Positions 1 through 64,000 of a stretch of DNA of 64,000 nucleotides are shown piece by piece. The notes below the pieces were generated by a model, which saw nothing but the letters and a program-made list of their open reading frames with translations, had not been told where the DNA came from and made no database searches. Each line of letters begins with the position of its first letter. Positions within the stretch are counted from its first letter, which is position 1. A program made the position numbers and the translations under genes. The stretch spans positions 1,266 through 65,265 of the forward strand of contig JAUWCJ010000001.1 in NCBI GenBank assembly GCA_030609365.1, in the 5' to 3' direction. The DNA comes from Candidatus Eiseniibacteriota bacterium. Its GTDB lineage: Bacteria; Joyebacterota; Joyebacteria; Joyebacterales; Joyebacteraceae.

Positions 1-941
1 CGAATATCGCCCCCATCAGAGCGCTCACGGGAGTTCTTTCCAGCACAGGACTCCGCGCACTTCTGTCTAGAGTGCGTGCTTTTGGACCGGACGTCGTCGT
101 TTGCTCCTACATATGGGCCGCCCCCATCGTTTCCCGCATCAAGGAACTCGGCATCCCGGTCGTCTACGACTGCAACGACCTCCACACGGAGTTCTACCCT
201 GCCTGCCCGGATGCCGCGGAGCGCGTCTTCCGGGATCTCGTCGCCGGCGCCACGGAGGTCGTATCGTCGTCCGAGCGCCTGCAAGAGGTGTGCGGGCGGG
301 GGACGGTCGTGGGGAACGGGGTAGATCTGGGAATCTTCACGGGGAAACGCGAGGGACCGCTCCCGGCGCTCATCGCTAAGAGCCCGGTCGGTGACTGCGC
401 TCAGCTGGTCGCCTACGTGGGGTCGGTCGACGGCCGGATCGACTTCGACGTTCTGGAAGCTCTGGCGGGGGCGCTGTCCGATCTACAGACGAGGACGGGT
501 GTCGTGTGCATCGGGAGGGTGTTCGAGGGAGCCAGGGCGAAGGCAGAGGCTCTCGTCGGGAAGCACCCGGAGCACATTGCCTTCACGGGCCGCGTTCCCT
601 ATGAGGAGCTGCCTGCGTACCTCTCTCACGCCGCGGTCGGGATCGCACCGTTCGTACTGGACGAGAGAACGCGGGCAATCAACCCGAACAAGCTCTACAT
701 GTACGCGGCGATGGAACAGAACATCGTGTCGACCCCCTTCTCGGCGGACATCAGGGAGCATGAGGACCTCATCTTCATCGCCGACGGTCCAGACTCCTTC
801 GCATCGGCCGTCAAACAAGCGCTCGGTGACGAGGAACGCCGCCGAGCGGTGAGAGATCGTATCGCCGTCCCCAACAGCTGGGACGAGAAGACACGGGCGT
901 TTCTGAGAGTGCTTGCCCGTATAGCAAGCGGGGGACGCTAG
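1..941 (+). CDS. Glycosyltransferase family 1 (GT4-type), 5'-truncated at window edge
   Basis: The reading frame is open from nt 3 with no upstream stop, so the gene starts outside the window. Translation shows GT-B C-terminal Rossmann-like motifs (..AYVGSVDGRIDFDVL.., ..GIAPFVLDERTRAINPNKLYMYAAME..) typical of group 1 glycosyltransferases. Confidence 0.6.
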   Translation, partial: NIAPIRALTGVLSSTGLRALLSRVRAFGPDVVVCSYIWAAPIVSRIKELGIPVVYDCNDLHTEFYPACPDAAERVFRDLVAGATEVVSSSERLQEVCGRGTVVGNGVDLGIFTGKREGPLPALIAKSPVGDCAQLVAYVGSVDGRIDFDVLEALAGALSDLQTRTGVVCIGRVFEGARAKAEALVGKHPEHIAFTGRVPYEELPAYLSHAAVGIAPFVLDERTRAINPNKLYMYAAMEQNIVSTPFSADIREHEDLIFIADGPDSFASAVKQALGDEERRRAVRDRIAVPNSWDEKTRAFLRVLARIASGGR

Positions 942-1033
942 GAGGAACAAGCCTCCCTGCGTCCCCACGCCTTGGGGCAACCACCCCACACGCCTCCTCT
1001 CACATCACCGGGTTCCCCGCAAATCCAACCTCT

Positions 1034-1603
1034 CTACTCACCTTCTGCCTGGTCCACCGAACCGACGACGACCTTCCCGGCCGGCCGCTCCATCTCGGAC
1101 GAGTCCGCTGGTTCAAGGCCGCCGGCCTCACGCCGCAGGTCGGGATCGGCATCTCCCGTCCCTCTCGCCGCGCAGGGCGCGAGGTAGAAGGTCAGCATCT
1201 CCGACGGGTAATGGTAGGACAGTTCGATGTCGTAGCGTTCGGAGCAGTACCCTTGCGCATAGACGACGACCCTGAAGTCCCTGTACTCGCCGCCACCGCG
1301 CCCGTCGTAGTAGAGATAGCCGCCCGAGACCACGGTGTAGCCGGCGGGATTCACCGGCCATAGCCCGCGGTAATCCCAGCTCCACCAATCCCTCACATAG
1401 AGCTCGACCTCGGCCCACGGTATCGGCATCCCCGTGTAGTGGTCGAGCGCGTATACGTGCAGCGTCGCCATGCGGGGCGGCGGGGTGTTGCAGTAAGGGT
1501 CCTGGATGCAGACAATGCATCCGGACAGCATCATGGGTATGATCAGAAGCAGAACGCCAGCGGTAAAGGATCGTCTCCGGGATACTCTCGCAGTTGGCCT
1601 CAT
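1034..1603 (-). CDS. Hypothetical lipoprotein (signal peptide with lipobox LSGC)
   Basis: N-terminus MRPTARVSRRRSFTAGVLLLIIPMMLSGC has a basic n-region, a hydrophobic core and a Cys lipobox. There is no recognisable catalytic motif. It overlaps the upstream gene by 4 nt. Confidence 0.45.
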   Translation of the reverse strand: MRPTARVSRRRSFTAGVLLLIIPMMLSGCIVCIQDPYCNTPPPRMATLHVYALDHYTGMPIPWAEVELYVRDWWSWDYRGLWPVNPAGYTVVSGGYLYYDGRGGGEYRDFRVVVYAQGYCSERYDIELSYHYPSEMLTFYLAPCAARGTGDADPDLRREAGGLEPADSSEMERPAGKVVVGSVDQAEGE

Positions 1604-2847
1604 GGTCCGGACCTCCTAACCCTCACGTCGAACTCTATCCACTTCATCCGGGGCACCTGCCAGTGCTTGGTCGGGGCCACGCTGTAGCCGACCACCTCCA
1701 CCTCGACCCTGACGCTCCCCCATTGCCTGACGTAGACCCTGCCCCGCGAAGGCGCCTCGCCGTGGTCTCCCTCGATATCGATGCGAAAGATCACGTCGTC
1801 ACCCCAGTGGTTCTTCATCGACAGACGCCCGACTATCTCGGTGGGGTCACCCTTCGAGCTCTCGACGCAGTCGATCTCGATCGCCGCGTCGGTGGGTCCC
1901 ATGTTGAACCCGCAGGAGTACCGGTCGGAGCTCTTCTTCATCTTGAAACGGTCGTGGAGGATCACACGGTCTCCGCCGTCCCGCCAGTGACCGTTGTCGT
2001 ACCGGTCGTCGTACCAGTCGTCGTACCGGTCATCGTTGCTCCAGTATCCACCGTCGTTGTTTCGTCCGTCGTCGCGCCAGTGTCCGCCGCCGTACCAACC
2101 GCCCCCGGCAACGTAGAACGATACCGAGGCACACGACCAACGCTCCGGCTGGTTGTGCCACTGAGGTGGCACGGGCCAGCGGCCCGGTCCGACGGTCACG
2201 CGGCCATGCCATCCCGGCGGGGGGGATCCACCGGGACGGCCGACCACTACACTCCCTCCATTCGGATGATGCCGGGGGATCCAGGCACCGCCCGAGCCAC
2301 TGGGCCAGGGGGTTTCGTGGGCGCATGCTACCAGCGTCTCAACGCCTCCCATCCCAGCGATTCTGAGGGAGTATCTCCGGCTCTCCGGAATCCTGTACGT
2401 GCGTCCCGGACTCACAAAGGTAGAACCGGACCACCTGCTCGGATATATGGTGCTCACCCGCCCGTCGGGCGAGTAGTCGAGAATCGTGACGAAACACGGA
2501 CGGTCGACGCGGAAGTACACCCACAGACGCTCGCCCGGGTAGTAGGTTGACCATTCTCCGCGGTCGACCCACATGCGAACCCTCGGGGCGGAAGCGTGCT
2601 GCGACGGATGCCCGTCACCCCAACCACTCCAGTGCGGCGGCTCCGGCGTGACGACGATCCTTTCCTGTCTGGCGCCTTCTTCGACGGGCCTGGGCTCTTC
2701 ACCCATCGGCCTGTCTTCCTTCATCACGTCCGCGGCCGGCGCGAGCTGTGTCGTCGCGACGAGCACGAGCGCGGCTGTCAGGACAAAGAGCGCCACGAGG
2801 ACAGTTCGCCACCTGTCAATCGATATCGCACGGGTCATGACTGCCAC
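1600..2847 (-). CDS. Secreted DUF4384-like protein with D/Y/W-rich internal repeat
   Basis: It has an N-terminal TM/signal segment. A segment YYPGERLWVYFRVDRPCFVTILDYSPDGRVSTIYP resembles the DUF4384 core. The low-complexity stretch DDRYDDWYDDRYDNG is encoded by tandem gtcgtcgtacc repeats at ~1985-2035. Confidence 0.5.
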   Translation of the reverse strand: MAVMTRAISIDRWRTVLVALFVLTAALVLVATTQLAPAADVMKEDRPMGEEPRPVEEGARQERIVVTPEPPHWSGWGDGHPSQHASAPRVRMWVDRGEWSTYYPGERLWVYFRVDRPCFVTILDYSPDGRVSTIYPSRWSGSTFVSPGRTYRIPESRRYSLRIAGMGGVETLVACAHETPWPSGSGGAWIPRHHPNGGSVVVGRPGGSPPPGWHGRVTVGPGRWPVPPQWHNQPERWSCASVSFYVAGGGWYGGGHWRDDGRNNDGGYWSNDDRYDDWYDDRYDNGHWRDGGDRVILHDRFKMKKSSDRYSCGFNMGPTDAAIEIDCVESSKGDPTEIVGRLSMKNHWGDDVIFRIDIEGDHGEAPSRGRVYVRQWGSVRVEVEVVGYSVAPTKHWQVPRMKWIEFDVRVRRSGP

Positions 2848-2954
2848 CTCCTGTCATCTGCCGGAGCGCCCTCTCGTTGGAAGCTAAACTTCTCAGGTGC
2901 TCCCCGGCTGTTTGTCCACGCGGCAAACTTAGACGCCGCGCCCTGCCCTCTATT

Positions 2955-2992
2955 CAGCAAACAGAAACGGCCGGGCTCAGAAGCCCGACCGT
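2955..2992 (-). terminator. Candidate intrinsic terminator for CDS 3068..3589
   Basis: Hairpin GGCCGGGCT-CAGA-AGCCCGACC at 2969-2990. On the plus strand it is preceded by an A-rich run (aaacagaaa), which is U-rich downstream on the minus strand. Confidence 0.3.
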
Positions 2993-3067
2993 GAGATGGC
3001 ATCGTGTATTCAGCTGCGCTACTTATGAAACACCCGCCGCTTCTGAGAAGCGACTGAGGAGGATCCT

Positions 3068-3589
3068 CTACCCGCGCGCCGAGAGCGCGAGAACCAGAAC
3101 TCCCGCACGTATCGGGGGTCCGCCAAGAAGCACTGTCCCACCGTTCTTCAGGCGTATCTTCGTTCGCAGGATCACGTCGCGCTCAGGGGTCGCCCGTCCC
3201 TGTCCGCCCTTTCCGCGTGGTACCTCGCGGAAGAGGGTCACCAGCATCTCTATCATGTCCGAGCCGTCGCGGCCAAGTTGTTGTGGTGCGATCTCGATGG
3301 AGAAATGCTCGGGAAGTCCGAAGACTGTCGCGTCACTGAACTGAACGACGGCGCGGTCTTTGCTGAGAAACGTGTAGCTGTCGTATGCGAAGAGAGACGT
3401 GAGGTTCTTCGAGAAGGGCCCCAGCCGCGGGTCCAGCTCGACGGGCGCCTCGCCGCGTTCCGAGGCGGGACGCTTGGCGGCGACAATCGATGTCACCTCC
3501 ACCACTATCTCACGAGATGATGCGGCCGACGCCGGCGCTGCGAGTGTCATGAGCAGCGCTATGGAGCAGACGATAACAGTCGTCCTCAT
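3068..3589 (-). CDS. Hypothetical periplasmic protein downstream of ECF sigma/anti-sigma pair
   Basis: The ORF extends to 3655, but the start at MRTTVIVCSIALLMTLAAPASAAS (nt 3589) gives a clean signal peptide and avoids overlap with the anti-sigma gene. No known domain was recognised. Confidence 0.45.
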   Translation of the reverse strand: MRTTVIVCSIALLMTLAAPASAASSREIVVEVTSIVAAKRPASERGEAPVELDPRLGPFSKNLTSLFAYDSYTFLSKDRAVVQFSDATVFGLPEHFSIEIAPQQLGRDGSDMIEMLVTLFREVPRGKGGQGRATPERDVILRTKIRLKNGGTVLLGGPPIRAGVLVLALSARG

Positions 3590-3620
3590 GTGCCTCCCCG
3601 AAGTCCGGTCCTGCTTCGAG

Positions 3621-4175
3621 CTACTTCGCCCCCGGACCCTCTCCGCGAATGCCACCCTCGACCTCTTCCGAGAACACCCAGATCACCGTCATCTCGGGGT
3701 CCTGAGAGGAGAAGAACATCGGCGTATACCCAGCGGCGAGGCTCTCGATACTGTCGACTATGCACTCGTTGCTCGCCGCAGCCGTCTCGCCGTGCCACGG
3801 TCCAATACCGAGAGGCCCGACGCTCAGGATCACGAAGAGAGCCACGACACACGCGGCCGCGACGGCGTAGGCGCGCCTCCGCACGGGAGCGTAGACGGGT
3901 CTGGCCTCCCGGACTCTCGCTACGCGCCGCGAGTCCCGGTCGACATCATCCAGCCCGAGCTTGAGCTCGTTCCGGAACTGAGCCCACCTGTCGTTCGAGA
4001 CGGCGGGCGCCCCGTGGCTCTTCAGGATTCTATCAGACGCACGAATCGAGTCAAGCTCGCTCGCGCAGGCCTCACAGCGCTCAACATGCGCTTCGACCTT
4101 GCGCTTGAGCCTCTCAGGCAGTTCCCCGTCGGCGAACGCCGTCAGGTATCGTTCGAATCTACATGGCCTTCTCAT
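3621..4175 (-). CDS. Anti-sigma factor, zf-HC2 type, single-pass membrane
   Basis: N-terminus has C5, the FADGEL motif and H-x3-C-x2-C (HVERCEAC), matching the putative zinc-finger anti-sigma signature. A hydrophobic segment AYAVAAACVVALFVILSVGPL follows. It sits 3 nt downstream of the ECF sigma gene. Confidence 0.6.
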   Translation of the reverse strand: MRRPCRFERYLTAFADGELPERLKRKVEAHVERCEACASELDSIRASDRILKSHGAPAVSNDRWAQFRNELKLGLDDVDRDSRRVARVREARPVYAPVRRRAYAVAAACVVALFVILSVGPLGIGPWHGETAAASNECIVDSIESLAAGYTPMFFSSQDPEMTVIWVFSEEVEGGIRGEGPGAK

Positions 4176-4178
4176 TAT

Positions 4179-4823
4179 CTAGGCGTCCTCCGCCCCTCCT
4201 TCCGACACGGACCGACCACCCTGGACGTAGGGTGCAAGCATCGCTCTCAGTTTCTTCCTCGCGTAGTGCAGGCGCGACATCACCGTTCCGATCGAACAGC
4301 CGACGATATCCGCGATCTCTTTGTAAGAGAGTCCCTCTATCTCGTACAGGACGAACACGGACTTGTGATATTCGGGCAGGAGATCGACGGCCTTCTGGAT
4401 CTGTTCTCCCAGTTCCGACGACAGAGCGTCGGCTCCAGGTTCCCGCGGCAGACTGGCCACGATCGGCTCGCTGCCCGCATACTCAGCTACCTCTTCCGGA
4501 ACCGCCAGTGAATCGACCGAGCGAGCTTTCTTCCTCGTGTAGTCGATGCACGTGTTCATCGTGATCCGATAGAGCCAGGTCGAGAAACTCGACTTCCCTC
4601 TGAAGCTCTTGATCCCGCGATAGGCGCGAATGAACGCGTTCTGTGAGAGGTCCAGTGCGAGATCCGGATCCTTGGCGAACCTGTAGGCAACCGCGTAGAC
4701 GATGTCCTTGTGGCGTTCGACCAGATAGTCGAAGGCCTCGCGATCGCCTGCCTGGGCGTCCCGCACCTTCTCGAGATCGACCTCCTTGGGGTCTCGTTGC
4801 TCCTTGGGGTCTCGCTCAGGCAT
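4179..4823 (-). CDS. RNA polymerase ECF-type sigma-70 factor
   Basis: Sigma-70 region 2 (..FDYLVERHKDIVYAVAYRF..AFIRAYRGIKSFRG..FSTWLYRITMNTCIDY..) and region 4 HTH (..LSYKEIADIVGCSIGTVMSRLHYARKKLR..) are present. Confidence 0.85.
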   Translation of the reverse strand: MPERDPKEQRDPKEVDLEKVRDAQAGDREAFDYLVERHKDIVYAVAYRFAKDPDLALDLSQNAFIRAYRGIKSFRGKSSFSTWLYRITMNTCIDYTRKKARSVDSLAVPEEVAEYAGSEPIVASLPREPGADALSSELGEQIQKAVDLLPEYHKSVFVLYEIEGLSYKEIADIVGCSIGTVMSRLHYARKKLRAMLAPYVQGGRSVSEGGAEDA

Positions 4824-4905
4824 CTTGCCTCGCCGGGTAGTCTGACGGGTTCGCTTGCACAGTATTCACTTCAAGGCCGGTTCGCGCGGGATTCGGCCGT
4901 CTCCA

Positions 4906-4938
4906 GGACGTTTCCCGCTCCACTCGGGGACGTTCCCC
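4906..4938 (-). promoter_or_regulatory. Direct repeat GGGAA(A)CGTCC x2 (minus-strand reading) upstream of the ECF sigma operon
   Basis: Two 10-11 nt repeats (plus strand GGACGTTTCCC 4906-4916, GGACGTTCCC 4928-4937) lie 22 nt apart in the 118-nt gap upstream of the sigma gene. They resemble ECF-type GGAAC/CGTC elements, but the spacing does not fit a canonical -35/-10. Confidence 0.25.
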
Positions 4939-4941
4939 GCC

Positions 4942-6297
4942 CTAGATGCGGATGTCACCGAACTCGCGGAGCTTCGAGGTCACCGTCTCCTGGATCTCAG
5001 CAAGACGCTCCTCGGTCCGCGCCTCGAAGCGCATGACGATAACGGGCTGCGTGTTCGACGCCCTGACCAGGCCCCAACCATCGCCGAAGAGGATCCTGAC
5101 TCCGTCCACGTCGATCACGTCGTAGTTGGCCGTGAAATACTCCACGGCCTGCTCGACCATCCTGAACTTCGTCGCGTCGTCGGATATCTCGCCGCGGATC
5201 TCCGGTGTCGAGTAGTAGCTCGGTAGCGTCGCGACCATCTCGGACAGCGACTTGTCGCTTCGTGACAACATCTGGAGGATCCGGCACGAGGCGTAGACGG
5301 CGTCGTCGATGTTGTAGTAGCCGGAGGCTAAGACCATGTGGCCGCTCATTTCTCCGCCCAGTGGAGCGCCGCTGTCGCTCATCTTCTTCTTCAGATGAGA
5401 GTGCCCGGTCCTCCACATGACGGGTGTGCCGCCGTGGGCCTCGATGTCCTCCACCAGCGCCTGCGAGCACTTGACGTCGAAGACTATCTCGGCTGGGCCC
5501 TCGGCGAGGACCTCGCGCGCGAGCAACGCGAGCATCTTGTCGGCGAAGACGACGTCCCCGTTCTCGTCGACCACACCGACCCTGTCGGCGTCGCCGTCGT
5601 AGCCGATGCCGATGTCGGCGCCGTGCTCCTTCACCGCGGCGATGAGGTCCGTGATGTACTCCAGGACGGTCGGGTCCGGATGATGGTTGGGAAACGTGCC
5701 GTCCGGCTCACAGAAGAGAGGGATGACCTCACATCCAAGACTGGACAGAATGTCGACGGCCACGAGGCTTCCGCATCCGTTGCCACAGTCGGCCACGACC
5801 CTAAGCGGCCTCTCGAGCTTGATGCGTTCGCGCACGGCGTCCTTGTATTGCCCGATGATGTCGGAGGACGAGCACGTCCCCTCCCCCGTCTCAAAGTCGC
5901 CGCTCTCGATGATCTTGCGGATCTTCTGGATCTCTTCCCCGTAGACCGAGTCACGACCCAGGTTGAGCTTGAAGCCGTTCATGTCCGGCGGATTGTGGCT
6001 GCCGGTTATCATCAGGGAACCGTCCACCGGGAGAACATAGAGGCTGTAGTAGAGCACGGGCGTCGGCACGGTCCCGATATCGACGACGTCGAGGCCGGCC
6101 GAGAGCGCTCCCTCTATGATGAGAGCGCGGAACCTCTCGGTGGAGAGGCGTACGTCCCCGCCAAGCGACATGCTCTTGCCGCCGTGGCGCAGAACGTATG
6201 TCGCGAACCCCCTGCCTATGTCCCTCACGACGTCGTCGGTGAGGTCCTTGTCCACGACGCCTCTGATGTCGTACTCCCGGAAGATGTAACTCTGCAT
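4942..6297 (-). CDS. Phosphomannomutase/phosphoglucomutase (alpha-D-phosphohexomutase family)
   Basis: Active-site loop ITGSHNPPDMNGFK and a full-length ~450 aa four-domain architecture with Mg-binding and sugar-binding motifs. Confidence 0.85.
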   Translation of the reverse strand: MQSYIFREYDIRGVVDKDLTDDVVRDIGRGFATYVLRHGGKSMSLGGDVRLSTERFRALIIEGALSAGLDVVDIGTVPTPVLYYSLYVLPVDGSLMITGSHNPPDMNGFKLNLGRDSVYGEEIQKIRKIIESGDFETGEGTCSSSDIIGQYKDAVRERIKLERPLRVVADCGNGCGSLVAVDILSSLGCEVIPLFCEPDGTFPNHHPDPTVLEYITDLIAAVKEHGADIGIGYDGDADRVGVVDENGDVVFADKMLALLAREVLAEGPAEIVFDVKCSQALVEDIEAHGGTPVMWRTGHSHLKKKMSDSGAPLGGEMSGHMVLASGYYNIDDAVYASCRILQMLSRSDKSLSEMVATLPSYYSTPEIRGEISDDATKFRMVEQAVEYFTANYDVIDVDGVRILFGDGWGLVRASNTQPVIVMRFEARTEERLAEIQETVTSKLREFGDIRI

Positions 6298-6369
6298 CGC
6301 TTCCCCCTTCGGATCACTGATGTAGCTTGTGGACCGGCCGTCGAGTCTGACGCCGGGGCGCTGGGCTGG

Positions 6370-7002
6370 CTATGGCTCGCGTGGTGGCTCCAGGGACGAT
6401 TCCCTGTCGGTTGATTTCCCGAGCGAACGCCGCAGGCTCGACCACCAGGCCTCGCCCTGGCGGCTCTCGAACTCGAGCACGAACTGGGCGGCACCACCCA
6501 TGCGAACGCGCACCCGTCTGAGCGCCGGCGTCGACGTCTCTAAAAGATACACATCGAGGACCGCGACGTCAGAGTCGGCCGAACGCAGAAACACGAATCT
6601 CATCGGATTCCGCCGGCCACCTCTGTCGATGACGTAGAGAGCGGCACGCGTAAGACGGACGTCCGCTTGGACCGAGCCGCGAGCGCCGTCTGTGAGCTTC
6701 ACCTTGACGTCCTCTTCCTTCCGAAGGACGCCCTCGGTCCGCGCGCGGTGCTCCCACTCTTCACGGGCGGCTCTTGCCTTTTTCCTCCGTATCAGTTCCG
6801 ACACGACGGCAAAGAGCGGCGCAAAGAGATACGGCAAGCTCTTCCCGAACTTGCCGAGATCCAGTTCGGGGAGGTGGATGGACAGCCCGCTGATCGACAA
6901 TCCTGCGAAGTCGGAACTGACCGCAATTCTATAGACGATGTAGCCAACCACAAGCGCGGCCAGCACCACGTACGCCCAGCGTTCATCTCTCTCGTGACTC
7001 AA
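6370..7002 (-). CDS. Hypothetical membrane protein
   Basis: Two predicted TM helices (YVVLAALVVGYIVY.., LPYLFAPLFAVVSELI) followed by a soluble domain. No recognised motif. Confidence 0.4.
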   Translation of the reverse strand: MSHERDERWAYVVLAALVVGYIVYRIAVSSDFAGLSISGLSIHLPELDLGKFGKSLPYLFAPLFAVVSELIRRKKARAAREEWEHRARTEGVLRKEEDVKVKLTDGARGSVQADVRLTRAALYVIDRGGRRNPMRFVFLRSADSDVAVLDVYLLETSTPALRRVRVRMGGAAQFVLEFESRQGEAWWSSLRRSLGKSTDRESSLEPPREP

Positions 7003-7045
7003 GCTCCGCTCCTCACGGGAACCGTGCCGAGCATTCGGAACGGCG

Positions 7046-8029
7046 TCAGTCCAGCGCCGTTCCGATCTTGTCCCTGACCTCCCGCATTGTCTCCTGTGCG
7101 ATCGGCCTCGCGCGGTCCGCTCCCGCCCTCAGGATATCTCGCACATCGGAAGGCTTCGCCAGAAGCTCGATGCGTCTCTCTCGCACGGGAGCGACCGTCT
7201 CCTGGATGTGCGCTGCGACGATCTTCTTGCAGTCGACACAGCCGATGCCGGCGGAGCGGCAGCCTTCCGCGCAGTGAGCCATTTCCTCGGGTGTAGAGAA
7301 GATCTTGTGATACGCGTAGATGTTGCAGACCTCGGGGTCGCCCGGGTCGGTTCGTCGCATCCTCGCCGGATCGGTGACGGCGGTGGCGAGCTTCTTCGAT
7401 ATCTCCTCGTCCGTGTCGTCGAGGTAGATGCAGTTGCCTAAGCTCTTGCTCATTTTGTTGGCGCCGTCGGTGCCCACGATCTTGGCGCCCACCGACAGAA
7501 CCTCGGCCGGCTCCGGAAACGTCTCGCCGAATACCGAGTTGAAACGCCGCGCCATCTCGCGCGTAAACTCGAGGTGCGGAACCTGGTCCTCTCCCACGGG
7601 CACGATCTCGGACTTGTACAACAGTATGTCCGCGGCCATGAGGACGGGGTAACCGAAGAGACCCATGTTGACGTTGTCCGGGTTCTGCCTGACCTTGTCC
7701 TTGAAGGTCGGGATCCGGGACAGCCGTCCCATGGGCGTGATACAGTTCAATATCCACGCGAGTTCGACGTGCTCCAGAACCAGCGACTGGAGCATGATGA
7801 TCGACCTCTCAGGGTCGAGCCCGGCTGCCAGGTAGCTCGCCGCCGCATCGAGGACACGCACCGGCATGTCCTTGGGGTCGTACCTGACCGTCATCCCGTG
7901 GAAGTCGACGATGCCGAAGACGGGCTCGTACGAATCCTGAAGCGTTACCCACTGCTTGATAGCCCCGAAGTAGTTGCCGATGTGGAGCCTGCCGCTCGGT
8001 TGTATCCCGCTGAAGAAGTGCTTTCTCAT
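7046..8029 (-). CDS. trpS: Tryptophan--tRNA ligase
   Basis: Class I aaRS HIGH-type motif (GRLHIGNYFGA) and KMSKS motif (ANKMSKSLGN). The 327-aa length is typical of bacterial TrpS. Confidence 0.9.
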   Translation of the reverse strand: MRKHFFSGIQPSGRLHIGNYFGAIKQWVTLQDSYEPVFGIVDFHGMTVRYDPKDMPVRVLDAAASYLAAGLDPERSIIMLQSLVLEHVELAWILNCITPMGRLSRIPTFKDKVRQNPDNVNMGLFGYPVLMAADILLYKSEIVPVGEDQVPHLEFTREMARRFNSVFGETFPEPAEVLSVGAKIVGTDGANKMSKSLGNCIYLDDTDEEISKKLATAVTDPARMRRTDPGDPEVCNIYAYHKIFSTPEEMAHCAEGCRSAGIGCVDCKKIVAAHIQETVAPVRERRIELLAKPSDVRDILRAGADRARPIAQETMREVRDKIGTALD

Positions 8030-8172
8030 TGTGTCTCCAGATGTCGTGAAGTTGGCTTGCGGCCGCCAGCCGTGGCCCGGCCGCGCAACATCCGCCTATG
8101 CTAGCATGCGCGTACCCGCCCGTTCAACCTGACTGGCGCTGGCTGTCTGGCGCTGGCGCGGTGTTCCCGCCG

Positions 8173-10467
8173 TCATTCACCCTCGGGGAGGTTCAGGGCG
8201 CGGAGCCGCCCGCGGGCCTCGTCTGATACGGGATTCGCAGCGAGTGCGGCCTCGTACGCCCGGACGGCGGCGGCCGTGTCCCCCCTGGCCTCGTGAAGAC
8301 GGCCCGTTGCCAGCAGAATCTCCTCATCAAAATTCAGCCGCGCTTCGTCGCCGGCCACGAGTTCCCTGGCCAGGTCGATGCTGCTCTGTGCCTCGTCCAG
8401 TCGCCCGAGCTCCGCGAGCGCTCGCGCGCGCCGGATGTGCCCGGTCGGGTCGGAGGGCTTCGCCTCTACGTAGACATCGATGTGCGTGATCGCCGTGGCG
8501 AAGCCGCCCGAGCGAAGATGGAACCCGGCGGCCTCGAACCTGGCGTCGATGTTGGTCGGGTCAAGCACGATGGCTCTGTCCATCGCCTCAAGGCCGTCCG
8601 CGAGACGCCCGTGCCGCACGAGGGCCAGGGCGTAAGCGTGCGCGAAGGAGGCGTTGCCCGGCTCAAGGGCGGCGGCGGCGCCGAACTCGTCTACCGCGGC
8701 GCCCCAGTCACCGGAAGCGGTCGCCTCCGCTCCCAGCGCGATGTGCATGCCCGCGAGCTCTGCCCGGTTCACCTTGGGTATCAGGTGGCGTCCGTCGATC
8801 GCCACGTGTATCGGCTCGGCATCGGTTCGGATCTCGAAAGACTGGTGCGACGACTCGATGACTATCGTCTCGTCGTATGCCCAGCCTCCGAGGTCTATGG
8901 TTATCGGGAGCGGAGTGTGGAACGGCTCGCCCTCCTGCCGGATGAGCCCGCGCACCAGGTAGGTGCCGTCTCCGACGGGCGTTGTTTCATACTCGATGGC
9001 ATACGACGGCAGGTCGCTTCTCGACACCCACTCGTAGAAGAACCAGTCGAGGTCGTGCCCGTACTCTTCCTCAAGCGCCTGCACAAATTCGTTGAGGCCT
9101 ACGGACTGTCCGCCGTGCCCAGAGGCGACCGACCTGAGCGCCGCGCAGTACGCGTCCTGTCCTACCACGGACTCAAGTATCTCGAAGACCGCAGAACCCT
9201 TGCCTCCGCAGATGCGACCGTCGGAAGACGCGCCGGGGCCAAGACAATCGAGCAGCGGAACGCCCCTGCCCGAATCTCGCACGGCCCTCATGTACTGCGC
9301 CCGTCTCAGTCCTCTCAGTCGCTCCGCACCGTCCTCGTCACCAGTGGCGTCAAGCCACGCCGCTTCCGCCTGAGTCGCCAGACCTGCGGACACGAACTGA
9401 CCGGGGTCTATCCAGAAGCTCCACCAGCTGTGCGACACCCCCGACACGACCTTGCTCAGCGGCATGTCCAGCGGAGAGCCCGGCTGCCCGCCGCTCTGGA
9501 CAACGACCAGGCCGGGGCCGATCACAACGGCCGTGGGCCGGCCCGGATCTGCCGGCAGCCGGACAACGTTGAGCCACTCGTACGGATATGCGCCGAAGCA
9601 CGTTTCGAGAAAGCGGAGGAGTTCGATCAGCTCAGACGGCACCGAAGACGGGGGCCTCTGCCATCCGTCAGCGCCCGTTCCCGCCGCGCCATCGACGGAG
9701 AGCGTGTGGCTCCCGAAGAACACGTCTCCCACTACCGTCAGTGAGCTCTCGAGCCTGCCAACGACGACACCGGCGCGTGTGACGGGCGTTGGCACATCCC
9801 ATACATCACCGTCGGTGCAGGTCTCAGCTCCGGCGAGCGACGGAGCCATGCCGGCTAAGGTGCCGCTGACCACGCTGGAGTAGCCGGAAGGATATCGAAC
9901 CTCCACACGAAGCCGGGACGGATCTCGCGCATTCGATACAGGGTACCAGTGAAAATCTGGACCGAGCACGACGACGTCGTCGCTCACCAGGGCGCCATCG
10001 GCCGGCGCGAGCTGCCCTTCGTAGGTCAGCTTCATCTCGCGCGGGAAGGTCGGTGCGCTCGCGGGAGCGAATACTTCGAGGACGTCCCCCACCCGCGTGT
10101 GCAGCAGCGTGTCACCGCGGGCATCGTGGACGGTCAGCACGCGGAGGCCCTCGTCGAGCAACAGCAGGACGTGGTCGCGCGGCGACTCTATCCAGAGCCG
10201 GCTCTCCCCCGAGAGCCACCGGGCCTGCGGATCGATGCAGACTGAGATCTCCTGTCTGATGATGTCTTGCTCTTGCAGAGCCCGCTGTGTCGCGTCGAGC
10301 CGCGCCTGGTCGACGGCGAACAGTGTCTGGACAGCCCTAGACACGTGTGCCCTGGCGGCGTCATCCGTGTCGGCGGCCAGCGCGGCGCCGGAGGGCGTAA
10401 GCGGCGCGCAGAGGGCCGCGGCCAGGACGGCGACTAAGCAGATGGCGTATCGGTGTACCCTGTGCAC
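8173..10467 (-). CDS. Secreted protein with C-terminal TPR repeats (N-terminal domain unassigned)
   Basis: The longest ORF reaches 10587 but would overlap the divergent nifU gene. The GTG at 10467 yields a good signal peptide (HRVHRYAICLVAVLAAALCAPLTPSGAALA). The C-terminal ~230 aa are TPR-like helical repeats. No HExxH motif is present, so M1 peptidase was not assigned. Confidence 0.5.
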   Translation of the reverse strand: MHRVHRYAICLVAVLAAALCAPLTPSGAALAADTDDAARAHVSRAVQTLFAVDQARLDATQRALQEQDIIRQEISVCIDPQARWLSGESRLWIESPRDHVLLLLDEGLRVLTVHDARGDTLLHTRVGDVLEVFAPASAPTFPREMKLTYEGQLAPADGALVSDDVVVLGPDFHWYPVSNARDPSRLRVEVRYPSGYSSVVSGTLAGMAPSLAGAETCTDGDVWDVPTPVTRAGVVVGRLESSLTVVGDVFFGSHTLSVDGAAGTGADGWQRPPSSVPSELIELLRFLETCFGAYPYEWLNVVRLPADPGRPTAVVIGPGLVVVQSGGQPGSPLDMPLSKVVSGVSHSWWSFWIDPGQFVSAGLATQAEAAWLDATGDEDGAERLRGLRRAQYMRAVRDSGRGVPLLDCLGPGASSDGRICGGKGSAVFEILESVVGQDAYCAALRSVASGHGGQSVGLNEFVQALEEEYGHDLDWFFYEWVSRSDLPSYAIEYETTPVGDGTYLVRGLIRQEGEPFHTPLPITIDLGGWAYDETIVIESSHQSFEIRTDAEPIHVAIDGRHLIPKVNRAELAGMHIALGAEATASGDWGAAVDEFGAAAALEPGNASFAHAYALALVRHGRLADGLEAMDRAIVLDPTNIDARFEAAGFHLRSGGFATAITHIDVYVEAKPSDPTGHIRRARALAELGRLDEAQSSIDLARELVAGDEARLNFDEEILLATGRLHEARGDTAAAVRAYEAALAANPVSDEARGRLRALNLPEGE

Positions 10468-10510
10468 ATGAATCTCCGTGTCTGGGCGGAGCTGCGTATA
10501 CCACCTTCTC

Positions 10511-10539
10511 TTGACCCGAAGCGCCCGGAATACTATCAT
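10511..10539 (+). promoter_or_regulatory. Sigma-70-like promoter for nifU (TTGACC-17-TATCAT)
   Basis: -35 TTGACC at 10511-10516, a 17-nt spacer, and -10 TATCAT at 10534-10539. It lies 35 nt upstream of the ATG, with AAAGGGAG as RBS. Confidence 0.45.
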
Positions 10540-10574
10540 ATTTGAATAGTCGAACGGAAAGGGAGTAGTTAGAG

Positions 10575-10982
10575 ATGGCACCAGCATACAGTGAGAAGGT
10601 CCTGGACCACTTCAGAAACCCGCGGAACGTGGGCGAGCTGGAGAACCCGGACGGCGTCGGGGTCGAGGGTAACCCCGTGTGTGGCGACCTCATGGAGATA
10701 CAGATTCACGTCGAGGACGACCGCATCACCGACATCAGATTCAAGACGTTCGGATGCGGCTCTGCTATCGCCACCAGCAGCATGGTCACAGAACTTGCCA
10801 AGGGCAAGACCCTCGACGAGGCCCTCGAGATCACGCGGCAGACCGTCGCGGACGAGCTGGACGGCCTTCCGGAGCAGAAAATGCATTGTTCGAACCTCGC
10901 GGCCGACGCGCTTCACAAGGCCATCGAGGACTACCGGAGGAAGCAGGCCCCGAAGCAATCCGGGGGCTCGTCCGACGCCTAG
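10575..10982 (+). CDS. nifU: Fe-S cluster assembly scaffold protein, NifU/IscU N-terminal-domain type
   Basis: Conserved Cys ligands in ..NPVCGDLM.., ..FKTFGCGSAIATSS.. and ..MHCSNLAADAL... The 135-aa size is typical. Confidence 0.85.
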   Translation: MAPAYSEKVLDHFRNPRNVGELENPDGVGVEGNPVCGDLMEIQIHVEDDRITDIRFKTFGCGSAIATSSMVTELAKGKTLDEALEITRQTVADELDGLPEQKMHCSNLAADALHKAIEDYRRKQAPKQSGGSSDA

Positions 10983-11040
10983 GCGCAGGTCTCGGACACC
11001 CAGGCACGGCCTCGATAGCGAATAGTATCTGTAGGGTTCG

Positions 11041-11068
11041 CGCGGCTCCCATAGATGGGGGCCGCGCA
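11041..11068 (+). terminator. Candidate terminator hairpin downstream of nifU
   Basis: GCGCGGCTCCCAT-AG-ATGGGGGCCGCGC forms a near-perfect 11-13 bp stem. The downstream T-run is weak (ggtttcc). Confidence 0.35.
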
Positions 11069-11166
11069 TTGCGTACCGGTTTCCTGTTGACAGAGAGAGT
11101 GGTCCTGTCGTAGTCGGTGTTCACAGGTGATTATTCCGCACGCGCGCCACAATCAAGGAGGGCAGG

Positions 11167-11493
11167 ATGCAGGACGCACCCCAAGTGACTCCGCAGGGCG
11201 AAGTGCAGCCAGCTCCCACGACTTCACCGATGAAGCCGCATCGTGGAGGGGCGATTCTCGCACTCGGCATCATCGGGATCGTGGTCTGCTTCATCACGGG
11301 CATCATCGCCTGGGTGATGGGCTCGAGCGACCTCAAGGAGATGGACGCCGGGATCAGGGACAAGAGCGGCTACTCGCTGACGAAGGCCGGGATGATCTGC
11401 GGGATCATCGGTGTGATCCTGTCGGTCCTCTCTATCTTCTGGGTGGTATTCGTCGTCGGTCTGTCCAGCGTGCTCGGAGCCGTGGGCGCCTAG
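11167..11493 (+). CDS. DUF4190-like small membrane protein
   Basis: Two hydrophobic helices with Gly-rich GIIGIVVCFITGIIAWVMG / GMICGIIGVILSVLSIF and a Pro/Thr-rich N-terminus. Confidence 0.5.
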   Translation: MQDAPQVTPQGEVQPAPTTSPMKPHRGGAILALGIIGIVVCFITGIIAWVMGSSDLKEMDAGIRDKSGYSLTKAGMICGIIGVILSVLSIFWVVFVVGLSSVLGAVGA

Positions 11494-11503
11494 GCGCGGA
11501 GCA

Positions 11504-11923
11504 TTGAGACTGACGTTCATCAGAGGACAGCCCGCGTTCCCGGTGCCGCGCGCGGCGCTCCTGACGGGAGCCTTGCTGCTCGGACTCGGCATCGTAGCGG
11601 CCGCGCTGCCCGGAATAGAAGATGGCCCCGTCGTCTGCCCATTCAGGGCGGTGACGGGGCTTCCCTGTCCCACGTGCGGCCTGACAAGGGTCGCTCACTC
11701 GCTCATGCGCCGCGACCTCGGCGGAGCGCTCGCCATCAATCCGTTCGACACGCTCTTCTTTCTCGTCGCGGTGCCGCTCTTCACCGGGCTGTGGGTGGCG
11801 AATCTGGCGGGCGGGTTCGCCGTCCGGATCTCGATGTCACGGGCGGAACGGCGGGTCGCCTGGGCGCTTCTCGTGGCCGCGGCGCTCGCCAACTGGGCCT
11901 ACGTTCTCATGACCCACCGCTAG
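11504..11923 (+). CDS. DUF2752-like membrane protein
   Basis: Motif CPFRAVTGLPCPTCGLTR (CPxxxxTGxxCPxCGxTR) followed by TM segments. The start codon is 10 nt after the DUF4190 gene. Confidence 0.5.
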   Translation: MRLTFIRGQPAFPVPRAALLTGALLLGLGIVAAALPGIEDGPVVCPFRAVTGLPCPTCGLTRVAHSLMRRDLGGALAINPFDTLFFLVAVPLFTGLWVANLAGGFAVRISMSRAERRVAWALLVAAALANWAYVLMTHR

Positions 11924-11933
11924 GGCGCCGTCG

Positions 11934-14282
11934 CTAGGGCGTCTTTCCACCGTAGAGCTCGCGATAGACCTCCGAGTACAGAAACACGCGCCTGACGTAG
12001 TCGATGGTCTGCGAGTACCCGATGTCCTCGACGAACACGTCGCTGTCGCGCTCACCCCCGTACCCCCACCACCGCTCGGACGCGTCGGGTCCACCATTGT
12101 AGGCCGCCAGCGCCCTCACGACGTCACCGTCGAACTGGTCGAGCTGCACGGAGAGATACTCCGTCCCGAAGCGGATGTTGGTCTCAGGGTCAAGCAGATG
12201 GGCGGTCCTGAACCCGCGGTGTCCGAGCCTTCTCGCGACCCATCTGCCCGTGGTGGGCATGATCTGCGAGAGTCCGCGGGCGCCGACCCACGAGACGGCG
12301 TCGGGCTCGAACAGGCTTTCCTGTCTTATGAGCGAGTACTCAATATGGGGATCGATGCCCCTCTCGGCGCACTCGCGCTCGATGATGTCCCCGAAGTGCG
12401 TCGGACAGATGCGCTTCCGCAGGTAGACCGGCGCGTCGCTCAACTCCTCGGCCGGGGACATGGCCAGGATCCTCTCCGCAAGCAGGATCGCGCGCTTATG
12501 CAGGCCGACACGCTCACAGTAATCGACGAGGATATCAAGAGAGCGCGGGTCTCTGCCGACCACATCCATGAGATGGGTCAGTTCGGTCAGGGCCGCGCTT
12601 CGCATGTGAAGGGCCTGAAGCGCGTCGGCCCGTCTGAAGGCCGGCTCACTGTAGATGCTCTGTCTGAGCGCCACCCTGCCCACGGGGAAGTAGACCTCAT
12701 CGTACCACTCCGCCAGCCATGCGGCGAAGTCAAGTGCCTCGCCTCCCCACATCGCCGGGCGCGCATGGCGGTAGGTCGCTTCTGCGCGCGCGGGTCTGCG
12801 GCTCGCCGCCCTCCCGCCGTGCGACAGCTCTCCGTGCCCGAGTTCTCGGAGACGCGCGCGCGCGCGTGCCCCATAGTAGGAATCTCTCGCTGCCTCCACC
12901 GCTTCGACGTAGGTCGAGACGGCATCGTCCGCCCCGGAGAGACGCTCTCTGCACTTGCCCGACCAGAAGAGAGCGCGAGCCTCATTCTCACCTGATCCCG
13001 AGGCGAAGATGTCCGCGAACACGACCGCCGCCCCAGAGTAGTCCTTCTGCTTGTAGAGGCACAGACCCGCCCGGAAGAGCGCGTCGCCGGCCCGCGCAGA
13101 CGTTGAGTAGGCACCGACGATACGTCGAAACTCGTCGCCTGCCTCCTCCCATCTCCCCTTCTCTTCAAGGAGCCTGGCCTTCTCCCAGAGCAACTCAGGG
13201 GCGGCCTCTCTGAGGGGGTTCTCCACGGCGAATCGCTCGTAGGTGGCCAGACTCTCCTCCAGCTTGCCGCTCGCGCGGAGGCAGTAGGCGAGCTTCGACC
13301 ACGCCAGGTCGTAATACTCGGCATCGGGTCCGAACTCCGTCGCGTCCTCGTATTCCCTGGCCGCCGTTCTGAAGTTGCCGAGGCGCTGATGGCTTCGTCC
13401 CAGGAAGTAGCTCGCTTCGTGCTCGAACTCCTTCCGCTCGTCGTGGCGGATGTAGTAGGTGAAGAACTCGGCGGAGTCGTTGTAGAGCTTGCGGTTGTAG
13501 AGAACCAGCCCCTGATGGTACCTGTCGGTGAACGCCCGCGAGATCTTGCGCCCTCTCTTGAGCGCGTCGTGGGAGTGTCGAGACCTGGGGAAATCTTCGA
13601 CCGCGGTCGCGTAGCTTCGACTGGCCGCGTCCTCGTCGCCTCTCTTCTCGTAGGCGCGGGCCATCCTGTAGTGCGCAAGTGCGCGCTCGTCGTAGCTTTC
13701 CGCCGCAGCGAGAAAGAGCCGATACCACTGCAGCGCCATATCGTAGTCGTCTGCCTCTTCGTAGAGCCCCGCGAGCTTGAGGATGGCAGGCGCGTCGAAC
13801 GCGGTGTCTACACCATCGTCGATGACGGTGCGAAGCTCCTCCATCGCGAGATCGGGCTGGTCCATTCCAGCGTGACACGCCGCCAGGCGGAGTCGGACGA
13901 GGTCCTCGACCTCACTGAGCTCCGTCAGTGAGAGGGAGTAACCGACGAGCGCGGGCTCCCACTCCTCCAGATACTCGTGCGACCGTGCCATCAGGAAGAG
14001 GCTCCGGGCAGCGAGATCAACGAAGTACGCCGCCGGCGAAGCGCCGGCGTTTGACTCTATGGCATCTATCGTCAGTGCGTAGAGGTCGGCCGCGTCGCCA
14101 TAGTTCCCATGGCTGAAGCGCACATCCGCCTCAGAGAACAGCGAGTCCGCGCGGGCGCGCCAGGACGCGTGCGCCGGCACGCCGGATAGCAGAGCCACGA
14201 GCACAAGGACGGCGACCGCGCAGATGGTCGATGGCGAGGAGCGGGCTCTCGTCGTGACGATGGGTCGAAGGCGTCTTCTCAT
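11934..14282 (-). CDS. slt: Soluble lytic murein transglycosylase (Slt70-like, TPR-rich N-domain + SLT catalytic domain)
   Basis: C-terminal SLT motifs ESLFEPDAVSWVGARGLSQIMP (catalytic Glu) and AYNGGP. There is an N-terminal signal peptide and a long superhelical TPR-like region. Confidence 0.8.
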   Translation of the reverse strand: MRRRLRPIVTTRARSSPSTICAVAVLVLVALLSGVPAHASWRARADSLFSEADVRFSHGNYGDAADLYALTIDAIESNAGASPAAYFVDLAARSLFLMARSHEYLEEWEPALVGYSLSLTELSEVEDLVRLRLAACHAGMDQPDLAMEELRTVIDDGVDTAFDAPAILKLAGLYEEADDYDMALQWYRLFLAAAESYDERALAHYRMARAYEKRGDEDAASRSYATAVEDFPRSRHSHDALKRGRKISRAFTDRYHQGLVLYNRKLYNDSAEFFTYYIRHDERKEFEHEASYFLGRSHQRLGNFRTAAREYEDATEFGPDAEYYDLAWSKLAYCLRASGKLEESLATYERFAVENPLREAAPELLWEKARLLEEKGRWEEAGDEFRRIVGAYSTSARAGDALFRAGLCLYKQKDYSGAAVVFADIFASGSGENEARALFWSGKCRERLSGADDAVSTYVEAVEAARDSYYGARARARLRELGHGELSHGGRAASRRPARAEATYRHARPAMWGGEALDFAAWLAEWYDEVYFPVGRVALRQSIYSEPAFRRADALQALHMRSAALTELTHLMDVVGRDPRSLDILVDYCERVGLHKRAILLAERILAMSPAEELSDAPVYLRKRICPTHFGDIIERECAERGIDPHIEYSLIRQESLFEPDAVSWVGARGLSQIMPTTGRWVARRLGHRGFRTAHLLDPETNIRFGTEYLSVQLDQFDGDVVRALAAYNGGPDASERWWGYGGERDSDVFVEDIGYSQTIDYVRRVFLYSEVYRELYGGKTP

Positions 14283-14289
14283 GTCGTTC

Positions 14290-16065
14290 CTAAGGCTCCT
14301 CGTGATGTCGGCTGTCGTCCAGACCCAGAAGAGCTGCGACGTCGCCCGCGGTACTGGCGGCGACGGCTTCGTTCGCCAGTGAGACGGCGGTGTCCAGATC
14401 GACGTCCCTGATCGCCTTCTTCGTCGCGGGCAGTCGGCCGTTGGAGACGCTGAACTCCCGCAGCCCGAGACCGATCAGAAGCGGAACGTAGGCGGGCGTG
14501 CCGGCCATCTCCCCGCACAGGGAGATGGGCTTCCCCGCCGAGGCGGCGCCTTCGACGGATCGCGCAATGAGGGCGAGCACAGAGGGGTCGTGTGGCCTGT
14601 AGAGACGGCTCACGTACGAGCTGCCGCGATCGACGGCGAGCGTATACTGCACGAGATCGTTCGTCCCTATGCTCAGGAAGTCACACTCCGCGGCGAGGCG
14701 GTCGGCAACCATCGCCGCCGACGGTATCTCTATCATTGCGCCGGCCTCGATGTTCTCGTCGAAAGCGACGCCTTCACTCCTGAGCTGGCCCTTCGCCTCG
14801 TCCAGCCTCCCGAGCGCCTGACGCAGCTCGTCCACCGAGGAGATCATGGGCACCAGAATACGAACGGCTCCATGGGCGCTCGCGCGGAGGATCGCCCTGA
14901 ACTGAGCCAGCAGGAGGTCCGGGCGATCGAGAAGCACGCGCGTCGAACGGTAGCCGAGGTTGGGGTTGTGCTCGCGAAACGGGTTCTCGGAACCGACGAA
15001 CTTGTCGCCTCCGACGTCCAGCGTTCTGATGGTGACCGGCTTGCCGGCCATGGGCTCGACCGCTTCTCGGTACGCCGCGAACTGTGCGTCCTCGTCCAGG
15101 AACAGATTCGCCGACATGAATATCATCTCACTGCGAAGAAGCCCGATGCCGTCGGCGCCCAGCTCCGCGGCCTGCCTGGCTTCATCGCCCGACGCGATGT
15201 TGCTCATGAGCGCTATCTCTGTCCCATCGCGCGTGACCGACGGAAGCTCCAGGACCGAAGCCAGCTCGTGGCGCTCCCGGATCTCCTCCTCGCGCATGCT
15301 CTCGTAGCGCGCCCGGGTGTCGGTGGACGGATCGACGATGGCCACGCCCAGGGCGCCGTCCAGTGCGATGAGCTCTCCCGTGCGGACCCTCTCGAGGATT
15401 CCTGCGACCCCGGCCATCGCAGGGACGCCGAGCGAGCGAGCCAGGATCGCCGCGTGCGACTCCGTGCCCCCGAGCTCGGTGACGAACCCCAGTATCCGTC
15501 CTCGGTCCATCGAGGCGGTGTCGCTCGCCCTGAGTTCCCTCGCGACCAAGATCATGGGCTGCGACAGCGGGCAGTGCGCCCAGACTCCGAGCATCCGCTC
15601 GATGACACGCTGTCCGATGTCGCTGACGTCGTAGGCCCGGTCGCGCAGATAGCGGTCATCCGCGGACGAGAGGACCGCCGTCACGCGCTTCATCTCCTCG
15701 GCGACGGCCGCCTCGGCGTTGACGTGGCTGTTTCTGATGATGTCGAGAATCGCCTCGAGTATCGACGGGTCCTCGAGGATCATCGAGTGCGCCAGGAATA
15801 CGTCACCTTCGCCCTGACCCAGTTGCTTAGACACGTGCCTGGCGTCGCGAAGGAGCTCCGTCTTAACCAGCGCGACGGCGTCGCGAAGCCGCGCGATCTC
15901 GCCGTCTACCTCGGAAGCGTCGATCGTGCGCACCTCGACCTCGTCCAGGATGTCACCGTAGACGAATGCCGGGGCCATCGCGATGCCGGGTGAGACCGGT
16001 GTGCCGTGCAGAACGACACGGTCCTCGGTGTCAGGCGTTTCACTGCCGCGTGAGTTCACTGACAT
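14290..16065 (-). CDS. ptsI: Phosphoenolpyruvate--protein phosphotransferase (PTS enzyme I)
   Basis: PEP-utilizing enzyme phospho-His region (..GGTESHAAILARSLGVPAMAG..) and a C-terminal PEP-binding TIM-barrel with ISLCGEMAG. No HPr or EII genes are present in the window. Confidence 0.85.
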   Translation of the reverse strand: MSVNSRGSETPDTEDRVVLHGTPVSPGIAMAPAFVYGDILDEVEVRTIDASEVDGEIARLRDAVALVKTELLRDARHVSKQLGQGEGDVFLAHSMILEDPSILEAILDIIRNSHVNAEAAVAEEMKRVTAVLSSADDRYLRDRAYDVSDIGQRVIERMLGVWAHCPLSQPMILVARELRASDTASMDRGRILGFVTELGGTESHAAILARSLGVPAMAGVAGILERVRTGELIALDGALGVAIVDPSTDTRARYESMREEEIRERHELASVLELPSVTRDGTEIALMSNIASGDEARQAAELGADGIGLLRSEMIFMSANLFLDEDAQFAAYREAVEPMAGKPVTIRTLDVGGDKFVGSENPFREHNPNLGYRSTRVLLDRPDLLLAQFRAILRASAHGAVRILVPMISSVDELRQALGRLDEAKGQLRSEGVAFDENIEAGAMIEIPSAAMVADRLAAECDFLSIGTNDLVQYTLAVDRGSSYVSRLYRPHDPSVLALIARSVEGAASAGKPISLCGEMAGTPAYVPLLIGLGLREFSVSNGRLPATKKAIRDVDLDTAVSLANEAVAASTAGDVAALLGLDDSRHHEEP

Positions 16066-16110
16066 TGCCTCTTCCTCAGATCGTCGCGTGACGACGAGCC
16101 TATGGACGCC

Positions 16111-17490
16111 CTAAGACCGGACCTTCTTCAACGCCTGGAGGGCCGCCATCGCGACCGGGTCCCAAACGGGTGAGAAGGGCGGAGCATAGCTCATGTCGAT
16201 GTCCGCGAGGTCTCTGACCGTCATCTTCGCGTGGAGCGCCGCAGCGATCGTGTCGATCCGCTTCCCCGCTCCTTCTCTTCCGATGATCTGACCGCCGAGC
16301 AGTCGCCCGCCATCGGGCTCGAAGACCAGTTTGACGTGAACCGCCCCGGCGCCCGGATATGCGTGCGCCTTCGAGAGGGACCTGATCCGGATGGAAGTCG
16401 CCGCCAGCCCCTCTTTGGATGCCGCGCGTTCAGTCAGACCCGTCTGCGCAGCCTCGAGATCGAACACCTTCGCGATGTTCGTCCCTGCGACGCCCCCGAA
16501 CCGGGCGCTGCCCCCGACCGCGTTCTCGCCGGCGAGCTTGCCCTGCTTGTTCGCAGTGGTGCCCAGCGGGATCCACACCGGCCGGCCCGTAACCACGTGA
16601 TTCGCCTCGGAGCAGTCCCCGGCGGCAAGAACGGAAGGCTCGCTCGTCACTTGGCGCGCATCCACCTTGATGGCCCCAGTGGCGCCCAGCTCCACGCCGG
16701 CCGCTGTGGCCAGCCCCACGGCGGGGCGGACGCCGACGGACACCAGCGCGAGGTCGGCCTCGAGCCTCTGCCCTCCTGCCAGCACATAGCCCAGCCCTGA
16801 GGAGCCGTCTCGCGGCTCGAACCCCTCGACGCTCGTCTCCTTCCGCACGCTCACTCCCTTGGCAAGAAGCTCGCGCTCCACCAGCTCGCTCATGTCGGGA
16901 TCGAACGTCGGCAGAACCGTCGGAAGCAGCTCGATGACGGTGACCGTGATGCCCCGTGACGCGAGCGCCTCGGCCATCTCAAGACCGATGTAGCCCGCTC
17001 CCACGATCGTCGCTTTCTTGATGCCGCCCGATTCCACCCGCTCGCGCAGACGCTCTCCGTCCGCCAGCGTACGAAGCGTGGCCACTCCGGGGATGTCGAT
17101 CCCGGGGAGCGGCGGCTTCACGGCCACGGCGCCGGTCCCGAGCACCAGGGCATCGAACGAGAGACTGGCGTCCCCCCCGTCGGGTCCCTGGAACGTCACT
17201 GTCCGGCCGACCGGGTCCAGAGCCGCCACGGGGGTATTGAGCCGGATGTCCATGTGCCGCTCGTTCCGGAAGAAGTCCGCTTCGTACTGGACCAATTCCT
17301 CCCTGCTCGGGATCAGACCGGACACGAAGTACGGGAGGAGGCACGCGCTGTACGACACGTCTCCGCCCTTTTCGAACACGACGATCTCGACGTCCGGTCG
17401 GAGACGTCTCGCACGGCTCGCAGCGCTCATACCGGCCGCGACGCCTCCAACCACGACCAGTCGTCCTCCCTCTCGCATCGCGGGTGGCAT
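16111..17490 (-). CDS. FAD-dependent pyridine nucleotide-disulfide oxidoreductase (CoA-disulfide reductase / NADH oxidase family)
   Basis: N-terminal FAD fold VVVGGVAAGMSAASRARRL, a single redox Cys in SYSACLLPYF (the CoADR/Nox SxxxC(G)LPY signature), a second GxGxxG (IVGAGYIGLE), and a C-terminal dimerisation domain. Confidence 0.8.
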   Translation of the reverse strand: MPPAMREGGRLVVVGGVAAGMSAASRARRLRPDVEIVVFEKGGDVSYSACLLPYFVSGLIPSREELVQYEADFFRNERHMDIRLNTPVAALDPVGRTVTFQGPDGGDASLSFDALVLGTGAVAVKPPLPGIDIPGVATLRTLADGERLRERVESGGIKKATIVGAGYIGLEMAEALASRGITVTVIELLPTVLPTFDPDMSELVERELLAKGVSVRKETSVEGFEPRDGSSGLGYVLAGGQRLEADLALVSVGVRPAVGLATAAGVELGATGAIKVDARQVTSEPSVLAAGDCSEANHVVTGRPVWIPLGTTANKQGKLAGENAVGGSARFGGVAGTNIAKVFDLEAAQTGLTERAASKEGLAATSIRIRSLSKAHAYPGAGAVHVKLVFEPDGGRLLGGQIIGREGAGKRIDTIAAALHAKMTVRDLADIDMSYAPPFSPVWDPVAMAALQALKKVRS

Positions 17491-17648
17491 GCGGTCCCTG
17501 CCTTTCTGTGGTTCTGCTGACGTTCGATGCCGCCGCGGCGGACTTCACTACGTTCAAACGAGTAGCACATCGGGCCCCCGTCTGCAATACCGGCGGCTGC
17601 TGGGCCTAAGCGCAACGATGTGAGTTGTGATTCCGCAGCAAGCTGAAG

Positions 17649-17897
17649 CTACTCGTCGCACTCCTGGCACGCCTTGATCGCGGCGCGCAGACGCTCGTGG
17701 ACGTCCTTGGGAAGGACCTTCCCGCAGGTCTGTCTGTGCAGGATGATCGTGCGCTCGAACGTGTGGACGAGCGCCTGTGCCTTCTCGCAGTGCTCGATGT
17801 GCAGCATGAACTCGACCTCGAGTTCGGCATCAAGCTCACCGTCGAAGTGTTCCGAGAGGCACTGAACGAACTTCTTGCAGTCGTCTACGTGTGACAC
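17649..17897 (-). CDS. Small cytoplasmic Cys/His-rich anti-sigma factor (zf-HC2/RsrA-like, divergent)
   Basis: The 82-aa protein has no TM segment. It carries C7, C13, the FDGELD motif (as in YLDGEL), HIEHC and a C-terminal CQEC. It resembles ZAS anti-sigma factors, but the second Cys of H-x3-C-x2-C is Ala. Confidence 0.5.
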   Translation of the reverse strand: MSHVDDCKKFVQCLSEHFDGELDAELEVEFMLHIEHCEKAQALVHTFERTIILHRQTCGKVLPKDVHERLRAAIKACQECDE

Positions 17898-18020
17898 CGG
17901 CCTGCGGTCCTTTCGCTCGACTGCCCGTCGCCGTCGCCGACCGGCCCTGATGACCGGCCGGCAACAGCGTGGATATCCCTGTGGAGCTTACTGCGAATCT
18001 CTCTTGTGAGAGGACCCGGA

Positions 18021-19964
18021 CTACTGAACGGGTTCGTCCTCCGAACGTCCGCCCATGTGCTTCGCCAGGAACCTCTCCGCGTCACCATAGAACCTAAGCC
18101 TGTTCTCAGGCTTGGCAAACCCGTGCCCCTCATCCTCGAAGACGATGTACCCGACCTCGAGGCCGTTGGCCTTCATAGCCTCGACGAACTGGTCGGACTC
18201 CGCCTGCACGACGCGCACGTCGTTGGCGCCCTGCGCGACGAGCATGGGGATCTTCACCTGGTCGACGCTGAACAGAGGTGAACGTGATCTCAGGAATTCC
18301 TCTTCCGTCCTCGGGTCGCCCACCCGCTTGTACATCATCTCGATCATCGTGCTCCAGTAGGGCGGGATCGTTTCGAGGAAGCTGATGAGATTGCTGGGCC
18401 CCATCATCGGAATGGCACAGCAGAAGAGGTCGGGCGTGAAGGTCGCGCCGGCGAGCGCCGCGTAACCACCGTACGATGCGCCGTAGATGGCGATGCGCTC
18501 GGGATCGGCGATGCCCTTGTCGATGGCCCAGTTGACGGCGTCGGTGAGGTCGTTCTGCATCGTGCCGCCCCACTCTTTGTCACCGGCGTTCAGGAACTCC
18601 TTGCCGTAGCCCGTCGAGCCGCGGAAGTTCACCTGCAGGCAGACGTAGCCACGGTTCGCCAGCCACTGCGCCTCGGGGTTGTAACCCCAGTTATCTCTGG
18701 CCCAGGGACCGCCGTGAACGTTCAGGACCAGCGGTAAATTCCGCCGCGCCACGCCCGAAGGATAGGTGATGTAGCCGTGGATGGTGAGTCCGTCGCGCGA
18801 CGTGAACGAGATGGGCTCGATGGGCACCAAGTTGTAGCCCTCGAGGTCCGGCTTGTGCACGAAGAGGAACGTGCCCTCCTTCGTGTTGCGGTCGTAGCTG
18901 TAGAACGGCACCGGGCCGTCGTCCTTGCTGAAAGCCACGATCCAGGTGTCGTAGTCGTTGTCGTAGCTCGTGATACTGAAGTCGCCGCTGTCCAGCTTCT
19001 CTATCGCCGCGAAGTCGTCCGCGACGGCGTCGTCCAGGATCTTCCACTCGTTCTTGGCCTTCGTGAACGCCACGGCCTCTATCTCGTAGGTGTCCGGATT
19101 GACCATGACGTCGCTGACGTCGTAGATCGGGTCCTCGGCCATGATCGTAAGCTCGCGCGTCTCGAGGTCCAGCCTGACGAGACGGCCCGTGTTGGCGTTT
19201 CGCGAGTCGATCATGTACAGCGATCCGCCGTCCTTGGTGAAGGCGAGCGGACTGCTGACCATGTTGTCCTCGTCGCCCCACGTGATGAGCGTCTCCCACG
19301 TAGCGGCGGCGGGATCCTCACGATAGAGCAGCTTGGTGTCGCCCGTCGGTCCCATAGCGAGCGCCCCACGAACGTCGAGGTTGAAGTCCGTGATCCATCC
19401 GAGGATGTTCCCGGGGTTCCTGGCCACGAGTGTGAGTTCGCCCGTGTCCAGCTCGAGACGGTAGACGTCGTGAAGGCGAGGGTCCTGTTGGTTCATCGAG
19501 ATGACCATCGTGTTCGGGTGGTGCTTGCTGTAGTCCAGGACTCGGACCTGCACGCCCTCGAAGGGCGTGAGCTCGCTGACCTCCCCGCTCTCAATGTTCA
19601 CGGAGTAGAGAAGCCAGTTCTCGTCGCCGCCGGCGTCCTGTAGATAGATGATGTGGTTGCTGTCCTGAGCCCAGAAGAAACGGAACACACCGCGGTTGTC
19701 GTCGTGCGTCACCGCGCGGTCGTCGTCCTCGCCTATGGTCTTGACCCAGACGTTGAGCACGTCATCGACGGGAGCGATGTATGACATCAGCTCGCCGCTC
19801 GGAGATATCCTCGCGCGGGCTCTCTCGGGGTTGCCAAAGAGGATGGTGCGGGGAATCAACTCCACATCACCGCCGCCACCGCACGACGTCAACAAGACGG
19901 CGGCGCCGACGAGAATCACGGCGGCAAGAACAACTGCCACGGGTCCTACGTGCTTCTTGTTCAT
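18021..19964 (-). CDS. S9 family serine peptidase (prolyl oligopeptidase/dipeptidyl-peptidase type), secreted
   Basis: Signal peptide MNKKHVGPVAVVLAAVILVGAAVLLTSC, an N-terminal beta-propeller region and a C-terminal alpha/beta hydrolase with nucleophile elbow GASYGGY. Asp and His regions follow (..VAQGANDVRV.., ..EDEGHGF..). Confidence 0.85.
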   Translation of the reverse strand: MNKKHVGPVAVVLAAVILVGAAVLLTSCGGGGDVELIPRTILFGNPERARARISPSGELMSYIAPVDDVLNVWVKTIGEDDDRAVTHDDNRGVFRFFWAQDSNHIIYLQDAGGDENWLLYSVNIESGEVSELTPFEGVQVRVLDYSKHHPNTMVISMNQQDPRLHDVYRLELDTGELTLVARNPGNILGWITDFNLDVRGALAMGPTGDTKLLYREDPAAATWETLITWGDEDNMVSSPLAFTKDGGSLYMIDSRNANTGRLVRLDLETRELTIMAEDPIYDVSDVMVNPDTYEIEAVAFTKAKNEWKILDDAVADDFAAIEKLDSGDFSITSYDNDYDTWIVAFSKDDGPVPFYSYDRNTKEGTFLFVHKPDLEGYNLVPIEPISFTSRDGLTIHGYITYPSGVARRNLPLVLNVHGGPWARDNWGYNPEAQWLANRGYVCLQVNFRGSTGYGKEFLNAGDKEWGGTMQNDLTDAVNWAIDKGIADPERIAIYGASYGGYAALAGATFTPDLFCCAIPMMGPSNLISFLETIPPYWSTMIEMMYKRVGDPRTEEEFLRSRSPLFSVDQVKIPMLVAQGANDVRVVQAESDQFVEAMKANGLEVGYIVFEDEGHGFAKPENRLRFYGDAERFLAKHMGGRSEDEPVQ

Positions 19965-20007
19965 CTTCCCTCCCTGCAGCTAAACATGGGTTCTAAGGAC
20001 CGACCGC

Positions 20008-20694
20008 TCAGGACCTGCCGTTCATCCGAGCGGCGACCTCATCCGCTTCAGTTCCGTGGTCGAAGTAGCTCGACAGTCTTTGTCTCAAGAACAGACGCGC
20101 CCGGTGAAGCCTCGACTTCACCGCGGGGATGGAGAGCCCCAGCGCGTCAGCGGTGTCGTTCGTCGAGAGACCGTGCACGTCTCGCATGAGGAAGACGATG
20201 CGGTTGTCCGGGTCGAGCTCGTTGACGTGCCGCACGAGCACGTCGGAGAGCTCGTTGTTCATCACATCAGCGCGGGGATCGTTCGTCCAGTCGGCCAGGT
20301 CCCTGCTGACGTCGCCCTCTTCCAGCTCTACGGGCTGATCCAGGGAAACGGTGTCCAGCTTCTTCTTGCGGAGCCTCATCAGGCTTTCGTTGTAGGCGAT
20401 CCGGTACAGCCACGTTGAGAAACGCGCCTCCTCGCGGAACCCCGGCAGTGCCTTGAACGCCTTGATGAATACTTCCTGAAGGCAGTCCTCGGCGTCCTCC
20501 TGGTTCCCGAGCATCTTGAGACACAGCCCGTAGATCTTGGCCTCGTTCCGCTCCACGAGTTCCCCGAACGCGTCGGCGTCTCCCGCCTTGGCGCTCCGGA
20601 CCAGTTCGTTGTCGGAAGGAAGCTTCTGGGCCGTCATGTCGGCTCCCGAAGACGTGACCGAGTAAAGGAACGTCCGGCTACCACCGGCGGTCAT
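20008..20694 (-). CDS. RNA polymerase ECF-type sigma-70 factor
   Basis: Region 2 (..FGELVERNEAKIYGLCLKMLGN..DCLQEVFIKAFKALPGF..FSTWLYRIAYNESL..) and region 4 (..VHGLSTNDTADALGLSIPAVKSRLHRARLFLR..). Confidence 0.85.
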   Translation of the reverse strand: MTAGGSRTFLYSVTSSGADMTAQKLPSDNELVRSAKAGDADAFGELVERNEAKIYGLCLKMLGNQEDAEDCLQEVFIKAFKALPGFREEARFSTWLYRIAYNESLMRLRKKKLDTVSLDQPVELEEGDVSRDLADWTNDPRADVMNNELSDVLVRHVNELDPDNRIVFLMRDVHGLSTNDTADALGLSIPAVKSRLHRARLFLRQRLSSYFDHGTEADEVAARMNGRS

Positions 20695-20703
20695 GGCCGG
20701 TGG

Positions 20704-21183
20704 TCAGTACCAGTCTCCGCCGATCGCGCGCGTTCCGAACTCCTCGCGCGCGATCTGGGCAACGAGTCGGGGCACCGCGTCTGCAACGACGTCCGACTCG
20801 ATCGTGTCTCCCGGGCTCTCGCCGAGCTCTATCGCGTAGATGGATATCTCCAGCGGGATACCGATATCCTTTGCGCCCTCCAGGTGGACGGTCGCGCTGT
20901 ACTCCGTGTCGCCACGACCCTGGGCTCGAGGAACGAGATCCAGATCGGACAGCCCCAGCTTCCTCAGTTCCCCGACGTCGCCTTCGCCGTTCCTGATGCA
21001 GTCCACGACCACGACCTTGTGATAGCCGGCCGCGATCTCGAAGAGGTCCATCGCCGTGTCGTACGCCTCAACGATATCGACATCCGGATCCGCGAGCATG
21101 GTGTACAGACCGCGCGCCACCTCCAGCCCGACGCGCTGGCCCACGAACCCCTGACTACCAAGCCCCAGGATGAGAGTTCTCAT
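20704..21183 (-). CDS. Hydrogenase maturation protease homolog (HybD/HycI/FrhD family, peptidase A31-like)
   Basis: It aligns by eye with E. coli HybD: MRTLILGLGSQGFVGQRVGLEVARGL vs MRILVLGVGNILLTDEAIGVRIVEAL. The conserved Asp (VVVVDCI) and His (ATVHLEG) are present, but the first metal ligand Glu is Gln. There is no hydrogenase large subunit in the window. Confidence 0.55.
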   Translation of the reverse strand: MRTLILGLGSQGFVGQRVGLEVARGLYTMLADPDVDIVEAYDTAMDLFEIAAGYHKVVVVDCIRNGEGDVGELRKLGLSDLDLVPRAQGRGDTEYSATVHLEGAKDIGIPLEISIYAIELGESPGDTIESDVVADAVPRLVAQIAREEFGTRAIGGDWY

Positions 21184-21232
21184 CGTCCTCCGCCCCTACC
21201 TTGTGACACGCCGGCCTACTACCGCCGGTTGC

Positions 21233-22861
21233 CTACGCCAGAAGTTCTATCTTTCTCTCTACCGTCGCGGCGCGTCTGTACTCCGGCAGCAACATCGGCG
21301 AGACATTCGTCGGCTCGACGCCCGCCGCTTTCAGAGCCGCATGGTAGTTCTTCAGATGATCGAGACCGAGGCCACCAGCGGTCTTGATGCCCGCCGCCTG
21401 GGCCGCGGCAGCCACTCCGGCCCGCCGCCCAAAGACTACCACGTCCAGGAGCGAGTTGCCCATGAGCCGGTTAGTGCCGTGTATGCCGCCCGCGACCTCG
21501 CCGGCCGCATAGAGGCCGGGAACGGGCGTTTCGCACCGCTCGTTGATCTCGAGGCCACCGTTCTGGTAATGCTGCGTCGGGTAGATGAGAATCGGGTGCT
21601 TCGCCATGTCGATCCCGAACCGCTCGTACTGGCGGTACATCGCCGGGACGCGCGCCTTGACGGCGCCCTCGCCGAGCTTCTTCTCAATGACGACGGTGTC
21701 CAGCCACACGGCGGGCTGACCGGACGGCGTGACAACGCCCTTCTTTCGTCCCAGGCACTCGCGAATGACGGCCGCCGCCTCGACGTCTCTGGTCTCCAGC
21801 TCGTAGACGAACCGGTCGCCTTCCGTGTTCGTGATCTGACCACCGATGCTCCGGACCTTCTCGGTCACAAGAAGACCGAGGATCTGCTCGGGATAGGCCG
21901 CGCCCGTCGGGTGGTACTGGATCGTGTCGAGGTACTGGAGGGGTGCGCCCACCCGATAGCCAAGCACGAGCCCGTCGGCCGTGGCGCCGTAGTGATTCGA
22001 GGTCGGAAAGCCCATGACGTGAAGCCGCCCACCACCGCCGGTAGCCAGGATCGTTGTCTTCGCCCTGACGATGAGATACTCCTGCGTCTCCATATTGTAG
22101 AGGACCGCGCCCGTCACTCTGTCGCCGTCGGTCAGAAGCTCGTAGACGGCGGCGAACTCCACCAGCGGGACGTCACGGTTGAGCATCTCGTCCTTGAGTG
22201 TCTTCATTATCTCACCACCCGTGAAGTCGCGCGCGGCGTGCATCCTCTTTCTGGAGGTGCCTCCGCCGTGGATGGTGATCATGGTGCCGTCGCTCTCCTT
22301 GTCGAACATCACGCCGAGCTTCTCGAGCCAGGCGAGCGCTTCGGGAGCGTCCATGACGAGCGCCTTCGCCAACTCGGGGTCGTTCTTGTAGTGCCCGCCG
22401 CCCAGAACGTCGAGGTAGTGGATCGCGGGGGAATCGTTGGGCTTGTCGGCACCCTGGATGCCGCCCTGCGCCATGACGGTGTTGGAATCGCCCAGGCGCA
22501 GCTTAGTGACCACAAGCACGTTGGCGCCCTGCTCCTGCGCCACGAGCGCCGCGGCCGCACCGGCGCCGCCGCCACCCACGATCAGAACGTCCACGTCGAA
22601 GTCGACCTTCGAGAGATCGAACCCGTCCGGATCCAGCCCGCTGTAGGCCTCGAAGACCCTGGCGTACTCGGTGGGCGTGCGCTCGCCCTTTGACGGACCG
22701 ACTCTCAGCTCACTGAAGACCTCATCCTTGTAGTCCGGATGGAAGCCCTCGAGGAGTTCCTGCTTGGCGTCAGCGGAGAGAAGCGGGAACTCCTCGTCCA
22801 GCCTCCGCTCGCGCGTCGCTTCGACACGCTTGATCAGCTCGAGCAATTCCGGTGTGTACAA
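21233..22861 (-). CDS. Succinate dehydrogenase/fumarate reductase flavoprotein-subunit-like (SdhA/FrdA/TfrA family)
   Basis: N-terminal FAD fold VDVLIVGGGGAGAAAALVAQEQGANV, FAD-binding/capping domain motifs (..HYGATADG.., ..RLMGNSLLD..), ~540 aa. It is adjacent to an Fe-S subunit gene. Confidence 0.8.
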   Translation of the reverse strand: MYTPELLELIKRVEATRERRLDEEFPLLSADAKQELLEGFHPDYKDEVFSELRVGPSKGERTPTEYARVFEAYSGLDPDGFDLSKVDFDVDVLIVGGGGAGAAAALVAQEQGANVLVVTKLRLGDSNTVMAQGGIQGADKPNDSPAIHYLDVLGGGHYKNDPELAKALVMDAPEALAWLEKLGVMFDKESDGTMITIHGGGTSRKRMHAARDFTGGEIMKTLKDEMLNRDVPLVEFAAVYELLTDGDRVTGAVLYNMETQEYLIVRAKTTILATGGGGRLHVMGFPTSNHYGATADGLVLGYRVGAPLQYLDTIQYHPTGAAYPEQILGLLVTEKVRSIGGQITNTEGDRFVYELETRDVEAAAVIRECLGRKKGVVTPSGQPAVWLDTVVIEKKLGEGAVKARVPAMYRQYERFGIDMAKHPILIYPTQHYQNGGLEINERCETPVPGLYAAGEVAGGIHGTNRLMGNSLLDVVVFGRRAGVAAAAQAAGIKTAGGLGLDHLKNYHAALKAAGVEPTNVSPMLLPEYRRAATVERKIELLA

Positions 22862-22871
22862 CTCGTGCCCC

Positions 22872-23555
22872 CTAGCCTCTCGGCTCCATGTCTCGGTTGT
22901 TGTAGAGCTCGGCCAGGTCGGCCTGCTTCATCTTCGTCAACTTGTCCATCTCATCGTTGAACGTGCCGTCCGCCATCTCCTTGAGCCGGTCCTTCAGGTG
23001 CGGCGCCTCGGCGGCTACGTGACGCGAGTAGAGCCTGCGGCACAGAAGCGCGACCTGATACTGCACGATCTCCGCGGGACATCTCGAAGCGCAGAGCCCG
23101 CAGAGGATGCAGTCGAAGGAGAGGTCGGCGGCCTTTGCGATGTCGCCCCTGAGCGCGGCCTGGATGTACTCCATGACCTCGATGTCCTGAGGACAGGCCT
23201 TCGTGCACGTGTTGCAGGAGAGACAGCGGAAGACCTCCGGGTAGAGCGAGAGTATCGCATCGGCGGTCGGTTTCAGGTCCTCGATGTCGTAGGTCGCCTT
23301 GTTGCCCGGGAAGAACGGGATCTCGGCGAGGTACATCTCGTCCTGCACGACCTCCTGACAGGCGAGGCCGACCTTGAGACGGTAGTCGTCCTTTGTTCGG
23401 TAGACGGTTCCGCAGGCGCCGCAGAACGCTCCCCTGCACCCGCAGCCCCTCACGAACCGGTAGCCCGCGTACTCCATGGCCTTCATGATGGTGAGGTCGC
23501 CGGGGACCTCGTAAGGCTTGCCCATCACGTAGATGGTCACCATCTGTTCTGCCAT
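22872..23555 (-). CDS. Succinate dehydrogenase/fumarate reductase iron-sulfur-subunit-like (2Fe-2S + two 4Fe-4S motifs)
   Basis: C-x4-C-x2-C (CRGAFCGAC) 2Fe-2S motif plus two CxxCxxCxxxCP motifs (CLSCNTCTKACP, CILCGLCASRCP). Confidence 0.75.
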   Translation of the reverse strand: MAEQMVTIYVMGKPYEVPGDLTIMKAMEYAGYRFVRGCGCRGAFCGACGTVYRTKDDYRLKVGLACQEVVQDEMYLAEIPFFPGNKATYDIEDLKPTADAILSLYPEVFRCLSCNTCTKACPQDIEVMEYIQAALRGDIAKAADLSFDCILCGLCASRCPAEIVQYQVALLCRRLYSRHVAAEAPHLKDRLKEMADGTFNDEMDKLTKMKQADLAELYNNRDMEPRG

Positions 23556-23641
23556 CGTAGCTTCTCCCCCTTGTTTCCAGTCGGGACGTGGTCGCCGTCC
23601 GCGGACCGGCCGCCCGAGCCTTCGGGAACCGACCGTGTAGT

Positions 23642-24067
23642 CTAGGCGACCTTCTCCTGTTCCTTCAAGCCGAGCTCCAGAGACCCGAGCTCCTTGATCG
23701 TATCGACGAAATCGGACATCACGTGGACCAGCTTCTCTCCCTCGGCAGCGGAGATCCAGTCGAGCTGCAGACGCTCAGGATCTATGCCCACGTCCTCAAG
23801 CGTGCGCTTGAGGAACTGAACGCGGCGCATGGTCTTGTGGTTCCCCTCCTCGTAGTGACAGTCGCCGGGATGGCAGCCGCCGACGAGCACGCCGTCGGCA
23901 CCTTCCCGAAACGCCCAGAGGACGTGCTGAGGGTCGATGCGCCCCGTGCAGTTGACTCGCACGACCACGCCGTTCGGCGGGTACTGTTTCCGCGAGGTGC
24001 CGGCGAGGTCCGCGCCGGCGTACGTGCACCACTTGCAGAAGAAACAGACGATTCTCGGTTCGAACAT
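23642..24067 (-). CDS. mvhD: Methyl-viologen-reducing hydrogenase delta-subunit-like protein (MvhD)
   Basis: Motifs CFFCKWCTYAGAD, ..VNCTGRIDP.. and GADGVLVGGCHPGDCHYEEGN match the MvhD family. Its start lies 1 nt after the HdrA stop. Confidence 0.8.
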   Translation of the reverse strand: MFEPRIVCFFCKWCTYAGADLAGTSRKQYPPNGVVVRVNCTGRIDPQHVLWAFREGADGVLVGGCHPGDCHYEEGNHKTMRRVQFLKRTLEDVGIDPERLQLDWISAAEGEKLVHVMSDFVDTIKELGSLELGLKEQEKVA

Positions 24068-24068
24068 G

Positions 24069-26033
24069 TCAGACCTCCAGAGCGGCCGAGACCATTTTGT
24101 AGAGTTGCTCGTCCGTCAGGTTCTTCTGCTGAGCAGAGCCGGACGGGCAGGCGGCGATACACGCTCCGCAGCCCTCGCAGATCGCTTCCTTGATGCGTGC
24201 GACTTTCTTCTCGTCATCGAATTCCGCCGCGTCGTATGGACAGACCGAGATGCACACACGGCACCCGGCGCACGTGTCCTCGTCGATCACGGCGATAACC
24301 GGCTCGCGGTGGTACTCGGTCTCCGCGAAGAGAGCGGCGACCTTGCTCGCGGCGGCCGACGCCTGCGCGACGGACTCCGGAATGTCCTTGGGCCCCTGGG
24401 CCGAGCCCGCGAGATAGAACCCCGGTGTGAGGCTCTCTACGGGCCGAAGCTTCGGGTGCGCCTCGGACAGGAAGCCCCACTCGTCCGTGTGGATCTTGAG
24501 CATGCTGGCGAGCTTCGCGGCGGCCTCGTTCGGAACGGTGGCCAGGCCGAGCACGGCCATGTCAGCCGCGATCTCGATCTTCCTGCCGGAGAGTGTGTCG
24601 ACTCCCCAAACCATGACACGCCCGTCCTCCTCGAAGATCTTCGAGACCTTGCCGCGGATGTAGAGGACGTCGTCCTCCTCGGCCGCGCGGGTGTAGAATT
24701 CCTCGTAGCCCTTTCCGCCCGTCCGGACGTCCATGTAGAAGACGTACGCCTGGCCGTCGTGGACCTTGTGCCTATAGAGCATGGCGTGCTTCGTGAGATA
24801 CATGCAGCAGATCTTGGAGCAGTACGGCAGGTGGTTTTCGGTGTCCCTCGAGCCGCAGCAGGTCAGGAACACGACCTCGGAAGGTACTTCGCCGTCGGAG
24901 GGTCGCAGGACTTCTCCTCCGGTCGGGCCGGACGCCGAGAGCATCCTCTCGAACTGGAGGCTTGTGATGACGTCGGCGTACTTCCCGCCACCGTACTCGC
25001 CCAGGTTCTCAATCGGGTAGAGATCGTAGCCTGTGGCAACAATGATGGCCCCGACCTCCTCCTCAATGAACTCGTCCTTCTGCTCGTAGTCGATGCAGTC
25101 GAGAGGACAGACCTTCGCGCAGATACCGCATTTCCCGTCCTTGAGGAAGTAGGTGCAGTGCTCGGCATCGAGGACCGGTTTGTTCGGCACCGCCTGCGGG
25201 AAGGGAGTGTAGATGGCCTTGCGGTCGGCCAGCTGTTCGTCGAACTCGGACGGCGTCTTGGCCGGGCACTTCTCCACGCACAGACCGCAACCGGTGCAGA
25301 CGTCGCGATTGACGTAGGCGGCCTTCTTCCTGATCTTGACCTTGAAGTTGCCGACGTAGCCGCTGACGTCGTCAACCTCCGAGTAGGTCATGAGCCTAAT
25401 CTTCGGGTGCTGCGCGACCTCGACCATCTTGGGGGTCATGATGCACTGCGAACAGTCGAGCGTCGGGAAGGTCTCGGAGAGCTGCGCCATGTGGCCGCCG
25501 ATGGACGCCGACTTCTCGACGAGAATGACCTCGTGCCCCGCGTTGGCAACGTCGAGCGCCGCCTGGATCCCCGCAATGCCGCCACCCACCACCAGAGCCC
25601 GGGGGGTCATGGGTACTGATATGGGCTCGAGCGCTTCGTCGAGCCGGGCCTTCTCTATCATCACCTTGATGGTTCTGATGGCCTTGCTTGTCGCCGCTTC
25701 CTTGTCGCCCTGATGCACCCAGCTGCACTGCTCGCGGATGTTGGCGATCTCGACCTGATACTGGTTCATCCCCGCCGTCATCCCCGCCCGCCTGAACGTC
25801 GCCTCGTGAAGGGTCGGCGAACACGCCGCCACGATCACGCCGGTCAGGTTGTGCTTCTTGATGGCATCCTTCACCAGGTTCTGACCGGGATCGGAGCACA
25901 TGTAGGTGTAGTCGGTGGAGTAGGCCACTCCCGGATAGTCGGCCAGCTCCTCCGCCACACGCTTGACGTCCACCACGCCGGCGATGTTGGTCCCGCAGTG
26001 GCAAACGAAGACCCCAATGCGTTCTTCCATCAC
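24069..26033 (-). CDS. hdrA: Heterodisulfide reductase subunit A (HdrA, FAD/Fe-S)
   Basis: N-terminal GVFVCHCGTNIAG signature, a FAD-binding GxGxxG (VVGGGIAGIQAAL), multiple CxxCxxCxxxCP ferredoxin motifs, 654 aa. Confidence 0.85.
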   Translation of the reverse strand: MMEERIGVFVCHCGTNIAGVVDVKRVAEELADYPGVAYSTDYTYMCSDPGQNLVKDAIKKHNLTGVIVAACSPTLHEATFRRAGMTAGMNQYQVEIANIREQCSWVHQGDKEAATSKAIRTIKVMIEKARLDEALEPISVPMTPRALVVGGGIAGIQAALDVANAGHEVILVEKSASIGGHMAQLSETFPTLDCSQCIMTPKMVEVAQHPKIRLMTYSEVDDVSGYVGNFKVKIRKKAAYVNRDVCTGCGLCVEKCPAKTPSEFDEQLADRKAIYTPFPQAVPNKPVLDAEHCTYFLKDGKCGICAKVCPLDCIDYEQKDEFIEEEVGAIIVATGYDLYPIENLGEYGGGKYADVITSLQFERMLSASGPTGGEVLRPSDGEVPSEVVFLTCCGSRDTENHLPYCSKICCMYLTKHAMLYRHKVHDGQAYVFYMDVRTGGKGYEEFYTRAAEEDDVLYIRGKVSKIFEEDGRVMVWGVDTLSGRKIEIAADMAVLGLATVPNEAAAKLASMLKIHTDEWGFLSEAHPKLRPVESLTPGFYLAGSAQGPKDIPESVAQASAAASKVAALFAETEYHREPVIAVIDEDTCAGCRVCISVCPYDAAEFDDEKKVARIKEAICEGCGACIAACPSGSAQQKNLTDEQLYKMVSAALEV

Positions 26034-26039
26034 GCCTCC

Positions 26040-26966
26040 CTAAAACAGACTCTTCTCCGCCAGAACGGGTAGCGGGTCCACGGAGTTGTCAGTGAAGTCC
26101 AGGTGCTTCTTGTCAATGCCCAGTGCAATCCCCAGAAGCTGTGTGAAGTAGACCACCGGGACACGACTGAACCCCTTGACGCGCTCGGCCATCTTCTCCT
26201 GATGCCTGTCGAGATTATAGCGGCAGAGCGGGCAGGTCGTGACGATGATGTCGGCGTTGCGTTTGAGCGCGGAGACGACGACGTTCTGTGAGCATGACAC
26301 TGCCAGCTCCTCGTCGTTGACGACCTGGAACCCCCCGCAGCACTCTGTCTTCATCGGGAAATCGACCGCTTCGCATCCGAGCGTCTCGAGGAATTCCTCG
26401 AAGATCGTGGGCTGCTCGGGGTCGTCGAACTTCATCTCGTTCTTGGGGCGAAGCAACATGCACCCGTAGTAGGGCGCCACCTTGAGACCTTCGAGCTTCT
26501 TCGTCACGGCGGAGGCGACTTTGTCGTAGCCGACCACATCGCGCAGCATCTCGATGTAGTGGAGAACCTCCACCTGCCCCTCGTAGTCCTCGTGCGTGTA
26601 GCTCTCTACCTTCTTGCGCGCCTCGGTGTCCGCGCGGAGAAACAGGTTAGTCTTGTCCCTCTTGTCCTCGTCGTCGCGCATCACGTTGTTGCAGCGCTTG
26701 AGAACGTTGTAGCAGAAGGAGCACAGCGTGACGACCTTGTCGCCTAGCCGGGACGCGTAGGACAGGTTCCTTACCCCTGCCAGGACGTCCATCACGCTGT
26801 CGGTCACGAGCGGGTACACGGCGCCGCAGCAGGTCCAGATGGCGAGTTCCTCGAGCTCGACGCCCAGGGCCAAAGCACATTCTCTTGCGGATGTGTCGAA
26901 GTCTCGTGCCCTCTCGTGAAGCGTACAGCCCGGGTAGTACGGGATCTTCATCTCTTTCTCCGGCAC
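26040..26966 (-). CDS. hdrB: Heterodisulfide reductase subunit B-like (two CCG domains)
   Basis: Two Cys-rich CCG-domain signatures: YYPGCTL..WTCCGAVY and YYGCMLLRP..TECCGGF. Confidence 0.8.
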   Translation of the reverse strand: MPEKEMKIPYYPGCTLHERARDFDTSARECALALGVELEELAIWTCCGAVYPLVTDSVMDVLAGVRNLSYASRLGDKVVTLCSFCYNVLKRCNNVMRDDEDKRDKTNLFLRADTEARKKVESYTHEDYEGQVEVLHYIEMLRDVVGYDKVASAVTKKLEGLKVAPYYGCMLLRPKNEMKFDDPEQPTIFEEFLETLGCEAVDFPMKTECCGGFQVVNDEELAVSCSQNVVVSALKRNADIIVTTCPLCRYNLDRHQEKMAERVKGFSRVPVVYFTQLLGIALGIDKKHLDFTDNSVDPLPVLAEKSLF

Positions 26967-26969
26967 GGT

Positions 26970-27413
26970 CTATCCGTTCAGCTTCCTCAATGCCCCGACC
27001 ACACCCATCTGCGGCGCATCCGACATCATCACCTTCGTCAACCCGTCCGCGTCGACCTTCGGTGTCGCGAGCCGGATCCGCAGGACGATGGCCCTCAGCG
27101 CGTCACAGATGCTCGAGAACTCGACGCCCTTCGGGCACCTAGACGCGCATTGCAGACACGACGCGCACGTCCATATGGTCTTCGAACTCAGAACCTCGTC
27201 AATCTGGCCGAGCTGAAGAAGCCTGATGACCTCACTCGGGATTATGTCCATCTCTTCGACGACGGGACACCCGGCCGAGCACCTGCCGCACTGGTAGCAA
27301 GCAAGGATGCTCTGCCCGGAGAGCGTTTCCACCCGGTCGATGGCCTCGTCCTTGACCATGCCCGCGGTGAGCCTGAGTCTCATCGATACCTCCAGGGTAC
27401 AGCTATAGACCAA
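26970..27413 (-). CDS. hdrC: Heterodisulfide reductase subunit C-like (2x4Fe-4S)
   Basis: CYQCGRCSAGCP and CASCLQCASRCP motifs, ~147 aa. The true start may be the internal Met (MRLRL..). The gap to hdrB is 3 nt. Confidence 0.75.
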   Translation of the reverse strand: MVYSCTLEVSMRLRLTAGMVKDEAIDRVETLSGQSILACYQCGRCSAGCPVVEEMDIIPSEVIRLLQLGQIDEVLSSKTIWTCASCLQCASRCPKGVEFSSICDALRAIVLRIRLATPKVDADGLTKVMMSDAPQMGVVGALRKLNG

Positions 27414-27680
27414 TTCGACCGGCCCCGGCCGCTGCTCACGCGATGGGGTCGTTCAAAGCGCCAGCTGCCTGTCAGAGCCGCGTCAGCGCGGTCGGTCGGT
27501 ACGAAAACCAGTCACCGCAACGTCAGCGGTCGGCGCGGCGGTGACATGTCGGTTGGATACTCTACTATGGAGCGCGCCACGAGTCAACCGCTTTCGGCCG
27601 CAAAACCCCACGAAAACGGCACATTTCTGCCCGAACAGCCGTGGACCACGCTCGTCCGCACGGCAGCCCGGAGGCGGGCA

Positions 27681-27709
27681 TCGACAGCACGATGGCCGCG
27701 CTGTATAAT
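27681..27709 (+). promoter_or_regulatory. Sigma-70-like promoter TCGACA-17-TATAAT for the beta-helix secreted protein gene
   Basis: -35 TCGACA at 27681-27686, a 17-nt spacer and a perfect -10 TATAAT at 27704-27709. RBS AAGGAGAGGAGG is at 27717-27728 and the ATG at 27737. Confidence 0.5.
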
Positions 27710-27736
27710 TTTAGCAAGGAGAGGAGGCGTGTCACG

Positions 27737-28798
27737 ATGCGAATGAGACTGCAGTGTTGTGCATTGCTTCTGCTTGCCACCCTGCCGGCCGCCGTCTGTG
27801 CCGGAGTCATCGTCGTCGACCCCGTGGGTGGCGGCGACTACGACAACATACCCGAGGCCATGTTCCACGGTACGGCTGACGACACGGTGCTCGTGTTGCC
27901 GGGCTTCTACGAGGTGGAGACGGGCATTCCTTACCCGTGGCCCATCCTCCTGACGGCCGACAGCCCCGCGCTCGTCAGCCAGGGAGGTGCTGCGCTGACG
28001 CTCATTTTCGGCAACGGTCTGATGCCGGCCCTCGACGTACGGGACGATACGTTCGGCGCGCGGGCCTTCATAGCAGGATTCACGTTCCAGTGGCTGGAGA
28101 CGCCGCTGGACTGGGGCTATCCGACGAGCGGGACCGTCTACTTCACGGACAACATCGTGAAGGGGTGCGAGACGGGAGTGGACGTCCGCATGGGTGAAGG
28201 GCTGGTCGCCAGAAACCTTATCGAGGGACCGGGCACCTACGGGATCCAGACCGGGCACTTCGAGGGCGTGATAGAGGACAACGAGGTGCACGGGTTCAAG
28301 GACGGCATCACGGGCGCGGACGGGAACACGGTGATACAGCGAAACCACATCCACGACAACGGGATCAGCGGTGTGGCGGGGTTCAACGACTGCATCGCCA
28401 TCGACAATGTCGTTGAGGACAACGGCTGGGCCGGGTTCAGCATCTCGTTCGACGCCCACCTGACGGGCAACGTCATCCGTGGCAACGGCACGGGCATCAA
28501 CTTCTGGGGTGGACCGCACAACGGGTTCCTGAACGGGAACGACATCTACGACAACGCGGAGTTCGCCGTGCACTCATACTGCGAAGAGCACATCCCCGTC
28601 CCGCCCGACTTCGACGCCACCATGAACTGGTGGGGTACAACCGACCCGGACGAAATCGCGGCGAGCATCGACGACTGCCACGACAGCATGTGGTCGGCCG
28701 TATGTTTCGTCGTCGAGCCGTGGTGCACGGCGCCCGGGTGCGACCCCACGCCCGCCGAGCTGTCGAGCTGGGGCGCGATCAAGGCTCTGTATAGATGA
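27737..28798 (+). CDS. Secreted right-handed parallel beta-helix repeat protein ending in SWGAIKALYR tag
   Basis: The start at MRMRLQCCALLLLATLPAAVCAG (signal peptide) is preferred to the longer ORF start at 27641. Repeated N-x-I-x-x-N / GxxG beta-helix turns run from NIVKGCETGVDV to GNDIYDNAEF, with an NWWGTTDPDEIAASIDD motif. The extreme C-terminus is ELSSWGAIKALYR. Confidence 0.6.
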   Translation: MRMRLQCCALLLLATLPAAVCAGVIVVDPVGGGDYDNIPEAMFHGTADDTVLVLPGFYEVETGIPYPWPILLTADSPALVSQGGAALTLIFGNGLMPALDVRDDTFGARAFIAGFTFQWLETPLDWGYPTSGTVYFTDNIVKGCETGVDVRMGEGLVARNLIEGPGTYGIQTGHFEGVIEDNEVHGFKDGITGADGNTVIQRNHIHDNGISGVAGFNDCIAIDNVVEDNGWAGFSISFDAHLTGNVIRGNGTGINFWGGPHNGFLNGNDIYDNAEFAVHSYCEEHIPVPPDFDATMNWWGTTDPDEIAASIDDCHDSMWSAVCFVVEPWCTAPGCDPTPAELSSWGAIKALYR

Positions 28799-29784
28799 TG
28801 GCAGAAGAACGGATCAGAAATGGATCGGCCGAGCCGGGGCTGAAACCCCGGCTCGGCGTCAGTACCTGTCTCCTGGGCGAGAACGTCCGCTACGACGGCA
28901 CGGAGAAGAGCGACCCGATCCTGCTTGGGGCGTTCGGAGACGCCGTTGAATGGGTGCCCATCTGCCCCGAGGTCGAGTGCGGCATGACCGTGCCCAGAGA
29001 CCCGATGCACCTGGCCGACGACCCGGACTCTCCGAGGCTCGTGACGACGGCCACGGGCGAGGACCAGACGGGGCGCATGCAGACGTGGATGCGGTCCCGT
29101 CTCGACGAGCTCGCCGGCTGTGACCCCTGGGGATTCGTGCTGAAGAGCAGATCACCCAGCTGCGGGCGGAGCGCTGTGCCGGTGCTGGACTCGACGGGCG
29201 CGCCGGCGGGCGAGGCCGCCGGGCTCTTCGCCGCCGCAGTCGCCGTGCGCTTCCCGCTGTTGCCGGTCGCGGACGAGAGCAGTCTGCGTGACGACTCGAT
29301 GTGGGACAACTTCATCGAGCGTCTCTTCTGCCTGAAGAGATACCGCGACTCCATGCAGCCGGAGGGGAGCCGCGAATCGCTGGTCGCGTTCCACGCCGCG
29401 CATGAGCTTCAGCTCATGGCGCACGACCGGGACGTTCTCCATGAGATGGAGGAACTGGTGGCGCGCTCGAGGAAGCTCCCACTGGATGAACTCTCTGCCA
29501 GATACGAGGAGCTCCTGACGACGGCGATGGAGTTCGTGGCCACCCCGGCGCAGAGTGCCGACGCTTTCCTGCACGCCCTGGGCCTCCTCGAGCGCTACAT
29601 GAACCCCGGCGAGAGGCAGGATGCGCTCGAGCTCATTGAGGAGCACCGCGGCGGGCGCGTCCCCTTGACCGTTCCCACGAAGCTCCTCGGGCGCTACATC
29701 CAGAAGTACCGCGTGGAGCACCTCGCCACTCAGTCCTGTTTCGCCTCGCACCCCAACGAACTGAAACTGCGAAATCGCTCCTGA
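28795..29784 (+). CDS. DUF523 (TudS-like) + DUF1722 fusion protein (YbgA family)
   Basis: N-terminal LGVSTCLLGENVRYDG..ILLGAFGDAVEWVPICPEVECGM matches DUF523 (Cys-rich 4Fe-4S site). The C-terminal helical half (..LVAFHAAHELQLMAH..) matches DUF1722. Confidence 0.65.
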   Translation: MMAEERIRNGSAEPGLKPRLGVSTCLLGENVRYDGTEKSDPILLGAFGDAVEWVPICPEVECGMTVPRDPMHLADDPDSPRLVTTATGEDQTGRMQTWMRSRLDELAGCDPWGFVLKSRSPSCGRSAVPVLDSTGAPAGEAAGLFAAAVAVRFPLLPVADESSLRDDSMWDNFIERLFCLKRYRDSMQPEGSRESLVAFHAAHELQLMAHDRDVLHEMEELVARSRKLPLDELSARYEELLTTAMEFVATPAQSADAFLHALGLLERYMNPGERQDALELIEEHRGGRVPLTVPTKLLGRYIQKYRVEHLATQSCFASHPNELKLRNRS

Positions 29785-29864
29785 ATCCGGCTCTGGCGCG
29801 GACGCGGGGCAACACAAGACGGCGCGCACAGGCGGCGCGGCCGGAGGAAGCGGAGTGACGCACC

Positions 29865-30650
29865 ATGGGCGAACTCGAGGTCAGGGAACTCAGGTCCGGC
29901 GAGGAATCACTATGGCTCGGGTCTGATGCGGAAGGCGGGCCCGGTGCGGACGGCGAATCCGAGAAGCTCACCAAGTTCCGCCGCTTGTTCGAGGAGCGGT
30001 CCTCGCAGGACCCCCGCTCGTTTCTCGTGGCACTCGACGGGCCACGCGCCGCCGGGCGACTGAAGGGACTCTTCCTCAGCGACAAGCTCTACTTCGTCCA
30101 GGAACTCCACTGCGCGGAGGGTCTCCCCTGCAGCGTGGTCGAGGACGCGCTTGCGAGCTTCCTCGGTGACTCGTTCTCGCGCGACGGCATCGGGATCCTG
30201 AGCTGGGACCGGACGAAGAGCGCGGAGACCAACGCCGCGCTCGAGCGCGCGGGGCTTCTGATCGAGAAGAAGAAGGTGTTCGTTGCTCGCGGCCTGAAGG
30301 GTGACCTCCCCCGGCCCGGGACGCACTTCGCGTTCCGGACGCTTGCAGAGGCCGGGAAGGACGAGTTCCTGCCCGTGATGACGGAGGCCGCGGCTACGGG
30401 CGGGCCCTGCACGCCTCGGGGCTTTCGATGCTCGCTGAGCGCGGCGTCACACGGTACGTGGGCTCCACCGACACGCGGAACGGCCCGATGCTCAAGGTCT
30501 TCGAAGCGAACGGATGCCCGCAGACCGGCATACAGCGCTTCTACAAGCCCCCCGCCCGGTAGCGGCGGCGCACCGGACCGATTCTCGTTCGCGGTAGCAG
30601 CGGCAGTGTGCCCGATTCTCCTTTTGACTGCAGGCAAGCTCTCCCTATAG
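29865..30650 (+). CDS. GNAT-like acetyltransferase candidate, probably frameshifted near 30400-30430
   Basis: The first ~180 aa read as a protein (..ALERAGLLIEKKKVFVARGL..). After ~30420 the called frame becomes low-complexity. The +2 frame gives a clean GNAT-like C-terminus ..LAERGVTRYVGSTDTRNGPMLKVFEANGCPQTGIQRFYKPPAR* ending at 30562. Confidence 0.35.
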   Translation: MGELEVRELRSGEESLWLGSDAEGGPGADGESEKLTKFRRLFEERSSQDPRSFLVALDGPRAAGRLKGLFLSDKLYFVQELHCAEGLPCSVVEDALASFLGDSFSRDGIGILSWDRTKSAETNAALERAGLLIEKKKVFVARGLKGDLPRPGTHFAFRTLAEAGKDEFLPVMTEAAATGGPCTPRGFRCSLSAASHGTWAPPTRGTARCSRSSKRTDARRPAYSASTSPPPGSGGAPDRFSFAVAAAVCPILLLTAGKLSL

Positions 30651-30702
30651 AGTCATCTCTACGTATAGTCATCTCCATCATGGAGTCGTCTTCACTGACG
30701 AC
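30624..30702 (+). promoter_or_regulatory. Promoter-like TTGACT-16-TATAGA plus operator-like repeats upstream of the XDH-family operon
   Basis: -35 TTGACT at 30624-30629 and -10 TATAGA at 30646-30651. Direct repeats TATAGAGTCATCTC (30646-30659) and TATAGTCATCTCC (30664-30676). Palindrome TCCATCATGGA (30674-30684). Inverted repeat GTCGTC-N6-GACGAC (30685-30702). The region is AT-rich for this genome. Confidence 0.4.
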
Positions 30703-30739
30703 ATCCTGTCCTCCGGAGAACCGCTCCCGACGAGGTGAA

Positions 30740-33085
30740 ATGAGCAAGCGAGAGATTCAGGATGGTCCGCCCGAGAGGGACCGCACCGCGGCGGTCGGCG
30801 CGCCGGTCAAGCGCGTTGACGCGTCCGACAAGGTCACCGGACGGGCCGTCTATCTGGACGACATGGTCATGCCCGGCGTCCTGCACGCCGCGCTGGTCTT
30901 CCCCGGGTGCGCCCACGCGGTGCTCAGAGGGGTGGACGCGTCGGCCGCGAGGTCGATGGCTGGCGTGCGTTCCGTCCTGACAGCCGACGACATCCCCGGA
31001 GAGAATCAGGTCGGCGTCATCGATACCGATCAGCCGCTTCTTCCCTTCGACAGGATAAGATACGAAGGAGACGCCGTGGCCGTCGTTGTGGCCGAGACGG
31101 CGGTGCTGGCACGCGAGGCGGCGGACGCCGTGTCCGTCGACCTGACGGAACTGCCGGGCGTCTTCGACGCCGTCCGTGCGATGGAGCCGGACGCGCCGCT
31201 CGTTCACGAGAGCGGGAACGTTTTCCTCCACGACAAGGTCAGGAAGGGCGATGTCGACGCCGGGTTCGATGCGGCCGACATCATAGTGGAGCGCGAGTTC
31301 CGCACCCACCACCAGGAACACTGCTACCTCGAGCCTCTGGCGGCGCTCGCTGTACCTGCGGACAACGGGTCGATGACGGTCTACGGGACGATGCAGTGCC
31401 CGTTCTACGTGCAGAAGGCCGTGGCCGATGTGCTGGGGCTTCCACTCGCATCCGTCCGCGTCATCCAGACCGTCACGGGCGGTGGGTTCGGTGGGAAGGA
31501 GGATGTACCCAGCGAGATTTGTGCGTGCGCGGCGCTCGCCGCGTGGAAGACGGGAAGCGCGGTCAAGCTCGTCTACTCCCGGGAAGAGGATTTCCTCCGC
31601 TCGAGCAAGCGCCATCCCATGCGCGTGACGTTCAAGCTGGGCGCCAAGCGCGACGGCACGTTCACGGCCGCGAAGATTCGCGCGGTCGCGGATGGCGGAG
31701 CCTACACGACACTGTCCCCGGTCGTCGTGTTCCGCGCGGCCGCGCACGCGACGGGCCCCTACGAGATCCCGAATGTCTGGACAGACGTCTACGGCGTCTA
31801 CACCAACCGCCAGACGGCGGGCGCATTCAGGGGGTTCGGGCAACCTCAGGTCATCTTCGCCAACGAATCGGTCATAGACGAGGTGGCCGACGCCATCGGG
31901 ATGGACCCCGTGGACATCCGTCTCAAGAACTGCCTGGACGTCGGGAAGCGGACGGCGACGAACCAGCTTCTGACAGAGAGCGTGGGGCTGAGAGAGACGC
32001 TTGAACTCGCACGGGAGCTCTCGGGATGGGACGGGAAGCGGGCGGCGCAGGGAGGACGCGGCGGCGAACAACCGGGACGCGCATCGGACGCTCGCGACCA
32101 CATCAAGCGCGGCATCGGGGTCGGGTCCATCTATTACGGTGTCAGCCTGGGCGCGAAGGGACTGGCGCTCGACGGGTCCGGCGCCCACATCAACGTCTAC
32201 CGCGACGGCTCGGTCAGGATCGGCGTGGGCGGCACAGAGATGGGACAGGGCCTCCTGACCGTACTCGCACAGATCGCGGCCGACAGTCTCGGCGTGCCGG
32301 TCGGCTTCGTTCACGTCGAACGCGCGGACACGAGCGTCGTCCCGGACAGCGGCCCGAGCGTCGCTTCGCGGACCACACTCATGACTGGAAACGCCGTGAT
32401 CGACGCCGCGCGGAAGCTTAGGACCGTCATGGGAGAGGTCGCGGCCGACAGTCTGGGGCTCGACCCGAGCGAGATCGAGTTCGATGGTGGTACCGTCGGT
32501 TCAGCAGAGAAGAACGTGACCTTCGCGGAGCTCGCCGAGCAGTGTTGGGTGAGAAACGTCAGCACGGCCGCCGACGGCTGGTACGCCGCACCCGAGTCCA
32601 CGTTCGACGAGAACGGCCAGGGTGACGCCTACGCCGTCTACTCGTACGCGACACACGTAGCGGAGATTGAAGTGGACACGGAGACCGGACGGGTAACGGT
32701 CGTGAGGATCACGGCCGCGCACGACGTCGGGCGAGTGATGAACCCCGTGACGCTCGAGGGGCAGATAGAGGGAGGCGTGCTGCAGGGCATCGGGATGGCG
32801 CTCTACGAGCAGATGAAGAGCAAGGGCGGAGCGGTCGTGACGCCGGACTTCTCCACCTACATCATCCCCACGGCGATGGACACGCCGGCGATCCGGACCG
32901 TGTTCGTCGAGGATCCCTATTCGAAAGGTCCCTTCGGCGCGAAGGGCATCGGCGAGACTCCGGCCATGCCGGGAGCCGTTGCCGTGGCGAATGCCGTGTC
33001 CAATGCGCTCGGCGTGCGATTCCACGAGCTGCCCCTGACCCCTGAGCGCGTCAGGCGGGCGGTGTCTGAGAGGAAGAATTCATGA
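30740..33085 (+). CDS. Xanthine dehydrogenase/aldehyde oxidase family molybdopterin-binding subunit (orphan large subunit)
   Basis: The start at MSKREIQ.. (RBS GAGGTGA 5 nt upstream) is preferred over the ORF start at 30608. Ald_Xan_dh hammerhead and MoCo-binding domain motifs are present (..KRVDASDKVTGRAVYLDDM.., ..QTVTGGGFGGKED.., ..GVSLGAKG.., ..IEGGVLQGIGMALYE..). It has no signal/Tat motif, no N-terminal 2Fe-2S domain and no adjacent small or FAD subunit genes. Confidence 0.85.
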   Translation: MSKREIQDGPPERDRTAAVGAPVKRVDASDKVTGRAVYLDDMVMPGVLHAALVFPGCAHAVLRGVDASAARSMAGVRSVLTADDIPGENQVGVIDTDQPLLPFDRIRYEGDAVAVVVAETAVLAREAADAVSVDLTELPGVFDAVRAMEPDAPLVHESGNVFLHDKVRKGDVDAGFDAADIIVEREFRTHHQEHCYLEPLAALAVPADNGSMTVYGTMQCPFYVQKAVADVLGLPLASVRVIQTVTGGGFGGKEDVPSEICACAALAAWKTGSAVKLVYSREEDFLRSSKRHPMRVTFKLGAKRDGTFTAAKIRAVADGGAYTTLSPVVVFRAAAHATGPYEIPNVWTDVYGVYTNRQTAGAFRGFGQPQVIFANESVIDEVADAIGMDPVDIRLKNCLDVGKRTATNQLLTESVGLRETLELARELSGWDGKRAAQGGRGGEQPGRASDARDHIKRGIGVGSIYYGVSLGAKGLALDGSGAHINVYRDGSVRIGVGGTEMGQGLLTVLAQIAADSLGVPVGFVHVERADTSVVPDSGPSVASRTTLMTGNAVIDAARKLRTVMGEVAADSLGLDPSEIEFDGGTVGSAEKNVTFAELAEQCWVRNVSTAADGWYAAPESTFDENGQGDAYAVYSYATHVAEIEVDTETGRVTVVRITAAHDVGRVMNPVTLEGQIEGGVLQGIGMALYEQMKSKGGAVVTPDFSTYIIPTAMDTPAIRTVFVEDPYSKGPFGAKGIGETPAMPGAVAVANAVSNALGVRFHELPLTPERVRRAVSERKNS

Positions 33086-35082
33086 GATGCCACGCAGGAC
33101 CGTCCGCACCGTTGCTGACGCTCCTCATGCTCGCCGTGGCGCTCGCTGCCGCGACCGCCACGGCGAGCGAGTCTCCGGATGCAGGAAACCATGGCAGCGC
33201 CGAGTACCTGCCCATGCGAGATTCGTCCAAGCTCCTCGCTGCCTCGCCGTCCGCCGGCGTGATGGAGGAGGCTCTGCGAGCTCTCGCCCTCACGCGTGAC
33301 GACCTCTCGTTCCGGACGGACTACGCCGACCAGCCGGATTCGTTCCGGATAGCCGTGGTCGACCGGCTGCTCGCGCGCCCTCTCGAGACGGAGAGCTACG
33401 TCGCAGGGTTCGCGGATGAGATCTGCGCCATCGCCTCTCTGGAGGGACTCGTGGGCATCTGCGCCCGCGACCTCGATCTGATCATCGATGAACCGACGCG
33501 CGTCGAACCAACGGAGCCCATGGAACCCAAGTCGATCGGACCGACCGCGCTCGATGTGCTGCTGCCCGCGATGAGTGAGGCCGCGGGGCTGATCGCCACG
33601 GCGTTCGATGGCCTGTCGGAGGAGCAGCGGCGGTTCGTGGCGCTTCACGCGCCGTCGATCCTGGACGAGGAAGAGTTCGACCCGGACCGGCCGATCGACG
33701 AACGGGACCGCGAGGCCGAGGAGGAAGAGGCGCTCGCGGACGAGCTCCTCCGCATTGCCAGTCTCGTTGACTACGATCGTCTGGCGGCCGCGGGCGCCGT
33801 GATAGCGCGAGCGGTTGACAGCTCCATCCCGCTCCTGGTGGACGACCCGATGAACCTCCCGAGAACGCATACCGACTACGAGCTCGAGAGGACGGCTTCC
33901 TCGTGGCTGGCCTCGGGCGACGTCCTGAACATCATGGAGACAGAGGCAGGGACCGTGATCATCGGGGGGCCGGGACGTACCACATATAGAGGGGGCGTCG
34001 CGCTCATCATCGATGTCGGCGGCGACGACGTATACGTGGGCGACGTGGCAGCGGCCCTGAGGGATCTTCCCGTGTCCATCGTGATAGACCTCTCCGGCGA
34101 CGACATCTACCGCGGTGACACGCACTCGCTGGGCGCGGGGTTCATGGGTGTAGGCGTGCTCGCGGATCTCGAGGGTGACGATGTTTACACCGCAGGAGAC
34201 TTCTCGCTGGGTGCGGGTCTGTTCGGGGTCGGGATTCTGGTGGACGCAGCGGGCAACGACAGCTACTCGGGCGACACGTGCACCGAGGGCGCCGGCGCGT
34301 TCGGCATCGGAGTCCACCGGGACAAGGGCGGCAACGACAGCTATAACGCCGCGCTCTTCTCGCAGGCTTTCGGGTTCGTCGGAGGCGCGGGGCTGCTGCA
34401 CGATGTGGCAGGGAACGACGTCTACTTCGCTGGAGGGAAGTACACCGACGAGATACGGTACTTCGACCACTACATCAGCCTCTCACAAGGATTCGGGTTC
34501 GGCTGGCGGCCCGACGCCTCCGGTGGCATCGGGATCCTCATCGACGAGGCCGGGAACGATGTCTACGTCTCCGATATATTCGGCCAGGGTTCAAGCTACT
34601 GGTTCGCGGTCGGGGGGCTGGTCGACTACAGCGGGAACGACCAGTACGTCTCCTACCAGTACGCCCAGGGCGCGGGCACTCACATCACGGTCGCCGCACT
34701 GATCGACTGCGACGGCGATGACAACTACGTGTCGAAGGGCGTGTCGCAGGGGTGTGGCCACGATCTTGCCGTAGGCATCCTGCACGACCTGGCCGGTGAC
34801 GACAGCTACACCTGCCACGACCTCTCCCAGGCCGCCGGAAACGCCAACGGCATCGGGATCCTGATGGACGACGCGGGCAACGACGCGTACTCGGTCCGGA
34901 ACCCGAACAACACACACGGGTATGGGAACCTCCGGCGCGACTATGGGAGCATCGGCGTCTTCCTGGACTGCGGTGGCGCCGACTCCTACTCCGGCAGAGG
35001 AGCGGACGGCACGTGGTGGACCGGGAGCATGCACGGCATCGGGGTCGATGAGGAGAAGGCGTTGGGAGGTGGTGCTGAATGA
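33082..35082 (+). CDS. Secreted protein with ~12 tandem ~26-aa GxGxhxDxxGNDxY repeats (predicted beta-helix/beta-roll-like)
   Basis: Signal peptide MRCHAGPSAPLLTLLMLAVALAAATATA. Residues ~305-655 are repeats such as VSIVIDLSGDDIYRGDTHSLGAGFMG, VGVLADLEGDDVYTAGDFSLGAGLFG and VGILVDAAGNDSYSGDTCTEGAGAFG. The start overlaps the XDH stop (ATGA). Confidence 0.6.
   Translation: MRCHAGPSAPLLTLLMLAVALAAATATASESPDAGNHGSAEYLPMRDSSKLLAASPSAGVMEEALRALALTRDDLSFRTDYADQPDSFRIAVVDRLLARPLETESYVAGFADEICAIASLEGLVGICARDLDLIIDEPTRVEPTEPMEPKSIGPTALDVLLPAMSEAAGLIATAFDGLSEEQRRFVALHAPSILDEEEFDPDRPIDERDREAEEEEALADELLRIASLVDYDRLAAAGAVIARAVDSSIPLLVDDPMNLPRTHTDYELERTASSWLASGDVLNIMETEAGTVIIGGPGRTTYRGGVALIIDVGGDDVYVGDVAAALRDLPVSIVIDLSGDDIYRGDTHSLGAGFMGVGVLADLEGDDVYTAGDFSLGAGLFGVGILVDAAGNDSYSGDTCTEGAGAFGIGVHRDKGGNDSYNAALFSQAFGFVGGAGLLHDVAGNDVYFAGGKYTDEIRYFDHYISLSQGFGFGWRPDASGGIGILIDEAGNDVYVSDIFGQGSSYWFAVGGLVDYSGNDQYVSYQYAQGAGTHITVAALIDCDGDDNYVSKGVSQGCGHDLAVGILHDLAGDDSYTCHDLSQAAGNANGIGILMDDAGNDAYSVRNPNNTHGYGNLRRDYGSIGVFLDCGGADSYSGRGADGTWWTGSMHGIGVDEEKALGGGAE
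33994..35050 (+). repeat. In-frame tandem repeat array (about 12 units of ~78 nt) encoding the GNDxY repeats
   Basis: The periodicity is visible in the translation: each unit is hydrophobic-G-h-L-h-D-x-x-G-(N/D)-D-x-Y followed by a Gly-rich linker. The units have diverged at the nucleotide level, so they are not recent duplicates. Confidence 0.5.
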
Positions 35083-36110
35083 GAACCTTCGGTACTGTCC
35101 TTCTTCTGCTCGTTCTGATGGCCGGACCCGCCGTCTCCCAGAATGTGGGTGCGGAGGTTGAGACGGAGGTCGCTGAGTCCGACACGGCCGAGCTCGCGGA
35201 GCTCACGCCCGTGGAGCTGTTTCTGCGGGCGTCCTCGTCGGCGCTCCAGTTCGAGCACATGCGCGAGCCGTCCCGGTGCATCCTGGTATCGAACCACGAG
35301 GAGTCGCTCCCCTATCTCGTCACCCGGCTCGACACGGACGACGCGAGGGAGCGGCACGCGCTGGAGGACATCCTTGTCAGGATCGGCACCGCGGCCGCCG
35401 ATCCGGTCATAGAGGCGTTCCTGTTCGAGGCCGGGAGAACGGAGACAACTCGCGGCGCCAGGCTGGCGGCGGCGGTGCTGGGCAAAATCGGTGATGCCCG
35501 CGCCGTGGGCCCGCTCGCCTCCGTCCACGACCATCACGACTGGAAGGTGCGCGGGGCCATCGGCGGAGCGCTCGGCAGGATCGGCACGGCCGAGACGGTT
35601 CATCCTCTAGTTTCACTTCTCCTGGACGAGAACGAGGCGGTCAGGAAGAGCGCGGCCGTCGGTCTGAGGCGCGTCGCCGTACGCGCCCGTGACGACGAGG
35701 CGCCGGACCACGACGCGGCCAAGGCCCTCGACGCGGACGTCATCGAATCGCTCGCGCGTGCCCTCGGGGATCCCAGCTACGCGGTGAGATACAGCTCGGC
35801 CGATGCGCTTGCCCGCATAGGTGAGACGGCGCTGCCGCTCCTGTTTGAGATCGGTGAGGGCGGGGCGGCCGAGGCTCGATTGATGGCGCTTCGGGCCGCC
35901 GGCAAAGTCGGCTCTCGTAGGGCTCTCAAGCCGCTGGTGAGAGCGCTCAAGGACTCCGACTGGGCGGTGCGGGCGCACGCCGCAGCCGCCATCGGAACGA
36001 TCGGAGCAGACAAGCGGAGCCGTCGAGCGCTGGAGCGTCTGGTCGCTTCCGACCCCCATCCGTTCGTCGTCGCATCGGCCGCCGCCGCACTCGACTCGGA
36101 AGACCGCTAG
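35079..36110 (+). CDS. Secreted HEAT-repeat protein (PBS-lyase HEAT-like repeats)
   Basis: Signal peptide MRTFGTVLLLLVLMAGPAVSQ. Repeated ~30-aa units carry ..D/E..VR..A..ALG.IG... (e.g. DWKVRGAIGGALGRIG, NEAVRKSAAVGLRRVA, SYAVRYSSADALARIG, DWAVRAHAAAAIGTIG). The start overlaps the upstream stop (ATGA). Confidence 0.65.
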   Translation: MRTFGTVLLLLVLMAGPAVSQNVGAEVETEVAESDTAELAELTPVELFLRASSSALQFEHMREPSRCILVSNHEESLPYLVTRLDTDDARERHALEDILVRIGTAAADPVIEAFLFEAGRTETTRGARLAAAVLGKIGDARAVGPLASVHDHHDWKVRGAIGGALGRIGTAETVHPLVSLLLDENEAVRKSAAVGLRRVAVRARDDEAPDHDAAKALDADVIESLARALGDPSYAVRYSSADALARIGETALPLLFEIGEGGAAEARLMALRAAGKVGSRRALKPLVRALKDSDWAVRAHAAAAIGTIGADKRSRRALERLVASDPHPFVVASAAAALDSEDR

Positions 36111-38182
36111 CCTCCGCTGCGGGCGGCCATGAGCTCCCGCAGACGGGCCAGGTTGGCCGCGATGCCGGGGTCGTTCGGGCTCAGACGCCTGGCCTCCTCC
36201 AGTTCGCGCAGCGCCTCTTCGTAGCGTCCGGCCATTGCCAGGATGACACCGAGGTCATGCCGCGCCTGTGCATAGGTCGGGTCTATCTCGACGGCACGAG
36301 CGTACGCTCCGGCCGCCTCCGGGAGCCTCCCGGTCTCCTCGAACACCCTGCCGAGCGCGTCCCACGCCTCTGTGAATCGAGGATCGGCCATCACCGCGCA
36401 CTTGAGGTGGTACTCCGCCCGCTCGAGGTCGCCCTCCTGCGCCAACACCAGGCTCAGGTTCATGTGCGCCTGCTCCGTGTACTGGTCGAGAGCGATCGCT
36501 TCCTCGAACCACGCCTTCGCCTCCGCGACCTCTCCCCGCCCGAGCAGGAAGCTCCCGATGTTGTTCCGAACGGACGCGAGGCTCGAGTCCTTCTCGGCCG
36601 ATGACAGATACGCGGAGAGCGCCTCGTCGCTGCGACCCAGCTCTTCGAGCGCCAGGCCCATGCTGTTGTACGCCTTTGCGTATCCGGGCGATATCTCTAT
36701 GGCGCGGCGGTACTCCCTCACGGCGTTCTCGTACATCCCCTGCGCAGCACTGGCGCGCCCGAGGGTCATGTGCGTCTGAGCGCGGTCTCCCACGTGTGTG
36801 TCGTAGAAATCGTGGTTCACGAAAAGCCCTATCCCGGCGAGCGCCAGCAGCGCGACTGCGAGTTCCTTCACCCTGCCTCGCGCCGCGAGTCCGCACAGCC
36901 TGAGAACGGCCGCCGACGCAAACAGGAGGAGAAACGGAACAAGCGGCAACCTGAAGCGGGCGTTGACGAAGAACAGGAGGACGCCCGCCGTGTAGGACAG
37001 AACGAAGAGCATGGCGAGCGTGGCTGCCTTGTTCCTCCGTGCGGTGAAGAACATGCCGAGCACGGCCAGCGGCGCCATGATTCCGAAGTTGAGCCACCTG
37101 AGCCAACGGAACACCGGTGACATACGACCGAAGAAGTAGATGTCCTTGTTGTTGGCCAGCTCATAGCTGTCCCAGAAGAGCACGAACTTCCGGACGTAGA
37201 GCCTGGCAGCGGCCCCGGGGTTTCCGAGGAGAAACTCCCTTCCCCTCCCGTACCAGAAGCCCGATACCTCGCTCGGCTTCAGATCGCGCCCCAGCTGGGA
37301 TTCCGCTATCCGAACGGCGTCCTCGTTCTCCCATGACTCCCCGAGCACCGGCAGCACCGCCGACGCGCCGTCCGACGCGGAGTTGTTCCCGATGAAGAAG
37401 TTGATGCCGCCCTGAGACGCGATGGGAACGAAGTCCCGCTCGACGGCGTAGTTCCGCAGCGTCACGGGAAGAATCACCGCAGCGACACCGAGCACGACGA
37501 CCGCGAACCGCGCCGCACCCGCCTTGAACGCCGCCGGAAGTTCCACCGGCGCGCCGGCTTCGCCGGAGGTGCTTCGCGCCCGCCACCACATCCAGCAGAA
37601 CAGCGCCGGCAGGAACACGAGAACACTGGGGCGCGCGATGCCGGATATCCCCATCACGGCTCCCGCCGCGAACCAGCGTCCGCGGCCCGGTGACTCGTCC
37701 GCGCGCAGAAGCGCGCTCATCAACAGGACGTCGAGGAGCACTACCAGCGAAACAATCAGAAGCTCGTTGCTGAAGTAGAGGAACAGCGGATAGAGAGCGG
37801 CGACGGCCGCTCCCAACAACGCCTCCCTCTCTCCGAACATGCGCCTGCCGAGGAAGTACACGGCAACCGGAGTCAGGGCCGTGCAGGTCGCCTGCACAAG
37901 GCGCGCCGCCTGCAGGCTCTCCCCGAGTACCGAGAAGACGAGACCGAGGAGGTACGGATAGAGCGGCGCTCTGAAGAACACCGTGCTCCCCAGCCAGTCG
38001 CCCGCCGCGAGCGCCCTGGCCCACTCCACGTGGTACAGCTCATCCAGTATCGGGAAGCCCGCGAGCGGGCTCCCGCGCAGGTGAAGCACGTACACGAACC
38101 GGAGCACCCACGCTACTGCAAAGATGACTCCCGCCCTCAGAAGCAGCCTCTTCCGGATCTCCGCGTCGCGTTTCGGGACCAA
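36107..38182 (-). CDS. GT-C membrane glycosyltransferase (PMT_2/ArnT-like, GT39/83 family) with C-terminal TPR repeats
   Basis: N-terminal polytopic region begins DELYHVEWARALAAGDW..FFRAPLYPYLLGLVFSVLG..RLVQATCTALTPVAVYFLGRRMFG, typical of PMT_2/ArnT-family glycosyltransferases with ~10+ TM helices. The C-terminal ~250 aa are TPR repeats. Confidence 0.7.
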   Translation of the reverse strand: MVPKRDAEIRKRLLLRAGVIFAVAWVLRFVYVLHLRGSPLAGFPILDELYHVEWARALAAGDWLGSTVFFRAPLYPYLLGLVFSVLGESLQAARLVQATCTALTPVAVYFLGRRMFGEREALLGAAVAALYPLFLYFSNELLIVSLVVLLDVLLMSALLRADESPGRGRWFAAGAVMGISGIARPSVLVFLPALFCWMWWRARSTSGEAGAPVELPAAFKAGAARFAVVVLGVAAVILPVTLRNYAVERDFVPIASQGGINFFIGNNSASDGASAVLPVLGESWENEDAVRIAESQLGRDLKPSEVSGFWYGRGREFLLGNPGAAARLYVRKFVLFWDSYELANNKDIYFFGRMSPVFRWLRWLNFGIMAPLAVLGMFFTARRNKAATLAMLFVLSYTAGVLLFFVNARFRLPLVPFLLLFASAAVLRLCGLAARGRVKELAVALLALAGIGLFVNHDFYDTHVGDRAQTHMTLGRASAAQGMYENAVREYRRAIEISPGYAKAYNSMGLALEELGRSDEALSAYLSSAEKDSSLASVRNNIGSFLLGRGEVAEAKAWFEEAIALDQYTEQAHMNLSLVLAQEGDLERAEYHLKCAVMADPRFTEAWDALGRVFEETGRLPEAAGAYARAVEIDPTYAQARHDLGVILAMAGRYEEALRELEEARRLSPNDPGIAANLARLRELMAARSGG

Positions 38183-38742
38183 TGGACCTCCATCTCTGAG
38201 GTGCGCTCACGGCCTCATAACAGCGCTTCGTCAAGATTATTTGCGCTCGTCCACTCGCGTGCGGAGCGAACGCAGAACCTATCCTAGCGGAAACAGGCCG
38301 CGACACAAAGCAAGCATGCCAAGCCCGACGCCCTGCGTAGACGGCGTCAAAGCGACATTACGGCGATATGGGGCAATTGGCCTGAATCCCTCGCACACCG
38401 CATCGAGACAGGAAAACACCGTCTGACTTCCTGCTCAACTTGTCTCAACATGTGCGCTTTGTACGAAAAACTCATTGACCCGGAGGCGGGGATGCTATAG
38501 ACTACTAGTCGAACTACGGGAGATTATCACCAAGCACATGCGAGCGTGATTGTGTGTCGCCTGGGCTCACACGAGTTCAGGTGGCAAGTGTGTGCAGGTG
38601 CCGAGTCGGGGGCCGGCATCTTCACCGTGCATCCGCGTCGACTGATGATGCAGCAGTGCTTGGTGGTGAAGCAACATCTGGCTACTGGTCAATTCGAAGT
38701 GAAGCAGAGAGTAACTCACAAGAAGGAAAGGAGACGGACGGC

Positions 38743-39405
38743 ATGAAAAGGCTAACGTTTGCAGCTGTTGTGCTGGCGTTCGCGCTCCTCGTTGTGCAGA
38801 CCGCCGCGGCCGACGATTCGTACATGATCGGCATGCAGGGAGTCGGCAGCCTGATGAAGAGTCCCGTTGTCTACAGCGGGAGCTTCATGTGGGGTCTCGT
38901 TGGTTCGTGGGAGATCACGCTCGACGACTCCATGTGGCCCGGCGAGGCAGACAGCACCGCGAGGTTCGACTACATATGGGACAACTTCTTCGCCGACCAC
39001 TACATCGACACGACGGGTGCGGAGAGCTGGACCGGTTACTTCGATGGCGCGACACTGATGGCGGCTCCGCGCTTCCGGTTTGACACCATCTCTCCGGTAG
39101 GCGCGATCGAGGGCGACATCACCTTCTCGATTCTCGTGCGCGACTGGTACGCGGACGGGATACTGTCGCAGCAGGAAAAGCATCACAACCTGAACCTGAG
39201 TGCGACGCTCAGTCTGAATCCGAGCCTCGGCGAGGGCTATTTCGAGAATATGTGCGGGCACGGTTCGGTCAGCTCGGGCAACTTCAACTTCCATAACCCA
39301 CCGCTGGACGACAACCTGCAGATAGTCGGACAGATCCAGACCTACACTTGCCCCAGCCCGGTGGAAGAGACGACCTGGGGCGCGATGAAGGCGCTGTTCA
39401 GGTAG
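38743..39405 (+). CDS. Secreted protein, paralog 1 of a tandem pair, ending in TWGAMKALFR tag
   Basis: The start at MKRLTFAAVVLAFALLVVQTAAADD (RBS AGGAAAGGAG) is preferred to the ORF start at 38554. It shares SPVVYSGS.., GSWEITLDD..WP, YIWDN and GYFDG with the downstream paralog. The C-terminus is EETTWGAMKALFR. Confidence 0.55.
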   Translation: MKRLTFAAVVLAFALLVVQTAAADDSYMIGMQGVGSLMKSPVVYSGSFMWGLVGSWEITLDDSMWPGEADSTARFDYIWDNFFADHYIDTTGAESWTGYFDGATLMAAPRFRFDTISPVGAIEGDITFSILVRDWYADGILSQQEKHHNLNLSATLSLNPSLGEGYFENMCGHGSVSSGNFNFHNPPLDDNLQIVGQIQTYTCPSPVEETTWGAMKALFR

Positions 39406-39484
39406 GCAGGCGGCGAAACCGATACAGGTAATCGAGAGAGTGTTCGAGTAACAGCCCGAAAGGGCGAGGCCAAAGGAGAGGACA

Positions 39485-40132
39485 ATGCGCGCACTTCTGA
39501 TAGTTTTGGCTGTTGCGGCCCTTGCAACTGCGGCCTACGGCCAGGAGACGTTTGTTTGGTTCTACGGCGCGGGAACGGGCGACTTCATGGACAGCCCCGT
39601 GGTCTTCGGCGGCGCCATGGATCCCGGCGGTGACATAGAGCTCGGATCGTGGTCAATCACGATCCCGGACGACGGTTGGCCCACTGACCCGGTCGACCGG
39701 TCCACCTACATCTGGAACACGTACTACGCGCCGAACTACACACCCGGCAACCCGAGCTTCTGGAAGGGCTACTTCGACACAGAGCACGGTGCACCCGACA
39801 TGAACGCTCTGTTGATCGTCGACGACACGAACGGCGGCGTCATGACCGGTATCTGCTCCGTTGAGATCCAGGTTCAGGATCTGAACAACAACGGCGTGCT
39901 CGACGAGGGCGAGTTCTGCAGCGGCAGCCTTTCCGGTCTCGTCATCATCATCCGGGACGGCACGGGCGTGTACGACGGCATGTGCGGAACGGGCAACTAC
40001 TTCGGCAGCTACATCAAGGACTGCCCGCTCACGACCGAGACCTGGAACTTCGGTATGTATCTCTGGCTCGAGGACTGCACCACGCCGGTCGAGGACGCGA
40101 CCTGGGGCGCCATCAAGGCCCTGTATCAGTAG
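39485..40132 (+). CDS. Secreted protein, paralog 2 of a tandem pair, ending in TWGAIKALYQ tag
   Basis: Signal peptide MRALLIVLAVAALATAAYG. Motifs SPVVFGGA.., GSWSITIPDDGWP, YIWNT and GYFDT match the upstream paralog. The C-terminus is EDATWGAIKALYQ. Confidence 0.6.
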   Translation: MRALLIVLAVAALATAAYGQETFVWFYGAGTGDFMDSPVVFGGAMDPGGDIELGSWSITIPDDGWPTDPVDRSTYIWNTYYAPNYTPGNPSFWKGYFDTEHGAPDMNALLIVDDTNGGVMTGICSVEIQVQDLNNNGVLDEGEFCSGSLSGLVIIIRDGTGVYDGMCGTGNYFGSYIKDCPLTTETWNFGMYLWLEDCTTPVEDATWGAIKALYQ

Positions 40133-40266
40133 TTCGGATTTCGCGAGCACCAGGAGCACCCGGCCCGCGATATACCTGACACGAGTCCTCGTACTGCGGT
40201 GCGGGGACTCGTCAGATGAATCAGGGTAGCGTGGCAGGTGCTCTGCAAACAGGAACAACGATACAG

Positions 40267-43200
40267 ATGATCTTTCGAAGCGGGAGGCGTGCGGGGCGCT
40301 CCGCAGCTTGGATGCTCATCGCCGTCCTCCTTGCAGGCGCAATCGGCAGCACCCTGTTTACGGCAGCAGCCCAAGCAGAGCGACGAGCGCCTGCACCAAC
40401 GACCATAGCGCTCACGAGCGCGGACACCCATCAAGCTGGCGTCGCCAACGCGCGCCAGCTTCTGTCTTGTCTTGCCCAACGGGATGACGACTCCGACGGT
40501 ATATCAAGAAGACTTGTTGCGCTCCCCGACTGCAATGGCGCGATAGTGGAAGCCGTTGTTCTCTCGGGCCTCCGCCTGTCACAGGACGAGGCAGCGGAAC
40601 TCGCATGGGTACAGGACATCGCCAGGATCAGAGAGCAGACGGTCGCCGTGGTCGCCATCGACTCAGACGCTGTTCGCTCCGAGCAGGCACGGCTCGGTCT
40701 TCCGGACGGCATCGAGATAGTCGTCGCTCCCGAGGGGGCGCGTGGACCGGTCTCGAAGAACACTGGTCCCTTCACGGGTGTCTGCGAGAGCGCAATCCTC
40801 AACTACGATGCGTCCGGCAACCAAGCCCCGAGGTGGGCGCCGCCCTCGTCCGCCGCGAAGCGGCGCGGTGGCGTGACCTACTGCTACTCGGTGGAGGACT
40901 GCGCGTCGGCCGGCATCGACCTGCTCGTCGTCGTCGCGGATGAGCTTCACTACTCGCCGGTTCTGCAGGCGTTCGCGAATCACCACTCGTCGTACCTGGG
41001 ACTTAACATCGGCGTCGTGGGCACCTCCGCTCTGGCGGAGCTTGCTCCTGAGGCTCTGCGCGGATTCATCCAGGACGTGTACGAAACACAGTCGGCGGCG
41101 CATTTCGGGGACGGACACCTGGGCTTCGTCATCCTCGTGGGCGACGCATATGCCGACGACAACACCACGGTAATGATCCCTACATACGACGGCTACGGTG
41201 GGACGGAGGTGGCGTCCGACCACTACTATGCGTGCGTCAGCGGAGACGATGACTTCGAAGACGTCATGATAGGTCGCCTCTCGGTGGGCAACGTGAACGA
41301 GCTGGTGGCCATCGTCGGCAAGTGCGCAAACTACATGCCCATGCCCAGTGGAGAGCCGTGGACCGAGAGCACTCTCCTTGTCGCGGGGCTCTTCTACACG
41401 ATCAAGGACGACTACGTCACGCTGTTCGACGAGTACGAGGAACTCATGCCGGACGGCTGGCCGATCGACCGGATCTACAGACACGACTACGCGAACGACC
41501 ATCTCTGCTCGCTGGACGTGGTTGAGGCCTTCAACGAGGGTCACCTGATAGTCAACTACGCGGGGGACGGATGGATCTCGTCCTGGTATCGGGTGATGGA
41601 CACCACGGACATCCCGCTCATGGACAACGGCGACCGTCTTCCCATCGTGCTGTCGATGGCGTGTATGACCGGATGGTACGACAACACGACGGAGATCGAC
41701 CCGAACGGCTCCTACGACTGCTTCGCCGAGCAGATAGTCAACACATCGGGGAGGGGCGCCATCGCGTGCCTGGCGGCGCCGCGCGCCAGCGACGGCGGCA
41801 TGTTCCGTACGCTGACCAAGAGCATCTACCGTGCCGTGTTCACAGAGAACAGCGTCTTCCTCGGCGAGACCGTGGCCCTAGCGAAGCTCCTCCACCTTCA
41901 GGACGGCGGGAGCGTCGATTACCCCCGCCACTTCAACCTCTTCGGGGACCCGGCGCTCATCTACAGATGGGATACGGCACCGACAGACGCGCCTGAACTC
42001 GTCGTGAGACCACACGAGGTCGTGACAGCTCCCGAACTTCCGGCGATCGGTGACAATCTGACGGTCGAGATGACCGTGAGGAACACGAGCACCCTGATGG
42101 CCACTGACGTGCTGCTCCGCGTGACGGACGTCTCTGCAGCGGGCTCCTATTCCCAGGACATCTTCATTCCTTCGATCAGCGACTGGTCGTCCGAGACCGT
42201 GACGGCCGTGATTCCCGCGCTCGCAGGCGGATGGCACATGCTCGACGTTACGGTCGATCCGAACGGGACCATCGACGAGATAGACGAGGACAACAACACG
42301 GTCACCCTTGATATCTACGCCTATCCGCACGTGGTCGGATTCCCGGCGGACGCGGGCCCCGATGTCTTCGGACCTTGCATCGCGCGCCTCAACGGAACGG
42401 AAACGCACATTCTCCTTATGGAAGGCGATGCGGTTGTTCGCGCGCTCGATTCGTCCGGTCATACCGTGTGGGTCACCGACCCGGCGACGGCCCCGGCCAA
42501 CTACGGGCCGGAGATCGCCCCGGCCGTGGGAGATCTCGACAACGACGGCATCAATGAGGTCGTGGCCACCAGGCGAATGGGTCTCTCGGCGTTCGATTCG
42601 GAAGGACAGGTTCTCTGGGATCTCATCACGGACGACCCGGTCGGCTCCCCCGTGCTGGCCGACGCGGACACGGACGGTGATCTCGACGTCATCCTCGCAA
42701 CGAAGATGTTCTTTGGAGGAGGCTCGGCGATAATCGCGGTCGACGAGAACGGGACGCTGATCTGGTCCTACTCGCTGCCCTCGGGTGACCCGACCAGCGC
42801 GACCCCCGCGGTCGGCGACTTCGATCTGGACGGAATCACCGACTTCGTCTTCGGTACGCTCGGAGGGAAGGTGGGCGCCGCTTCGTGCTCGCAAACCCCG
42901 CCGGTCGAGCTGTGGCCTGCCGTCCAGCTGGGCGCGCACGCCATTGATGTTCTGGGACTTGCCGACCTCGATAACGACGGCATGCTCGAGATCGCCGCCA
43001 TCGGTGGCAGCGTGTACGCCCTGAACACTGAGGACGGCACAGAGAGCTGGACGGTCGCCCTGGACACTACCGCGGTGGCGCTGGCCATCGGTGATATCGA
43101 CTCCGATGGAGTCGCTGACGTTGTGACCGGGACCGCGGCAGGAACGATCTACGCACTCAAGAACGGTGTCGAGATCTGGACCTCCCCGCTTTCCTCGAAG

Positions 43201-54167: not shown

Positions 54168-54938
54168 GTGATGTCAGGCTGGAGAATGGTCATCGACCTC
54201 ATCGACATGGCGATCGTTGCGTTCGTCGTGTACCACCTGCTCCTCCTGCTCCGCGGAAGACGCGCGATGCAGATGCTGACGTCGCTCTTCGTGATCGTCG
54301 TCATCGGGTTCGTCGCGCGCTGGCTCCAGTTCGACGCCTTGAACTGGCTCATGTCCGGACTCAAGGGTATCTGGGCCGTCATCTTCGTGATCCTGTTCCA
54401 GGACGACCTCAGAAGGCTGCTTGGCCAGGTCGGACAGAGCCGCTTCCTGAGGCCGCTCGTCAAGCTCGAGGAGCATGAGGCGATAGAGGCCATCGTGGCC
54501 GCTTCGAAGACGCTGTCGCAGAAGAACACGGGGGCACTCATGGTCATCGAGCGCTCCGCCAGGCTCTCCAACTACTACCAGACCGGCGTCCAGCTGAATG
54601 CCCCAGTCGTTTCGACTCTGCTGGAGTCGATCTTCACGCCGCTCACGCCTCTGCACGACGGAGCCGCCATCATCAGCAGCAACCAGATCGTCGCGGCGCG
54701 CTGCACTCTCCCTCTCTCACAGAATCCGTATTTCGTCCACACTCTTGGGACACGTCACCGGGCCGCCGTCGGCCTGACGGAGGAGACCGACGCCGTCGTG
54801 GTCGTCGTCTCAGAGGAAACCGGGGAAATATCGCTCGCGCTCGCCGGGCAGATATCAAGAGGCCTCTCCGCCAGCGCATTGAAGGAAAGACTCGTGCAGC
54901 TTCTGAGACCGGCAACGACTGAAGGAACGGGAAACTAG
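54168..54938 (+). CDS. cdaA: Diadenylate cyclase (c-di-AMP synthase, CdaA/DacA type)
   Basis: Three N-terminal TM helices, then a DisA_N/DAC domain with HDGAAIIS, TRHRAAVGLTEETDAVVVVVSEETGEISLA. Confidence 0.8.
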   Translation: MMSGWRMVIDLIDMAIVAFVVYHLLLLLRGRRAMQMLTSLFVIVVIGFVARWLQFDALNWLMSGLKGIWAVIFVILFQDDLRRLLGQVGQSRFLRPLVKLEEHEAIEAIVAASKTLSQKNTGALMVIERSARLSNYYQTGVQLNAPVVSTLLESIFTPLTPLHDGAAIISSNQIVAARCTLPLSQNPYFVHTLGTRHRAAVGLTEETDAVVVVVSEETGEISLALAGQISRGLSASALKERLVQLLRPATTEGTGN

Positions 54939-54948
54939 AGGAGACCTG

Positions 54949-57642
54949 ATGTACGACCACGAGAGAACGAATCGCATCATCGCTTGGGCAGTCGGAGCCT
55001 TCGCCCTCATCATGTACCTTGCAACCACCGCGCCCGTTGTCGCGTTCTGGGACAACGGGGAGTTCATCGCGGTCGGTTATACGCTCGGCGTCGGCCATCC
55101 ACCCGGTTCTCCGATCTACACGCTGATCTCAAGACTGTTCTCCATCCTTCCGTTCGCCAATCCGGCTCAGGCAGTCAACTTCGAGTCTGTGGTCTCCGCT
55201 GCACTGGCGCTCGTCTTCTTCTACCTCGCAATCGCGAAGATGACCAAACGATGGGAAGGCCCGGTAAGGAGCTTCCAGGATGGACTTCCCACCTACGTAG
55301 CCGGAATCACCGCATGTCTGTTCGCAGGATTCTCGTTCAGCTTCTGGGAGAACGCGCTCGAGGCTGAGGTGTACGCCACCAACATGCTCGTGATGGCAGC
55401 GTCGCTCTGGCTGATCCTGAGATGGTCGGAGGTCCGCGAGGAGCCCCGGGACAGACGGTACCTGTACCTGATCATGTACTTGCTGTCCGTGGGGATCGGG
55501 ATCCATATGGGCAGTCTGCTGTGGGCGCCCGGCATCCTGCTCTTCATGATCCTCTTCGAGAGGAACTACCTCGGGGTCATATTCCTCGGACTGCCGCTGC
55601 TCATGGGCTTCGTTCTTCTTTCGAAGGGCATGGACTGGTACAGGGGACCGCTGGGTCTCTGGCTGATGTGGATCGCCGTAACGGTCTTCTATGCGACACC
55701 GGCGCTCTGGCCCGAGCAGAAGAAGGTCAAGGGGAAGCGCGCGAAGGACCCGAAGAGGCATCCCGCCGTCTTGCCCTCGTGGCTGCTGATAGGGCTGTCT
55801 GTCGTGGGCGCTGTTCTGCTCTTCGCCACGTCGTCGGCGCACGGCGGCGGAGCGGGGGTCTGGTATGTCGGGTGCGCGGCGGTGTCGGCGGCGGCCATCT
55901 ACTTCTTCGTCCACCTGCTCCGCAAGGGCGTGATCGACAGGCCAGAGATCCCCGCCAGGATGGTCCTGGGAACTGTGGCCCTGGCAGTCATCGCACTCTC
56001 GGTGCACGCCTATCTCCTCATACGGGCACGCCTCAATCCCGCCATCAACGAGTCCGACCCTGACACGTGGGGCAAGGTCTTAGACGTGATGAGGCGCAAG
56101 CAGTACGAGCCGATGAGGTTCTTCCCGCGGAGGACGCCGTTCAGCAATCAGTTCAAGATCCTCTGGGGGTACTTCCGCAACCAGTTCCCGGTGTTCCCCC
56201 CCACCCTCTGGTTCGCATCGGTTCCGCCGTTCCTCCTCGCGATCTGGGGCGCCATTATGCACCTCAAGCGCGACCGAAGGACCGCGGCCATGATGCTTGT
56301 CGGCTTCGCCGTGGCGTCCGTCGCGCTTCTCTTCTACCTCAATATCTCCGACCACGAGGTCAGGAGCCGCGAGTACTTCTGGGTGCCGTCCTACGTCGGC
56401 CTTGCCATCTGGATGGGGATAGGCTCCGGGGCGATCATTCGGTGGGCAAAGAAGATGGGAAGTGCCTACCGCAATCTCATGGTGGCGGCACTTGTGCTGT
56501 TCGCGGTCATGCCCATCGTCATGCATTACCACACACTGGACAGAAGCGAGAACAAGGTCGCGTACTACTACGCCTGGAACATGATCAACTTCCTCGAAGA
56601 GGATGCCATCATCATCACGAATGGGGACAACGACACGTTCCCTCTCTGGTATCTCCAGCAGGTCGAGGGCATACGCACTGACGTAGACATCGTCAATCTC
56701 TCGCTGATACAGATCAACTGGTACATCGAGCAACTCAAGGACCGTGAAGTGCCGATGAGCTTCTCCTACGACGAGATCGAGCGGATGACGCCCTATTGGA
56801 CGCGCGACGCCGACACCGGTGAGTTGAAGCTGATCACGCTGAGGGACATCACGCTCCACGACATCATCAGGGAGAACAACTGGGGCAGGCCCATCTACTT
56901 CGCCGTCACCGTAGATGACTTCATGGGCTACTACGACAACCTGGAGCTGGAAGGAATGGTCTTCCGTCTCAAGCCGGAGGCGGGACGCCACATGATCAAC
57001 GTCGAGAAGACGTACGAGAACTGCTTCGAGAACTACAGATACGACAGTCTCGTTGACGTCGACGACGGCTGGAGGGTCATGGACGAGATCTACAAGCCTC
57101 CGACGACAGCCCGTCTGGTGACCAACTACGCCGCCGGGTTCTCGCGCCTGGGGTTCAAGGCGATGCAGACGGCTCCGGTGAACGCGGACGAGGCGGTCCG
57201 CCTCTACACCCTGGCTCTGAAGTTCGCTCCGCGCTATGGGCCGGCTCTGAACGGACTCATTGCCATCTACGCCGTCCACATGATGCAGCCTGAGAAGGCG
57301 CTTCCGCTGGCAGAGAAACTGCTGGAGGCCCAGCCCGATCGCATCGAGACGTGGGTGAGATACGGTGGGGTCCACTTGATGATCGGCGAGAGAATTGAAA
57401 GAAGCGGCGACAACGCGAAAGCGCTGGCGCACTTCGAGGAAGCCGTGCGCGCCTACGAACATGCCCTCAGCCAGGAGCCGGACAGACGCGAACTCTACCC
57501 GCCGCTTCTCTCGATGTATCGGAGGCTGGGCAGGACCCGAGAGCTCAATAGTCTGCTGGACCTGTGGGGAAGGTACGCACCGGAGGAGCTTCAGGACCTG
57601 ATGGAGGCCGGTGCGGGACGGGACCTCAACCGCGGAGAATGA
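54949..57642 (+). CDS. DUF2723/TMEM260-like GT-C fold membrane protein with C-terminal TPR-like region
   Basis: Polytopic N-terminal ~500 aa with FWDNGEFIAVGYTLGVGHPPGSPIY, reminiscent of the DUF2723 (TMEM260-like predicted protein O-mannosyltransferase) family. The C-terminal soluble ~350 aa contain TPR-like helical repeats. The assignment is from motif memory, not a search. Confidence 0.5.
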   Translation: MYDHERTNRIIAWAVGAFALIMYLATTAPVVAFWDNGEFIAVGYTLGVGHPPGSPIYTLISRLFSILPFANPAQAVNFESVVSAALALVFFYLAIAKMTKRWEGPVRSFQDGLPTYVAGITACLFAGFSFSFWENALEAEVYATNMLVMAASLWLILRWSEVREEPRDRRYLYLIMYLLSVGIGIHMGSLLWAPGILLFMILFERNYLGVIFLGLPLLMGFVLLSKGMDWYRGPLGLWLMWIAVTVFYATPALWPEQKKVKGKRAKDPKRHPAVLPSWLLIGLSVVGAVLLFATSSAHGGGAGVWYVGCAAVSAAAIYFFVHLLRKGVIDRPEIPARMVLGTVALAVIALSVHAYLLIRARLNPAINESDPDTWGKVLDVMRRKQYEPMRFFPRRTPFSNQFKILWGYFRNQFPVFPPTLWFASVPPFLLAIWGAIMHLKRDRRTAAMMLVGFAVASVALLFYLNISDHEVRSREYFWVPSYVGLAIWMGIGSGAIIRWAKKMGSAYRNLMVAALVLFAVMPIVMHYHTLDRSENKVAYYYAWNMINFLEEDAIIITNGDNDTFPLWYLQQVEGIRTDVDIVNLSLIQINWYIEQLKDREVPMSFSYDEIERMTPYWTRDADTGELKLITLRDITLHDIIRENNWGRPIYFAVTVDDFMGYYDNLELEGMVFRLKPEAGRHMINVEKTYENCFENYRYDSLVDVDDGWRVMDEIYKPPTTARLVTNYAAGFSRLGFKAMQTAPVNADEAVRLYTLALKFAPRYGPALNGLIAIYAVHMMQPEKALPLAEKLLEAQPDRIETWVRYGGVHLMIGERIERSGDNAKALAHFEEAVRAYEHALSQEPDRRELYPPLLSMYRRLGRTRELNSLLDLWGRYAPEELQDLMEAGAGRDLNRGE

Positions 57643-60283
57643 CCGAGGCCGGTCCGTCCTCCGCGGTCAGGTACTCCCCGGCGACGCGCACCACGTCGTC
57701 GTTGGTGATCCCTCTAACGATGCCAGGAAGTCTTTCGACGTACTCGTAGCCCATCCCCGCCACCTCAGCAACGCCGTAGCTTGCGGCTCTCACGGCGCCC
57801 CGCTGCATGGAGATCTCGAGCATCCCGGCGAGGTATCGCCGCCCTCTGTCCAGCTCATCCCCTGAGAGCCCATCCCGCGACAGGCTTGAGAGCTCCGAGG
57901 TGAACGTGCTGACGGCGGTCTCCTCCTGACCCGGCGGTGTCGTCACGTACCCGACGAGCGCTCCTCCCTCACGGCCCGGAACAGGCATCGCTCTGACGCT
58001 GTAGGCGAACGGCGGACGTTCGCGCAACGCCCGCCAAAGCCTCCCTCCCATCATCGTCAGCGTGCTGGACACCACGTGCATCGTCGCCGAGTCCCGCGTT
58101 CCTATCCGAGCCCCCCGGAAGCCCACGGCAACCGAGGACTGCCCCTTCCGCTCCAGTGGCTCGTCGATCCGGCCTCGAGGTCGCGGCGCGTCCCACGCGC
58201 CCCCTCCCTCCGCGGGCGCGCCGGGGAGTGCGGCGAGCGCCAGCTCGAGTTCGTCCGCCGCCCTCCGGGCTGAGACATCCCCGCTCACGCAGGCGAAGAG
58301 ATTCCCCGCCGAGAACCGCTGCGAATGCCACTCGCCGGTACTCTCGCCCGACATAGCTGAGAGCGTCTCTCCAGTCCCGGCGATCGGACGGCCGTAGGGA
58401 TGGCCCGGGAAAAGCAACGGCACCAGTCGCCGCATCGTCCTGCGGAAGGGATGGTCCTCGGCCTCTCCCAATTCCGCAAGAGCCTCGGCACGCACGGCGT
58501 CGAAGTCAGCGACACTGAGTGCCGGGCGCACCACGGTCTCGCACAGGACTCCGAGCGCCTCTCTTAGATACTTCGACAGGACAGTCGCGCCCGCGCCGAA
58601 GCCGTCGCGGTCGACCGAGACAGATATGCCGCTGCCCAAACCCTCGATGTCATCGGCCAGCCTGTCCGCGGACCGCGAGACAGTTCCTCTGAGCATGTGC
58701 TTCAGTGTGAGGTTCGTAACGCCCAGCAGCGAATCCGGCTCGTCACGAAATCCTCCACGGAATCCCAGCGCCACTGAGACGAGCGGGAGATACGTCGATT
58801 CTCTGACAACGAGAGTGGCGCCGTTTGAGAGCGTCCTCCGCGAGCACGTGGCCTCCGGGGTCTCCCGCACGATCAGGGGCCTCGCGAACCTCGCGCTCCC
58901 GTCCCATGCCACCGGCGTCTCTCCCAGCAGTTGTTCCGCGACGCGGCTGCTGCCGGACAGCGCGGCGGAGACAAGAACGTCCGGGCTCTCCTTGGCGGCG
59001 CTGCTTCCCTCGGGCACGTAGGCGACCATCGCAGCGCTCTCGGCGTCCAGGTAGTCGTTGGCCGCTCGCATAACATCGTCAGGTGTCACCGCGGCCAGCC
59101 GATCGACGTACTCCTCGGCGTATCTGTGATCTCCCATCGTCTCGAAGAAACCCAGGTTCATTGCCATGGTCTCGACGGTCTCGTGCTCCAGGAGGTACCC
59201 TGCCTCGAGTCGTCTTACGCTCTTCACCATCTCGTCCAGGCCGACAGGCGCGCTCTGCAGCCGGCGAATCTCCCCGAACAGCCCCTCGACGATCCTGGCA
59301 GGCGATGCCCCGCTCGTCCCGACGGCATGCACCGCGACAATGCCTACGTCCCTGTGTGCAACGACAGACGCGCTGACGTCGGACACAAGGCCCGAGGAGG
59401 TCTGCAGTGACTTGCGGAGACGGCTGCTTCTTCCGAGTCCGAGCAGCCCACAGAGCACATCCAGAACGGGTATGTCGTGGTCGCGCACGGGAGGCGCCCC
59501 GAAGCCCACGACCAGATACGGCTGGCGAAGGTGCCCGGCGAGAACAGAAGAGGCGGGAGTCCACACTGGGCGACTGCCGGGGCCTTCCTTCCGAACACCG
59601 CCGACGCTCGCGAGCTTTCGACCGCTGTCCGTCGCACTCCCGTGTTCTCGATCGCTGTCCGTCGCCTCCGCAAGCTCACGAGCTCGGGCAATGACCTCCT
59701 CCGCGTCCACATCTCCCAGAACCACCTGCACCATGTTCCCCGGGACGTAGCGCGCGCGGAAGTAGTCAGACAGAGCGACGCCATCGATGACAGCCAGGGT
59801 CTCCTCGGTGCCGACGATACGGCGTCCGTACCCGCTGTCCGGGAAGGCCGTCTCCATCAGACGGCGCCAGACGAACCTCGACGGATTGAGCTCGGACATC
59901 TTCATTTCCTCGACGATGACCGATCGCTCGCTGTCGACCTCCGCCTCCGCGAAGACCGGGGCCCGCAGGGTCTCCACCTGAGCCTCGAGAATCTCACACC
60001 AGTTGCGCGCCGGCACCACTTGATAGAACGCGGTGTGATCGCATCCGGTTGCCGCGTTGAGATACCCACCGGCTTCCTGGACCGTCCGGGTCAGCAAGCC
60101 CTGCGGGTCGCCCTCTCGGCCCTTCAGCAGCATGTGTTCGAGGAAGTGGGAGACGCCGGCGAGCTCTGCGGACTCGTCGGCAGAACCGGTCCCGACCCAC
60201 AGGTTCAGGGCCACAACCGGCGCGACGTGCACCTCCTCCACCAGGAGGGTCGTCCCGTTCGGAAGGATCTCACTTACAACCAT
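57626..60283 (-). CDS. M16 family (insulinase/pitrilysin-like) zinc peptidase, tandem double-domain
   Basis: Inverted zinc motif HxxEH in GVSHFLEHMLLKG near the N-terminus. The 885 aa fit two M16 active/inactive domain pairs. Confidence 0.8.
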   Translation of the reverse strand: MVVSEILPNGTTLLVEEVHVAPVVALNLWVGTGSADESAELAGVSHFLEHMLLKGREGDPQGLLTRTVQEAGGYLNAATGCDHTAFYQVVPARNWCEILEAQVETLRAPVFAEAEVDSERSVIVEEMKMSELNPSRFVWRRLMETAFPDSGYGRRIVGTEETLAVIDGVALSDYFRARYVPGNMVQVVLGDVDAEEVIARARELAEATDSDREHGSATDSGRKLASVGGVRKEGPGSRPVWTPASSVLAGHLRQPYLVVGFGAPPVRDHDIPVLDVLCGLLGLGRSSRLRKSLQTSSGLVSDVSASVVAHRDVGIVAVHAVGTSGASPARIVEGLFGEIRRLQSAPVGLDEMVKSVRRLEAGYLLEHETVETMAMNLGFFETMGDHRYAEEYVDRLAAVTPDDVMRAANDYLDAESAAMVAYVPEGSSAAKESPDVLVSAALSGSSRVAEQLLGETPVAWDGSARFARPLIVRETPEATCSRRTLSNGATLVVRESTYLPLVSVALGFRGGFRDEPDSLLGVTNLTLKHMLRGTVSRSADRLADDIEGLGSGISVSVDRDGFGAGATVLSKYLREALGVLCETVVRPALSVADFDAVRAEALAELGEAEDHPFRRTMRRLVPLLFPGHPYGRPIAGTGETLSAMSGESTGEWHSQRFSAGNLFACVSGDVSARRAADELELALAALPGAPAEGGGAWDAPRPRGRIDEPLERKGQSSVAVGFRGARIGTRDSATMHVVSSTLTMMGGRLWRALRERPPFAYSVRAMPVPGREGGALVGYVTTPPGQEETAVSTFTSELSSLSRDGLSGDELDRGRRYLAGMLEISMQRGAVRAASYGVAEVAGMGYEYVERLPGIVRGITNDDVVRVAGEYLTAEDGPASVILRG

Positions 60284-60364
60284 GGCGTCTTCCGGTGAAG
60301 CGGGCCATCGGTGGTCAGGGAGGCCGGCCGGTCCATCCGCAGCCTGGCTACGAGCGCGTTCATT

Positions 60365-62029
60365 CTAGAGTTCACGGAAGCCCATCGACGCCTCCACGAG
60401 TGCGGGTTGGATGCTCCCGATGTCGAGCAGCTCGTCGTGAAACGTCTTGAGGTCGAACGCGCTGCCGGCGCGGGCCTCGTACCGCTCTCGTATGTTCAGG
60501 ATGGCGAGCTTGCCGACGAGGTAGCTCGATGGCTGCGTCGGATTGGCCGTGTAGCGCTTGACCTCGGCGGTCGCGTTGATCCGCTCGAGCGATACCTCGG
60601 ACATCATGAACTCAATGGCGTCCTCAATGGTCATCTCTCCGAGCTGCAGCCCGACGTCCACGACCACGCGGGCGGCACGCCAGAGCGTCTCCTTCAGCTG
60701 CCCGAGGCGTGTCTTCGCACTGGAGTAGAAGCCCGCATCCTTCATCATCTCTTCACAGTAGAGCGCCCACCCCTCGATGAAGACCGTATTCCACAGAACC
60801 TTCCGGACCTTGCGGCGGCCAAGATTGGCCCGGACGAGCTGCAGGTGGTGTCCCGGGTACGCCTCGTGGAGCGCAATGATGGGAATGGTGTGGACGCTGT
60901 GGCCGCGGAGCTGCTTCTCCTGCTCCTCGGGCGACAAACTGCCATCTATGGGCGTGACGTAGAAGAGCCCCCGCTGTTTCTTCTCAAAAGGTCCAGCCGG
61001 ATGGTAGGCAGCGAACGGGAGGATCGTCCTCAGGAAGACAGGAGTGTCAATCACTTCGAGCTCCTCACCCTCCGCGACGGTGACAAGATCGTGTTTGAGG
61101 ACGAACTCTCTCGCCCTTGCCATCTCGGAGGCGTAGTGCTGCCGCAGCCCACCCGCGGGCGGATGCTCGCACTTGAGGTCGTCCATGATCTCGTGTGACG
61201 TCCTGCCGGGATCGATCTCCCGAGCGACGTCATCCATCTTCTCCCGTATCTCCGCCAGCATGCTCCGGCCGAGCTCCCTGAGCTCAGCGCTGTCCATACC
61301 GAGCATGTGGTACTCGCGCAGAAGCCACTCGTAGTTCTCCTGACCGACGTGGAAGGGAACGCCCGAACCTTCTGCCATCGCACCGAGGTAGTCCGCGGCC
61401 CCACCGAATGCCTCAGCCGCGGCCGCGCTCGCCCTTTCCAGATCGGTCCGAAGTGATGGCACCTCCTCCGCGATTCCCGGTACCACCGCACTGACGAACC
61501 CCACTCCCCCCCTGGCAATCTCGGCTCCGATAGTTGCGAACACGCCCGGCGACTGCTTGATGTTCTCACGCATCGCCCTGAGGACGCCCGGGATCTGCTC
61601 GAGTCTGCCGAGAAGCGAGCGAGCGCGGTCCGGCAGCGGAGCGAAGTCACCGAGGACAAGTTCGTTGCACCCGGAGAGCGCCGTCGCAACATACTCGGAG
61701 GGTTTCAGCTCGTGCGTGCGGAGCTTCTCGTGCTCGAACACGGAGCGTCTCAGCGAGGCCCGAAGCGCCGCCGCATCAATCCCGGCGTCGACCCCCTCGT
61801 CATCCAGAGAGAGAGCCTCGAGCTCCGAAAGGAGTCCCTTCAGATGGCCGTTCTTCTCCTGCTGGGCAGCAGGCGAGAACTCGCCCAGTTCGGCGTCGTG
61901 ATCGTGCACACCCAGGAATGTCGCGAGAACCGGGTAGTCGGCAATCAGCGTGCTCACATAGCTGTCGATCACCCTGTCGAGTGCGGCGCTCATAGGACCT
62001 CCCGTGCCGTTGGAGATTCCGGCTGTCAC
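60365..62029 (-). CDS. DUF885 family protein (metalloprotein-like, HEAYPGHHLQ motif)
   Basis: ~550 aa with the family-characteristic HE..PGHH.Q motif (LHEAYPGHHLQL). Confidence 0.6.
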   Translation of the reverse strand: MTAGISNGTGGPMSAALDRVIDSYVSTLIADYPVLATFLGVHDHDAELGEFSPAAQQEKNGHLKGLLSELEALSLDDEGVDAGIDAAALRASLRRSVFEHEKLRTHELKPSEYVATALSGCNELVLGDFAPLPDRARSLLGRLEQIPGVLRAMRENIKQSPGVFATIGAEIARGGVGFVSAVVPGIAEEVPSLRTDLERASAAAAEAFGGAADYLGAMAEGSGVPFHVGQENYEWLLREYHMLGMDSAELRELGRSMLAEIREKMDDVAREIDPGRTSHEIMDDLKCEHPPAGGLRQHYASEMARAREFVLKHDLVTVAEGEELEVIDTPVFLRTILPFAAYHPAGPFEKKQRGLFYVTPIDGSLSPEEQEKQLRGHSVHTIPIIALHEAYPGHHLQLVRANLGRRKVRKVLWNTVFIEGWALYCEEMMKDAGFYSSAKTRLGQLKETLWRAARVVVDVGLQLGEMTIEDAIEFMMSEVSLERINATAEVKRYTANPTQPSSYLVGKLAILNIRERYEARAGSAFDLKTFHDELLDIGSIQPALVEASMGFREL

Positions 62030-62680
62030 GCGTGTGGACCCGTCGCAGTTGGATTGTCACACAGGAGGACCATGTGCTCAAGACGATTTGCCGCGGTAGA
62101 CGGCGGCTCCGAGCCCAAGGATCATTGCGCATTCTGCGAGGCTACCTGCCAGCGAGTGCAGCAGCTGCCTTCGTGCGGTCGAGCAGATTACCGGGAACGA
62201 TGCGCTCCTCTGCCGTCCTCCCGAGACCCGGTGCGTCAGGACGCCCCTCGCGGTAGAGGCCGGCTCGAGCGTCGGCTCCAGCGCAAATCGAATGTTCGCC
62301 GAGAGAGTGGAGTTCAACCTTGCGAGGTCGGCTGGATCGACGGGACCGACGATGTGATGGCCCACGGGTCGAGCCCTTGCCGGCCGACCGGAAGACCTGT
62401 GTGCTGAGGTTGCCCGTCCCACTGCATGCCCGTCCAATTCTGCGGGTTCACTGGCAGGGCCTCGGGGCCTGGCCAGGCGCGCCCAGCATCATCACCACCA
62501 CACCACACCGGCTCCTCCGCACGAGCCGGCGCCGCCTACCAGTCCCCTCACCCCACGTGATACGTTCCTGCGAGGTGCTTTCAGAGCAACCGGCATGCCA
62601 CCGCGTGCCTCGCGCGTTCGGAGCCGCCCCCGCCCCGCGCAACCTCGCATCCCATCACCACCTGGAGCGGTCCGCCCCAC

Positions 62681-62724
62681 AAACAGAAGCGGAGCCCCGC
62701 CGCACAAGCGGGGCCCCGCCGTGA
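62681..62724 (-). terminator. Candidate intrinsic terminator for CDS 62740..63732
   Basis: Hairpin GGAGCCCCGC-cgcacaa-GCGGGGCCCC at 62691-62717. On the minus strand it is followed by cuucuguuugug (U-rich). Confidence 0.35.
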
Positions 62725-62739
62725 ATTTGGTTGACGGCT

Positions 62740-63732
62740 TCAGATGTGACGAGCGCGCCGCCTCGCCGCATACGCCTCGAGGACGATACCGAGCTTCCTG
62801 AGGATGGTCGCCAGTCGCATTGCCTCCGCAAGCCCGTTTCTAGCGCTTCTCTCCATCAATTCCGCAACGCGGCTGCCGTCGGCCTTCTCTGTCTCCGCCG
62901 TGATTATCCTGTCGGCCGCCTTGAGCGCCGCCTCCGCGTCTTCTCTTCTCTTCTCGAGCGGCCCGACGGCCTGTTCGGCGACCTGCGCCATAGTGCGGGC
63001 CGCGTCTCTCAGTCCGTTGACGGCTCTGGCGAGAGAGGCCTCATCAACGGACGGACGCGCCACCTCATCGACGACGGCATCTGCCAGAAGCTCTGTCTCC
63101 CGAGCGAGCGACCCCAGTGACTTGATCCTGGCCGCCGCGTCACTCGACGGACGGTTGCCGGACGCCCCTCTGGCCACGTCTCCGACGAGCCCGCGCGCCT
63201 CACCCAGACACCCGGCGACCTTCCGGAGTATGGCGATCTCTGCGGCGGCGCCCTCGCGGAGCTCTTTGAGGGAAACGAGGAGCTCGTGCGAAGACCTCAT
63301 GATCTCCGGAGCAGTGCGTTCGAGCTCCTCGATGACATCCTTGCTCGATGTGAGTTCGGACCGTGTGTTCGTGGAATCCCTGAGAAGCACCACGAGGCTG
63401 TTGATCTCGTCGTTCAGCTGTCCCAGCTCGTCCGTGCGAGTGAGTTCCGACAGCACACCCGTGTCGCCATGGCGCGCGACGTAGCAGGCGCGGATGAGAC
63501 GCCGGACCGCTCTGACGAGCGTGTTCCCCCACACCGCGGCAGCAACGAGGGACAGGGCAAGCATGCCCCCCAACACCAGCTGGACCGTCCCCGGGCTCGC
63601 GCCTCCGACGTACATCGCGAAGAGCACGAGGTCCTGTAGAACGAGGGCCGCGCCTATCAGGAGCACGACCTTGACCTCGATACTGGGACCGGAACGCTCC
63701 ATCAGGTCTTCCTTGAAGAGACGAGAGAACAC
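62740..63732 (-). CDS. Hypothetical membrane-anchored coiled-coil protein (HAMP/sensor-like)
   Basis: Two N-terminal TM helices (VVLLIGAALVLQDLVLFAMYV, LVLGGMLALSLVAAAVWG) followed by a long Ala/Leu/Glu/Arg-rich helical region. No output domain is recognised. Confidence 0.4.
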   Translation of the reverse strand: MFSRLFKEDLMERSGPSIEVKVVLLIGAALVLQDLVLFAMYVGGASPGTVQLVLGGMLALSLVAAAVWGNTLVRAVRRLIRACYVARHGDTGVLSELTRTDELGQLNDEINSLVVLLRDSTNTRSELTSSKDVIEELERTAPEIMRSSHELLVSLKELREGAAAEIAILRKVAGCLGEARGLVGDVARGASGNRPSSDAAARIKSLGSLARETELLADAVVDEVARPSVDEASLARAVNGLRDAARTMAQVAEQAVGPLEKRREDAEAALKAADRIITAETEKADGSRVAELMERSARNGLAEAMRLATILRKLGIVLEAYAARRRARHI

Positions 63733-63889
63733 GCGTGCTCAGAGCATGCATGACACGCACACCTGCGTGTGTGCACGAGATACTCCTCTATACGGACTCA
63801 CGATTCTGCAAGTAGCATGCCAGTAGGTCGCCGGCCGGGGACTCCCCCGCCGGGGGCGTTTCCGCCCCTAGTGCGGGTTTCCCGGCTTC

Positions 63890-64000
63890 TCAGCCCAATT
63901 CGTAGAGCTTGGGCCTGCGGTCGCCGAGGACGTCGTTGACGTCGGTGATCGCCTTGTTGCGGGCCAGCATCGGGTCGATCTCGACTACGAACACACCCTC
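63890..64000 (-). CDS. 3' end of an unidentified CDS running off the window
   Basis: The reverse strand translates to ..EGVFVVEIDPMLARNKAITDVNDVLGDRRPKLYELG* with the stop at 63890-63892. The frame is open to the window edge. Confidence 0.35.
   Translation of the reverse strand, partial: EGVFVVEIDPMLARNKAITDVNDVLGDRRPKLYELG

Follow-up and report, generated by a model that had tools for sequence, protein, structure and literature searches.

A split ECF sigma/soluble anti-sigma locus of Eisenbacteria appears to control chaperone genes and not the neighbouring reductase gene

The locus described here lies in a stretch of 64,000 nucleotides of Eisenbacteria DNA, which we call the window; its features are collected in Table 1. 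The preliminary description of this DNA had placed four genes on the minus strand: an ECF sigma factor gene at 20694–20008, the gene of a secreted S9 peptidase, the gene of an 82-aa cytoplasmic anti-sigma candidate with a divergent ZAS motif and no transmembrane segment, and the gene of a single-Cys disulfide reductase of the CoADR/Nox type. All four open reading frames were found there and the four identities hold.

Table 1. Genes and regulatory features of the sigma/anti-sigma locus and of the clpB gene in the window
Feature	Position	Strand	Remarks
ECF sigma factor gene	20008..20637	minus	209 aa; maximal ORF reaches 20694
Weak candidate promoter CCGGAC-N17-CGTCT, uncertain	20650..20677	minus	directly 5' of the sigma Shine-Dalgarno sequence
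S9 acylaminoacyl-peptidase-like lipoprotein peptidase gene	18021..19964	minus	between sigma and anti-sigma genes
Putative family-type ECF promoter of the anti-sigma gene, GAACC-N17-CCTC	18010..18035	minus	overlaps the peptidase stop codon
18-bp G+C-rich RNA stem-loop (predicted)	17929..17969	minus	between anti-sigma promoter and start codon
Gene of the 82-aa soluble class-I anti-sigma domain protein, ZAS-derived, C7/H33/C37/A40	17649..17897	minus	zf-HC2
Promoter-like block of the reductase gene, TTGCRG-N15-TGTGCTAMYC, non-ECF-family type	17558..17587	minus	conservation
CoADR/NADH-oxidase family single-Cys flavoprotein disulfide reductase gene	16111..17490	minus	Pyr_redox domains
Putative family-type ECF promoter GCAAC-N16-(TG)CATCAAA	48612..48636	minus	about 100 nt upstream of clpB
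clpB disaggregase gene, predicted regulon member	45923..48511	minus	ClpB-named homologues with Clp_N and AAA domains

The sigma gene encodes an ECF (group 4) sigma-70 factor. In a Pfam-type domain search the protein matches Sigma70_r2 (71.6 bits) and Sigma70_r4_2 (52.8 bits), and TIGR02937 sigma70-ECF is reached with 113.6 bits (cutoff 42.9). Translation likely starts at 20637 rather than at 20694: the second ATG, at 20637, is preceded by a GGGAG Shine-Dalgarno sequence, and relatives are also called at 209 aa. SigW is the best PDB match (5wuq_A, E 1.5e-29), a SigR fragment being matched at 9e-5. The SigW equivalog models give 140.6 and 133.6 bits, under their cutoffs of 209 and 243.

The 82-aa protein is read from a GTG start and has neither a hydrophobic or transmembrane segment nor a signal peptide. 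Its homologues form 50 clusters with 56–90% identity and near-constant length (nearly all 81–84 aa), so the ORF is a real gene. Pfam zf-HC2 (PF13490) is matched with 30.4 bits (cutoff 22.2). The zinc motif reads H33-x3-C37-x2-A40; that is, the second Cys of the complete H-x3-C-x2-C motif is replaced by Ala. A40 is invariant in 40 sequences of the clade, and at least 90% of the members of the wider family have Cys at position 40. An upstream cysteine, C7, is present as well; C7 and C37, the equivalents of RsrA C11 and C41, vary little or not at all. We considered His54 as a substitute for Cys40. It co-occurs with Ala40, but it lies 14 residues further on the same predicted helix and was dismissed as a zinc ligand. 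Since Ala40 removes the canonical zinc ligand, zinc binding and redox sensing by the 82-aa protein are uncertain.

RsiW (5wuq_C, 1.4e-5) is the best match of the family profile of the 82-aa protein. RsrA is found in the PDB with E 0.63, and the RsrA model TIGR03988 gives 22.4 bits against a cutoff of 62.5. The AF2 model, of moderate confidence (pLDDT 69.5), is a four-helix bundle with helices at 3–18, 24–36, 38–58 and 66–79, for which Foldseek returns RsiW at the top (probability 1.0, E 0.04), followed by MucA and RslA. Both domain search and model thus point to a class I anti-sigma domain with the four-helix anti-sigma fold. Moreover, both partners match the same crystal complex best. The soluble, ZAS-derived 82-aa protein is therefore very probably the cognate anti-sigma factor of the sigma factor encoded here. 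A ZAS protein is usually encoded beside its sigma factor and co-transcribed with it; here the 1944-nt peptidase gene intervenes.

The product of this intervening gene is assigned to peptidase family S9 by a Peptidase_S9 (PF00326) match of 164 bits and by the motifs GASYGG (Ser497), GANDVRV and EGHGF, which match a Ser-Asp-His triad. Aminoacyl peptidase 5l8s is the best PDB match (7e-53), and Tricorn_N propeller matches are seen in its relatives. Secretion agrees with a predicted lipoprotein signal, L-T/A-S-C-G, which is kept in 13 orthologues together with GASYGG. The reductase has Pyr_redox_2, Pyr_redox and Pyr_redox_dim domains and, apart from the Cys of the GDC FAD motif, one Cys only, in SYSAC. 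Its score against the CoA-disulfide reductase model TIGR03385 (410 bits) is below the cutoff of 578.8; NADH oxidase 6ruz is the best PDB match (1e-107), with CoA-disulfide reductases and persulfide reductases ranking next.

Every Eisenbacteria-type locus spanning these genes has them in the order sigma, S9 peptidase, 82-aa zf-HC2 protein, (hsp20), CoADR-like reductase, and the peptidase gene parts sigma and anti-sigma genes in all loci spanning it. In all Eisenbacteria loci covering both, sigma and 82-aa genes co-occur strictly. Synteny in the clade extends over the whole 15-kb region, so the adjacency of the reductase gene alone carries little weight. Genes for HdrCBA-MvhD are located upstream.

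A profile search with the 82-aa family yielded 1079 relatives; nearly all of the best 150 have 75–125 aa. Our metagenome sample comprised 80 loci, 63 of them with the upstream gene on the contig, and in 49 of these 63 the gene directly upstream of the small ZAS gene encodes a sigma factor. These sigma factors of other phyla are 38–55% identical to that of the window (median 46%). Sigma and anti-sigma genes are likewise adjacent in L021–L023 and L029–L031, and the loci of other phyla have no peptidase gene. The separation of the partners by 1.9 kb, which had been called unusual, is so indeed within the family, and it is shared by the whole clade. Because homologous pairs are adjacent in other phyla, the peptidase gene is, judged by this comparison, a lineage-specific insertion between cognate sigma and anti-sigma genes. 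A literature search found no report of an ECF sigma gene in the context of a prolyl oligopeptidase gene, and the main text of the ECF reclassification paper makes no mention of a sigma/peptidase/anti-sigma context; the sigma factor is given no ECF group number here.

Downstream neighbours in the wider family (n = 33) include 10 genes for proteins of the Grx/Trx fold, 5 for OsmC and 3 for AhpC. More specifically, the loci L029–L111 represent an uncharacterised family of ECF factors with overlapping genes for soluble CHCC ZAS proteins of 75–110 aa, and a Trx-fold, OsmC or AhpC gene usually comes next. The likeness to the Eisenbacteria pair extends to the anti-sigma factors (24–45% identical and of equal length), C7/H33/C37 and a shared promoter motif. 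The differences are that in the L029–L111 family the two genes are adjacent or overlap, autoregulation would act at a promoter 5' of the sigma gene, both Cys of CxxC are present and the predicted targets are thiol or peroxide enzymes, whereas in Eisenbacteria the peptidase gene separates the two partners, the predicted promoter is at the anti-sigma gene only, position 40 is mostly Ala and the predicted targets are hsp20 and clpB.

The family motif, GTAAC-N17-CATC, came out of an unbiased dyad search in 39 regions upstream of sigma genes of the relatives in other phyla. Sites matching at least 8 of 9 motif positions occur in 23 of the 39 regions (24 hits against 2.4 expected), and the promoter form at sigma genes of the wider family is G[T/A]AAC-N16/17-GCATC. 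Trx-fold genes downstream of the anti-sigma gene have their own copy of the motif in eight cases out of eight (scores 16–28); other downstream neighbours score at most 12 with the family matrix, most of them below 7. As the motif also precedes these thioredoxin-fold genes, the wider family looks thiol-stress related. It is important to note that the sigma factors of the relatives used for training the matrix are only 38–55% identical to that of the window.

In Eisenbacteria, the predicted targets of the sigma factor are the anti-sigma gene, hsp20 and clpB. The promoter of the anti-sigma gene scores 6.4–13.9 in L001, L002, L004, L011, L012, L014, L015 and L018 with the family matrix; in L018 the −10 element alone is conserved. 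In the window the −10 element is degenerate (CCTC, as in L009 and L010; relatives show GCATCTCA), and with a matrix trained on Eisenbacteria this site scores 12.5. In every locus with an intact hsp20 a family site lies between the anti-sigma stop codon and hsp20 (scores 10.8–25.3), and in the window hsp20 and its promoter are deleted. The clpB site has the top family-matrix score in the window, 19.7, the runner-up having 12.9. Among 30 random 64-kb sequences the mean maximum was 15.5 and the largest 19.8. The clpB score is thus at the upper edge of random maxima, and the weight rests on conservation: the site persists in 4 other Eisenbacteria genomes, with diverged sequence on either side of it. 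Of the three predicted targets, one is missing from the window and a second has a weakened promoter. It seems that this lineage secondarily lost hsp20 with its promoter and weakened the −10 element of the anti-sigma gene, the clpB promoter staying intact. It is possible that a paralogous sigma factor encoded elsewhere in the genome reads the motif.

The family-matrix scan of Eisenbacteria loci found no family-type promoter upstream of the sigma or the peptidase gene, and these two genes are therefore probably transcribed constitutively or together with upstream genes. RGAC-N16/17-YGTYT is present upstream of sigma in 8 close relatives. Deep branches do not have it, the sigma gene abutting the upstream gene there with a gap of 12–45 nt. 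The copy in the window scores at background with the family matrix, and RGAC-N17-YGTCT was accordingly downgraded to a weak candidate. Generic ECF patterns (GGAAC..CGT, GAAC..GTC, TGAAAC..CGT, GGAAT..GTT) gave coding-region or chance matches alone in 10000–26000. A sigma-70 promoter scan of 15900–21400 found no site, and terminator matches were at chance level. Matrix hits at 9909 (plus strand) and at L001:16109 are inside coding sequence and were dismissed, and an L018 site scoring 11.0 in a HycI-like gene is conserved coding sequence.

By its predicted function the pair would resemble two systems of actinobacteria, SigH-RshA of Corynebacterium glutamicum and Mycobacterium and SigR-RsrA of Streptomyces coelicolor; by sequence it comes nearest to SigW-RsiW. 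The two actinobacterial systems, both ECF12, likewise have a soluble ZAS protein of roughly 80–100 aa with an N-terminal Cys ligand and a cytoplasmic stress regulon that joins thiol-redox enzymes (here at the level of the family) with chaperones such as clpB. In C. glutamicum, housekeeping promoters serve sigH and a promoter dependent on SigH serves rshA only; disulfide-stress and heat-stress genes belong to the SigH regulon (PMC3489674). The same arrangement, a sigma-dependent promoter at the anti-sigma gene and none at the sigma gene, is predicted here. These systems differ in their ECF lineage, our best matches being SigW and RsiW with the RsrA model far under cutoff, and in their promoter, which is GGAAT-N18-GTT and not GNNAC-N16/17-GCATC; the one match to GGAAT-N18-GTT in 10000–26000 is inside the peptidase coding region. 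They differ also in the second Cys of CxxC, in the absence of a 1.9-kb peptidase gene between the partners and in phylum. No Trx gene with the family motif was found in the window, Trx-fold targets occurring only in the relatives from other phyla. In the trigger disulfide of RsrA, Cys11 pairs with Cys41 or with Cys44, and oxidation still makes the C44H mutant dissociate (PMC4960319). The idea of a SigR-RsrA-like thiol circuit in the preliminary description keeps its small soluble ZAS anti-sigma factor and the nearness of the family to thiol or peroxide genes, and loses the lineage, the promoter and CxxC.

SigW-RsiW of Bacillus subtilis (ECF30) provides the closest solved structures for both partners (PDB 5wuq). 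The alignment of the 82-aa protein covers helices 1–4 of the cytoplasmic domain of RsiW and takes in H-x3-C. RsiW itself is anchored in the membrane, has an extracytoplasmic domain and is inactivated by regulated proteolysis, whereas the 82-aa protein corresponds to the cytoplasmic domain alone, without the last Cys. RsiW needs no zinc to bind SigW, and its zinc motif is considered structural, not sensory (PMC7406223). The SigW promoter TGAAAC-N16-CGTA was not found in intergenic regions here.

We favour, with moderate confidence, the reading that the sigma factor and the 82-aa protein are a cognate ECF sigma/soluble class-I anti-sigma pair of a widespread uncharacterised family responding to cytoplasmic thiol-oxidative or proteotoxic stress, with Eisenbacteria promoters at the anti-sigma gene, hsp20 and clpB. 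We infer the binding of the two proteins, the reading of the motif by this sigma factor and the nature of the signal from sequence comparison. In unstressed cells the 82-aa protein would sequester the sigma factor. Stress would inactivate the anti-sigma factor, most likely by oxidation of the Cys7/Cys37 pair in a three-ligand Cys-His-Cys site, or alternatively by unfolding or proteolysis. The freed sigma factor would then transcribe from promoters of the form G-N-N-A/T-C, N16-17, GCATC, and the one at the anti-sigma gene would give negative feedback. The S9 lipoprotein peptidase gene would have been inserted between the partners early in the Eisenbacteria lineage, leaving the anti-sigma gene with a sigma-dependent promoter of its own and, 3' of this promoter, a conserved RNA stem-loop. 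The circuit would thus be a lineage-specific variant of the known SigH/RshA-like cytoplasmic stress switch, and it appears to control chaperone genes, not the reductase gene.

The preliminary description had the reductase in the circuit. A SigR-RsrA-like module, in which the oxidised anti-sigma factor frees the sigma factor and the adjacent CoADR-like reductase (and the peptidase) are the main outputs, is rather unlikely in our opinion. It would agree with the link of the wider family to Trx/Grx, OsmC and AhpC genes and with the retention of C7 and C37, and to this extent a redox-sensing module is still partly supported. The reductase gene is always next or next but one to the anti-sigma gene, and HdrCBA-MvhD genes upstream also fit. 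In L002, L003 and L011 it starts only 36–43 nt past the anti-sigma gene, so that co-transcription from the anti-sigma promoter is probable there. However, in the ancestral layout the two genes are kept apart by hsp20 and a terminator-like hairpin rich in G+C, the clade-wide synteny weakens the argument from adjacency, and neither protein reaches the SigR or RsrA family cutoffs. A search for family-type ECF promoters upstream of sigma and reductase genes found none at sigma and none consistent at the reductase. In the window a weak site, GTAGT-N17-GCATCGAA (score 9.1), precedes the reductase start by 36 nt, but its −35 is poor and it is not conserved, most loci scoring 3 or less. Instead the reductase gene has its own block of a different type (Table 1), kept in 12 of 16 loci examined, including the deep branches L017, L018, L024 and L028. 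The window has no second intergenic copy of it, and a second TGTGCTA, at 44087, is a chance match inside a 1539-aa ORF. The preliminary description had named an unrelated promoter at the reductase as the finding that would speak against it, and the block comes close to this. We regard the reductase as a conserved neighbour, not demonstrably a regulon member here. The consensus of sigma-32 is TTGAAA-N13-15-CCCCAT, and −35 TGAAA, −10 CAT and the spacing loosely fit it. The GCATC-type promoters at hsp20 and clpB may thus be read by another factor, sigma-32-like or an ECF paralogue, the sigma factor of the window having another regulon, for example an envelope function with the peptidase. The missing family-type site at sigma and peptidase genes and a view of the genome limited to 64 kb would suit this, yet we consider it improbable: the motif precedes family sigma genes in other phyla, where GTAAC and not TTGAAA is the commonest −35, and it is found at Trx-fold neighbours and at the anti-sigma gene of the Eisenbacteria locus itself. 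To our knowledge, RpoH is essentially proteobacterial.

Two further explanations seem very improbable. The 1.9 kb between the genes and the incomplete zinc motif could mean that the 82-aa protein has another role or partner and that its linkage to the sigma factor is inherited synteny. Against this stand the concordant SigW and RsiW matches, the adjacency in 49 of 63 loci elsewhere, the strict co-occurrence in Eisenbacteria and the family-type promoter before the 82-aa gene. Just as improbably, the S9 peptidase would be a functional part of signalling, making or destroying a periplasmic signal or processing a regulator. Its position between the two genes throughout the clade and its tight coupling to sigma (a start 43 nt past the sigma stop codon with a strong Shine-Dalgarno sequence) speak for such a role, but the peptidase is a predicted exported lipoprotein and the anti-sigma factor has no signal peptide or membrane segment. 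The family outside the clade also manages without a peptidase, and proteases are common as passive members of stress operons.

If the favoured cognate-pair reading is right, an uncultured phylum gains a testable candidate for a regulator of cytoplasmic stress, for which promoters can be named along with the targets clpB, hsp20 and the anti-sigma gene. The locus would also be an example of operon rewiring, with a foreign gene between the partners, autoregulation moved to the anti-sigma gene alone and a zinc ligand lost. Metagenome annotation would profit from the promoter motif and from the link to thiol-redox genes, both of which concern a widespread family of ECF factors with very small soluble ZAS proteins. 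The reductase gene is a reminder that adjacency in a fully syntenic region is poor proof of regulon membership. A broader proposition is speculative: Eisenbacteria may use this ECF factor as their principal regulator of cytoplasmic heat/oxidative (proteotoxic) stress, the role that sigma-32, HrcA or SigH has elsewhere, with a soluble anti-sigma factor that is short of one zinc ligand and carries a Cys-His-Cys site. In this rewired circuit the sigma factor would be expressed constitutively along with the S9 lipoprotein peptidase, which is exported, and sigma-dependent feedback would act on the anti-sigma gene alone, with the conserved 5' stem-loop before it. On this view the comparison also yields the promoter code (GNNAC-N16/17-GCATC) for a large ECF/ZAS family of uncultured phyla, as yet uncharacterised, and the thiol-redox regulon of that family.

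Regarding the stem-loop, no Rfam match and no second copy within the window were found. An RNA thermometer seems unlikely, the stem having about −38 kcal/mol and leaving the Shine-Dalgarno sequence uncovered, and a canonical terminator is unlikely given that there is no U-tract. The 18-bp structure is found in 16 of 17 loci, with a different sequence in deep branches. RNAalifold gives an energy of −38.5 kcal/mol, and over the 18 pairs 16 one-sided changes keep pairing, one change is compensatory and one pair is broken.

The four genes at the centre of the locus lie on the minus strand in the order ECF sigma factor, S9 peptidase, 82-aa ORF and flavoprotein disulfide reductase. This is how a preliminary description had read them from the sequence, and Pfam and NCBIfam bear out each assignment (see the table). 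For the sigma gene, the second ATG at 20637 (209 aa) is the most likely start: a GGGAG Shine-Dalgarno is found there and the relatives are called at 209 aa. The ATG at 20694, taken as the start in the preliminary description, is overlapped by a stem (CCACCGGC...GCCGGTGG, 20674-20700, without U-tract) directly 3' of the HycI-like gene stop. In the S9 peptidase the GASYGG/Asp/His triad is intact and a lipoprotein signal L-T/A-S-C-G is conserved, which marks the peptidase as exported.

Genes and predicted regulatory elements of the sigma locus and of clpB (window coordinates)
Feature	Position	Strand	Remarks
HdrC-like	26970-27413	minus	
HdrB-like CCG	26040-26966	minus	
HdrA-like	24069-26033	minus	
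MvhD/FlpD	23642-24067	minus	
2Fe-2S/4Fe-4S protein	22872-23555	minus	
FAD_binding_2 flavoprotein	21233-22861	minus	
HycI-like, 159 aa	20704-21183	minus	marginal HycI match, 23.1 bits (cutoff 23)
Weak candidate sigma promoter CCGGAC-N17-CGTCT	20677-20650	minus	
ECF sigma, maximal ORF	20008-20694	minus	Sigma70_r2 and r4_2; matches ECF superfamily model
S9 peptidase	18021-19964	minus	Peptidase_S9, 164 bits
Candidate anti-sigma gene promoter GAACC-N17-GCATCTCA	over peptidase stop codon		L001, L002, L004, L011, L012, L014, L015, L018
G+C-rich stem-loop, 18 bp	17969-17929	minus	between anti-sigma promoter and start codon
82-aa Cys/His-rich ORF, GTG start	17649-17897	minus	zf-HC2, 30.4 bits (gathering cutoff 22.2)
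Flavoprotein disulfide reductase, 459 aa	16111-17490	minus	Pyr_redox_2 and dimerisation domain
Candidate clpB promoter GCAAC-N16-TGCATCAAA	48636-48612	minus	about 100 nt upstream of clpB (45923-48511)

It is most likely that the sigma and the 82-aa protein, a soluble ZAS-derived anti-sigma, are a cognate pair and belong to a family that is widespread and uncharacterised. Among solved structures, the sigma is closest to B. subtilis SigW (5wuq_A, E 1.5e-29) and the profile of the 82-aa family to RsiW (5wuq_C, E 1.4e-5, residues 9-74 on 6-71), i.e. both matches are to one and the same complex. The AF2 model of the 82-aa protein has four helices (pLDDT 69.5), and the class-I anti-sigma domains RsiW (probability 1.0), MucA and RslA are, in this order, its best fold matches. 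When 1.84 billion representatives were searched with the profile, 1079 relatives emerged; of the top 150, almost every one has 75-125 aa. Anti-sigma domains of this short, soluble type make up a large family. In the 80 metagenome loci of this family, the gene upstream of the anti-sigma is on the contig in 63, and in 49 of these it is a directly adjoining, often overlapping sigma gene. The adjoining sigmas are 38-55% identical (median 46%) to the window sigma, and the same adjacency is seen in individual loci of other phyla. The concordant SigW/RsiW matches together with this adjacency argue that the window genes are co-inherited members of the family. Since sigma adjoins anti-sigma elsewhere, the S9 lipoprotein peptidase gene that separates them here is most likely a lineage-specific insertion in Eisenbacteria. 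The split pair noticed earlier is borne out. It is closest in sequence to SigW-RsiW and most likely analogous in function to SigH-RshA and SigR-RsrA. All functional statements in this study are drawn from comparative sequence analysis.

Homologues of the 82-aa protein fall into 50 clusters at 56-90% identity. With few exceptions their length is 81-84 aa, and several bear the name Candidatus Eisenbacteria; one homologous locus, L007, is a genome contig 99% identical. All Eisenbacteria-type loci spanning the genes concerned keep the order HdrA-like, MvhD, Fe-S protein, FAD_binding_2, HycI-like, sigma, S9, zf-HC2, (hsp20), reductase, (PtsI), SLT, at identities down to 39% for the anti-sigma, 67% for the sigma and 62% for the peptidase. 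Thus the split arrangement is a character of the clade and no accident of the window genome. As the entire 15 kb are syntenic, adjacency by itself is a poor guide to function.

An unbiased dyad search in 39 unique sigma-upstream regions from other phyla yielded GTAAC(C)-N16/17-(G)CATC(C/T)AA. At least 8 of 9 positions match in 23 of the 39 regions, often just before the Shine-Dalgarno or ATG (24 matches vs 2.4 expected from the remainder of the loci). When a matrix was built from these sigma-upstream sites alone, it found a second copy before all eight thioredoxin-fold genes, which serve as an independent check (scores 16-28), while neighbours without this fold scored at most 12 and mostly below 7. 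Among the 33 genes that follow the anti-sigma on the same strand, at +1 or +2, in other-phyla loci, ten have a Grx/Trx fold, five are OsmC and three AhpC/TSA. The GTAAC-N16/17-GCATC-type motif is accordingly the predicted target promoter of the family, and its predicted regulon outside Eisenbacteria is thiol-redox. The eight genes (L036, L051, L066, L075, L076, L084, L095, L107) encode two-domain CxxC proteins downstream of a small ZAS, each with its own near-consensus promoter; the spacers are strikingly alike (GAAACCTTTG...TTGCATCTAA) and resemble the hsp20 promoter of the Eisenbacteria locus L015.

The same matrix applied to Eisenbacteria loci suggests that the pair is most likely wired there to hsp20, the anti-sigma gene and clpB. 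A site between the anti-sigma stop and hsp20 is present in all loci with intact hsp20 (25.3 in L015, 17.4 in L017, 15.6 in L001, 14.9 in L004, 10.8 in L024), and two loci with hsp20 remnants score 11.5 (L016) and 6.8 (L018). In the anti-sigma gene promoter, the -10 alone is conserved in L018; the window has CCTC (18013-18010) instead of CATC, as do L009 and L010. The clpB site is the top match on both strands of the 64 kb (19.7 vs 12.9 for the next). Random 64-kb sequences have maxima of 15.5 ± 2.4, the largest being 19.8, so the score alone is just marginally significant. Four further Eisenbacteria genomes (L112-L115) have the element at an equal distance before clpB, with flanks that have diverged. 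It lies 28 kb from the sigma locus, and clpB is divergent from a putative tilS-like gene (48872-50365) in the window as well as in three of these four genomes.

About 0.9 kb has been lost from the window lineage: hsp20 itself, its promoter and its G+C-rich terminator-like hairpin. Comparison with L004 shows the junction, and partial hsp20 remnants are found in L010, L012, L016 and L018. The window retains intact ORFs for sigma and anti-sigma and an intact clpB promoter. Several Eisenbacteria lineages have lost hsp20 independently, and the coding remnants differ in extent (L010:6290-6330, L012, L016, L018:6560-6700; window 17491-17648). An inverted repeat (L004:8250-8320, GCAGTCTC-N5-GAGACTGC; L001:8290-8335) separates the anti-sigma stop from the hsp20 promoter. 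Its right arm touches the -35, and it could serve as an operator or as the terminator for the anti-sigma transcript.

ECF-type promoters had been proposed as a check upstream of both sigma and reductase. With the matrix, no family-type site was found upstream of sigma or peptidase in 12-13 loci. In deep branches only 12-45 nt separate the HycI-like gene stop from the sigma start. Taken together, this indicates that sigma is probably transcribed with the upstream genes or from a weak promoter. A topology like that predicted for Eisenbacteria is known from experiments on C. glutamicum sigH-rshA, where the sigma is not autoregulated, sigma-dependent feedback acts on the anti-sigma alone and the SigH regulon includes chaperones (PMC3489674). 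A heterodisulfide-reductase-like cluster (20704-27413, minus strand) lies directly upstream of sigma; the HycI-like gene is always next to the sigma gene (gap 12-80 nt) and may be co-transcribed with it.

The reductase has a single active-site Cys and belongs to the CoADR/NADH-oxidase/persulfide-reductase family; its 410 bits with the CoA-disulfide reductase model fall short of the equivalog cutoff (578.8). The matrix detected no consistent family-type site upstream of it (most loci score at most 3; the window has a weak GTAGT-N17-GCATCGAA, 9.1). About 75 nt upstream of the start codon, 12 of 16 loci examined, including the deep branches L017, L018, L024 and L028, share a conserved block TTGCRG-N15-TGTGCTAMYC that is not family-type. 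In the ancestral layout hsp20 and a G+C-rich terminator-like hairpin separate the anti-sigma gene from the reductase. A larger deletion in L002, L003 and L011 leaves 36-43 nt between the anti-sigma gene and the reductase, so that the reductase is probably part of the anti-sigma transcript in these loci; the reductase's own promoter block is gone as well. Given the separate block, the ancestral separation and this close spacing, membership of the reductase in the regulon is unproven in the window and possible in some relatives. Tandem units of about 35 nt (GGGCGCCGCAGGGTAATGCGGCGCCGGTTCTCTAT) occur between hsp20 and reductase (L004:8950-9230; also L005, L006, L013), with copy number varying among near-identical contigs (spacers 1062 vs 1027 nt). 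A PtsI (PTS enzyme I) gene follows 45 nt after the reductase (14290-16065), then a TPR/SLT lytic transglycosylase; no adjoining HPr or EII gene was noticed, and PtsI is absent from this position in L016, L017, L024 and L028.

The locus had been likened to the SigR-RsrA redox module. At the family level, where the predicted regulon is thiol-redox, the analogy is supported; in the window it is weakened by the reductase lacking a family-type promoter and by the loss of a zinc-motif Cys. C7, H33 and C37 do not vary across the wider family, at least 90% of whose members have Cys at position 40. Within the clade H33, C37, A40, H54, H67 and C77 are invariant, C7 is nearly so, and C13, C58 and C80 vary. 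The zinc site is down to three protein ligands. Anti-sigma domain groups that mix zinc and non-zinc members are known (PMC7406223). In the wider alignment Ala40 is limited to the window clade and the homologues P0051 and P0053, and CxxC is retained in P0052 and P0054. Because P0052 (locus L028) has CxxC and is likewise encoded behind an S9 gene, the Cys would have been lost later than the peptidase was inserted. His54 accompanies Ala40 in all three lineages (most CxxC-keeping relatives have Tyr or Cys), and only about one third of the wider family has Cys77. In RsrA the trigger disulfide joins Cys11 with either Cys41 or Cys44, oxidation still causes the single mutants C41H and C44H to dissociate, and it is the N-terminal Cys that determines disulfide sensing (PMC4960319). 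The equivalents of Cys11 and Cys41 are present in the 82-aa protein, and a thiol switch thus stays chemically plausible. With C7 and C37 retained and a family regulon predicted to be thiol-redox, redox sensing is plausible.

The stem-loop before the anti-sigma gene is found in 16 of 17 loci, with deep branches differing in sequence. It has no Rfam match, no further copy within the window and no U-tract. RNAalifold gives -38.5 kcal/mol; pairing survives 16 one-sided changes, one further change is compensatory, and one pair is lost. An RNA structure in the sense transcript is indicated by several G-U pairs that would become mismatches on the opposite strand. The stem-loop may lend the mRNA stability or insulate it against the sigma-peptidase transcript.

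What the first reader, a model, noticed from the sequence alone, without database searches (positions are those of the whole stretch)
20704..27413. Compact HdrC-HdrB-HdrA-MvhD + soluble SdhB/SdhA-like + HybD-like operon: candidate flavin-based bifurcating fumarate reductase
Seven minus-strand genes are packed with 1-10 nt gaps; the one exception is an 86-nt gap carrying a GTCCGCGGAC palindrome between mvhD and the Sdh genes. The Hdr module is complete: HdrA with the GVFVCHCG signature, HdrB with two CCG domains, HdrC with 2x4Fe-4S, and MvhD. It is directly coupled to a fumarate-reductase-type flavoprotein and an Fe-S subunit with 2Fe-2S plus two 4Fe-4S motifs. No membrane anchor subunits and no hydrogenase or formate dehydrogenase genes are present. 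Established knowledge: HdrABC-MvhD modules perform flavin-based electron bifurcation with various electron-donor partners, and archaeal thiol:fumarate reductase fuses Frd-like and HdrB-like parts. A full HdrABC-MvhD set with a separate soluble SdhAB pair is not a standard arrangement I can name. That suggests a fumarate-linked bifurcating or confurcating complex.
Basis: partly seen in the sequence, partly recalled or inferred. Interest (0 to 1): 0.8.

Follow-up and report, generated by a model that had tools for sequence, protein, structure and literature searches.

The report
Hdr-linked soluble fumarate reductase operon
An uncultured Eisenbacteria-type bacterium has a seven-gene operon joining a membrane-free fumarate reductase to a heterodisulfide-reductase (Hdr) electron-splitting module; the pairing is real, is found in at least ten phyla and has been suspected in the literature, but it has never been tested biochemically.

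Summary
The seven genes are there and their identities are largely as described: HdrC, HdrB, HdrA, MvhD, an Fe-S protein with SdhB-type cluster motifs, a Frd/Sdh-type flavoprotein, and a remote hydrogenase-protease homologue. Corrections: hdrC probably starts at 27383. There is a second larger gap of 49 nt. The GTCCGCGGAC palindrome is chance.

The flavoprotein/Fe-S pair belongs to a distinct, widespread family. It has a 540-aa flavoprotein with all dicarboxylate-binding residues invariant. An invariant Asn replaces the covalent-FAD His. It has no Sdh C-terminal domain.

In 28 of 32 well-flanked loci from at least ten phyla the pair sits beside Hdr genes. It also often sits beside fumarase, aspartase, malic enzyme, succinyl-CoA synthetase or 2-oxoacid:ferredoxin oxidoreductase.

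Relatives carry a Mvh-type [NiFe] hydrogenase, Flx-like NADH modules or HdrL where this operon has nothing. No donor module occurs anywhere in the 64-kb window.

Best reading: a cytoplasmic fumarate reductase wired to an HdrABC-MvhD core. Fumarate acts as the high-potential acceptor, possibly driving ferredoxin reduction. The donor is encoded elsewhere.

The idea has published precedents (tfrAB/Hdr-Flx clusters, the Hydrogenobacter NADH-FRD, type-E FrdABEF). This is therefore a new variant of a known kind, of moderate interest.

The parts
27559..27587 (-). Promoter-like site TTGACT-17-TAGAGT upstream of hdrC
   Evidence: Consensus scan. The -35 TTGAC[T/A] is conserved in the alignment of seven Eisenbacteria-type sequences: the window plus six loci. 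Function not shown.
27511..27545 (-). Leader inverted repeat GTCACCGC-N19-GCGGTGAC between the promoter-like site and hdrC
   Evidence: Read from the sequence. Kept in L001, L005 and L057 with wobble-compatible changes. RNA fold -21.5 kcal/mol, z -1.7. No Rfam family. Role unknown.
26970..27383 (-). hdrC: small subunit with 2x[4Fe-4S] motifs (137 aa from ATG 27383; the ORF extends to TTG 27413)
   Evidence: Fer4_8/Fer4_17 domains. Best NCBIfam match is HdrC TIGR03290, 62 bits, below its cut-off of 160. GGAGG lies 5 nt before ATG 27383.
26040..26966 (-). hdrB: two CCG domains, ten Cys for two non-cubane [4Fe-4S] clusters
   Evidence: PF02754 twice, 68.6 bits. HdrB TIGR03288 scores 178.5 bits and SdhE NF042965 179.7 bits, both below their cut-offs. 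Cysteines read from the translation. The start may be ATG 26951.
24069..26033 (-). hdrA: FAD- and Fe-S-containing subunit, the bifurcation site in characterised Hdr enzymes
   Evidence: NF040770 (HdrA2) 815.9 bits over model positions 1-642 of 777. GVFVCHCG motif, a GGGIAG FAD motif and two ferredoxin domains.
23642..24067 (-). mvhD: [2Fe-2S] connector subunit
   Evidence: PF02662 FlpD 179.7 bits. Matches HdrA2 model positions 647-774 with 172.6 bits.
23556..23641 (-). 86-nt mvhD-frdB spacer with a chance palindrome (23597-23606) and a GGGGGAG Shine-Dalgarno sequence for frdB
   Evidence: In relative L010, Mvh-type hydrogenase genes lie between mvhD and frdB, the position this spacer occupies here.
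22872..23555 (-). frdB: Fe-S subunit with [2Fe-2S] and 2x[4Fe-4S] motifs
   Evidence: Fer2_4 plus Fer4 dicluster domains. 13 invariant Cys. Next to the flavoprotein gene in every locus where its side is present, 67 loci.
21233..22861 (-). frdA: fumarate-reductase-type flavoprotein (542 aa, TTG start) with an 88-aa N-terminal extension, non-covalent FAD predicted and no Sdh C-terminal domain
   Evidence: PF00890 273 bits. Best NCBIfam match TfrA, 344.6 bits against a cut-off of 718. PDB sequence and fold matches are to FrdA/SdhA. N127, H317, R337, R358, H431 and R465 are invariant in 57 sequences.
20704..21183 (-). Gene for a diverged homologue of [NiFe]-hydrogenase maturation protease (HybD/HycI-like)
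   Evidence: TIGR00072 50.2 bits. A family profile hits HycI 5zby (E 0.005) and HybD 1cfz (E 0.03), over the N-terminal half only. Only 134 homologues were found; all 120 listed are about 160 aa or fragments, and every one that carries an organism name is Eisenbacteria or unclassified 'bacterium'. Present downstream of frdA in ten related loci: nine complete plus the truncated L007.
20681..20703 (-). 9-bp GC hairpin directly after the stop codon of the protease-like gene; possible end of the operon
   Evidence: -22.2 kcal/mol for the 58-nt stretch, z -1.4, so weak. The ECF sigma gene probably starts at ATG 20636.

Best explanation
The operon encodes a cytoplasmic fumarate reductase with no membrane anchor. 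FrdA carries non-covalently bound FAD. FrdB carries one [2Fe-2S] and two [4Fe-4S] clusters. This enzyme works as one unit with an HdrABC-MvhD core.

Electrons reach FrdB through the Fe-S chain of the Hdr proteins. The route is HdrC/HdrB, as in the four-gene relatives, and/or MvhD. They then reduce fumarate to succinate at FrdA. Because fumarate/succinate (about +30 mV) is a strong acceptor, it plays the part that CoM-S-S-CoB plays in methanogens. Its reduction can pull the uphill reduction of ferredoxin at the HdrA flavin (flavin-based electron bifurcation).

The low-potential donor module is not in this operon. Relatives carry a Mvh-type [NiFe] hydrogenase, Flx-like NADH dehydrogenase subunits, or HdrL next to mvhD. 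In this organism the donor is probably encoded elsewhere. The retained hydrogenase-protease-like gene hints at a [NiFe] hydrogenase.

The physiological role is to use fumarate as an internal electron sink in a peptide or amino-acid fermenter (aspartate or malate to fumarate to succinate), or in a reductive TCA branch.

What is shown: gene identities, cofactor motifs, conserved linkage, and fumarate-related neighbours. What is inferred: complex formation, direction of electron flow, bifurcation, and the identity of the donor.
For: (1) Domain and motif content of all seven proteins.

(2) FrdA has the Frd/Sdh fold. Foldseek gives 1kf6_A at E 6e-28 and 7d6v_A; phmmer gives 7d6v_A at 1.6e-66. Its substrate residues are invariant in 57 family members with 50-97% identity: H317-P-T, T333-E334, R337, R358-D359, H431, R465.

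(3) An invariant Asn sits at the position of the covalent-FAD His. By established knowledge of Sdh/Frd enzymes, this favours fumarate reduction over succinate oxidation.

(4) Linkage. FrdB-FrdA lie beside HdrC-HdrB, HdrA-MvhD or both in 28 of 32 well-flanked loci. The phyla include Eisenbacteria, TA06, Bathyarchaeia, Thermoplasmata, Chloroflexota, Acidobacteriota, Planctomycetota, Gemmatimonadota, Bipolaricaulia and Clostridia.

(5) Fumarate context in relatives:
- L010: malic enzyme and fumarase.
- L028 (Anoxynatronum): aspartate ammonia-lyase, 677 bits, above its cut-off.
- L061: fumarase and an AspT-family permease.
- L031: SucCD.
- L003, L025, L038: OFOR.

(6) Interchangeable donor modules next to mvhD in relatives:
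- VhuG/VhuA-like hydrogenase in L010 (223 and 381 bits).
- FlxA/B-like subunits in L028 and L061.
- HdrL in L003 and L031, and a 1068-aa HdrA-like gene with the same layout in L038.

(7) Operon-like packing, a conserved promoter-like site, and the same order in about ten Eisenbacteria-type loci.

(8) Published proposals of the same logic for tfrAB/Hdr-Flx/OGOR clusters, including co-expression of most of the cluster (PMC6315080; PMC11636981).
Against: - No donor module is present in the operon or anywhere in the 64-kb window. The reaction cannot be written in full for this organism.
- No biochemical evidence exists for any member of this family. In Endoriftia, tfrAB was the one part of the cluster that did not share the expression pattern.
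- HdrA2B2C2, the closest NCBIfam model for this HdrA, also runs a plain, non-bifurcating ferredoxin-to-disulfide reaction. The presence of HdrA does not prove bifurcation.
- Many relatives have only HdrC-HdrB-FrdB-FrdA, with no HdrA nearby. For those, a simple thiol:fumarate or type-E enzyme is enough.
- Homology of FrdB to SdhB could not be shown.
- Co-transcription and physical association are untested.
Confidence: 0.45

Rival explanations
1. Non-bifurcating soluble fumarate reductase. The same proteins simply pass electrons downhill to fumarate. One route is from reduced ferredoxin through HdrA, like the ferredoxin:heterodisulfide activity of HdrA2B2C2. The other is from an unknown dithiol oxidised at HdrB. 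That would make it a split version of methanogen thiol:fumarate reductase, whose TfrB fuses the FrdB-like and HdrB-like parts. No energy is conserved by bifurcation; the enzyme is a redox-balancing sink.
For: HdrA2B2C2 works with ferredoxin alone as donor and needs no separate donor module (PMC5296606). This HdrA scores best on the HdrA2 model. The most widely conserved core is HdrC-HdrB-FrdB-FrdA without HdrA: 18 of 72 loci overall, 10 of 32 well-flanked ones. This mirrors the Tfr domain content. The TfrB model touches FrdB, HdrC and HdrB weakly. No donor module lies in the window.
Against: Ferredoxin-to-fumarate is a drop of roughly 0.5 V and would waste low-potential reductant. The full HdrA-MvhD pair is kept, tightly packed, in this lineage. 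In Bathyarchaeia, Anoxynatronum and L010 it is kept together with dedicated H2 or NADH modules. That is the layout of known bifurcating Hdr complexes. No thiol carrier gene (DsrC, TusA or a lipoate-binding protein) was seen in the operon.
Confidence: 0.3
2. Type-E quinol:fumarate / succinate:quinone oxidoreductase. HdrB (and HdrC) are really SdhE/SdhF-type peripheral membrane anchors that connect FrdBA to the quinone pool. This would match Sulfolobus SdhABCD, Campylobacter MfrABE and Syntrophobacter FrdABEF. HdrA-MvhD would be a separate function.
For: HdrB scores as well on the SdhE model (NF042965, 179.7 bits) as on the HdrB model (178.5 bits). FrdB has a second [4Fe-4S] motif instead of the [3Fe-4S] motif, as reported for type-E enzymes. 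Four-gene relatives occur in Acidobacteriota, Planctomycetota and Gemmatimonadota.
Against: Both scores lie far below their cut-offs (500 and 345). HdrC is a ferredoxin-type 2x[4Fe-4S] protein, and hdrA and mvhD sit between hdrB and frdB with 1-6 nt gaps. No hydrophobic segment is present. There is no Tat signal on FrdA. An invariant Asn at the covalent-FAD site argues against a succinate dehydrogenase. Relatives swap in soluble H2 or NADH modules, not quinone-binding ones.
Confidence: 0.07
3. The flavoprotein acts on a substrate other than fumarate. Candidates are L-aspartate (NadB-like oxidation feeding electrons into Hdr) or another enoate or dicarboxylate (urocanate, mesaconate, acrylate-type).
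For: All NCBIfam equivalog scores are below their cut-offs. NadB (288 bits) is close to SdhA/FrdA (290 bits). The family has its own architecture: an N-terminal extension and no Sdh C-terminal domain. An aspartate-related gene (aspartase) is adjacent in Anoxynatronum.
Against: NadB has no Fe-S partner, whereas FrdB is invariably adjacent. Fold matches rank FrdA/SdhA first and NadB at rank 50. Neighbours are fumarase, malic enzyme, SucCD and OFOR. Aspartase itself makes fumarate. The complete set of fumarate-binding and proton-donor residues is invariant.
Confidence: 0.08
4. Two unrelated systems that merely sit side by side: an orphan HdrABC-MvhD and an orphan FrdBA, with no functional coupling or separate transcription.
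For: The 86-nt gap separates the two halves. Co-transcription is untested. In Endoriftia, tfrAB expression differed from the rest of the cluster.
Against: The linkage recurs across Bacteria and Archaea, with shuffled gene orders and different donor modules. That is hard to explain without joint function. No terminator-like site or stable structure lies in the gap. frdB has its own Shine-Dalgarno sequence, but no promoter-like site was found.
Confidence: 0.03

Closest known systems
MvhAGD-HdrABC of hydrogenotrophic methanogens, working with thiol:fumarate reductase TfrAB (Methanothermobacter)
   Same: The same four Hdr/MvhD subunits with all cofactor motifs. The overall chemistry that Tfr plus Mvh-Hdr achieve together is H2, fumarate and ferredoxin going to succinate and reduced ferredoxin. 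TfrA is the best-scoring NCBIfam model for the flavoprotein. Relative L010 even carries the Mvh-type hydrogenase in the same cluster.
   Different: No hydrogenase in this operon. FrdB, HdrC and HdrB are separate proteins rather than a fused TfrB. The TfrA and TfrB equivalog cut-offs are missed by a wide margin (344.6 against 718; 29-39 bits against 385). The flavoprotein has an N-terminal extension in place of the usual C-terminal domain. The host is a bacterium; whether it makes CoM or CoB was not examined.
tfrAB + flxABCD-hdrABC + korABCD clusters of Ca. Endoriftia, Thioflavicoccus mobilis and Bipolaricaulia UBA7950, a proposed bifurcating rTCA module (PMC6315080, PMC11636981, bioRxiv 10.1101/2023.11.26.568696)
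   Same: A soluble two-subunit fumarate reductase clustered with Hdr genes. The same proposed logic applies: a high-potential fumarate branch and a low-potential ferredoxin branch. Loci of this type were recovered as relatives here: L031, L025, L028, L061.
   Different: Those clusters carry the NADH-oxidising Flx module and OGOR; this operon has neither. The published model is itself only genomic and transcriptomic. I could not test whether the Endoriftia TfrA belongs to this 540-aa family.
Five-subunit soluble NADH-dependent fumarate reductase FrdABCDE of Hydrogenobacter thermophilus (Miura et al. 2008, as cited in PMC13147460)
   Same: A characterised, soluble, anchor-less fumarate reductase whose FrdAB pair is joined to extra redox subunits. 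It functions in the reductive TCA cycle.
   Different: Its donor is NADH, through subunits absent here. The homologies of subunits C, D and E (HdrA-, MvhD- and GltD-like) are my recollection only; the paper was not available. No HdrBC is reported.
Type-E succinate:quinone / quinol:fumarate oxidoreductases (SdhABEF; Syntrophobacter fumaroxidans FrdABEF, Sfum_4092-4095; Campylobacter/Wolinella MfrABE)
   Same: A flavoprotein, an Fe-S subunit with a second [4Fe-4S] cluster, and a CCG-domain subunit, with no haem or transmembrane anchor. The Syntrophobacter enzyme is induced on fumarate.
   Different: This operon adds HdrC, HdrA and MvhD. The SdhE model cut-off is missed (179.7 against 500). There is no Tat signal. 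Whether Sfum FrdA belongs to this family was not testable here.
HdrA2B2C2 of Methanosarcina acetivorans (PMC5296606)
   Same: This is the best NCBIfam model for HdrA (815.9 bits) and MvhD (172.6 bits). It is an Hdr core that works without a hydrogenase or Fdh module, taking electrons from ferredoxin or F420H2.
   Different: HdrA and MvhD are fused there and separate here. Its acceptor is CoM-S-S-CoB, and no fumarate reductase is attached.

Membership tests
HdrABC-MvhD bifurcating core | HdrA with FAD fold, N-terminal Cys cluster and two ferredoxin domains | tested here: met
   NF040770 scores 815.9 bits over positions 1-642 of 777. The 1100-bit cut-off is missed because MvhD is a separate gene here. 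GVFVCHCG and GGGIAG motifs and two Fer4 domains are present.
HdrABC-MvhD bifurcating core | HdrB with two CCG motifs (ten Cys for two non-cubane clusters) and HdrC with 2x[4Fe-4S] | tested here: met
   PF02754 matches twice. C14, C46, C47, C82, C85 and C169, C209, C210, C245, C248 are present. HdrC has CYQCGRCSAGCP and CASCLQCASRCP. Equivalog cut-offs are not reached (178.5 against 345; 62 against 160).
HdrABC-MvhD bifurcating core | MvhD [2Fe-2S] connector | tested here: met
   PF02662 179.7 bits, full length.
HdrABC-MvhD bifurcating core | An attached low-potential donor module (MvhAG, FdhAB, FlxABC, HdrL or F420H2) | tested here: not met
   None in the operon or in the 64-kb window. Present in relatives L010, L028, L061, L003, L031 and L038.
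HdrABC-MvhD bifurcating core | Coupled reduction of ferredoxin and a high-potential acceptor | not testable with these tools
   Needs enzyme assays.
Sdh/Frd flavoprotein (SdhA/FrdA) | FAD_binding_2 fold with capping domain | tested here: met
   PF00890 273 bits. The AF2 model (pLDDT 74, pTM 0.81) matches 1kf6_A at E 6e-28.
Sdh/Frd flavoprotein (SdhA/FrdA) | Dicarboxylate-binding and proton-donor residues (E. coli FrdA H232, T244/E245, R287, H355, R390) | tested here: met
   H317, T333/E334, R358, H431 and R465 are invariant in 57 sequences. The mapping to E. coli numbering is from my own knowledge of the motifs.
Sdh/Frd flavoprotein (SdhA/FrdA) | Histidine for covalent 8-alpha-FAD linkage (the R-S-H-T motif) | tested here: not met
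   The sequence reads GDSNTVMAQGG. N127 is invariant in 57 sequences.
Sdh/Frd flavoprotein (SdhA/FrdA) | C-terminal helical domain (Succ_DH_flav_C) and equivalog-level score | tested here: not met
   No PF02910 hit. All model matches end near residue 490 of 542 and near model positions 405-420. Scores: TfrA 344.6 against 718, sdhA_frdA 290 against 567, NadB 288 against 453.
SdhB/FrdB iron-sulfur subunit | N-terminal [2Fe-2S] motif plus two cubane-cluster motifs | tested here: met
   Cx4Cx2Cx17C plus two CxxCxxCxxxCP. 13 Cys are invariant.
SdhB/FrdB iron-sulfur subunit | Recognisable homology to SdhB (profile or fold) | tested here: inconclusive
   TIGR00384 scores 28.6 bits against a cut-off of 88. 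A family profile searched against the PDB finds only generic dicluster ferredoxins. The AF2 model is poor (pLDDT 61.5) and its fold search was empty.
Thiol:fumarate reductase TfrAB | TfrB as one chain fusing the Fe-S part with the CCG (HdrB-like) part; TfrA equivalog | tested here: not met
   FrdB, HdrC and HdrB are separate genes, scoring 28.9, 24.4 and 39.3 bits against a TfrB cut-off of 385. TfrA scores 344.6 against 718.
Thiol:fumarate reductase TfrAB | Thiol (CoM-SH + CoB-SH) as electron donor | not testable with these tools
   No thiol-carrier or CoM/CoB gene was seen in the window. Needs assays.
Type-E SQR/QFR (SdhABEF / MfrABE) | CCG-domain SdhE as the only extra redox subunit, at equivalog level | tested here: not met
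   NF042965 scores 179.7 bits against 500. The operon additionally holds HdrC, HdrA and MvhD.
Type-E SQR/QFR (SdhABEF / MfrABE) | Quinone/quinol as redox partner, membrane association | not testable with these tools
   No hydrophobic segments. Biochemistry is needed.
[NiFe]-hydrogenase maturation endopeptidase (HybD/HycI) | Family-level profile match | tested here: met
   TIGR00072 scores 50.2 against 47.45 and PF01750 scores 23.1 against 23.0, so marginal. A family profile hits 5zby (E 0.005) and 1cfz (E 0.03), over the N-terminal half only.
[NiFe]-hydrogenase maturation endopeptidase (HybD/HycI) | Metal-binding triad (HybD Glu16, Asp62, His93) | tested here: inconclusive
   Asp61 is invariant. 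Position 16 is Glu in the family consensus but Gln in this window. The C-terminal half, which holds the His, is not alignable, and no His is invariant. Triad numbering is from memory.
[NiFe]-hydrogenase maturation endopeptidase (HybD/HycI) | A cognate hydrogenase large subunit to process | tested here: not met
   None in the window or within 10 kb in L001 and L002. The rest of the genome is not available.

The most novel reading that the evidence does not exclude
This 540-aa FrdA / FrdB family may be the acceptor module of a widespread, undescribed class of flavin-based bifurcating enzymes, found in at least ten phyla of Bacteria and Archaea. In this class fumarate replaces the heterodisulfide as the high-potential acceptor. 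Interchangeable donor modules (H2, NADH, NAD(P)H) plug in at MvhD.

In the donor-less Eisenbacteria version, the middle-potential donor could be a dithiol oxidised at HdrB. That would make it a thiol-driven bifurcation to fumarate and ferredoxin. The diverged protease-like protein would then have been recruited as a structural or assembly subunit.
Probability: 0.25. Interest if true: 0.75.

Novelty: new variant of a known kind. Interest (0 to 1): 0.5.

Why it matters
If fumarate reduction is coupled to ferredoxin reduction through Hdr, many fermenters and rTCA autotrophs would gain low-potential reductant, and hence energy, from a step usually treated as a plain electron sink. That would change energy budgets for peptide and aspartate fermentation and for the reductive TCA cycle. 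Such a coupling has been proposed but never shown.

This work adds four things to the earlier genomic proposals:
- The Frd pair is a distinct family with a defined signature: invariant Asn at the covalent-FAD site, a conserved N-terminal extension, no Sdh C-terminal domain, and 13 invariant Cys in FrdB.
- The family is almost always linked to Hdr genes.
- The donor modules are interchangeable.
- Two cultured strains (Anoxynatronum sibiricum Z-7981 and A. buryatiense Su22) carry a complete version next to aspartase, so the hypothesis can be tested directly.

It also flags a practical annotation problem. FrdB is named four different ways by pipelines, and no curated model reaches its cut-off for either subunit.

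Tried and rejected
- **Palindrome in the 86-nt gap.** Not conserved, 105 such palindromes in the window, no structure above shuffles. Rejected as a signal.
- **Rfam scan of 19900-28000.** Only one sub-threshold viral hit.
- **FrdB structure.** The AF2 model was poor (pLDDT 61.5). Foldseek gave nothing with E < 1. A family-profile search of the PDB found only generic ferredoxins. SdhB homology is therefore left open.
- **Protease-like protein.** A single-sequence PDB search found nothing. Only the family profile reached HycI and HybD, weakly. The homologue search found only the lineage-specific family, so no hydrogenase-linked relatives could be traced.
- **Donor modules in the window.** Pfam scans of 32 ORFs outside the ten in and next to the cluster gave housekeeping genes only.
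- **Miura et al. 2008 (PMC2580677).** Not held. Subunit details of the Hydrogenobacter enzyme rest on memory and on a secondary citation.
- **Literature phrase search** for 'bifurcating fumarate reductase' and similar terms found no dedicated paper.
- **L-aspartate oxidase and AprA readings** were considered and rejected on fold ranking, the obligatory Fe-S partner and gene context.
- **Idea that the 86-nt gap is a scar of lost mvhGA genes.** Plausible from L010, but the longer gaps in L002, L008, L009 and L023 are not intergenic. They are stretches after the matched part of mvhD that hold Lys/Ala-rich codon repeats, most simply a C-terminal extension of MvhD and not hydrogenase remnants. The idea stays unsupported.

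Full report
**1. Observation**

ORF listing and profile scans confirm seven consecutive minus-strand genes between 20704 and 27413.
- HdrC-like: two CxxCxxCxxxCP motifs.
- HdrB: two CCG domains, all ten Cys.
- HdrA: GVFVCHCG, an FAD motif and two ferredoxin domains; 815.9 bits on the HdrA2 model.
- MvhD: PF02662, 179.7 bits.
- A 227-aa Fe-S protein: Cx4Cx2Cx17C plus two CxxCxxCxxxCP.
- A 542-aa FAD_binding_2 flavoprotein: 273 bits.
- A 159-aa protein that only just reaches the hydrogenase-maturation-protease superfamily threshold: TIGR00072, 50.2 bits against 47.45.

None of the seven has a transmembrane-like segment.

- hdrC most likely starts at ATG 27383, behind a GGAGG, not at TTG 27413.
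- Besides the 86-nt mvhD-frdB gap there is a 49-nt gap before the protease-like gene.
- The GTCCGCGGAC palindrome (23597-23606) is one of 105 ten-nt palindromes in the window. It is mutated in the closest relatives, and the gap folds no better than shuffled sequence.

A promoter-like TTGACT-17-TAGAGT lies upstream of hdrC (27587-27559). It is conserved in the alignment of the window with six related loci. A 9-bp hairpin follows the stop of the protease-like gene. The downstream ECF sigma gene probably starts at 20636. A seven-gene transcription unit is therefore plausible but unproven.

**2. The flavoprotein and its Fe-S partner**

Sequence and fold comparisons place the flavoprotein with FrdA/SdhA.
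- phmmer against the PDB gives M. smegmatis Sdh1 at 1.6e-66 and E. coli FrdA at about 1e-52.
- An AF2 model (pLDDT 74, pTM 0.81) matches E. coli FrdA best (E 6e-28). Flavocytochrome c3 ranks lower. L-aspartate oxidase appears only at rank 50, and AprA not in the top 50.

The protein is not an ordinary SdhA.
- All curated NCBIfam models are missed by a wide margin: TfrA 344.6 against 718, SdhA/FrdA 290 against 567, NadB 288 against 453.
- The matches stop near residue 490, so the Sdh C-terminal domain is absent.
- An 88-residue N-terminal extension is present.

In 57 family members from many phyla (50-97% identity), the substrate-binding and proton-donor residues are invariant: H317-P-T, T333-E334, R337, R358-D359, H431, R465. 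So are residues of the N-terminal extension (R17, H41, D43). The position of the covalent-FAD histidine is always Asn. From established knowledge of complex II enzymes, non-covalent FAD fits a fumarate reductase rather than a succinate dehydrogenase.

The Fe-S protein has 13 invariant cysteines in the SdhB-like order. Homology to SdhB could not be demonstrated, because profile and fold searches returned only generic dicluster ferredoxins or nothing. Annotation pipelines name it four different ways.

**3. Distribution and gene context**

The closest homologues are Eisenbacteria-type metagenome sequences with the same seven genes. They are followed by the same ECF sigma, S9 peptidase and CoA-disulfide-reductase-like genes.

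A scan of one genome per species found the family in these groups:
- Eisenbacteria, TA06, Bathyarchaeia, Thermoplasmata
- Chloroflexota, Acidobacteriota, Planctomycetota, Gemmatimonadota
- Cloacimonadales, Bipolaricaulia, uncultured Clostridia
- two cultured Anoxynatronum strains

FrdB is next to FrdA in every locus where its side is present. Of the 32 loci with at least 9 kb upstream and 3 kb downstream, 28 have Hdr-type genes nearby. Three layouts recur:
- I: HdrC-HdrB-FrdB-FrdA alone.
- II: the same plus HdrA-MvhD. This window belongs here.
- III: HdrL or long HdrA, MvhD, an Fe-S protein, then FrdB-FrdA, without HdrBC.

Neighbours in relatives point to fumarate as the substrate:
- L010: malic enzyme and class I fumarase.
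- L061: fumarase and an AspT-family permease.
- Anoxynatronum L028: aspartate ammonia-lyase (677 bits, above its cut-off) and a CoA-transferase.
- L031: succinyl-CoA synthetase.
- L003, L025, L038: 2-oxoacid:ferredoxin oxidoreductase.

Donor modules are interchangeable:
- L010 has VhuG/VhuA-like [NiFe] hydrogenase genes between mvhD and frdB. That is the position of the 86-nt gap in this window.
- L028 and L061 have FlxA/B-like NAD(P)H modules.
- L003 and L031 have HdrL, and L038 has a 1068-aa HdrA-like gene in the same position.

A rough NJ tree, without bootstrap support, puts L010, L003, L011 and L013 as the nearest outgroups of the Eisenbacteria clade.

**4. What is missing here**

No hydrogenase, formate dehydrogenase, Flx, HdrL or Nuo-type gene occurs in the 64-kb window. 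The remaining genes are housekeeping, with several peptidases.

The protease-like gene belongs to a small family: 134 homologues in 5.8 billion sequences, and every listed member with an organism name is Eisenbacteria or unclassified 'bacterium'. It is conserved downstream of frdA in ten related loci, one of them truncated. Its family profile reaches HycI and HybD only over the N-terminal half. Asp61 is invariant. Position 16 is Glu in the family consensus but Gln in this window. The His-bearing half is not alignable. It may serve a hydrogenase encoded elsewhere, or it may have been co-opted; neither could be tested. The neighbouring phylum Effluviviacota, which supplied locus L012, is reported to carry group 3c [NiFe] hydrogenases (PMC11323493).

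**5. Mechanism**

Fumarate/succinate sits at about +33 mV and NADH at -320 mV (PMC5861303). H2 at -414 mV, ferredoxin at around -450 mV and CoM-S-S-CoB at about -140 mV are from established knowledge. The Frd pair therefore cannot be an electron donor to Hdr. It must be the high-potential acceptor.

The most coherent model runs as follows. A donor module feeds electrons through MvhD to the HdrA flavin. One electron goes uphill to ferredoxin. The other goes downhill through HdrC/HdrB, or directly from MvhD-linked clusters as in layout III, to FrdB, then FrdA, then fumarate.

Layout I implies that HdrBC plus FrdBA can also work alone. That would be a split equivalent of methanogen thiol:fumarate reductase, with a dithiol oxidised at HdrB.

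For this donor-less operon three sub-models remain:
- an external hydrogenase or other donor;
- reduced ferredoxin as the sole donor, non-bifurcating, as shown for HdrA2B2C2 (PMC5296606);
- a dithiol as the middle-potential donor, bifurcating to fumarate and ferredoxin.

I rate the coupled, bifurcating reading at 0.45, the non-bifurcating sink at 0.30, type-E quinol enzyme at 0.07, another substrate at 0.08, and unrelated neighbours at 0.03.

The likely physiological role is an internal electron sink during peptide or aspartate fermentation. The window is peptidase-rich, and Eisenbacteria are described as protein- and peptide-oriented (bioRxiv 10.1101/2025.11.25.690425).

**6. Comparison with what is known**

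The concept is not new.
- tfrAB genes interspersed with flxABCD-hdrABC and korABCD were proposed to form an electron-shuttling, bifurcating complex in tubeworm symbionts and Thioflavicoccus (PMC6315080). This was supported by co-expression of the cluster, except for tfrAB itself (PMC11636981).
- The idea has been reused for Bipolaricaulia and reviewed in 2026 (PMC13147460).
- That review also describes the characterised five-subunit NADH-dependent fumarate reductase of Hydrogenobacter, and notes many 'incomplete' AB-type fumarate reductases.
- Syntrophobacter has an anchor-less type-E frdABEF that is induced on fumarate.
- A preprint lists succinate dehydrogenase among HdrA partners in interaction-network (COG/STRING) data.

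None of these has biochemical proof of Hdr-coupled fumarate reduction. No paper was found that defines this flavoprotein family or the donor-less HdrCBA-MvhD-FrdBA-protease layout.

**7. Verdict**

It is a new variant of a known or proposed kind of system. Interest is moderate (0.5). It is raised by the breadth of the family and by the availability of cultured Anoxynatronum strains for a direct test. It is lowered by the published precedents and the absence of a donor module here.

Noticed in passing
window 27511-27587 (minus strand): The promoter-like site upstream of hdrC is conserved in the alignment of the window with six related loci. It is followed by an inverted repeat GTCACCGC-N19-GCGGTGAC that is kept, with wobble-compatible changes, in the closest relatives. 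No Rfam family matches. It could be an operator or a leader attenuator.
   Followed up: partly
window 16111-17490 (minus strand): A CoA-disulfide-reductase-like gene (TIGR03385, 410 bits against a cut-off of 579) stays in synteny with the cluster in seven Eisenbacteria-type loci. It might supply or recycle a thiol/disulfide partner for HdrB, or it may simply reflect lineage synteny.
   Followed up: no
window 17649-20694 (minus strand): An ECF sigma factor (probable start 20636), an S9 peptidase with an N-terminal hydrophobic segment, and a small zf-HC2 anti-sigma-like ORF (17649-17897) directly follow the operon. They are conserved with it in relatives.
   Followed up: partly
window 30608-33085 (plus strand): A xanthine-dehydrogenase-family molybdopterin subunit has no recognisable Fe-S or FAD partner gene beside it. 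The flanking ORFs 29865-30650 and 33082-35082 have no Pfam match.
   Followed up: no
window 18021-19964, 40216-44835, 50942-52930, 57626-60283: The window has a high density of peptidase genes (S9, a 1539-aa C25-family protein with beta-propeller and beta-helix domains, FtsH, M16). This fits the peptide-degrading lifestyle proposed for Eisenbacteria.
   Followed up: no
L002, L008, L009, L023 (stretch between the matched part of mvhD and frdB): In the more distant Eisenbacteria-type loci, the stretch between the end of the mvhD match and frdB is 230-660 nt. It holds repeated Lys/Ala-rich codons (AAGAAGGCC...). The mvhD gene called in L002 is 173 aa against 141 aa here. This is most simply a low-complexity C-terminal tail on MvhD, not an intergenic gap.
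   Followed up: partly
L028 and L029 (Anoxynatronum sibiricum Z-7981, A. buryatiense Su22): Two cultured strains carry, in order: aspartate ammonia-lyase, FrdB, FrdA, HdrB, HdrC, HdrA, MvhD, Flx-like subunits and a CoA-transferase. This is a ready experimental model for the whole family.
   Followed up: partly
FrdB family (P0241-P0360): Public annotations of the same protein family disagree: 'heterodisulfide reductase subunit C', 'Fe-S oxidoreductase', 'formate hydrogenlyase subunit 6', and 'succinate dehydrogenase/fumarate reductase-like Fe-S protein'. No curated model reaches its cut-off for FrdA or FrdB.
   Followed up: yes

Follow-up and report, generated by a model that had tools for sequence, protein, structure and literature searches.

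Peptidase family A31 (MEROPS A31, PF01750, TIGR00072) is represented by the [NiFe]-hydrogenase maturation proteases HybD, HycI and HoxW. FrhD is an A31 homolog encoded in the F420-reducing hydrogenase operon of methanogens, where it adjoins its hydrogenase large subunit, FrhA. Glu16, Asp62 and His93 are the proposed nickel ligands of HybD (PMC2670836), and the nickel in the hydrogenase large subunit is the element by which the substrate is recognized (PMC2670836, PMC5299533). Two inactive relatives of the [NiFe] large subunit, HoxV and HupK, have been proposed to act as maturation scaffolds (PMC12134894).

The hycI-like gene characterized here (20704..21183, minus strand) lies in a 64-kb window, by which we mean the whole stretch of DNA that was analysed. 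It is an intact ORF of 159 aa encoding a divergent peptidase-A31 homolog, and is annotated by both JGI and NCBI as ‘hydrogenase maturation protease’. The product is of the same length class as HybD, HycI and HoxW, has full-length profile homology to them, and keeps the central Asp of HybD (Asp62) together with a large part of the hydrophobic core, the GYDK..VVD and IYAIE motifs among it. Unlike these proteases, it is without the GN....DD motif and has Gln16 and Gly91 in place of the first acidic ligand and of the His ligand, its His-helix region (84–109) is variable and poorly modelled, it ends in a clade-specific EEFG....GDWY tail, and its gene is not adjacent to one for a [NiFe] large subunit. 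It resembles FrhD in being an A31 member encoded inside a redox-enzyme operon, but FrhD adjoins FrhA, whereas the window holds no frh genes. The FrhD-like, non-proteolytic subunit that the first-pass annotation had offered as one explanation was unsupported: the nearest canonical relatives found were bacterial, and those examined were Hox- or Mvh-linked. An NCBIfam scan (E≤0.01) returned only the TIGR00072, NiFeSe, HyaD/HybD and hupD models, from a library that may hold no FrhD model.

As had been noted from the sequence, the gene ends an hdr-mvhD-sdh string, all on the minus strand. The first gene of the operon is hdrC (26970..27413), which encodes two CxxCxxCxxxCP motifs and has orthologous calls in loci L003 and L004; it is followed by hdrB (26040..26966; CCG domains), hdrA (24069..26033; best NCBIfam match HdrA2, 816 bits), mvhD (23642..24067; FlpD domain), a gene for an FeS protein with 2Fe-2S and 4Fe-4S dicluster domains (22872..23555) and, directly upstream of the hycI-like gene, a gene for a TfrA/SdhA-like FAD flavoprotein of 542 aa (21233..22861). 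The best NCBIfam match of the flavoprotein was TfrA (thiol:fumarate reductase subunit A) at 345 bits, which is under the cutoff; the protein has an N-terminal extension of ∼88 aa and no recognisable SdhA C-terminal domain. Compared with an Mvh-Hdr (group 3c) cluster, hdrABC and mvhD are present, but the FeS and flavoprotein genes stand in the canonical positions of mvhG and mvhA. No description of the hdrCBA-mvhD-FeS-TfrA-like flavoprotein module was found in the papers searched, and literature searches found none of the whole operon, hycI-like gene included, in Eisenbacteria or Joyebacterota, or of a degenerate A31 homolog. The Hdr-linked FeS/flavoprotein pair may be an uncharacterised, possibly electron-bifurcating module.

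The 49-bp spacer between the flavoprotein stop codon and the hycI-like gene contains a Shine-Dalgarno GGAGG (21187..21191, minus strand), 3 nt 5' of the ATG at 21183. A motif of this kind is kept in 26 of 35 orthologous loci, in which the spacers measure 11–175 bp. A sigma-70 promoter scan of the spacer found none, and terminator-like matches between the two genes occurred at chance level only. Plus-strand ORFs that overlap the hycI-like gene have no family match and are shadow ORFs in DNA of 64% GC. A hairpin (20678..20707, minus strand; stem CCACCGGC / GCCGGTGG) overlaps and trails the hycI-like stop codon. Both sides of the stem are altered in locus L001 with pairing preserved (CCGCGGG / CCCGCGG); the fold z-score is only −1.77 and the T-tract is not clear, which makes for a weak signal. 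The hairpin is possibly the 3' end of the hdr-hycI-like transcript.

The alignment of the product with HybD and HycI, on which the first reading of the gene was based, is not spurious. The window protein scored 50.2 bits against TIGR00072 (cutoff 47.45) and barely passed the threshold of Pfam PF01750 (HycI; 23.1 bits, cutoff 23.0). Against an HMM built only from canonical proteins, namely 261 canonical relatives plus HybD, it scored 108.6 bits (E 1e-35), with no gaps across the critical region. When a profile of 26 orthologs was searched against a library of 1.84 billion representative proteins, 1410 proteins were found at E≤1e-3; the ortholog group formed one 50% cluster at 249 bits, and full-length canonical proteases came next, at ∼114 bits. 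It was from this large-library profile search and the subfamily HMM that homology over the full length emerged. A phmmer search of the window protein against PDB sequences gave nothing meaningful, and the clade profile aligned with HycI and HybD over residues 1–73 only. On these sequence comparisons, the product is a genuine A31 homolog.

The predicted structure has the HybD-like alpha/beta fold. The core was modelled confidently by AF2, while residues 80–106, the former His-helix region, were of low confidence or remodelled. Residues 84–109, which are variable in sequence, formed strands in one AF2 run and had a pLDDT below 50 in the other. A deeper alignment gave no better model, residues 80–106 staying under a pLDDT of 50.

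Residues of the nickel site were compared in a MAFFT alignment of 118 clade members and 261 canonical relatives; a repeat with hmmalign to the canonical-only HMM gave the same mapping. The numbering is that of HybD, cross-checked against only the first 68 residues of PDB 1cfz and against the 261 canonical relatives. Asp62 is present in 99% of the canonical relatives and in 100% of the clade, and is Asp61 in the window protein. Asn10 falls from 97% in the canonical proteins to 15% in the clade (Ser10 in the window protein), Asp15 from 97% to 8% (Gly15), and His93 from 98% to 8% (9/118; Gly91). Position 16 is Asp in 98% of the canonical proteins and never in the clade, where 61% have Glu and the others R, Q, G, P, N, A or V (Gln16 in the window protein). 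The metal triad is complete in 254/261 canonical relatives as compared with 4/118 clade members, and is incomplete in the window protein, in which the N-terminal G-x-G-N-x4-D-D-x-x-G motif is also missing, the sequence reading GLGSQGFVGQRVG.

These comparisons agree with the first-pass annotation in that the first Ni-binding Glu has become Gln, at position 16, and that the typical DDG motif has been replaced, GN....DD now reading GSQGFVGQ. It had also described the Asp and His metal ligands as conserved. This is correct for the Asp, since Asp61 corresponds to Asp62 of HybD and is invariant, but not for the His, whose column holds Gly91 in the window protein and His in only the nine members counted above. 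The residue formerly taken for the ligand, His100, lies 9 residues downstream of that column, at a position where the clade has H, R, E, Q, D, M or P.

An entropy scan identified exactly five positions that are conserved in the canonical proteins and variable in the clade: 10, 15, 16, 44 and 91. The Gly at position 44 may match the ‘HOXBOX/DGG’ region of PMC2670836. Residues of diverse chemistry (R, G, A, S, Q, P, V) now occupy the former ligand positions, and close relatives of the window protein carry Arg16. As read from the alignment, this diversity has the pattern of relaxed constraint rather than that of conservative ligand replacement. The clade also has invariant residues of its own (E72, G77, E94, Y95, S114, F149, G150 and W158), and several clade-specific residues are conserved in at least 98% of the 118 members. 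Glu94 lies three residues past the His column, and is present also in the four members that keep the triad (Glu16, Asp61 and His, with ‘TDHGVEY’). These four are already found behind the flavoprotein gene (L122), indicating that the operon position predates the loss of the His.

The hycI-like gene marks out one clade, which NCBI labels Candidatus Eisenbacteria. When the species genomes of GTDB were scanned, they yielded 27 in-clade loci, along with two canonical loci from Calditrichaceae. The closest locus (L009, contig JALGZG010000122) shares 91–98% amino-acid identity with the window across the cluster, and other in-clade loci come from the lineages JALGVN01, JALGVU01, WJLY01 and JAPEKQ01. 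A 2026 paper assigns these source lineages to the phylum Joyebacterota (VGIX01 in an earlier GTDB release), and the Effluviviacota paper describes the same VGIX01 lineage. By two source MAGs and several source lineages, the clade belongs to Joyebacterota.

The flavoprotein gene lies immediately 5' of the hycI-like gene in 32/32 in-clade loci that have upstream DNA. The same adjacency was seen in three more in-clade loci among the matches listed from a flavoprotein-seeded scan. On the 3' side, the window has genes for an ECF sigma factor, an S9 peptidase, a zf-HC2 anti-sigma factor and a CoA-disulfide-reductase-like protein, and then ptsI. In five loci (L004, L026, L028, L029 and L032), the hycI-like and sigma-factor genes are ∼1.4 kb apart, while the adjacency to the flavoprotein gene is kept; in L004 the insert is a malic-enzyme gene.

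Selection on the gene was assessed by pairwise Nei-Gojobori comparison with orthologs at unsaturated dS (0.29–0.65). The hycI-like gene had a dN/dS of 0.11–0.19 over this range and is under purifying selection. The hdrA, mvhD, FeS and flavoprotein genes had values of 0.04–0.15, mostly ≤0.10, and the hycI-like gene evolves ∼1.5- to 2-fold faster than these operon neighbours. Identity to the window protein ranges from 48 to 94% among hycI-like products, as compared with 78–96% for HdrA; at the more distant loci it is 48–59% where HdrA is at 78–87%. In the 26-sequence clade alignment, 34 residues are invariant. The ORF appears intact at each in-clade locus that spans it, with no frameshift or premature stop codon, and 114 among 120 listed protein clusters are full-length.

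No [NiFe] large subunit is encoded in the window, as had been reported from the sequence, and small-subunit and hyp genes are absent as well. The RxCGxC or DPCxxC motif was found in no ORF of the 64 kb, and Pfam scans of the large ORFs of the window gave no match to NiFeSe_Hases, Oxidored_q6 or Hyp families. The contig was also inspected for a few kb beyond each end of the window, and no hydrogenase genes were found there. The same motif scan detected no large subunit in the scanned in-clade loci; it was positive in the control loci L005, L007, L035 and L036. A nearby cognate [NiFe] large subunit with a C-terminal extension was therefore not present in the window, at its edges or in the in-clade loci scanned.

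Related genomes are reported to have hydrogenase genes. In Table S4 of PMC13271369, K14126 (mvhA) and K14128 (mvhG) are recorded in 30/30 Joyebacterota MAGs, among them MAG173-P120 and Bin-501, each with one mvhA and one mvhG. These two MAGs are the sources of L029 and L021, respectively, and carry the orthologous operon. According to the same table, most Joyebacterota MAGs carry mvhD in two copies, hdrA in two or more, and hdrB and hdrC in one copy each, and 15/16 Eisenbacteria reference genomes have no mvhA, mvhG, mvhD or hdr genes (PMC13271369). The Effluviviacota paper reports hydrogenases of groups 3c, 3d and 4 in that phylum. Because related MAGs and the phylum are reported to have mvhA, mvhG and hydrogenases of these groups, a hydrogenase is probably encoded elsewhere in the genome of the window organism.

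Among canonical relatives with a named source, the closest come from Chloroflexota and Planctomycetota, and two of them lie at Hox-type hydrogenase clusters (L005, L006). Group 3c proteases (L007, L035 and L036) are also among the nearest. The order of genes in L007, hdrC-hdrB-hdrA-mvhD-mvhG-mvhA-hycI, is exactly collinear with the window operon, so that its protease (P0292) holds the same position as the hycI-like gene, last after hdrC-hdrB-hdrA-mvhD and two further genes; against the clade profile it reached 107 bits, 130 being the highest score of a canonical protein. In the Calditrichaceae loci L035 and L036, by comparison, the protease gene is upstream of hdrB. The two further genes are mvhG and mvhA in the group 3c clusters, where the protease is fully canonical, whereas they encode the FeS protein and the TfrA-like flavoprotein in the window, where the homolog is degenerate. 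The protease beside mvhA has canonical residues in L081 as well as in L007, L035 and L036.

A flavoprotein-seeded scan of metagenomes confirmed at least 592 relatives. Among the matches listed, a HycI-like gene lies 3' of the flavoprotein gene in 3/3 in-clade loci and in 1/66 out-of-clade loci; half of the latter have hdr or mvhD genes nearby, and some of these FeS/flavoprotein loci also carry an Mvh hydrogenase. The absence of a HycI gene from 65/66 of the listed out-of-clade loci indicates that it is not core to the FeS/flavoprotein module. Locus L081 has the order hdrA-mvhD-mvhG-mvhA-hycI-hdrB-FeS-flavoprotein, and in L045 and L047 the FeS/flavoprotein pair lies beside hdrB-hdrA-mvhD and a [NiFe] large subunit. 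These arrangements indicate that an Hdr core can be joined by either of two modules, the FeS/flavoprotein pair or the Mvh hydrogenase, or by both together. We also compared six aligned flavoprotein sequences for a C-terminal tail or other feature specific to HycI-linked operons, which would point to the flavoprotein as a possible substrate; architecture and C-terminus were the same with or without HycI.

The single out-of-clade case is L038, from a hydrothermal-vent metagenome, in which a fully canonical HycI gene (9623–10108; GN....DD, Asp and His present) overlaps the stop codon of a TfrA-like flavoprotein gene in an hdrC-hdrB-mvhD-HEPN-FeS-flavoprotein cluster. No [NiFe] large subunit is encoded within 8 kb. 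The L038 protein was considered as the closest relative of the clade and rejected, with 79 bits against the clade profile as compared with 107–130 for other canonical proteases. L038 is a second, separate lineage with flavoprotein-HycI adjacency.

We favour the view, with a probability of roughly 55%, that the hycI-like product descends from an Mvh-type maturation protease, has lost nickel-dependent cleavage and has been kept as a non-catalytic protein. Its origin would be a group-3 (Mvh/Hox-type) [NiFe]-hydrogenase maturation endopeptidase, the gene for which would have stayed behind at the 3' end of the hdr operon once the FeS/flavoprotein pair had taken the mvhG and mvhA slots, and would then have been fixed in one bacterial clade as the last gene of an hdrCBA-mvhD-FeS-flavoprotein operon. 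Asn10, Asp15, Asp/Glu16 and the His have been freed from selection, with Asp61 alone surviving. That selection on the nickel-recognition residues has ceased argues for loss of the classic nickel-dependent cleavage, and the maintenance of the fold and of new invariant residues suggests a non-catalytic role in binding or assembly. Such a pseudo-protease would have a precedent in HoxV and HupK, catalytically dead homologs likewise kept as binding or scaffold proteins in hydrogenase biogenesis, although these belong to another protein family and the analogy is one of principle only. Its partner could be the Hdr-MvhD-flavoprotein complex or the precursor of an Mvh large subunit encoded elsewhere. 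More tentatively, and with distinctly less confidence, the dead pseudo-protease may be an accessory or assembly subunit of a hydrogenase-independent HdrABC-MvhD-FeS-flavoprotein complex (putatively electron-bifurcating), or a nickel-independent holdase that couples separate Mvh assembly to the Hdr core.

The main rival to this interpretation, which we consider rather unlikely, is that the product has remained an active endopeptidase that matures, in trans, an Mvh-type [NiFe] hydrogenase with genes elsewhere in the genome; it would act through a remodelled metal or active site made up of Asp61, Glu94 and sometimes Glu16, and would be co-expressed with the Hdr core at which the Mvh hydrogenase docks. 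A possible substrate is provided by the mvhA and mvhG genes of 30/30 Joyebacterota MAGs, the sources of L021 and L029 included (PMC13271369), and by the group 3c, 3d and 4 hydrogenases reported in the Effluviviacota paper. Asp61 and Glu94 are invariant and could form a carboxylate site, one sub-lineage with the same operon context retains Glu16, Asp61 and His, some of the nearest canonical relatives are Mvh-linked proteases (107 bits for L007, 130 for the best), and in L038, where no hydrogenase lies within 8 kb, a canonical HycI gene is found behind the flavoprotein gene. However, nickel is the reported recognition element, with Glu16, Asp62 and His93 as its proposed ligands (PMC2670836), and the clade shows free variation at N10, D15, position 16 and the His column, all of them 97–98% conserved in the 261 canonical relatives. 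The window protein itself has Gln16 and Gly91, its close relatives have Arg16, and a canonical protease accompanies mvhA in other lineages (L007, L035, L036, L081). Besides a protease acting in trans, the first-pass annotation had raised a relic of a lost mvhAG. As an account of origin this fits best, given the collinearity with L007, but the gene is not decaying. A functionless, slowly eroding remnant of displaced mvh genes might be expected from the ∼1.5- to 2-fold faster evolution (48–94% identity against 78–96% for HdrA), from the eroded functional residues and from the FeS/flavoprotein module doing without HycI in 65/66 other loci among the matches listed; it is nevertheless very unlikely in view of the dN/dS of 0.11–0.19, the lack of any frameshift or premature stop codon at the loci covered, the 34 residues invariant in 26 sequences, the several clade-specific residues at ≥98% of 118 and the SD-like motifs kept in most loci. 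Hardly credible, finally, is a functional link to the downstream ECF sigma/S9 peptidase/zf-HC2 anti-sigma unit. The sigma-factor gene is directly 3' of the hycI-like gene in most loci, with an annotated spacer of 9 bp in the window, but the five loci with ∼1.4 kb intervening keep the adjacency to the flavoprotein gene instead, a hairpin follows the hycI-like stop codon with the ATG at 20694 in its loop, and a conserved ECF-type promoter is absent from the hycI-like 3' end.

A pseudo-protease or holdase role, if correct, would give the A31 fold its first function other than proteolysis. Conversely, were the protein an active protease that lacks the His and Asp ligands, the accepted model of nickel recognition would need revision. 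The clade is a natural experiment in which the fold has been retained and exactly the proposed nickel-recognition residues have been freed, and it can show on which residues A31 proteases depend and whether their fold serves another purpose as well. The operon documents an exchange of modules at the Hdr core, the Mvh hydrogenase and an uncharacterised FeS/TfrA-like flavoprotein pair occupying the same slot. The name ‘hydrogenase maturation protease’, together with mvhD, could inflate the inference of H2 metabolism from such an operon.

Several other features of the window were noted. The ECF sigma/S9 prolyl-oligopeptidase-family peptidase/zf-HC2 anti-sigma triad (17885–20694, minus strand) is conserved downstream across the clade, and a peptidase gene between those for sigma and anti-sigma factors is an unusual arrangement. 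The true start of the sigma gene is probably ∼57 nt further downstream than the ATG at 20694, because this ATG falls in the hairpin loop. Conservation of the C-terminal EEFG of the hycI-like product was also considered as an embedded ECF promoter (GGAAC) for the sigma gene, and was rejected since the DNA motif is lost at synonymous sites. Beyond the triad, the genes for a CoA-disulfide-reductase-like flavoprotein (16111–17490) and PtsI (14290–16065), both on the minus strand, are syntenic with the hdr operon in the distant members L001, L003 and L004. This synteny could hint at a thiol/disulfide substrate of the Hdr complex. On the other side of the operon, divergent from hdrC, the plus strand encodes a NosD-like beta-helix protein and a 2-thiouracil desulfurase/DUF1722 protein (27641–29784). 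This arrangement is kept in L001; L003 has the NosD-like gene only, and in L004 the desulfurase gene lies further upstream.

Elsewhere in the window, a molybdenum-hydroxylase large subunit (Ald_Xan_dh_C with MoCoBD_1 and MoCoBD_2), a 666-aa ORF with no Pfam match and a HEAT-repeat protein are encoded at 30608–36110 (plus strand); the Joyebacterota paper mentions coxL-like clusters that consumed no CO. A second ECF sigma/zf-HC2 anti-sigma pair is found at 1600–4823 (minus strand), with a DUF4384 protein and two ORFs that have no family match. A protein of 1539 aa encoded at 40216–44835 (plus strand) combines a C25 (gingipain-like) peptidase with CARDB, FG-GAP/beta-propeller and beta-helix domains and a C-terminal FlgD_ig domain, and is probably a secreted or surface protease.

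Follow-up and report, generated by a model that had tools for sequence, protein, structure and literature searches.

A short tail shared by three secreted proteins

What does a near-identical C-terminal tail do on secreted proteins of different families? The question is raised by a 64-kb stretch of a Candidatus Eisenbacteria genome (the whole of the DNA analysed, hereafter the window). A six-frame search of all 64 kb with the regex WGA[IM]KAL[YF] returned exactly three copies, with their W at 28769, 39376 and 40103. All three are on the + strand, with a single residue between the motif and the stop codon, and lie in the same three signal-peptide ORFs for which the initial annotation had reported near-identical C-termini, and its division of the carriers into one beta-helix protein and two paralogues also held. 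P1 (27737..28798, + strand; an ORF of 353 aa) is a secreted NosD-like parallel beta-helix protein (Pfam NosD 7.8e-09, residues 131-211) with a signal-peptide-like N-terminus (MRMRLQCCALLLLATLPAAVCAG); it ends in ..SSWGAIKALYR*, its tag (PAELSSWGAIKALYR) spanning 28751..28795 (+ strand) with the stop codon at 28796-28798, and it has a tagged orthologue of 82% identity in the Eisenbacteria MAG L026. P2 (38743..39405, + strand; an ORF of 220 aa) is a secreted member of the P2/P3 family without a Pfam domain, ends in ..TTWGAMKALFR* (tag PVEETTWGAMKALFR at 39358..39402, + strand, stop codon next) and has an orthologue of 74% identity in L117. Its secreted paralogue P3 (39485..40132, + strand; an ORF of 215 aa, 29% identical to P2) ends in ..ATWGAIKALYQ* (tag PVEDATWGAIKALYQ at 40085..40129, + strand, stop codon next); the AF2 model of P3 gave no significant PDB match for its fold (best E 7e-3, TM 0.3).

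On the same strand, 83 nt after P3, lies the gene of a 1539-aa surface protein (40216..44835, + strand) in which Pfam and NCBIfam models delineate a PorU-like Peptidase_C25 domain, CARDB, an FG-GAP propeller, a beta-helix and a T9SS type A C-terminal domain (CTD). This CTD is a classical one of ~85 aa (44581..44832, + strand; FlgD_ig at residues 1464-1524, TIGR04183 at 1456-1536), and the FlgD_ig match (2e-08) and a TIGR04183 score above its cut-off confirm the earlier assignment of a T9SS CTD to this neighbouring giant. The order of P3-like gene and giant was kept in L007 (31% identity), in L048, L094 and L110 (~46%) and in L031 and L117 (~75%). By annotation, the remainder of the window is housekeeping, except for the C25/CTD giant and GT-C+TPR glycosyltransferases. 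A TPR domain as reader of the tail was considered and is unsupported, the GT-C+TPR adjacency being found only in the close relative L117.

Spread and conserved unit of the tail

A degenerate DNA scan with a stop-anchored pattern over 185,579 species genomes (596 Gb) yielded more than 118 tag loci among the matches listed, against 2-4 expected by chance. Thus the tag is not confined to the three proteins of the window: the matches listed come from at least 69 MAGs, a single assembly having as many as 7 copies, and an N-terminus resembling a signal peptide was seen in 97 of 104 full-length carriers. Carriers were assigned to Eisenbacteria, Latescibacteria, Krumholzibacteria, Fermentibacteria, uncultured Fibrobacteraceae and Calditrichaceae, and Coatesbacteria; all of those listed are uncultured MAGs, and the taxon labels are doubtful for some. 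Closed MAG chromosomes with the tag include OY970178.1 (Eisenbacteria), OY970173.1 (Latescibacteria) and OY970370.1 (Fermentibacteria). A search for a cultured carrier found none: L062, labelled 'Fibrobacter sp.', is with its 68% GC no true Fibrobacter. The genomes that keep the tail range from 37% to 68% GC. The viral contigs scanned for the tag gave no match, and a query of five concatenated natural tails against a collection of 5.8 billion proteins returned 50 candidates of which none scored, the word index of that search being unsuited to a 10-residue motif.

The consensus of the tail reads P-V-E-x-x-[ST]-W-G-x-[IV]-K-[AS]-L-[YF] followed by 1-4 residues, which extends the conserved unit from the 10 residues originally described to ~15. 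Across 114 non-redundant tails from other genomes (among the matches listed), P, V and E occupy positions -15, -14 and -13 in 70, 76 and 60 respectively, S or T stands at -10 in 107, and the terminal residue, which overall is R, Q, K, N or E, is R in 87. The P-V-E, the [ST] before W and the terminal R were conserved though the scan pattern did not fix them, and the same core was recovered from families that the pattern did not force (P2/P3-like and CHRD). Of the upstream features first described, the acidic/Pro-rich linker proved general in the 114 tails, whereas a Cys just upstream is frequent without being universal: C is at -18 in 33/114 tails, and 39/114 have no Cys in -40..-12. Exactly one residue follows the aromatic in 118 of 123 copies, a count that is partly an artefact because the pattern required a stop codon at that point. 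CHRD proteins have one residue after the aromatic in 15 of 24 copies, 2-4 in eight and 25 in one, and the rule of a single residue beyond the aromatic thus fails outside the stop-anchored pattern, where 1-4 are found instead.

Unrelated passengers and predicted structure

At least 10 unrelated Pfam folds are represented among the carriers, which are small Sec-exported proteins; this bears out, on a far larger set, the suggestion that the tag crosses domain families. Beta_helix was found in 26 and NosD in 16 of the 117 carriers scanned with Pfam (among the matches listed); others have Chlam_PMP, CHRD, NHL, Cleaved_Adhesin, MAM, DUF642 or LTD domains, and many have no Pfam match, so the tag is not restricted to NosD/beta-helix proteins. 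In the AF2 model of P3 the domain (residues 21-200) has a pLDDT of ~90 or higher and the detached tail (201-215) one below 50; in that of a CHRD carrier the tail has values of 73, 66 and 51 versus 92-98 for the domain. Both models predict the tail as a short terminal helix at low pLDDT. As modelled, the tag is therefore outside the folded domain in two unrelated carriers; this placement and the range of folds rule out a last strand of a NosD or adhesin fold.

Comparison with known C-terminal signals

We compared 87 homologues with both a signal peptide and a CHRD domain. The tag core was present in 24 of them (16 with a C-terminus-anchored regex, 24 when longer extensions were allowed), PEP-CTERM in at least 25 (PF07589 being recorded on CHRD homologues), and the remainder had nothing beyond the same domain end. 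In this family, PEP-CTERM and tag share the same starting point after the domain. PEP-CTERM and the other tripartite CTERM signals (on exosortase, archaeosortase, rhombosortase and myxosortase substrates) are, like the tag, short, portable and found in each genome on dozens of secreted proteins that are unrelated, and the P-V-E-x-[ST][ST] of the tag loosely resembles the V-P-E-P-[ST] of PEP-CTERM. However, tripartite CTERM signals all have a transmembrane helix and then an Arg-rich cluster (10.1101/2023.06.07.544157), whereas the tag has neither: only 8-9 residues follow P-V-E-x-x-[ST], with an invariant Lys mid-way and no transmembrane helix, and the tail ends in a single R, Q, K or E without an Arg/Lys-rich cluster. 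The absence of the transmembrane helix and basic tail of PEP-CTERM/GlyGly-CTERM signals, pointed out at the outset, is thus upheld. PF07589 had no match in P1-P3 or in isolated tails, and none of the 748 ORFs of the tag loci ended in a PEP-CTERM-like tail. An OMP beta-signal is the final strand of a beta-barrel, with alternating hydrophobic residues and an aromatic end. The tag is not such a signal, again as first argued: its terminal residue is R, Q, K, N or E and not aromatic, and the passengers are soluble (beta-helix, CHRD, NHL) with the tail placed outside the fold.

The T9SS CTD resembles the tag in being C-terminal, behind a linker, on Sec-exported surface-type passengers of FCB-group bacteria; the two share genomes and are often found in neighbouring genes, and of homologous passengers some have the one and some the other. 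The CTD, on the other hand, is a folded beta-sandwich of ~70-100 aa with motifs B, D (GxY) and E (PMC11969387), while the tag has ~15 aa and none of these motifs and is predicted to form a detached short helix. The CTD profile models (TIGR04183/PF18962/FlgD_ig-like and TIGR04131) had no match in P1-P3 or in isolated tails, in agreement with the earlier view that the tag is too short for a T9SS CTD; in the AF2 models there is no room for one, because the tail helix directly follows the passenger domain. A CTD HMM made from tag-bearing genomes matched 39 proteins and none of 94 tagged ones. Moreover, 12 tagged beta-helix proteins have homologues with a T9SS CTD instead, a P2-like domain without the tag (P0190) is fused to a beta-helix protein that has a T9SS CTD at its end, and no protein had both tag and CTD.

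With crude gene calls (longest-ORF greedy) at the tag loci, CTD genes made up 21 of 147 immediate neighbours versus 9 of 295 more distant genes (Fisher p = 2e-5). A CTD neighbour was found for 13 of 65 de-duplicated tagged families, in 9 cases on the same strand; within the 8-kb pieces, 80% of tagged families have none. This adjacency could merely reflect clustering of secreted-protein genes. Clustering of the 748 ORFs of 118 loci revealed no machinery or candidate receptor; the untagged neighbours that recur (radical SAM, spermidine synthase, Memo/AMMECR1, an ABC exporter, a flavoprotein and LytB) are housekeeping genes and do so because gene order is conserved among related MAGs.

Eukaryotic PTS1 (-SKL), which is read by the TPR domain of PEX5, and KDEL, a similar short receptor-read C-terminal peptide, offer an analogy of mechanism only: like the tag they are very short, have no transmembrane segment, have to lie at or near the free C-terminus and occur on unrelated cargo, but they belong to another domain of life and to other compartments and show no sequence similarity. 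In Pfam and NCBIfam no model matched the tail, in the PDB no chain contained a similar peptide, and in the searchable literature the motif strings appeared in no paper, with nothing matching under T9SS, Fibrobacter, Eisenbacteria, Latescibacteria or new sorting signals. The initial view that no named C-terminal sorting motif fits therefore stands.

A candidate sorting signal and its alternatives

On balance, we infer that the tail is probably a portable ~15-residue C-terminal sorting or recognition signal without a transmembrane segment, used in candidate phyla of the FCB group. The initial annotation had read the tag in this way, and the choice of anchor among homologues, in which T9SS CTD or PEP-CTERM stands in its place, adds support. 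A flexible linker would join the tail to many unrelated Sec-exported passenger domains; export and removal of the signal peptide would leave it, a short helix in both AF2 models, exposed; and one conserved envelope protein of these lineages would bind it. This protein would take the passenger to the cell surface or outer membrane, or tether it there, and the P-V-E linker might be cut in the process. The likeliest partner would be part of, or work alongside, the type IX secretion/attachment system, for example a PorV-like shuttle or a C25/PorU-like sortase resembling the neighbouring giant, and the tag is probably linked to this T9SS/surface-protein system. NosD-like proteins are periplasmic, and the carriers could be periplasmic instead of surface proteins.

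In a narrower form of this explanation, the T9SS itself would read the tag, either as a third, minimal signal class or as a docking peptide for export with, or attachment to, CTD cargo. We regard this form as possible though rather doubtful. T9SS signals can shrink, since a 22-residue C-terminal piece of HBP35 is enough for secretion in P. gingivalis and the shortest CTDs described, of 43-55 aa, work in P. intermedia (PMC11969387), but the tag has only about one third of the length of the shortest signal proven to work. Tag and CTD exclude each other on proteins yet share genomes, and the P2-like domain lacks the tag when fused to CTD cargo; however, the tag lacks the CTD motifs, matches no CTD model and is predicted as a helix and not as beta-strands. 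Likewise, CTD genes are enriched beside tagged genes and the operon-like pair of P3 and the C25/CTD giant is kept down to 31% identity, but the large majority of tagged families have no adjoining CTD gene.

It is unlikely, in our assessment, that the tail needs no receptor and acts as an in-plane amphipathic helix holding the protein to a membrane surface (the outer leaflet of the inner membrane, or the outer membrane). The membrane anchors of PBP5/6 and the MinD MTS are, like the tag, terminal, short and predicted helical, with aromatic and basic residues, and both AF2-modelled carriers end in a short helix whose W, I, L and Y, together with K and R, are what interfacial helices typically contain and whose most variable core position (W+2) and small residue at W+5 share one face. 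Those anchors, however, are longer or dimer-dependent and vary widely in sequence, whereas the tag helix has only ~9 residues and the tail is nearly invariant across phyla, W, G, K, P-V-E and [ST] being kept much more strictly than is usual for lipid-binding helices. The tail, a helix at low pLDDT, has a muH(100 deg) of 0.40-0.58, which 16-37% of shuffles also reach, and the moment thus favours neither helix nor strand. That homologues have a T9SS CTD or PEP-CTERM in place of the tag suggests a sorting step, and such swapping would be just as unexpected of a degron. The notion that a periplasmic protease or quality-control factor (Prc/Ctp-type PDZ) recognises the tail, which would make it a degron or maturation site and not a localisation signal, is quite improbable: PDZ and tail-specific proteases do read short C-terminal peptides, the tag is strictly or nearly C-terminal and the P-V-E linker offers a possible cleavage site, but the known ligands have an apolar or aromatic last residue, whereas the tag ends in R, Q, K or E and tolerates 1-4 extra residues, and a degron would not be expected on dozens of surface-type domains per genome that look stable. 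Least credible by far is a terminal element of a shared fold (e.g., the last strand of a NosD or adhesin domain), common ancestry or chance. Beta-helix proteins, with a similar Cys-rich region before the tag, make up about one carrier in four, but the range of folds, the two AF2 models, the clean ends of CHRD homologues without the tag and the excess of loci over chance expectation refute this reading.

Implications for sorting in candidate phyla

C-terminal sorting signals are the main route to predicting a surface proteome from sequence, and with LPXTG, PEP-CTERM, the T9SS CTD and others, the signal in each case pointed the way to a sorting machine of its own. Tentatively, and with chances that we put a little short of even, the tag may represent an unrecognised class of prokaryotic sorting signal: a ~15-residue tag without a transmembrane segment, read by an envelope receptor or sortase, either as a third T9SS class or in an independent pathway, and borne by dozens of proteins per genome in at least six FCB candidate phyla. 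To our knowledge, nothing is known experimentally of the cell biology of the tag-bearing phyla. In Eisenbacteria, Latescibacteria, Krumholzibacteria, Fermentibacteria and their relatives, the tail marks an apparently large, unannotated set of envelope or surface proteins, labelled 'hypothetical protein' in all sources consulted. If it is a sorting tag, it would immediately provide an annotation rule and a profile model, and phylogenetic profiling could use it to track down the receptor or sortase that reads it; with its 15 residues, it would also be the smallest known export or attachment signal of diderms without a transmembrane segment, and a possible fusion tag. Furthermore, its swapping with the T9SS CTD and PEP-CTERM informs how sorting signals evolve and replace one another.

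The tagged proteins and their surroundings

The initial annotation described near-identical C-terminal tails on three signal-peptide proteins, and a six-frame scan of the window confirmed them: WGA[IM]KAL[YF] occurs exactly three times, always on the + strand and with a single residue between it and the stop codon. The carriers, all with signal-peptide-like N-termini, are P1 (27737-28798, +; 353 aa, Pfam NosD at 7.8e-09), P2 (38743-39405, +; 220 aa) and P3 (39485-40132, +; 215 aa), the last two without Pfam or NCBIfam match. P2 and P3 share 29% identity, bearing out their description as tandem paralogs. The neighboring giant (40216-44835, +; 1539 aa) starts 83 nt downstream of P3 and contains Peptidase_C25, CARDB, FG-GAP and beta-helix regions, ending, as annotated, in a T9SS C-terminal domain (CTD) that Pfam/NCBIfam models place in the classical type A. 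Its gingipain/PorU-type C25 domain, combined with propeller, beta-helix and its own CTD, scored 103 bits against NCBIfam T9SS_sortase, well under the 420-bit cut-off; judged by domain content, the protein could be the PorU-like sortase of the lineage or merely a surface protease.

Proteins of the window are 72-97% identical to those on contigs of five Candidatus Eisenbacteria MAGs (L026, L031, L108, L113 and L117). A 666-aa signal-peptide protein (33082-35082, +) carries ~12 repeats of [AGSE]G[ND]D.Y (GGDDVY, AGNDSY, SGNDQY etc.) and has no Pfam or NCBIfam match; a HEAT-repeat protein (35079-36110, +) overlaps its 3' end by 4 nt, and both are conserved in L108 (88-95%). Directly upstream of P1, translations inspected by eye resemble a heterodisulfide-reductase/Mvh-type electron-transfer module (21233-27413, -): a 654-aa HdrA-like flavoprotein, a small MvhD-like protein, CCG-motif HdrB/C-like proteins and a fumarate-reductase-type flavoprotein. 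The sole family-model check within this run was an FAD_binding_2 match in the L092 homologue of 21233-22861; P1 homologues in L026 and L113 adjoin the same neighbors.

Distribution across genomes

A codon-degenerate DNA pattern (W-G-A-[I/M]-K-A-L-[Y/F]-X-stop) was searched in one genome from each of 185,579 species. It matched more than 118 loci, while base composition predicts 2-4 chance matches for the whole collection; the tag thus extends far beyond the three window proteins. In two matches, from Chloroflexus and a Bacteroidales bin, TGG stands in place of the stop; both lie inside the reading frame and resemble chance hits. All other carriers listed are MAGs of uncultured organisms, from at least 69 assemblies and with at least seven copies in the richest single assembly among the matches listed (locus, assembly and per-assembly counts being lower bounds). 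They belong to Eisenbacteria, Latescibacteria, Krumholzibacteria, Fermentibacteria, uncultured Fibrobacteraceae and Calditrichaceae, Coatesbacteria, and bins that are unclassified or bear odd labels. Among the latter, those assigned to Patescibacteria, Nanoarchaeota, Gammaproteobacteria, Komeilibacteria and Victivallales (L020, L097, L099, L116 and L024) contain tagged proteins of the NHL-propeller type and others; given the distribution of the remaining carriers, these labels probably reflect mis-binning or mis-classification. Carrier genomes span 37% (L081) to 68% GC, and preservation of the tail over this range means that selection acts on the protein sequence. Among 2.9 million viral contigs, the DNA pattern found no match.

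A conserved terminal unit on unrelated proteins

Over 114 non-redundant tails among the matches listed, positions left free by the DNA pattern also proved strongly conserved: P, V and E occupy positions -15, -14 and -13 in 70, 76 and 60 tails respectively, S/T is found at -10 in 107, and the terminal residue is R in 87. The same core appeared in families gathered without the DNA pattern (75 P3 homologues, 24 CHRD homologues and ~35 remote P2/P3 relatives): an essentially invariant W (R in one remote P2/P3 relative), G (rarely S/T), a variable residue, I/V, a near-invariant K (R in 1 of 24 CHRD tails), A/S (sometimes other), L/M and Y/F. Mostly one residue follows the aromatic and in a minority two to four (e.g., ..ALYESE, ..SLYRD); the count of 118/123 with exactly one is partly an artefact, as the DNA pattern demanded the stop. 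A sub-variant with a short acidic extension (..ALYESE, ..ALYKVE, ..SLYRD, ..AIYSE), seen in the CHRD family (P0088-P0113) and remote P2/P3 relatives, seems confined to particular lineages and could point to a variant receptor. Just one clear internal copy of the complete tail was seen, in L074 (+ strand near nt 1987; ..TTVEEISWGAIKALYR); the 326 in-frame residues after it resemble a real MAM/InhA-type domain, which may reflect loss of the stop codon or fusion of two genes.

Among the matches listed, a simple hydrophobicity and charge heuristic found a signal-peptide-like N-terminus in 97 of 104 full-length carriers, one of the 104 being lipoprotein-like; the median length was ~265 aa, and tagged proteins clustered into 65 families at 40% identity. 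Most of the 117 carriers in a Pfam census of these matches had no Pfam match; the others included Beta_helix (26), NosD (16), Chlam_PMP (9), CHRD (5), NHL (3), Cleaved_Adhesin (3), InhA-like MAM (2) and DUF642, DUF7901, LTD and others once each. Since it sits on at least 10 unrelated folds, the tag is portable, as the initial annotation had proposed from two families. In four loci (L044, L045, L056 and L093) tagged MAM/Cleaved_Adhesin-like proteins (..YIQIDDVIVGDE..WGAIKALYR) adjoin a 911-aa protein with CBM9 and DUF5916, which probably belongs to the outer membrane.

AlphaFold2 predicted P3 (29-sequence alignment) as a domain at 21-200 with pLDDT about 90 or higher, followed by residues 201-215 below 50 with a detached short helix (207-214). 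For P0083, a CHRD carrier unrelated to P3 (48 sequences), the domain at 24-139 reached 92-98, while values fell to 73, 66 and 51 across the linker and tail (141-161), which include a helix at 150-160. In these models the tail is an appendage outside the passenger fold.

Exchange with established signals and a possible link to the T9SS

Twelve tagged beta-helix proteins have homologues ending in a ~85-aa T9SS CTD in place of the tag (25-35% identity over 225-555 aligned residues; one 30% over 159). In small signal-peptide CHRD proteins the domain always ends in ..GEIRGQI, beyond which 24 of 87 homologues carry the tag core and at least 25 a PEP-CTERM signal (PF07589), the rest ending there. The P2/P3 family comprised only 57 clusters in a profile search of 1.84 billion representatives; the tail is retained in almost every full-length member, and those without it include fusions. 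For example, P0190 (1919 aa) joins an untagged P2-like domain (23-224) directly to a Beta_helix/Chlam_PMP/cadherin part whose terminal CTD is 37% identical to that of the window giant, and P0186 is a similar fusion with its own C-terminus cut off. Thus the tail occupies the position of established sorting signals and can be dispensed with when the domain is covalently joined to T9SS cargo. In these fusions, as in P0192, a P2/P3-type domain forms the N-terminal part of very large beta-helix/cadherin surface proteins (1919 to >2903 aa), a Rosetta-stone hint that P2 and P3 may act physically with the neighboring giant cargo.

Using a CTD HMM built from the tag loci, we found 39 CTD proteins among 748 crude ORFs (heuristic gene calls), and none of 94 tagged ORFs also carried a CTD. 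CTD genes made up 14% (21/147) of immediate neighbors of tagged genes vs 3% (9/295) further off (odds ratio 5.4, p = 2e-5); a CTD neighbor occurred in 13 of 65 tagged families with orthologues collapsed, on the same strand in nine. The pair of P3 and the C25/CTD giant recurs even where the giant is only 31% identical (L007). Together these data favor a functional connection of the tag with T9SS cargo, although clustering of secreted-protein genes would give the same pattern. Recurrent neighbors were housekeeping genes with no receptor candidate among them, and no PEP-CTERM-like tail was found in the tag loci.

Remaining window genes are housekeeping, except GT-C glycosyltransferases fused to TPR repeats (PMT_2+TPR; TMEM260-like+TPR) at 36107-38182 (-), 54949-57642 (+) and 8173-10587 (-). 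The first divergently adjoins P2, an adjacency kept only in the close relative L117, to which support for its TPR as the tail reader is limited.

Interpretation

These results are best explained if the tail is a C-terminal sorting or recognition signal of a kind not described before, lacking a transmembrane segment. That it is near-invariant across phyla and lies close to the terminus suggests that one conserved envelope protein, not lipid, would recognize it; its exchange with CTD and PEP-CTERM suggests that the passenger would be delivered or attached at the outer membrane or cell surface, with the P-V-E linker a plausible processing site. A narrower version, in which the T9SS itself reads the tail as a minimal signal or docking peptide, is possible but the less probable form: CTD genes are enriched beside tagged genes, but the shortest T9SS CTDs described measure 43-55 aa and carry motifs B, D and E, the minimal functional piece being 22 aa (PMC11969387), an architecture the tail lacks.

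A receptor-free amphipathic membrane anchor would suit the predicted terminal helix, for which the hydrophobic moment was not significant, but the near-invariance of the tail across phyla makes it unlikely. Recognition by a protease or quality-control system, in favor of which the near-terminal position speaks, is more improbable still. A fold element or chance resemblance, including a terminal strand of a NosD or adhesin domain, is refuted by the unrelated folds and by the excess of loci over chance.

The view that no named sorting motif fits also held: no Pfam or NCBIfam model matched a tail with E-values up to 10 allowed, no PDB chain had a similar peptide, the motif strings did not occur in full-text literature, and no description was found in literature on the T9SS, the carrier phyla or new sorting signals. 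A transmembrane helix and an Arg cluster are common to all small CTERM signals (Haft preprint), whereas the tail has neither, and unlike the OMP beta-signal it does not end in an aromatic residue. While C-terminal sorting tags as such are already known, no described class shares the architecture of this tail, which has a substantial chance of marking a new pathway.
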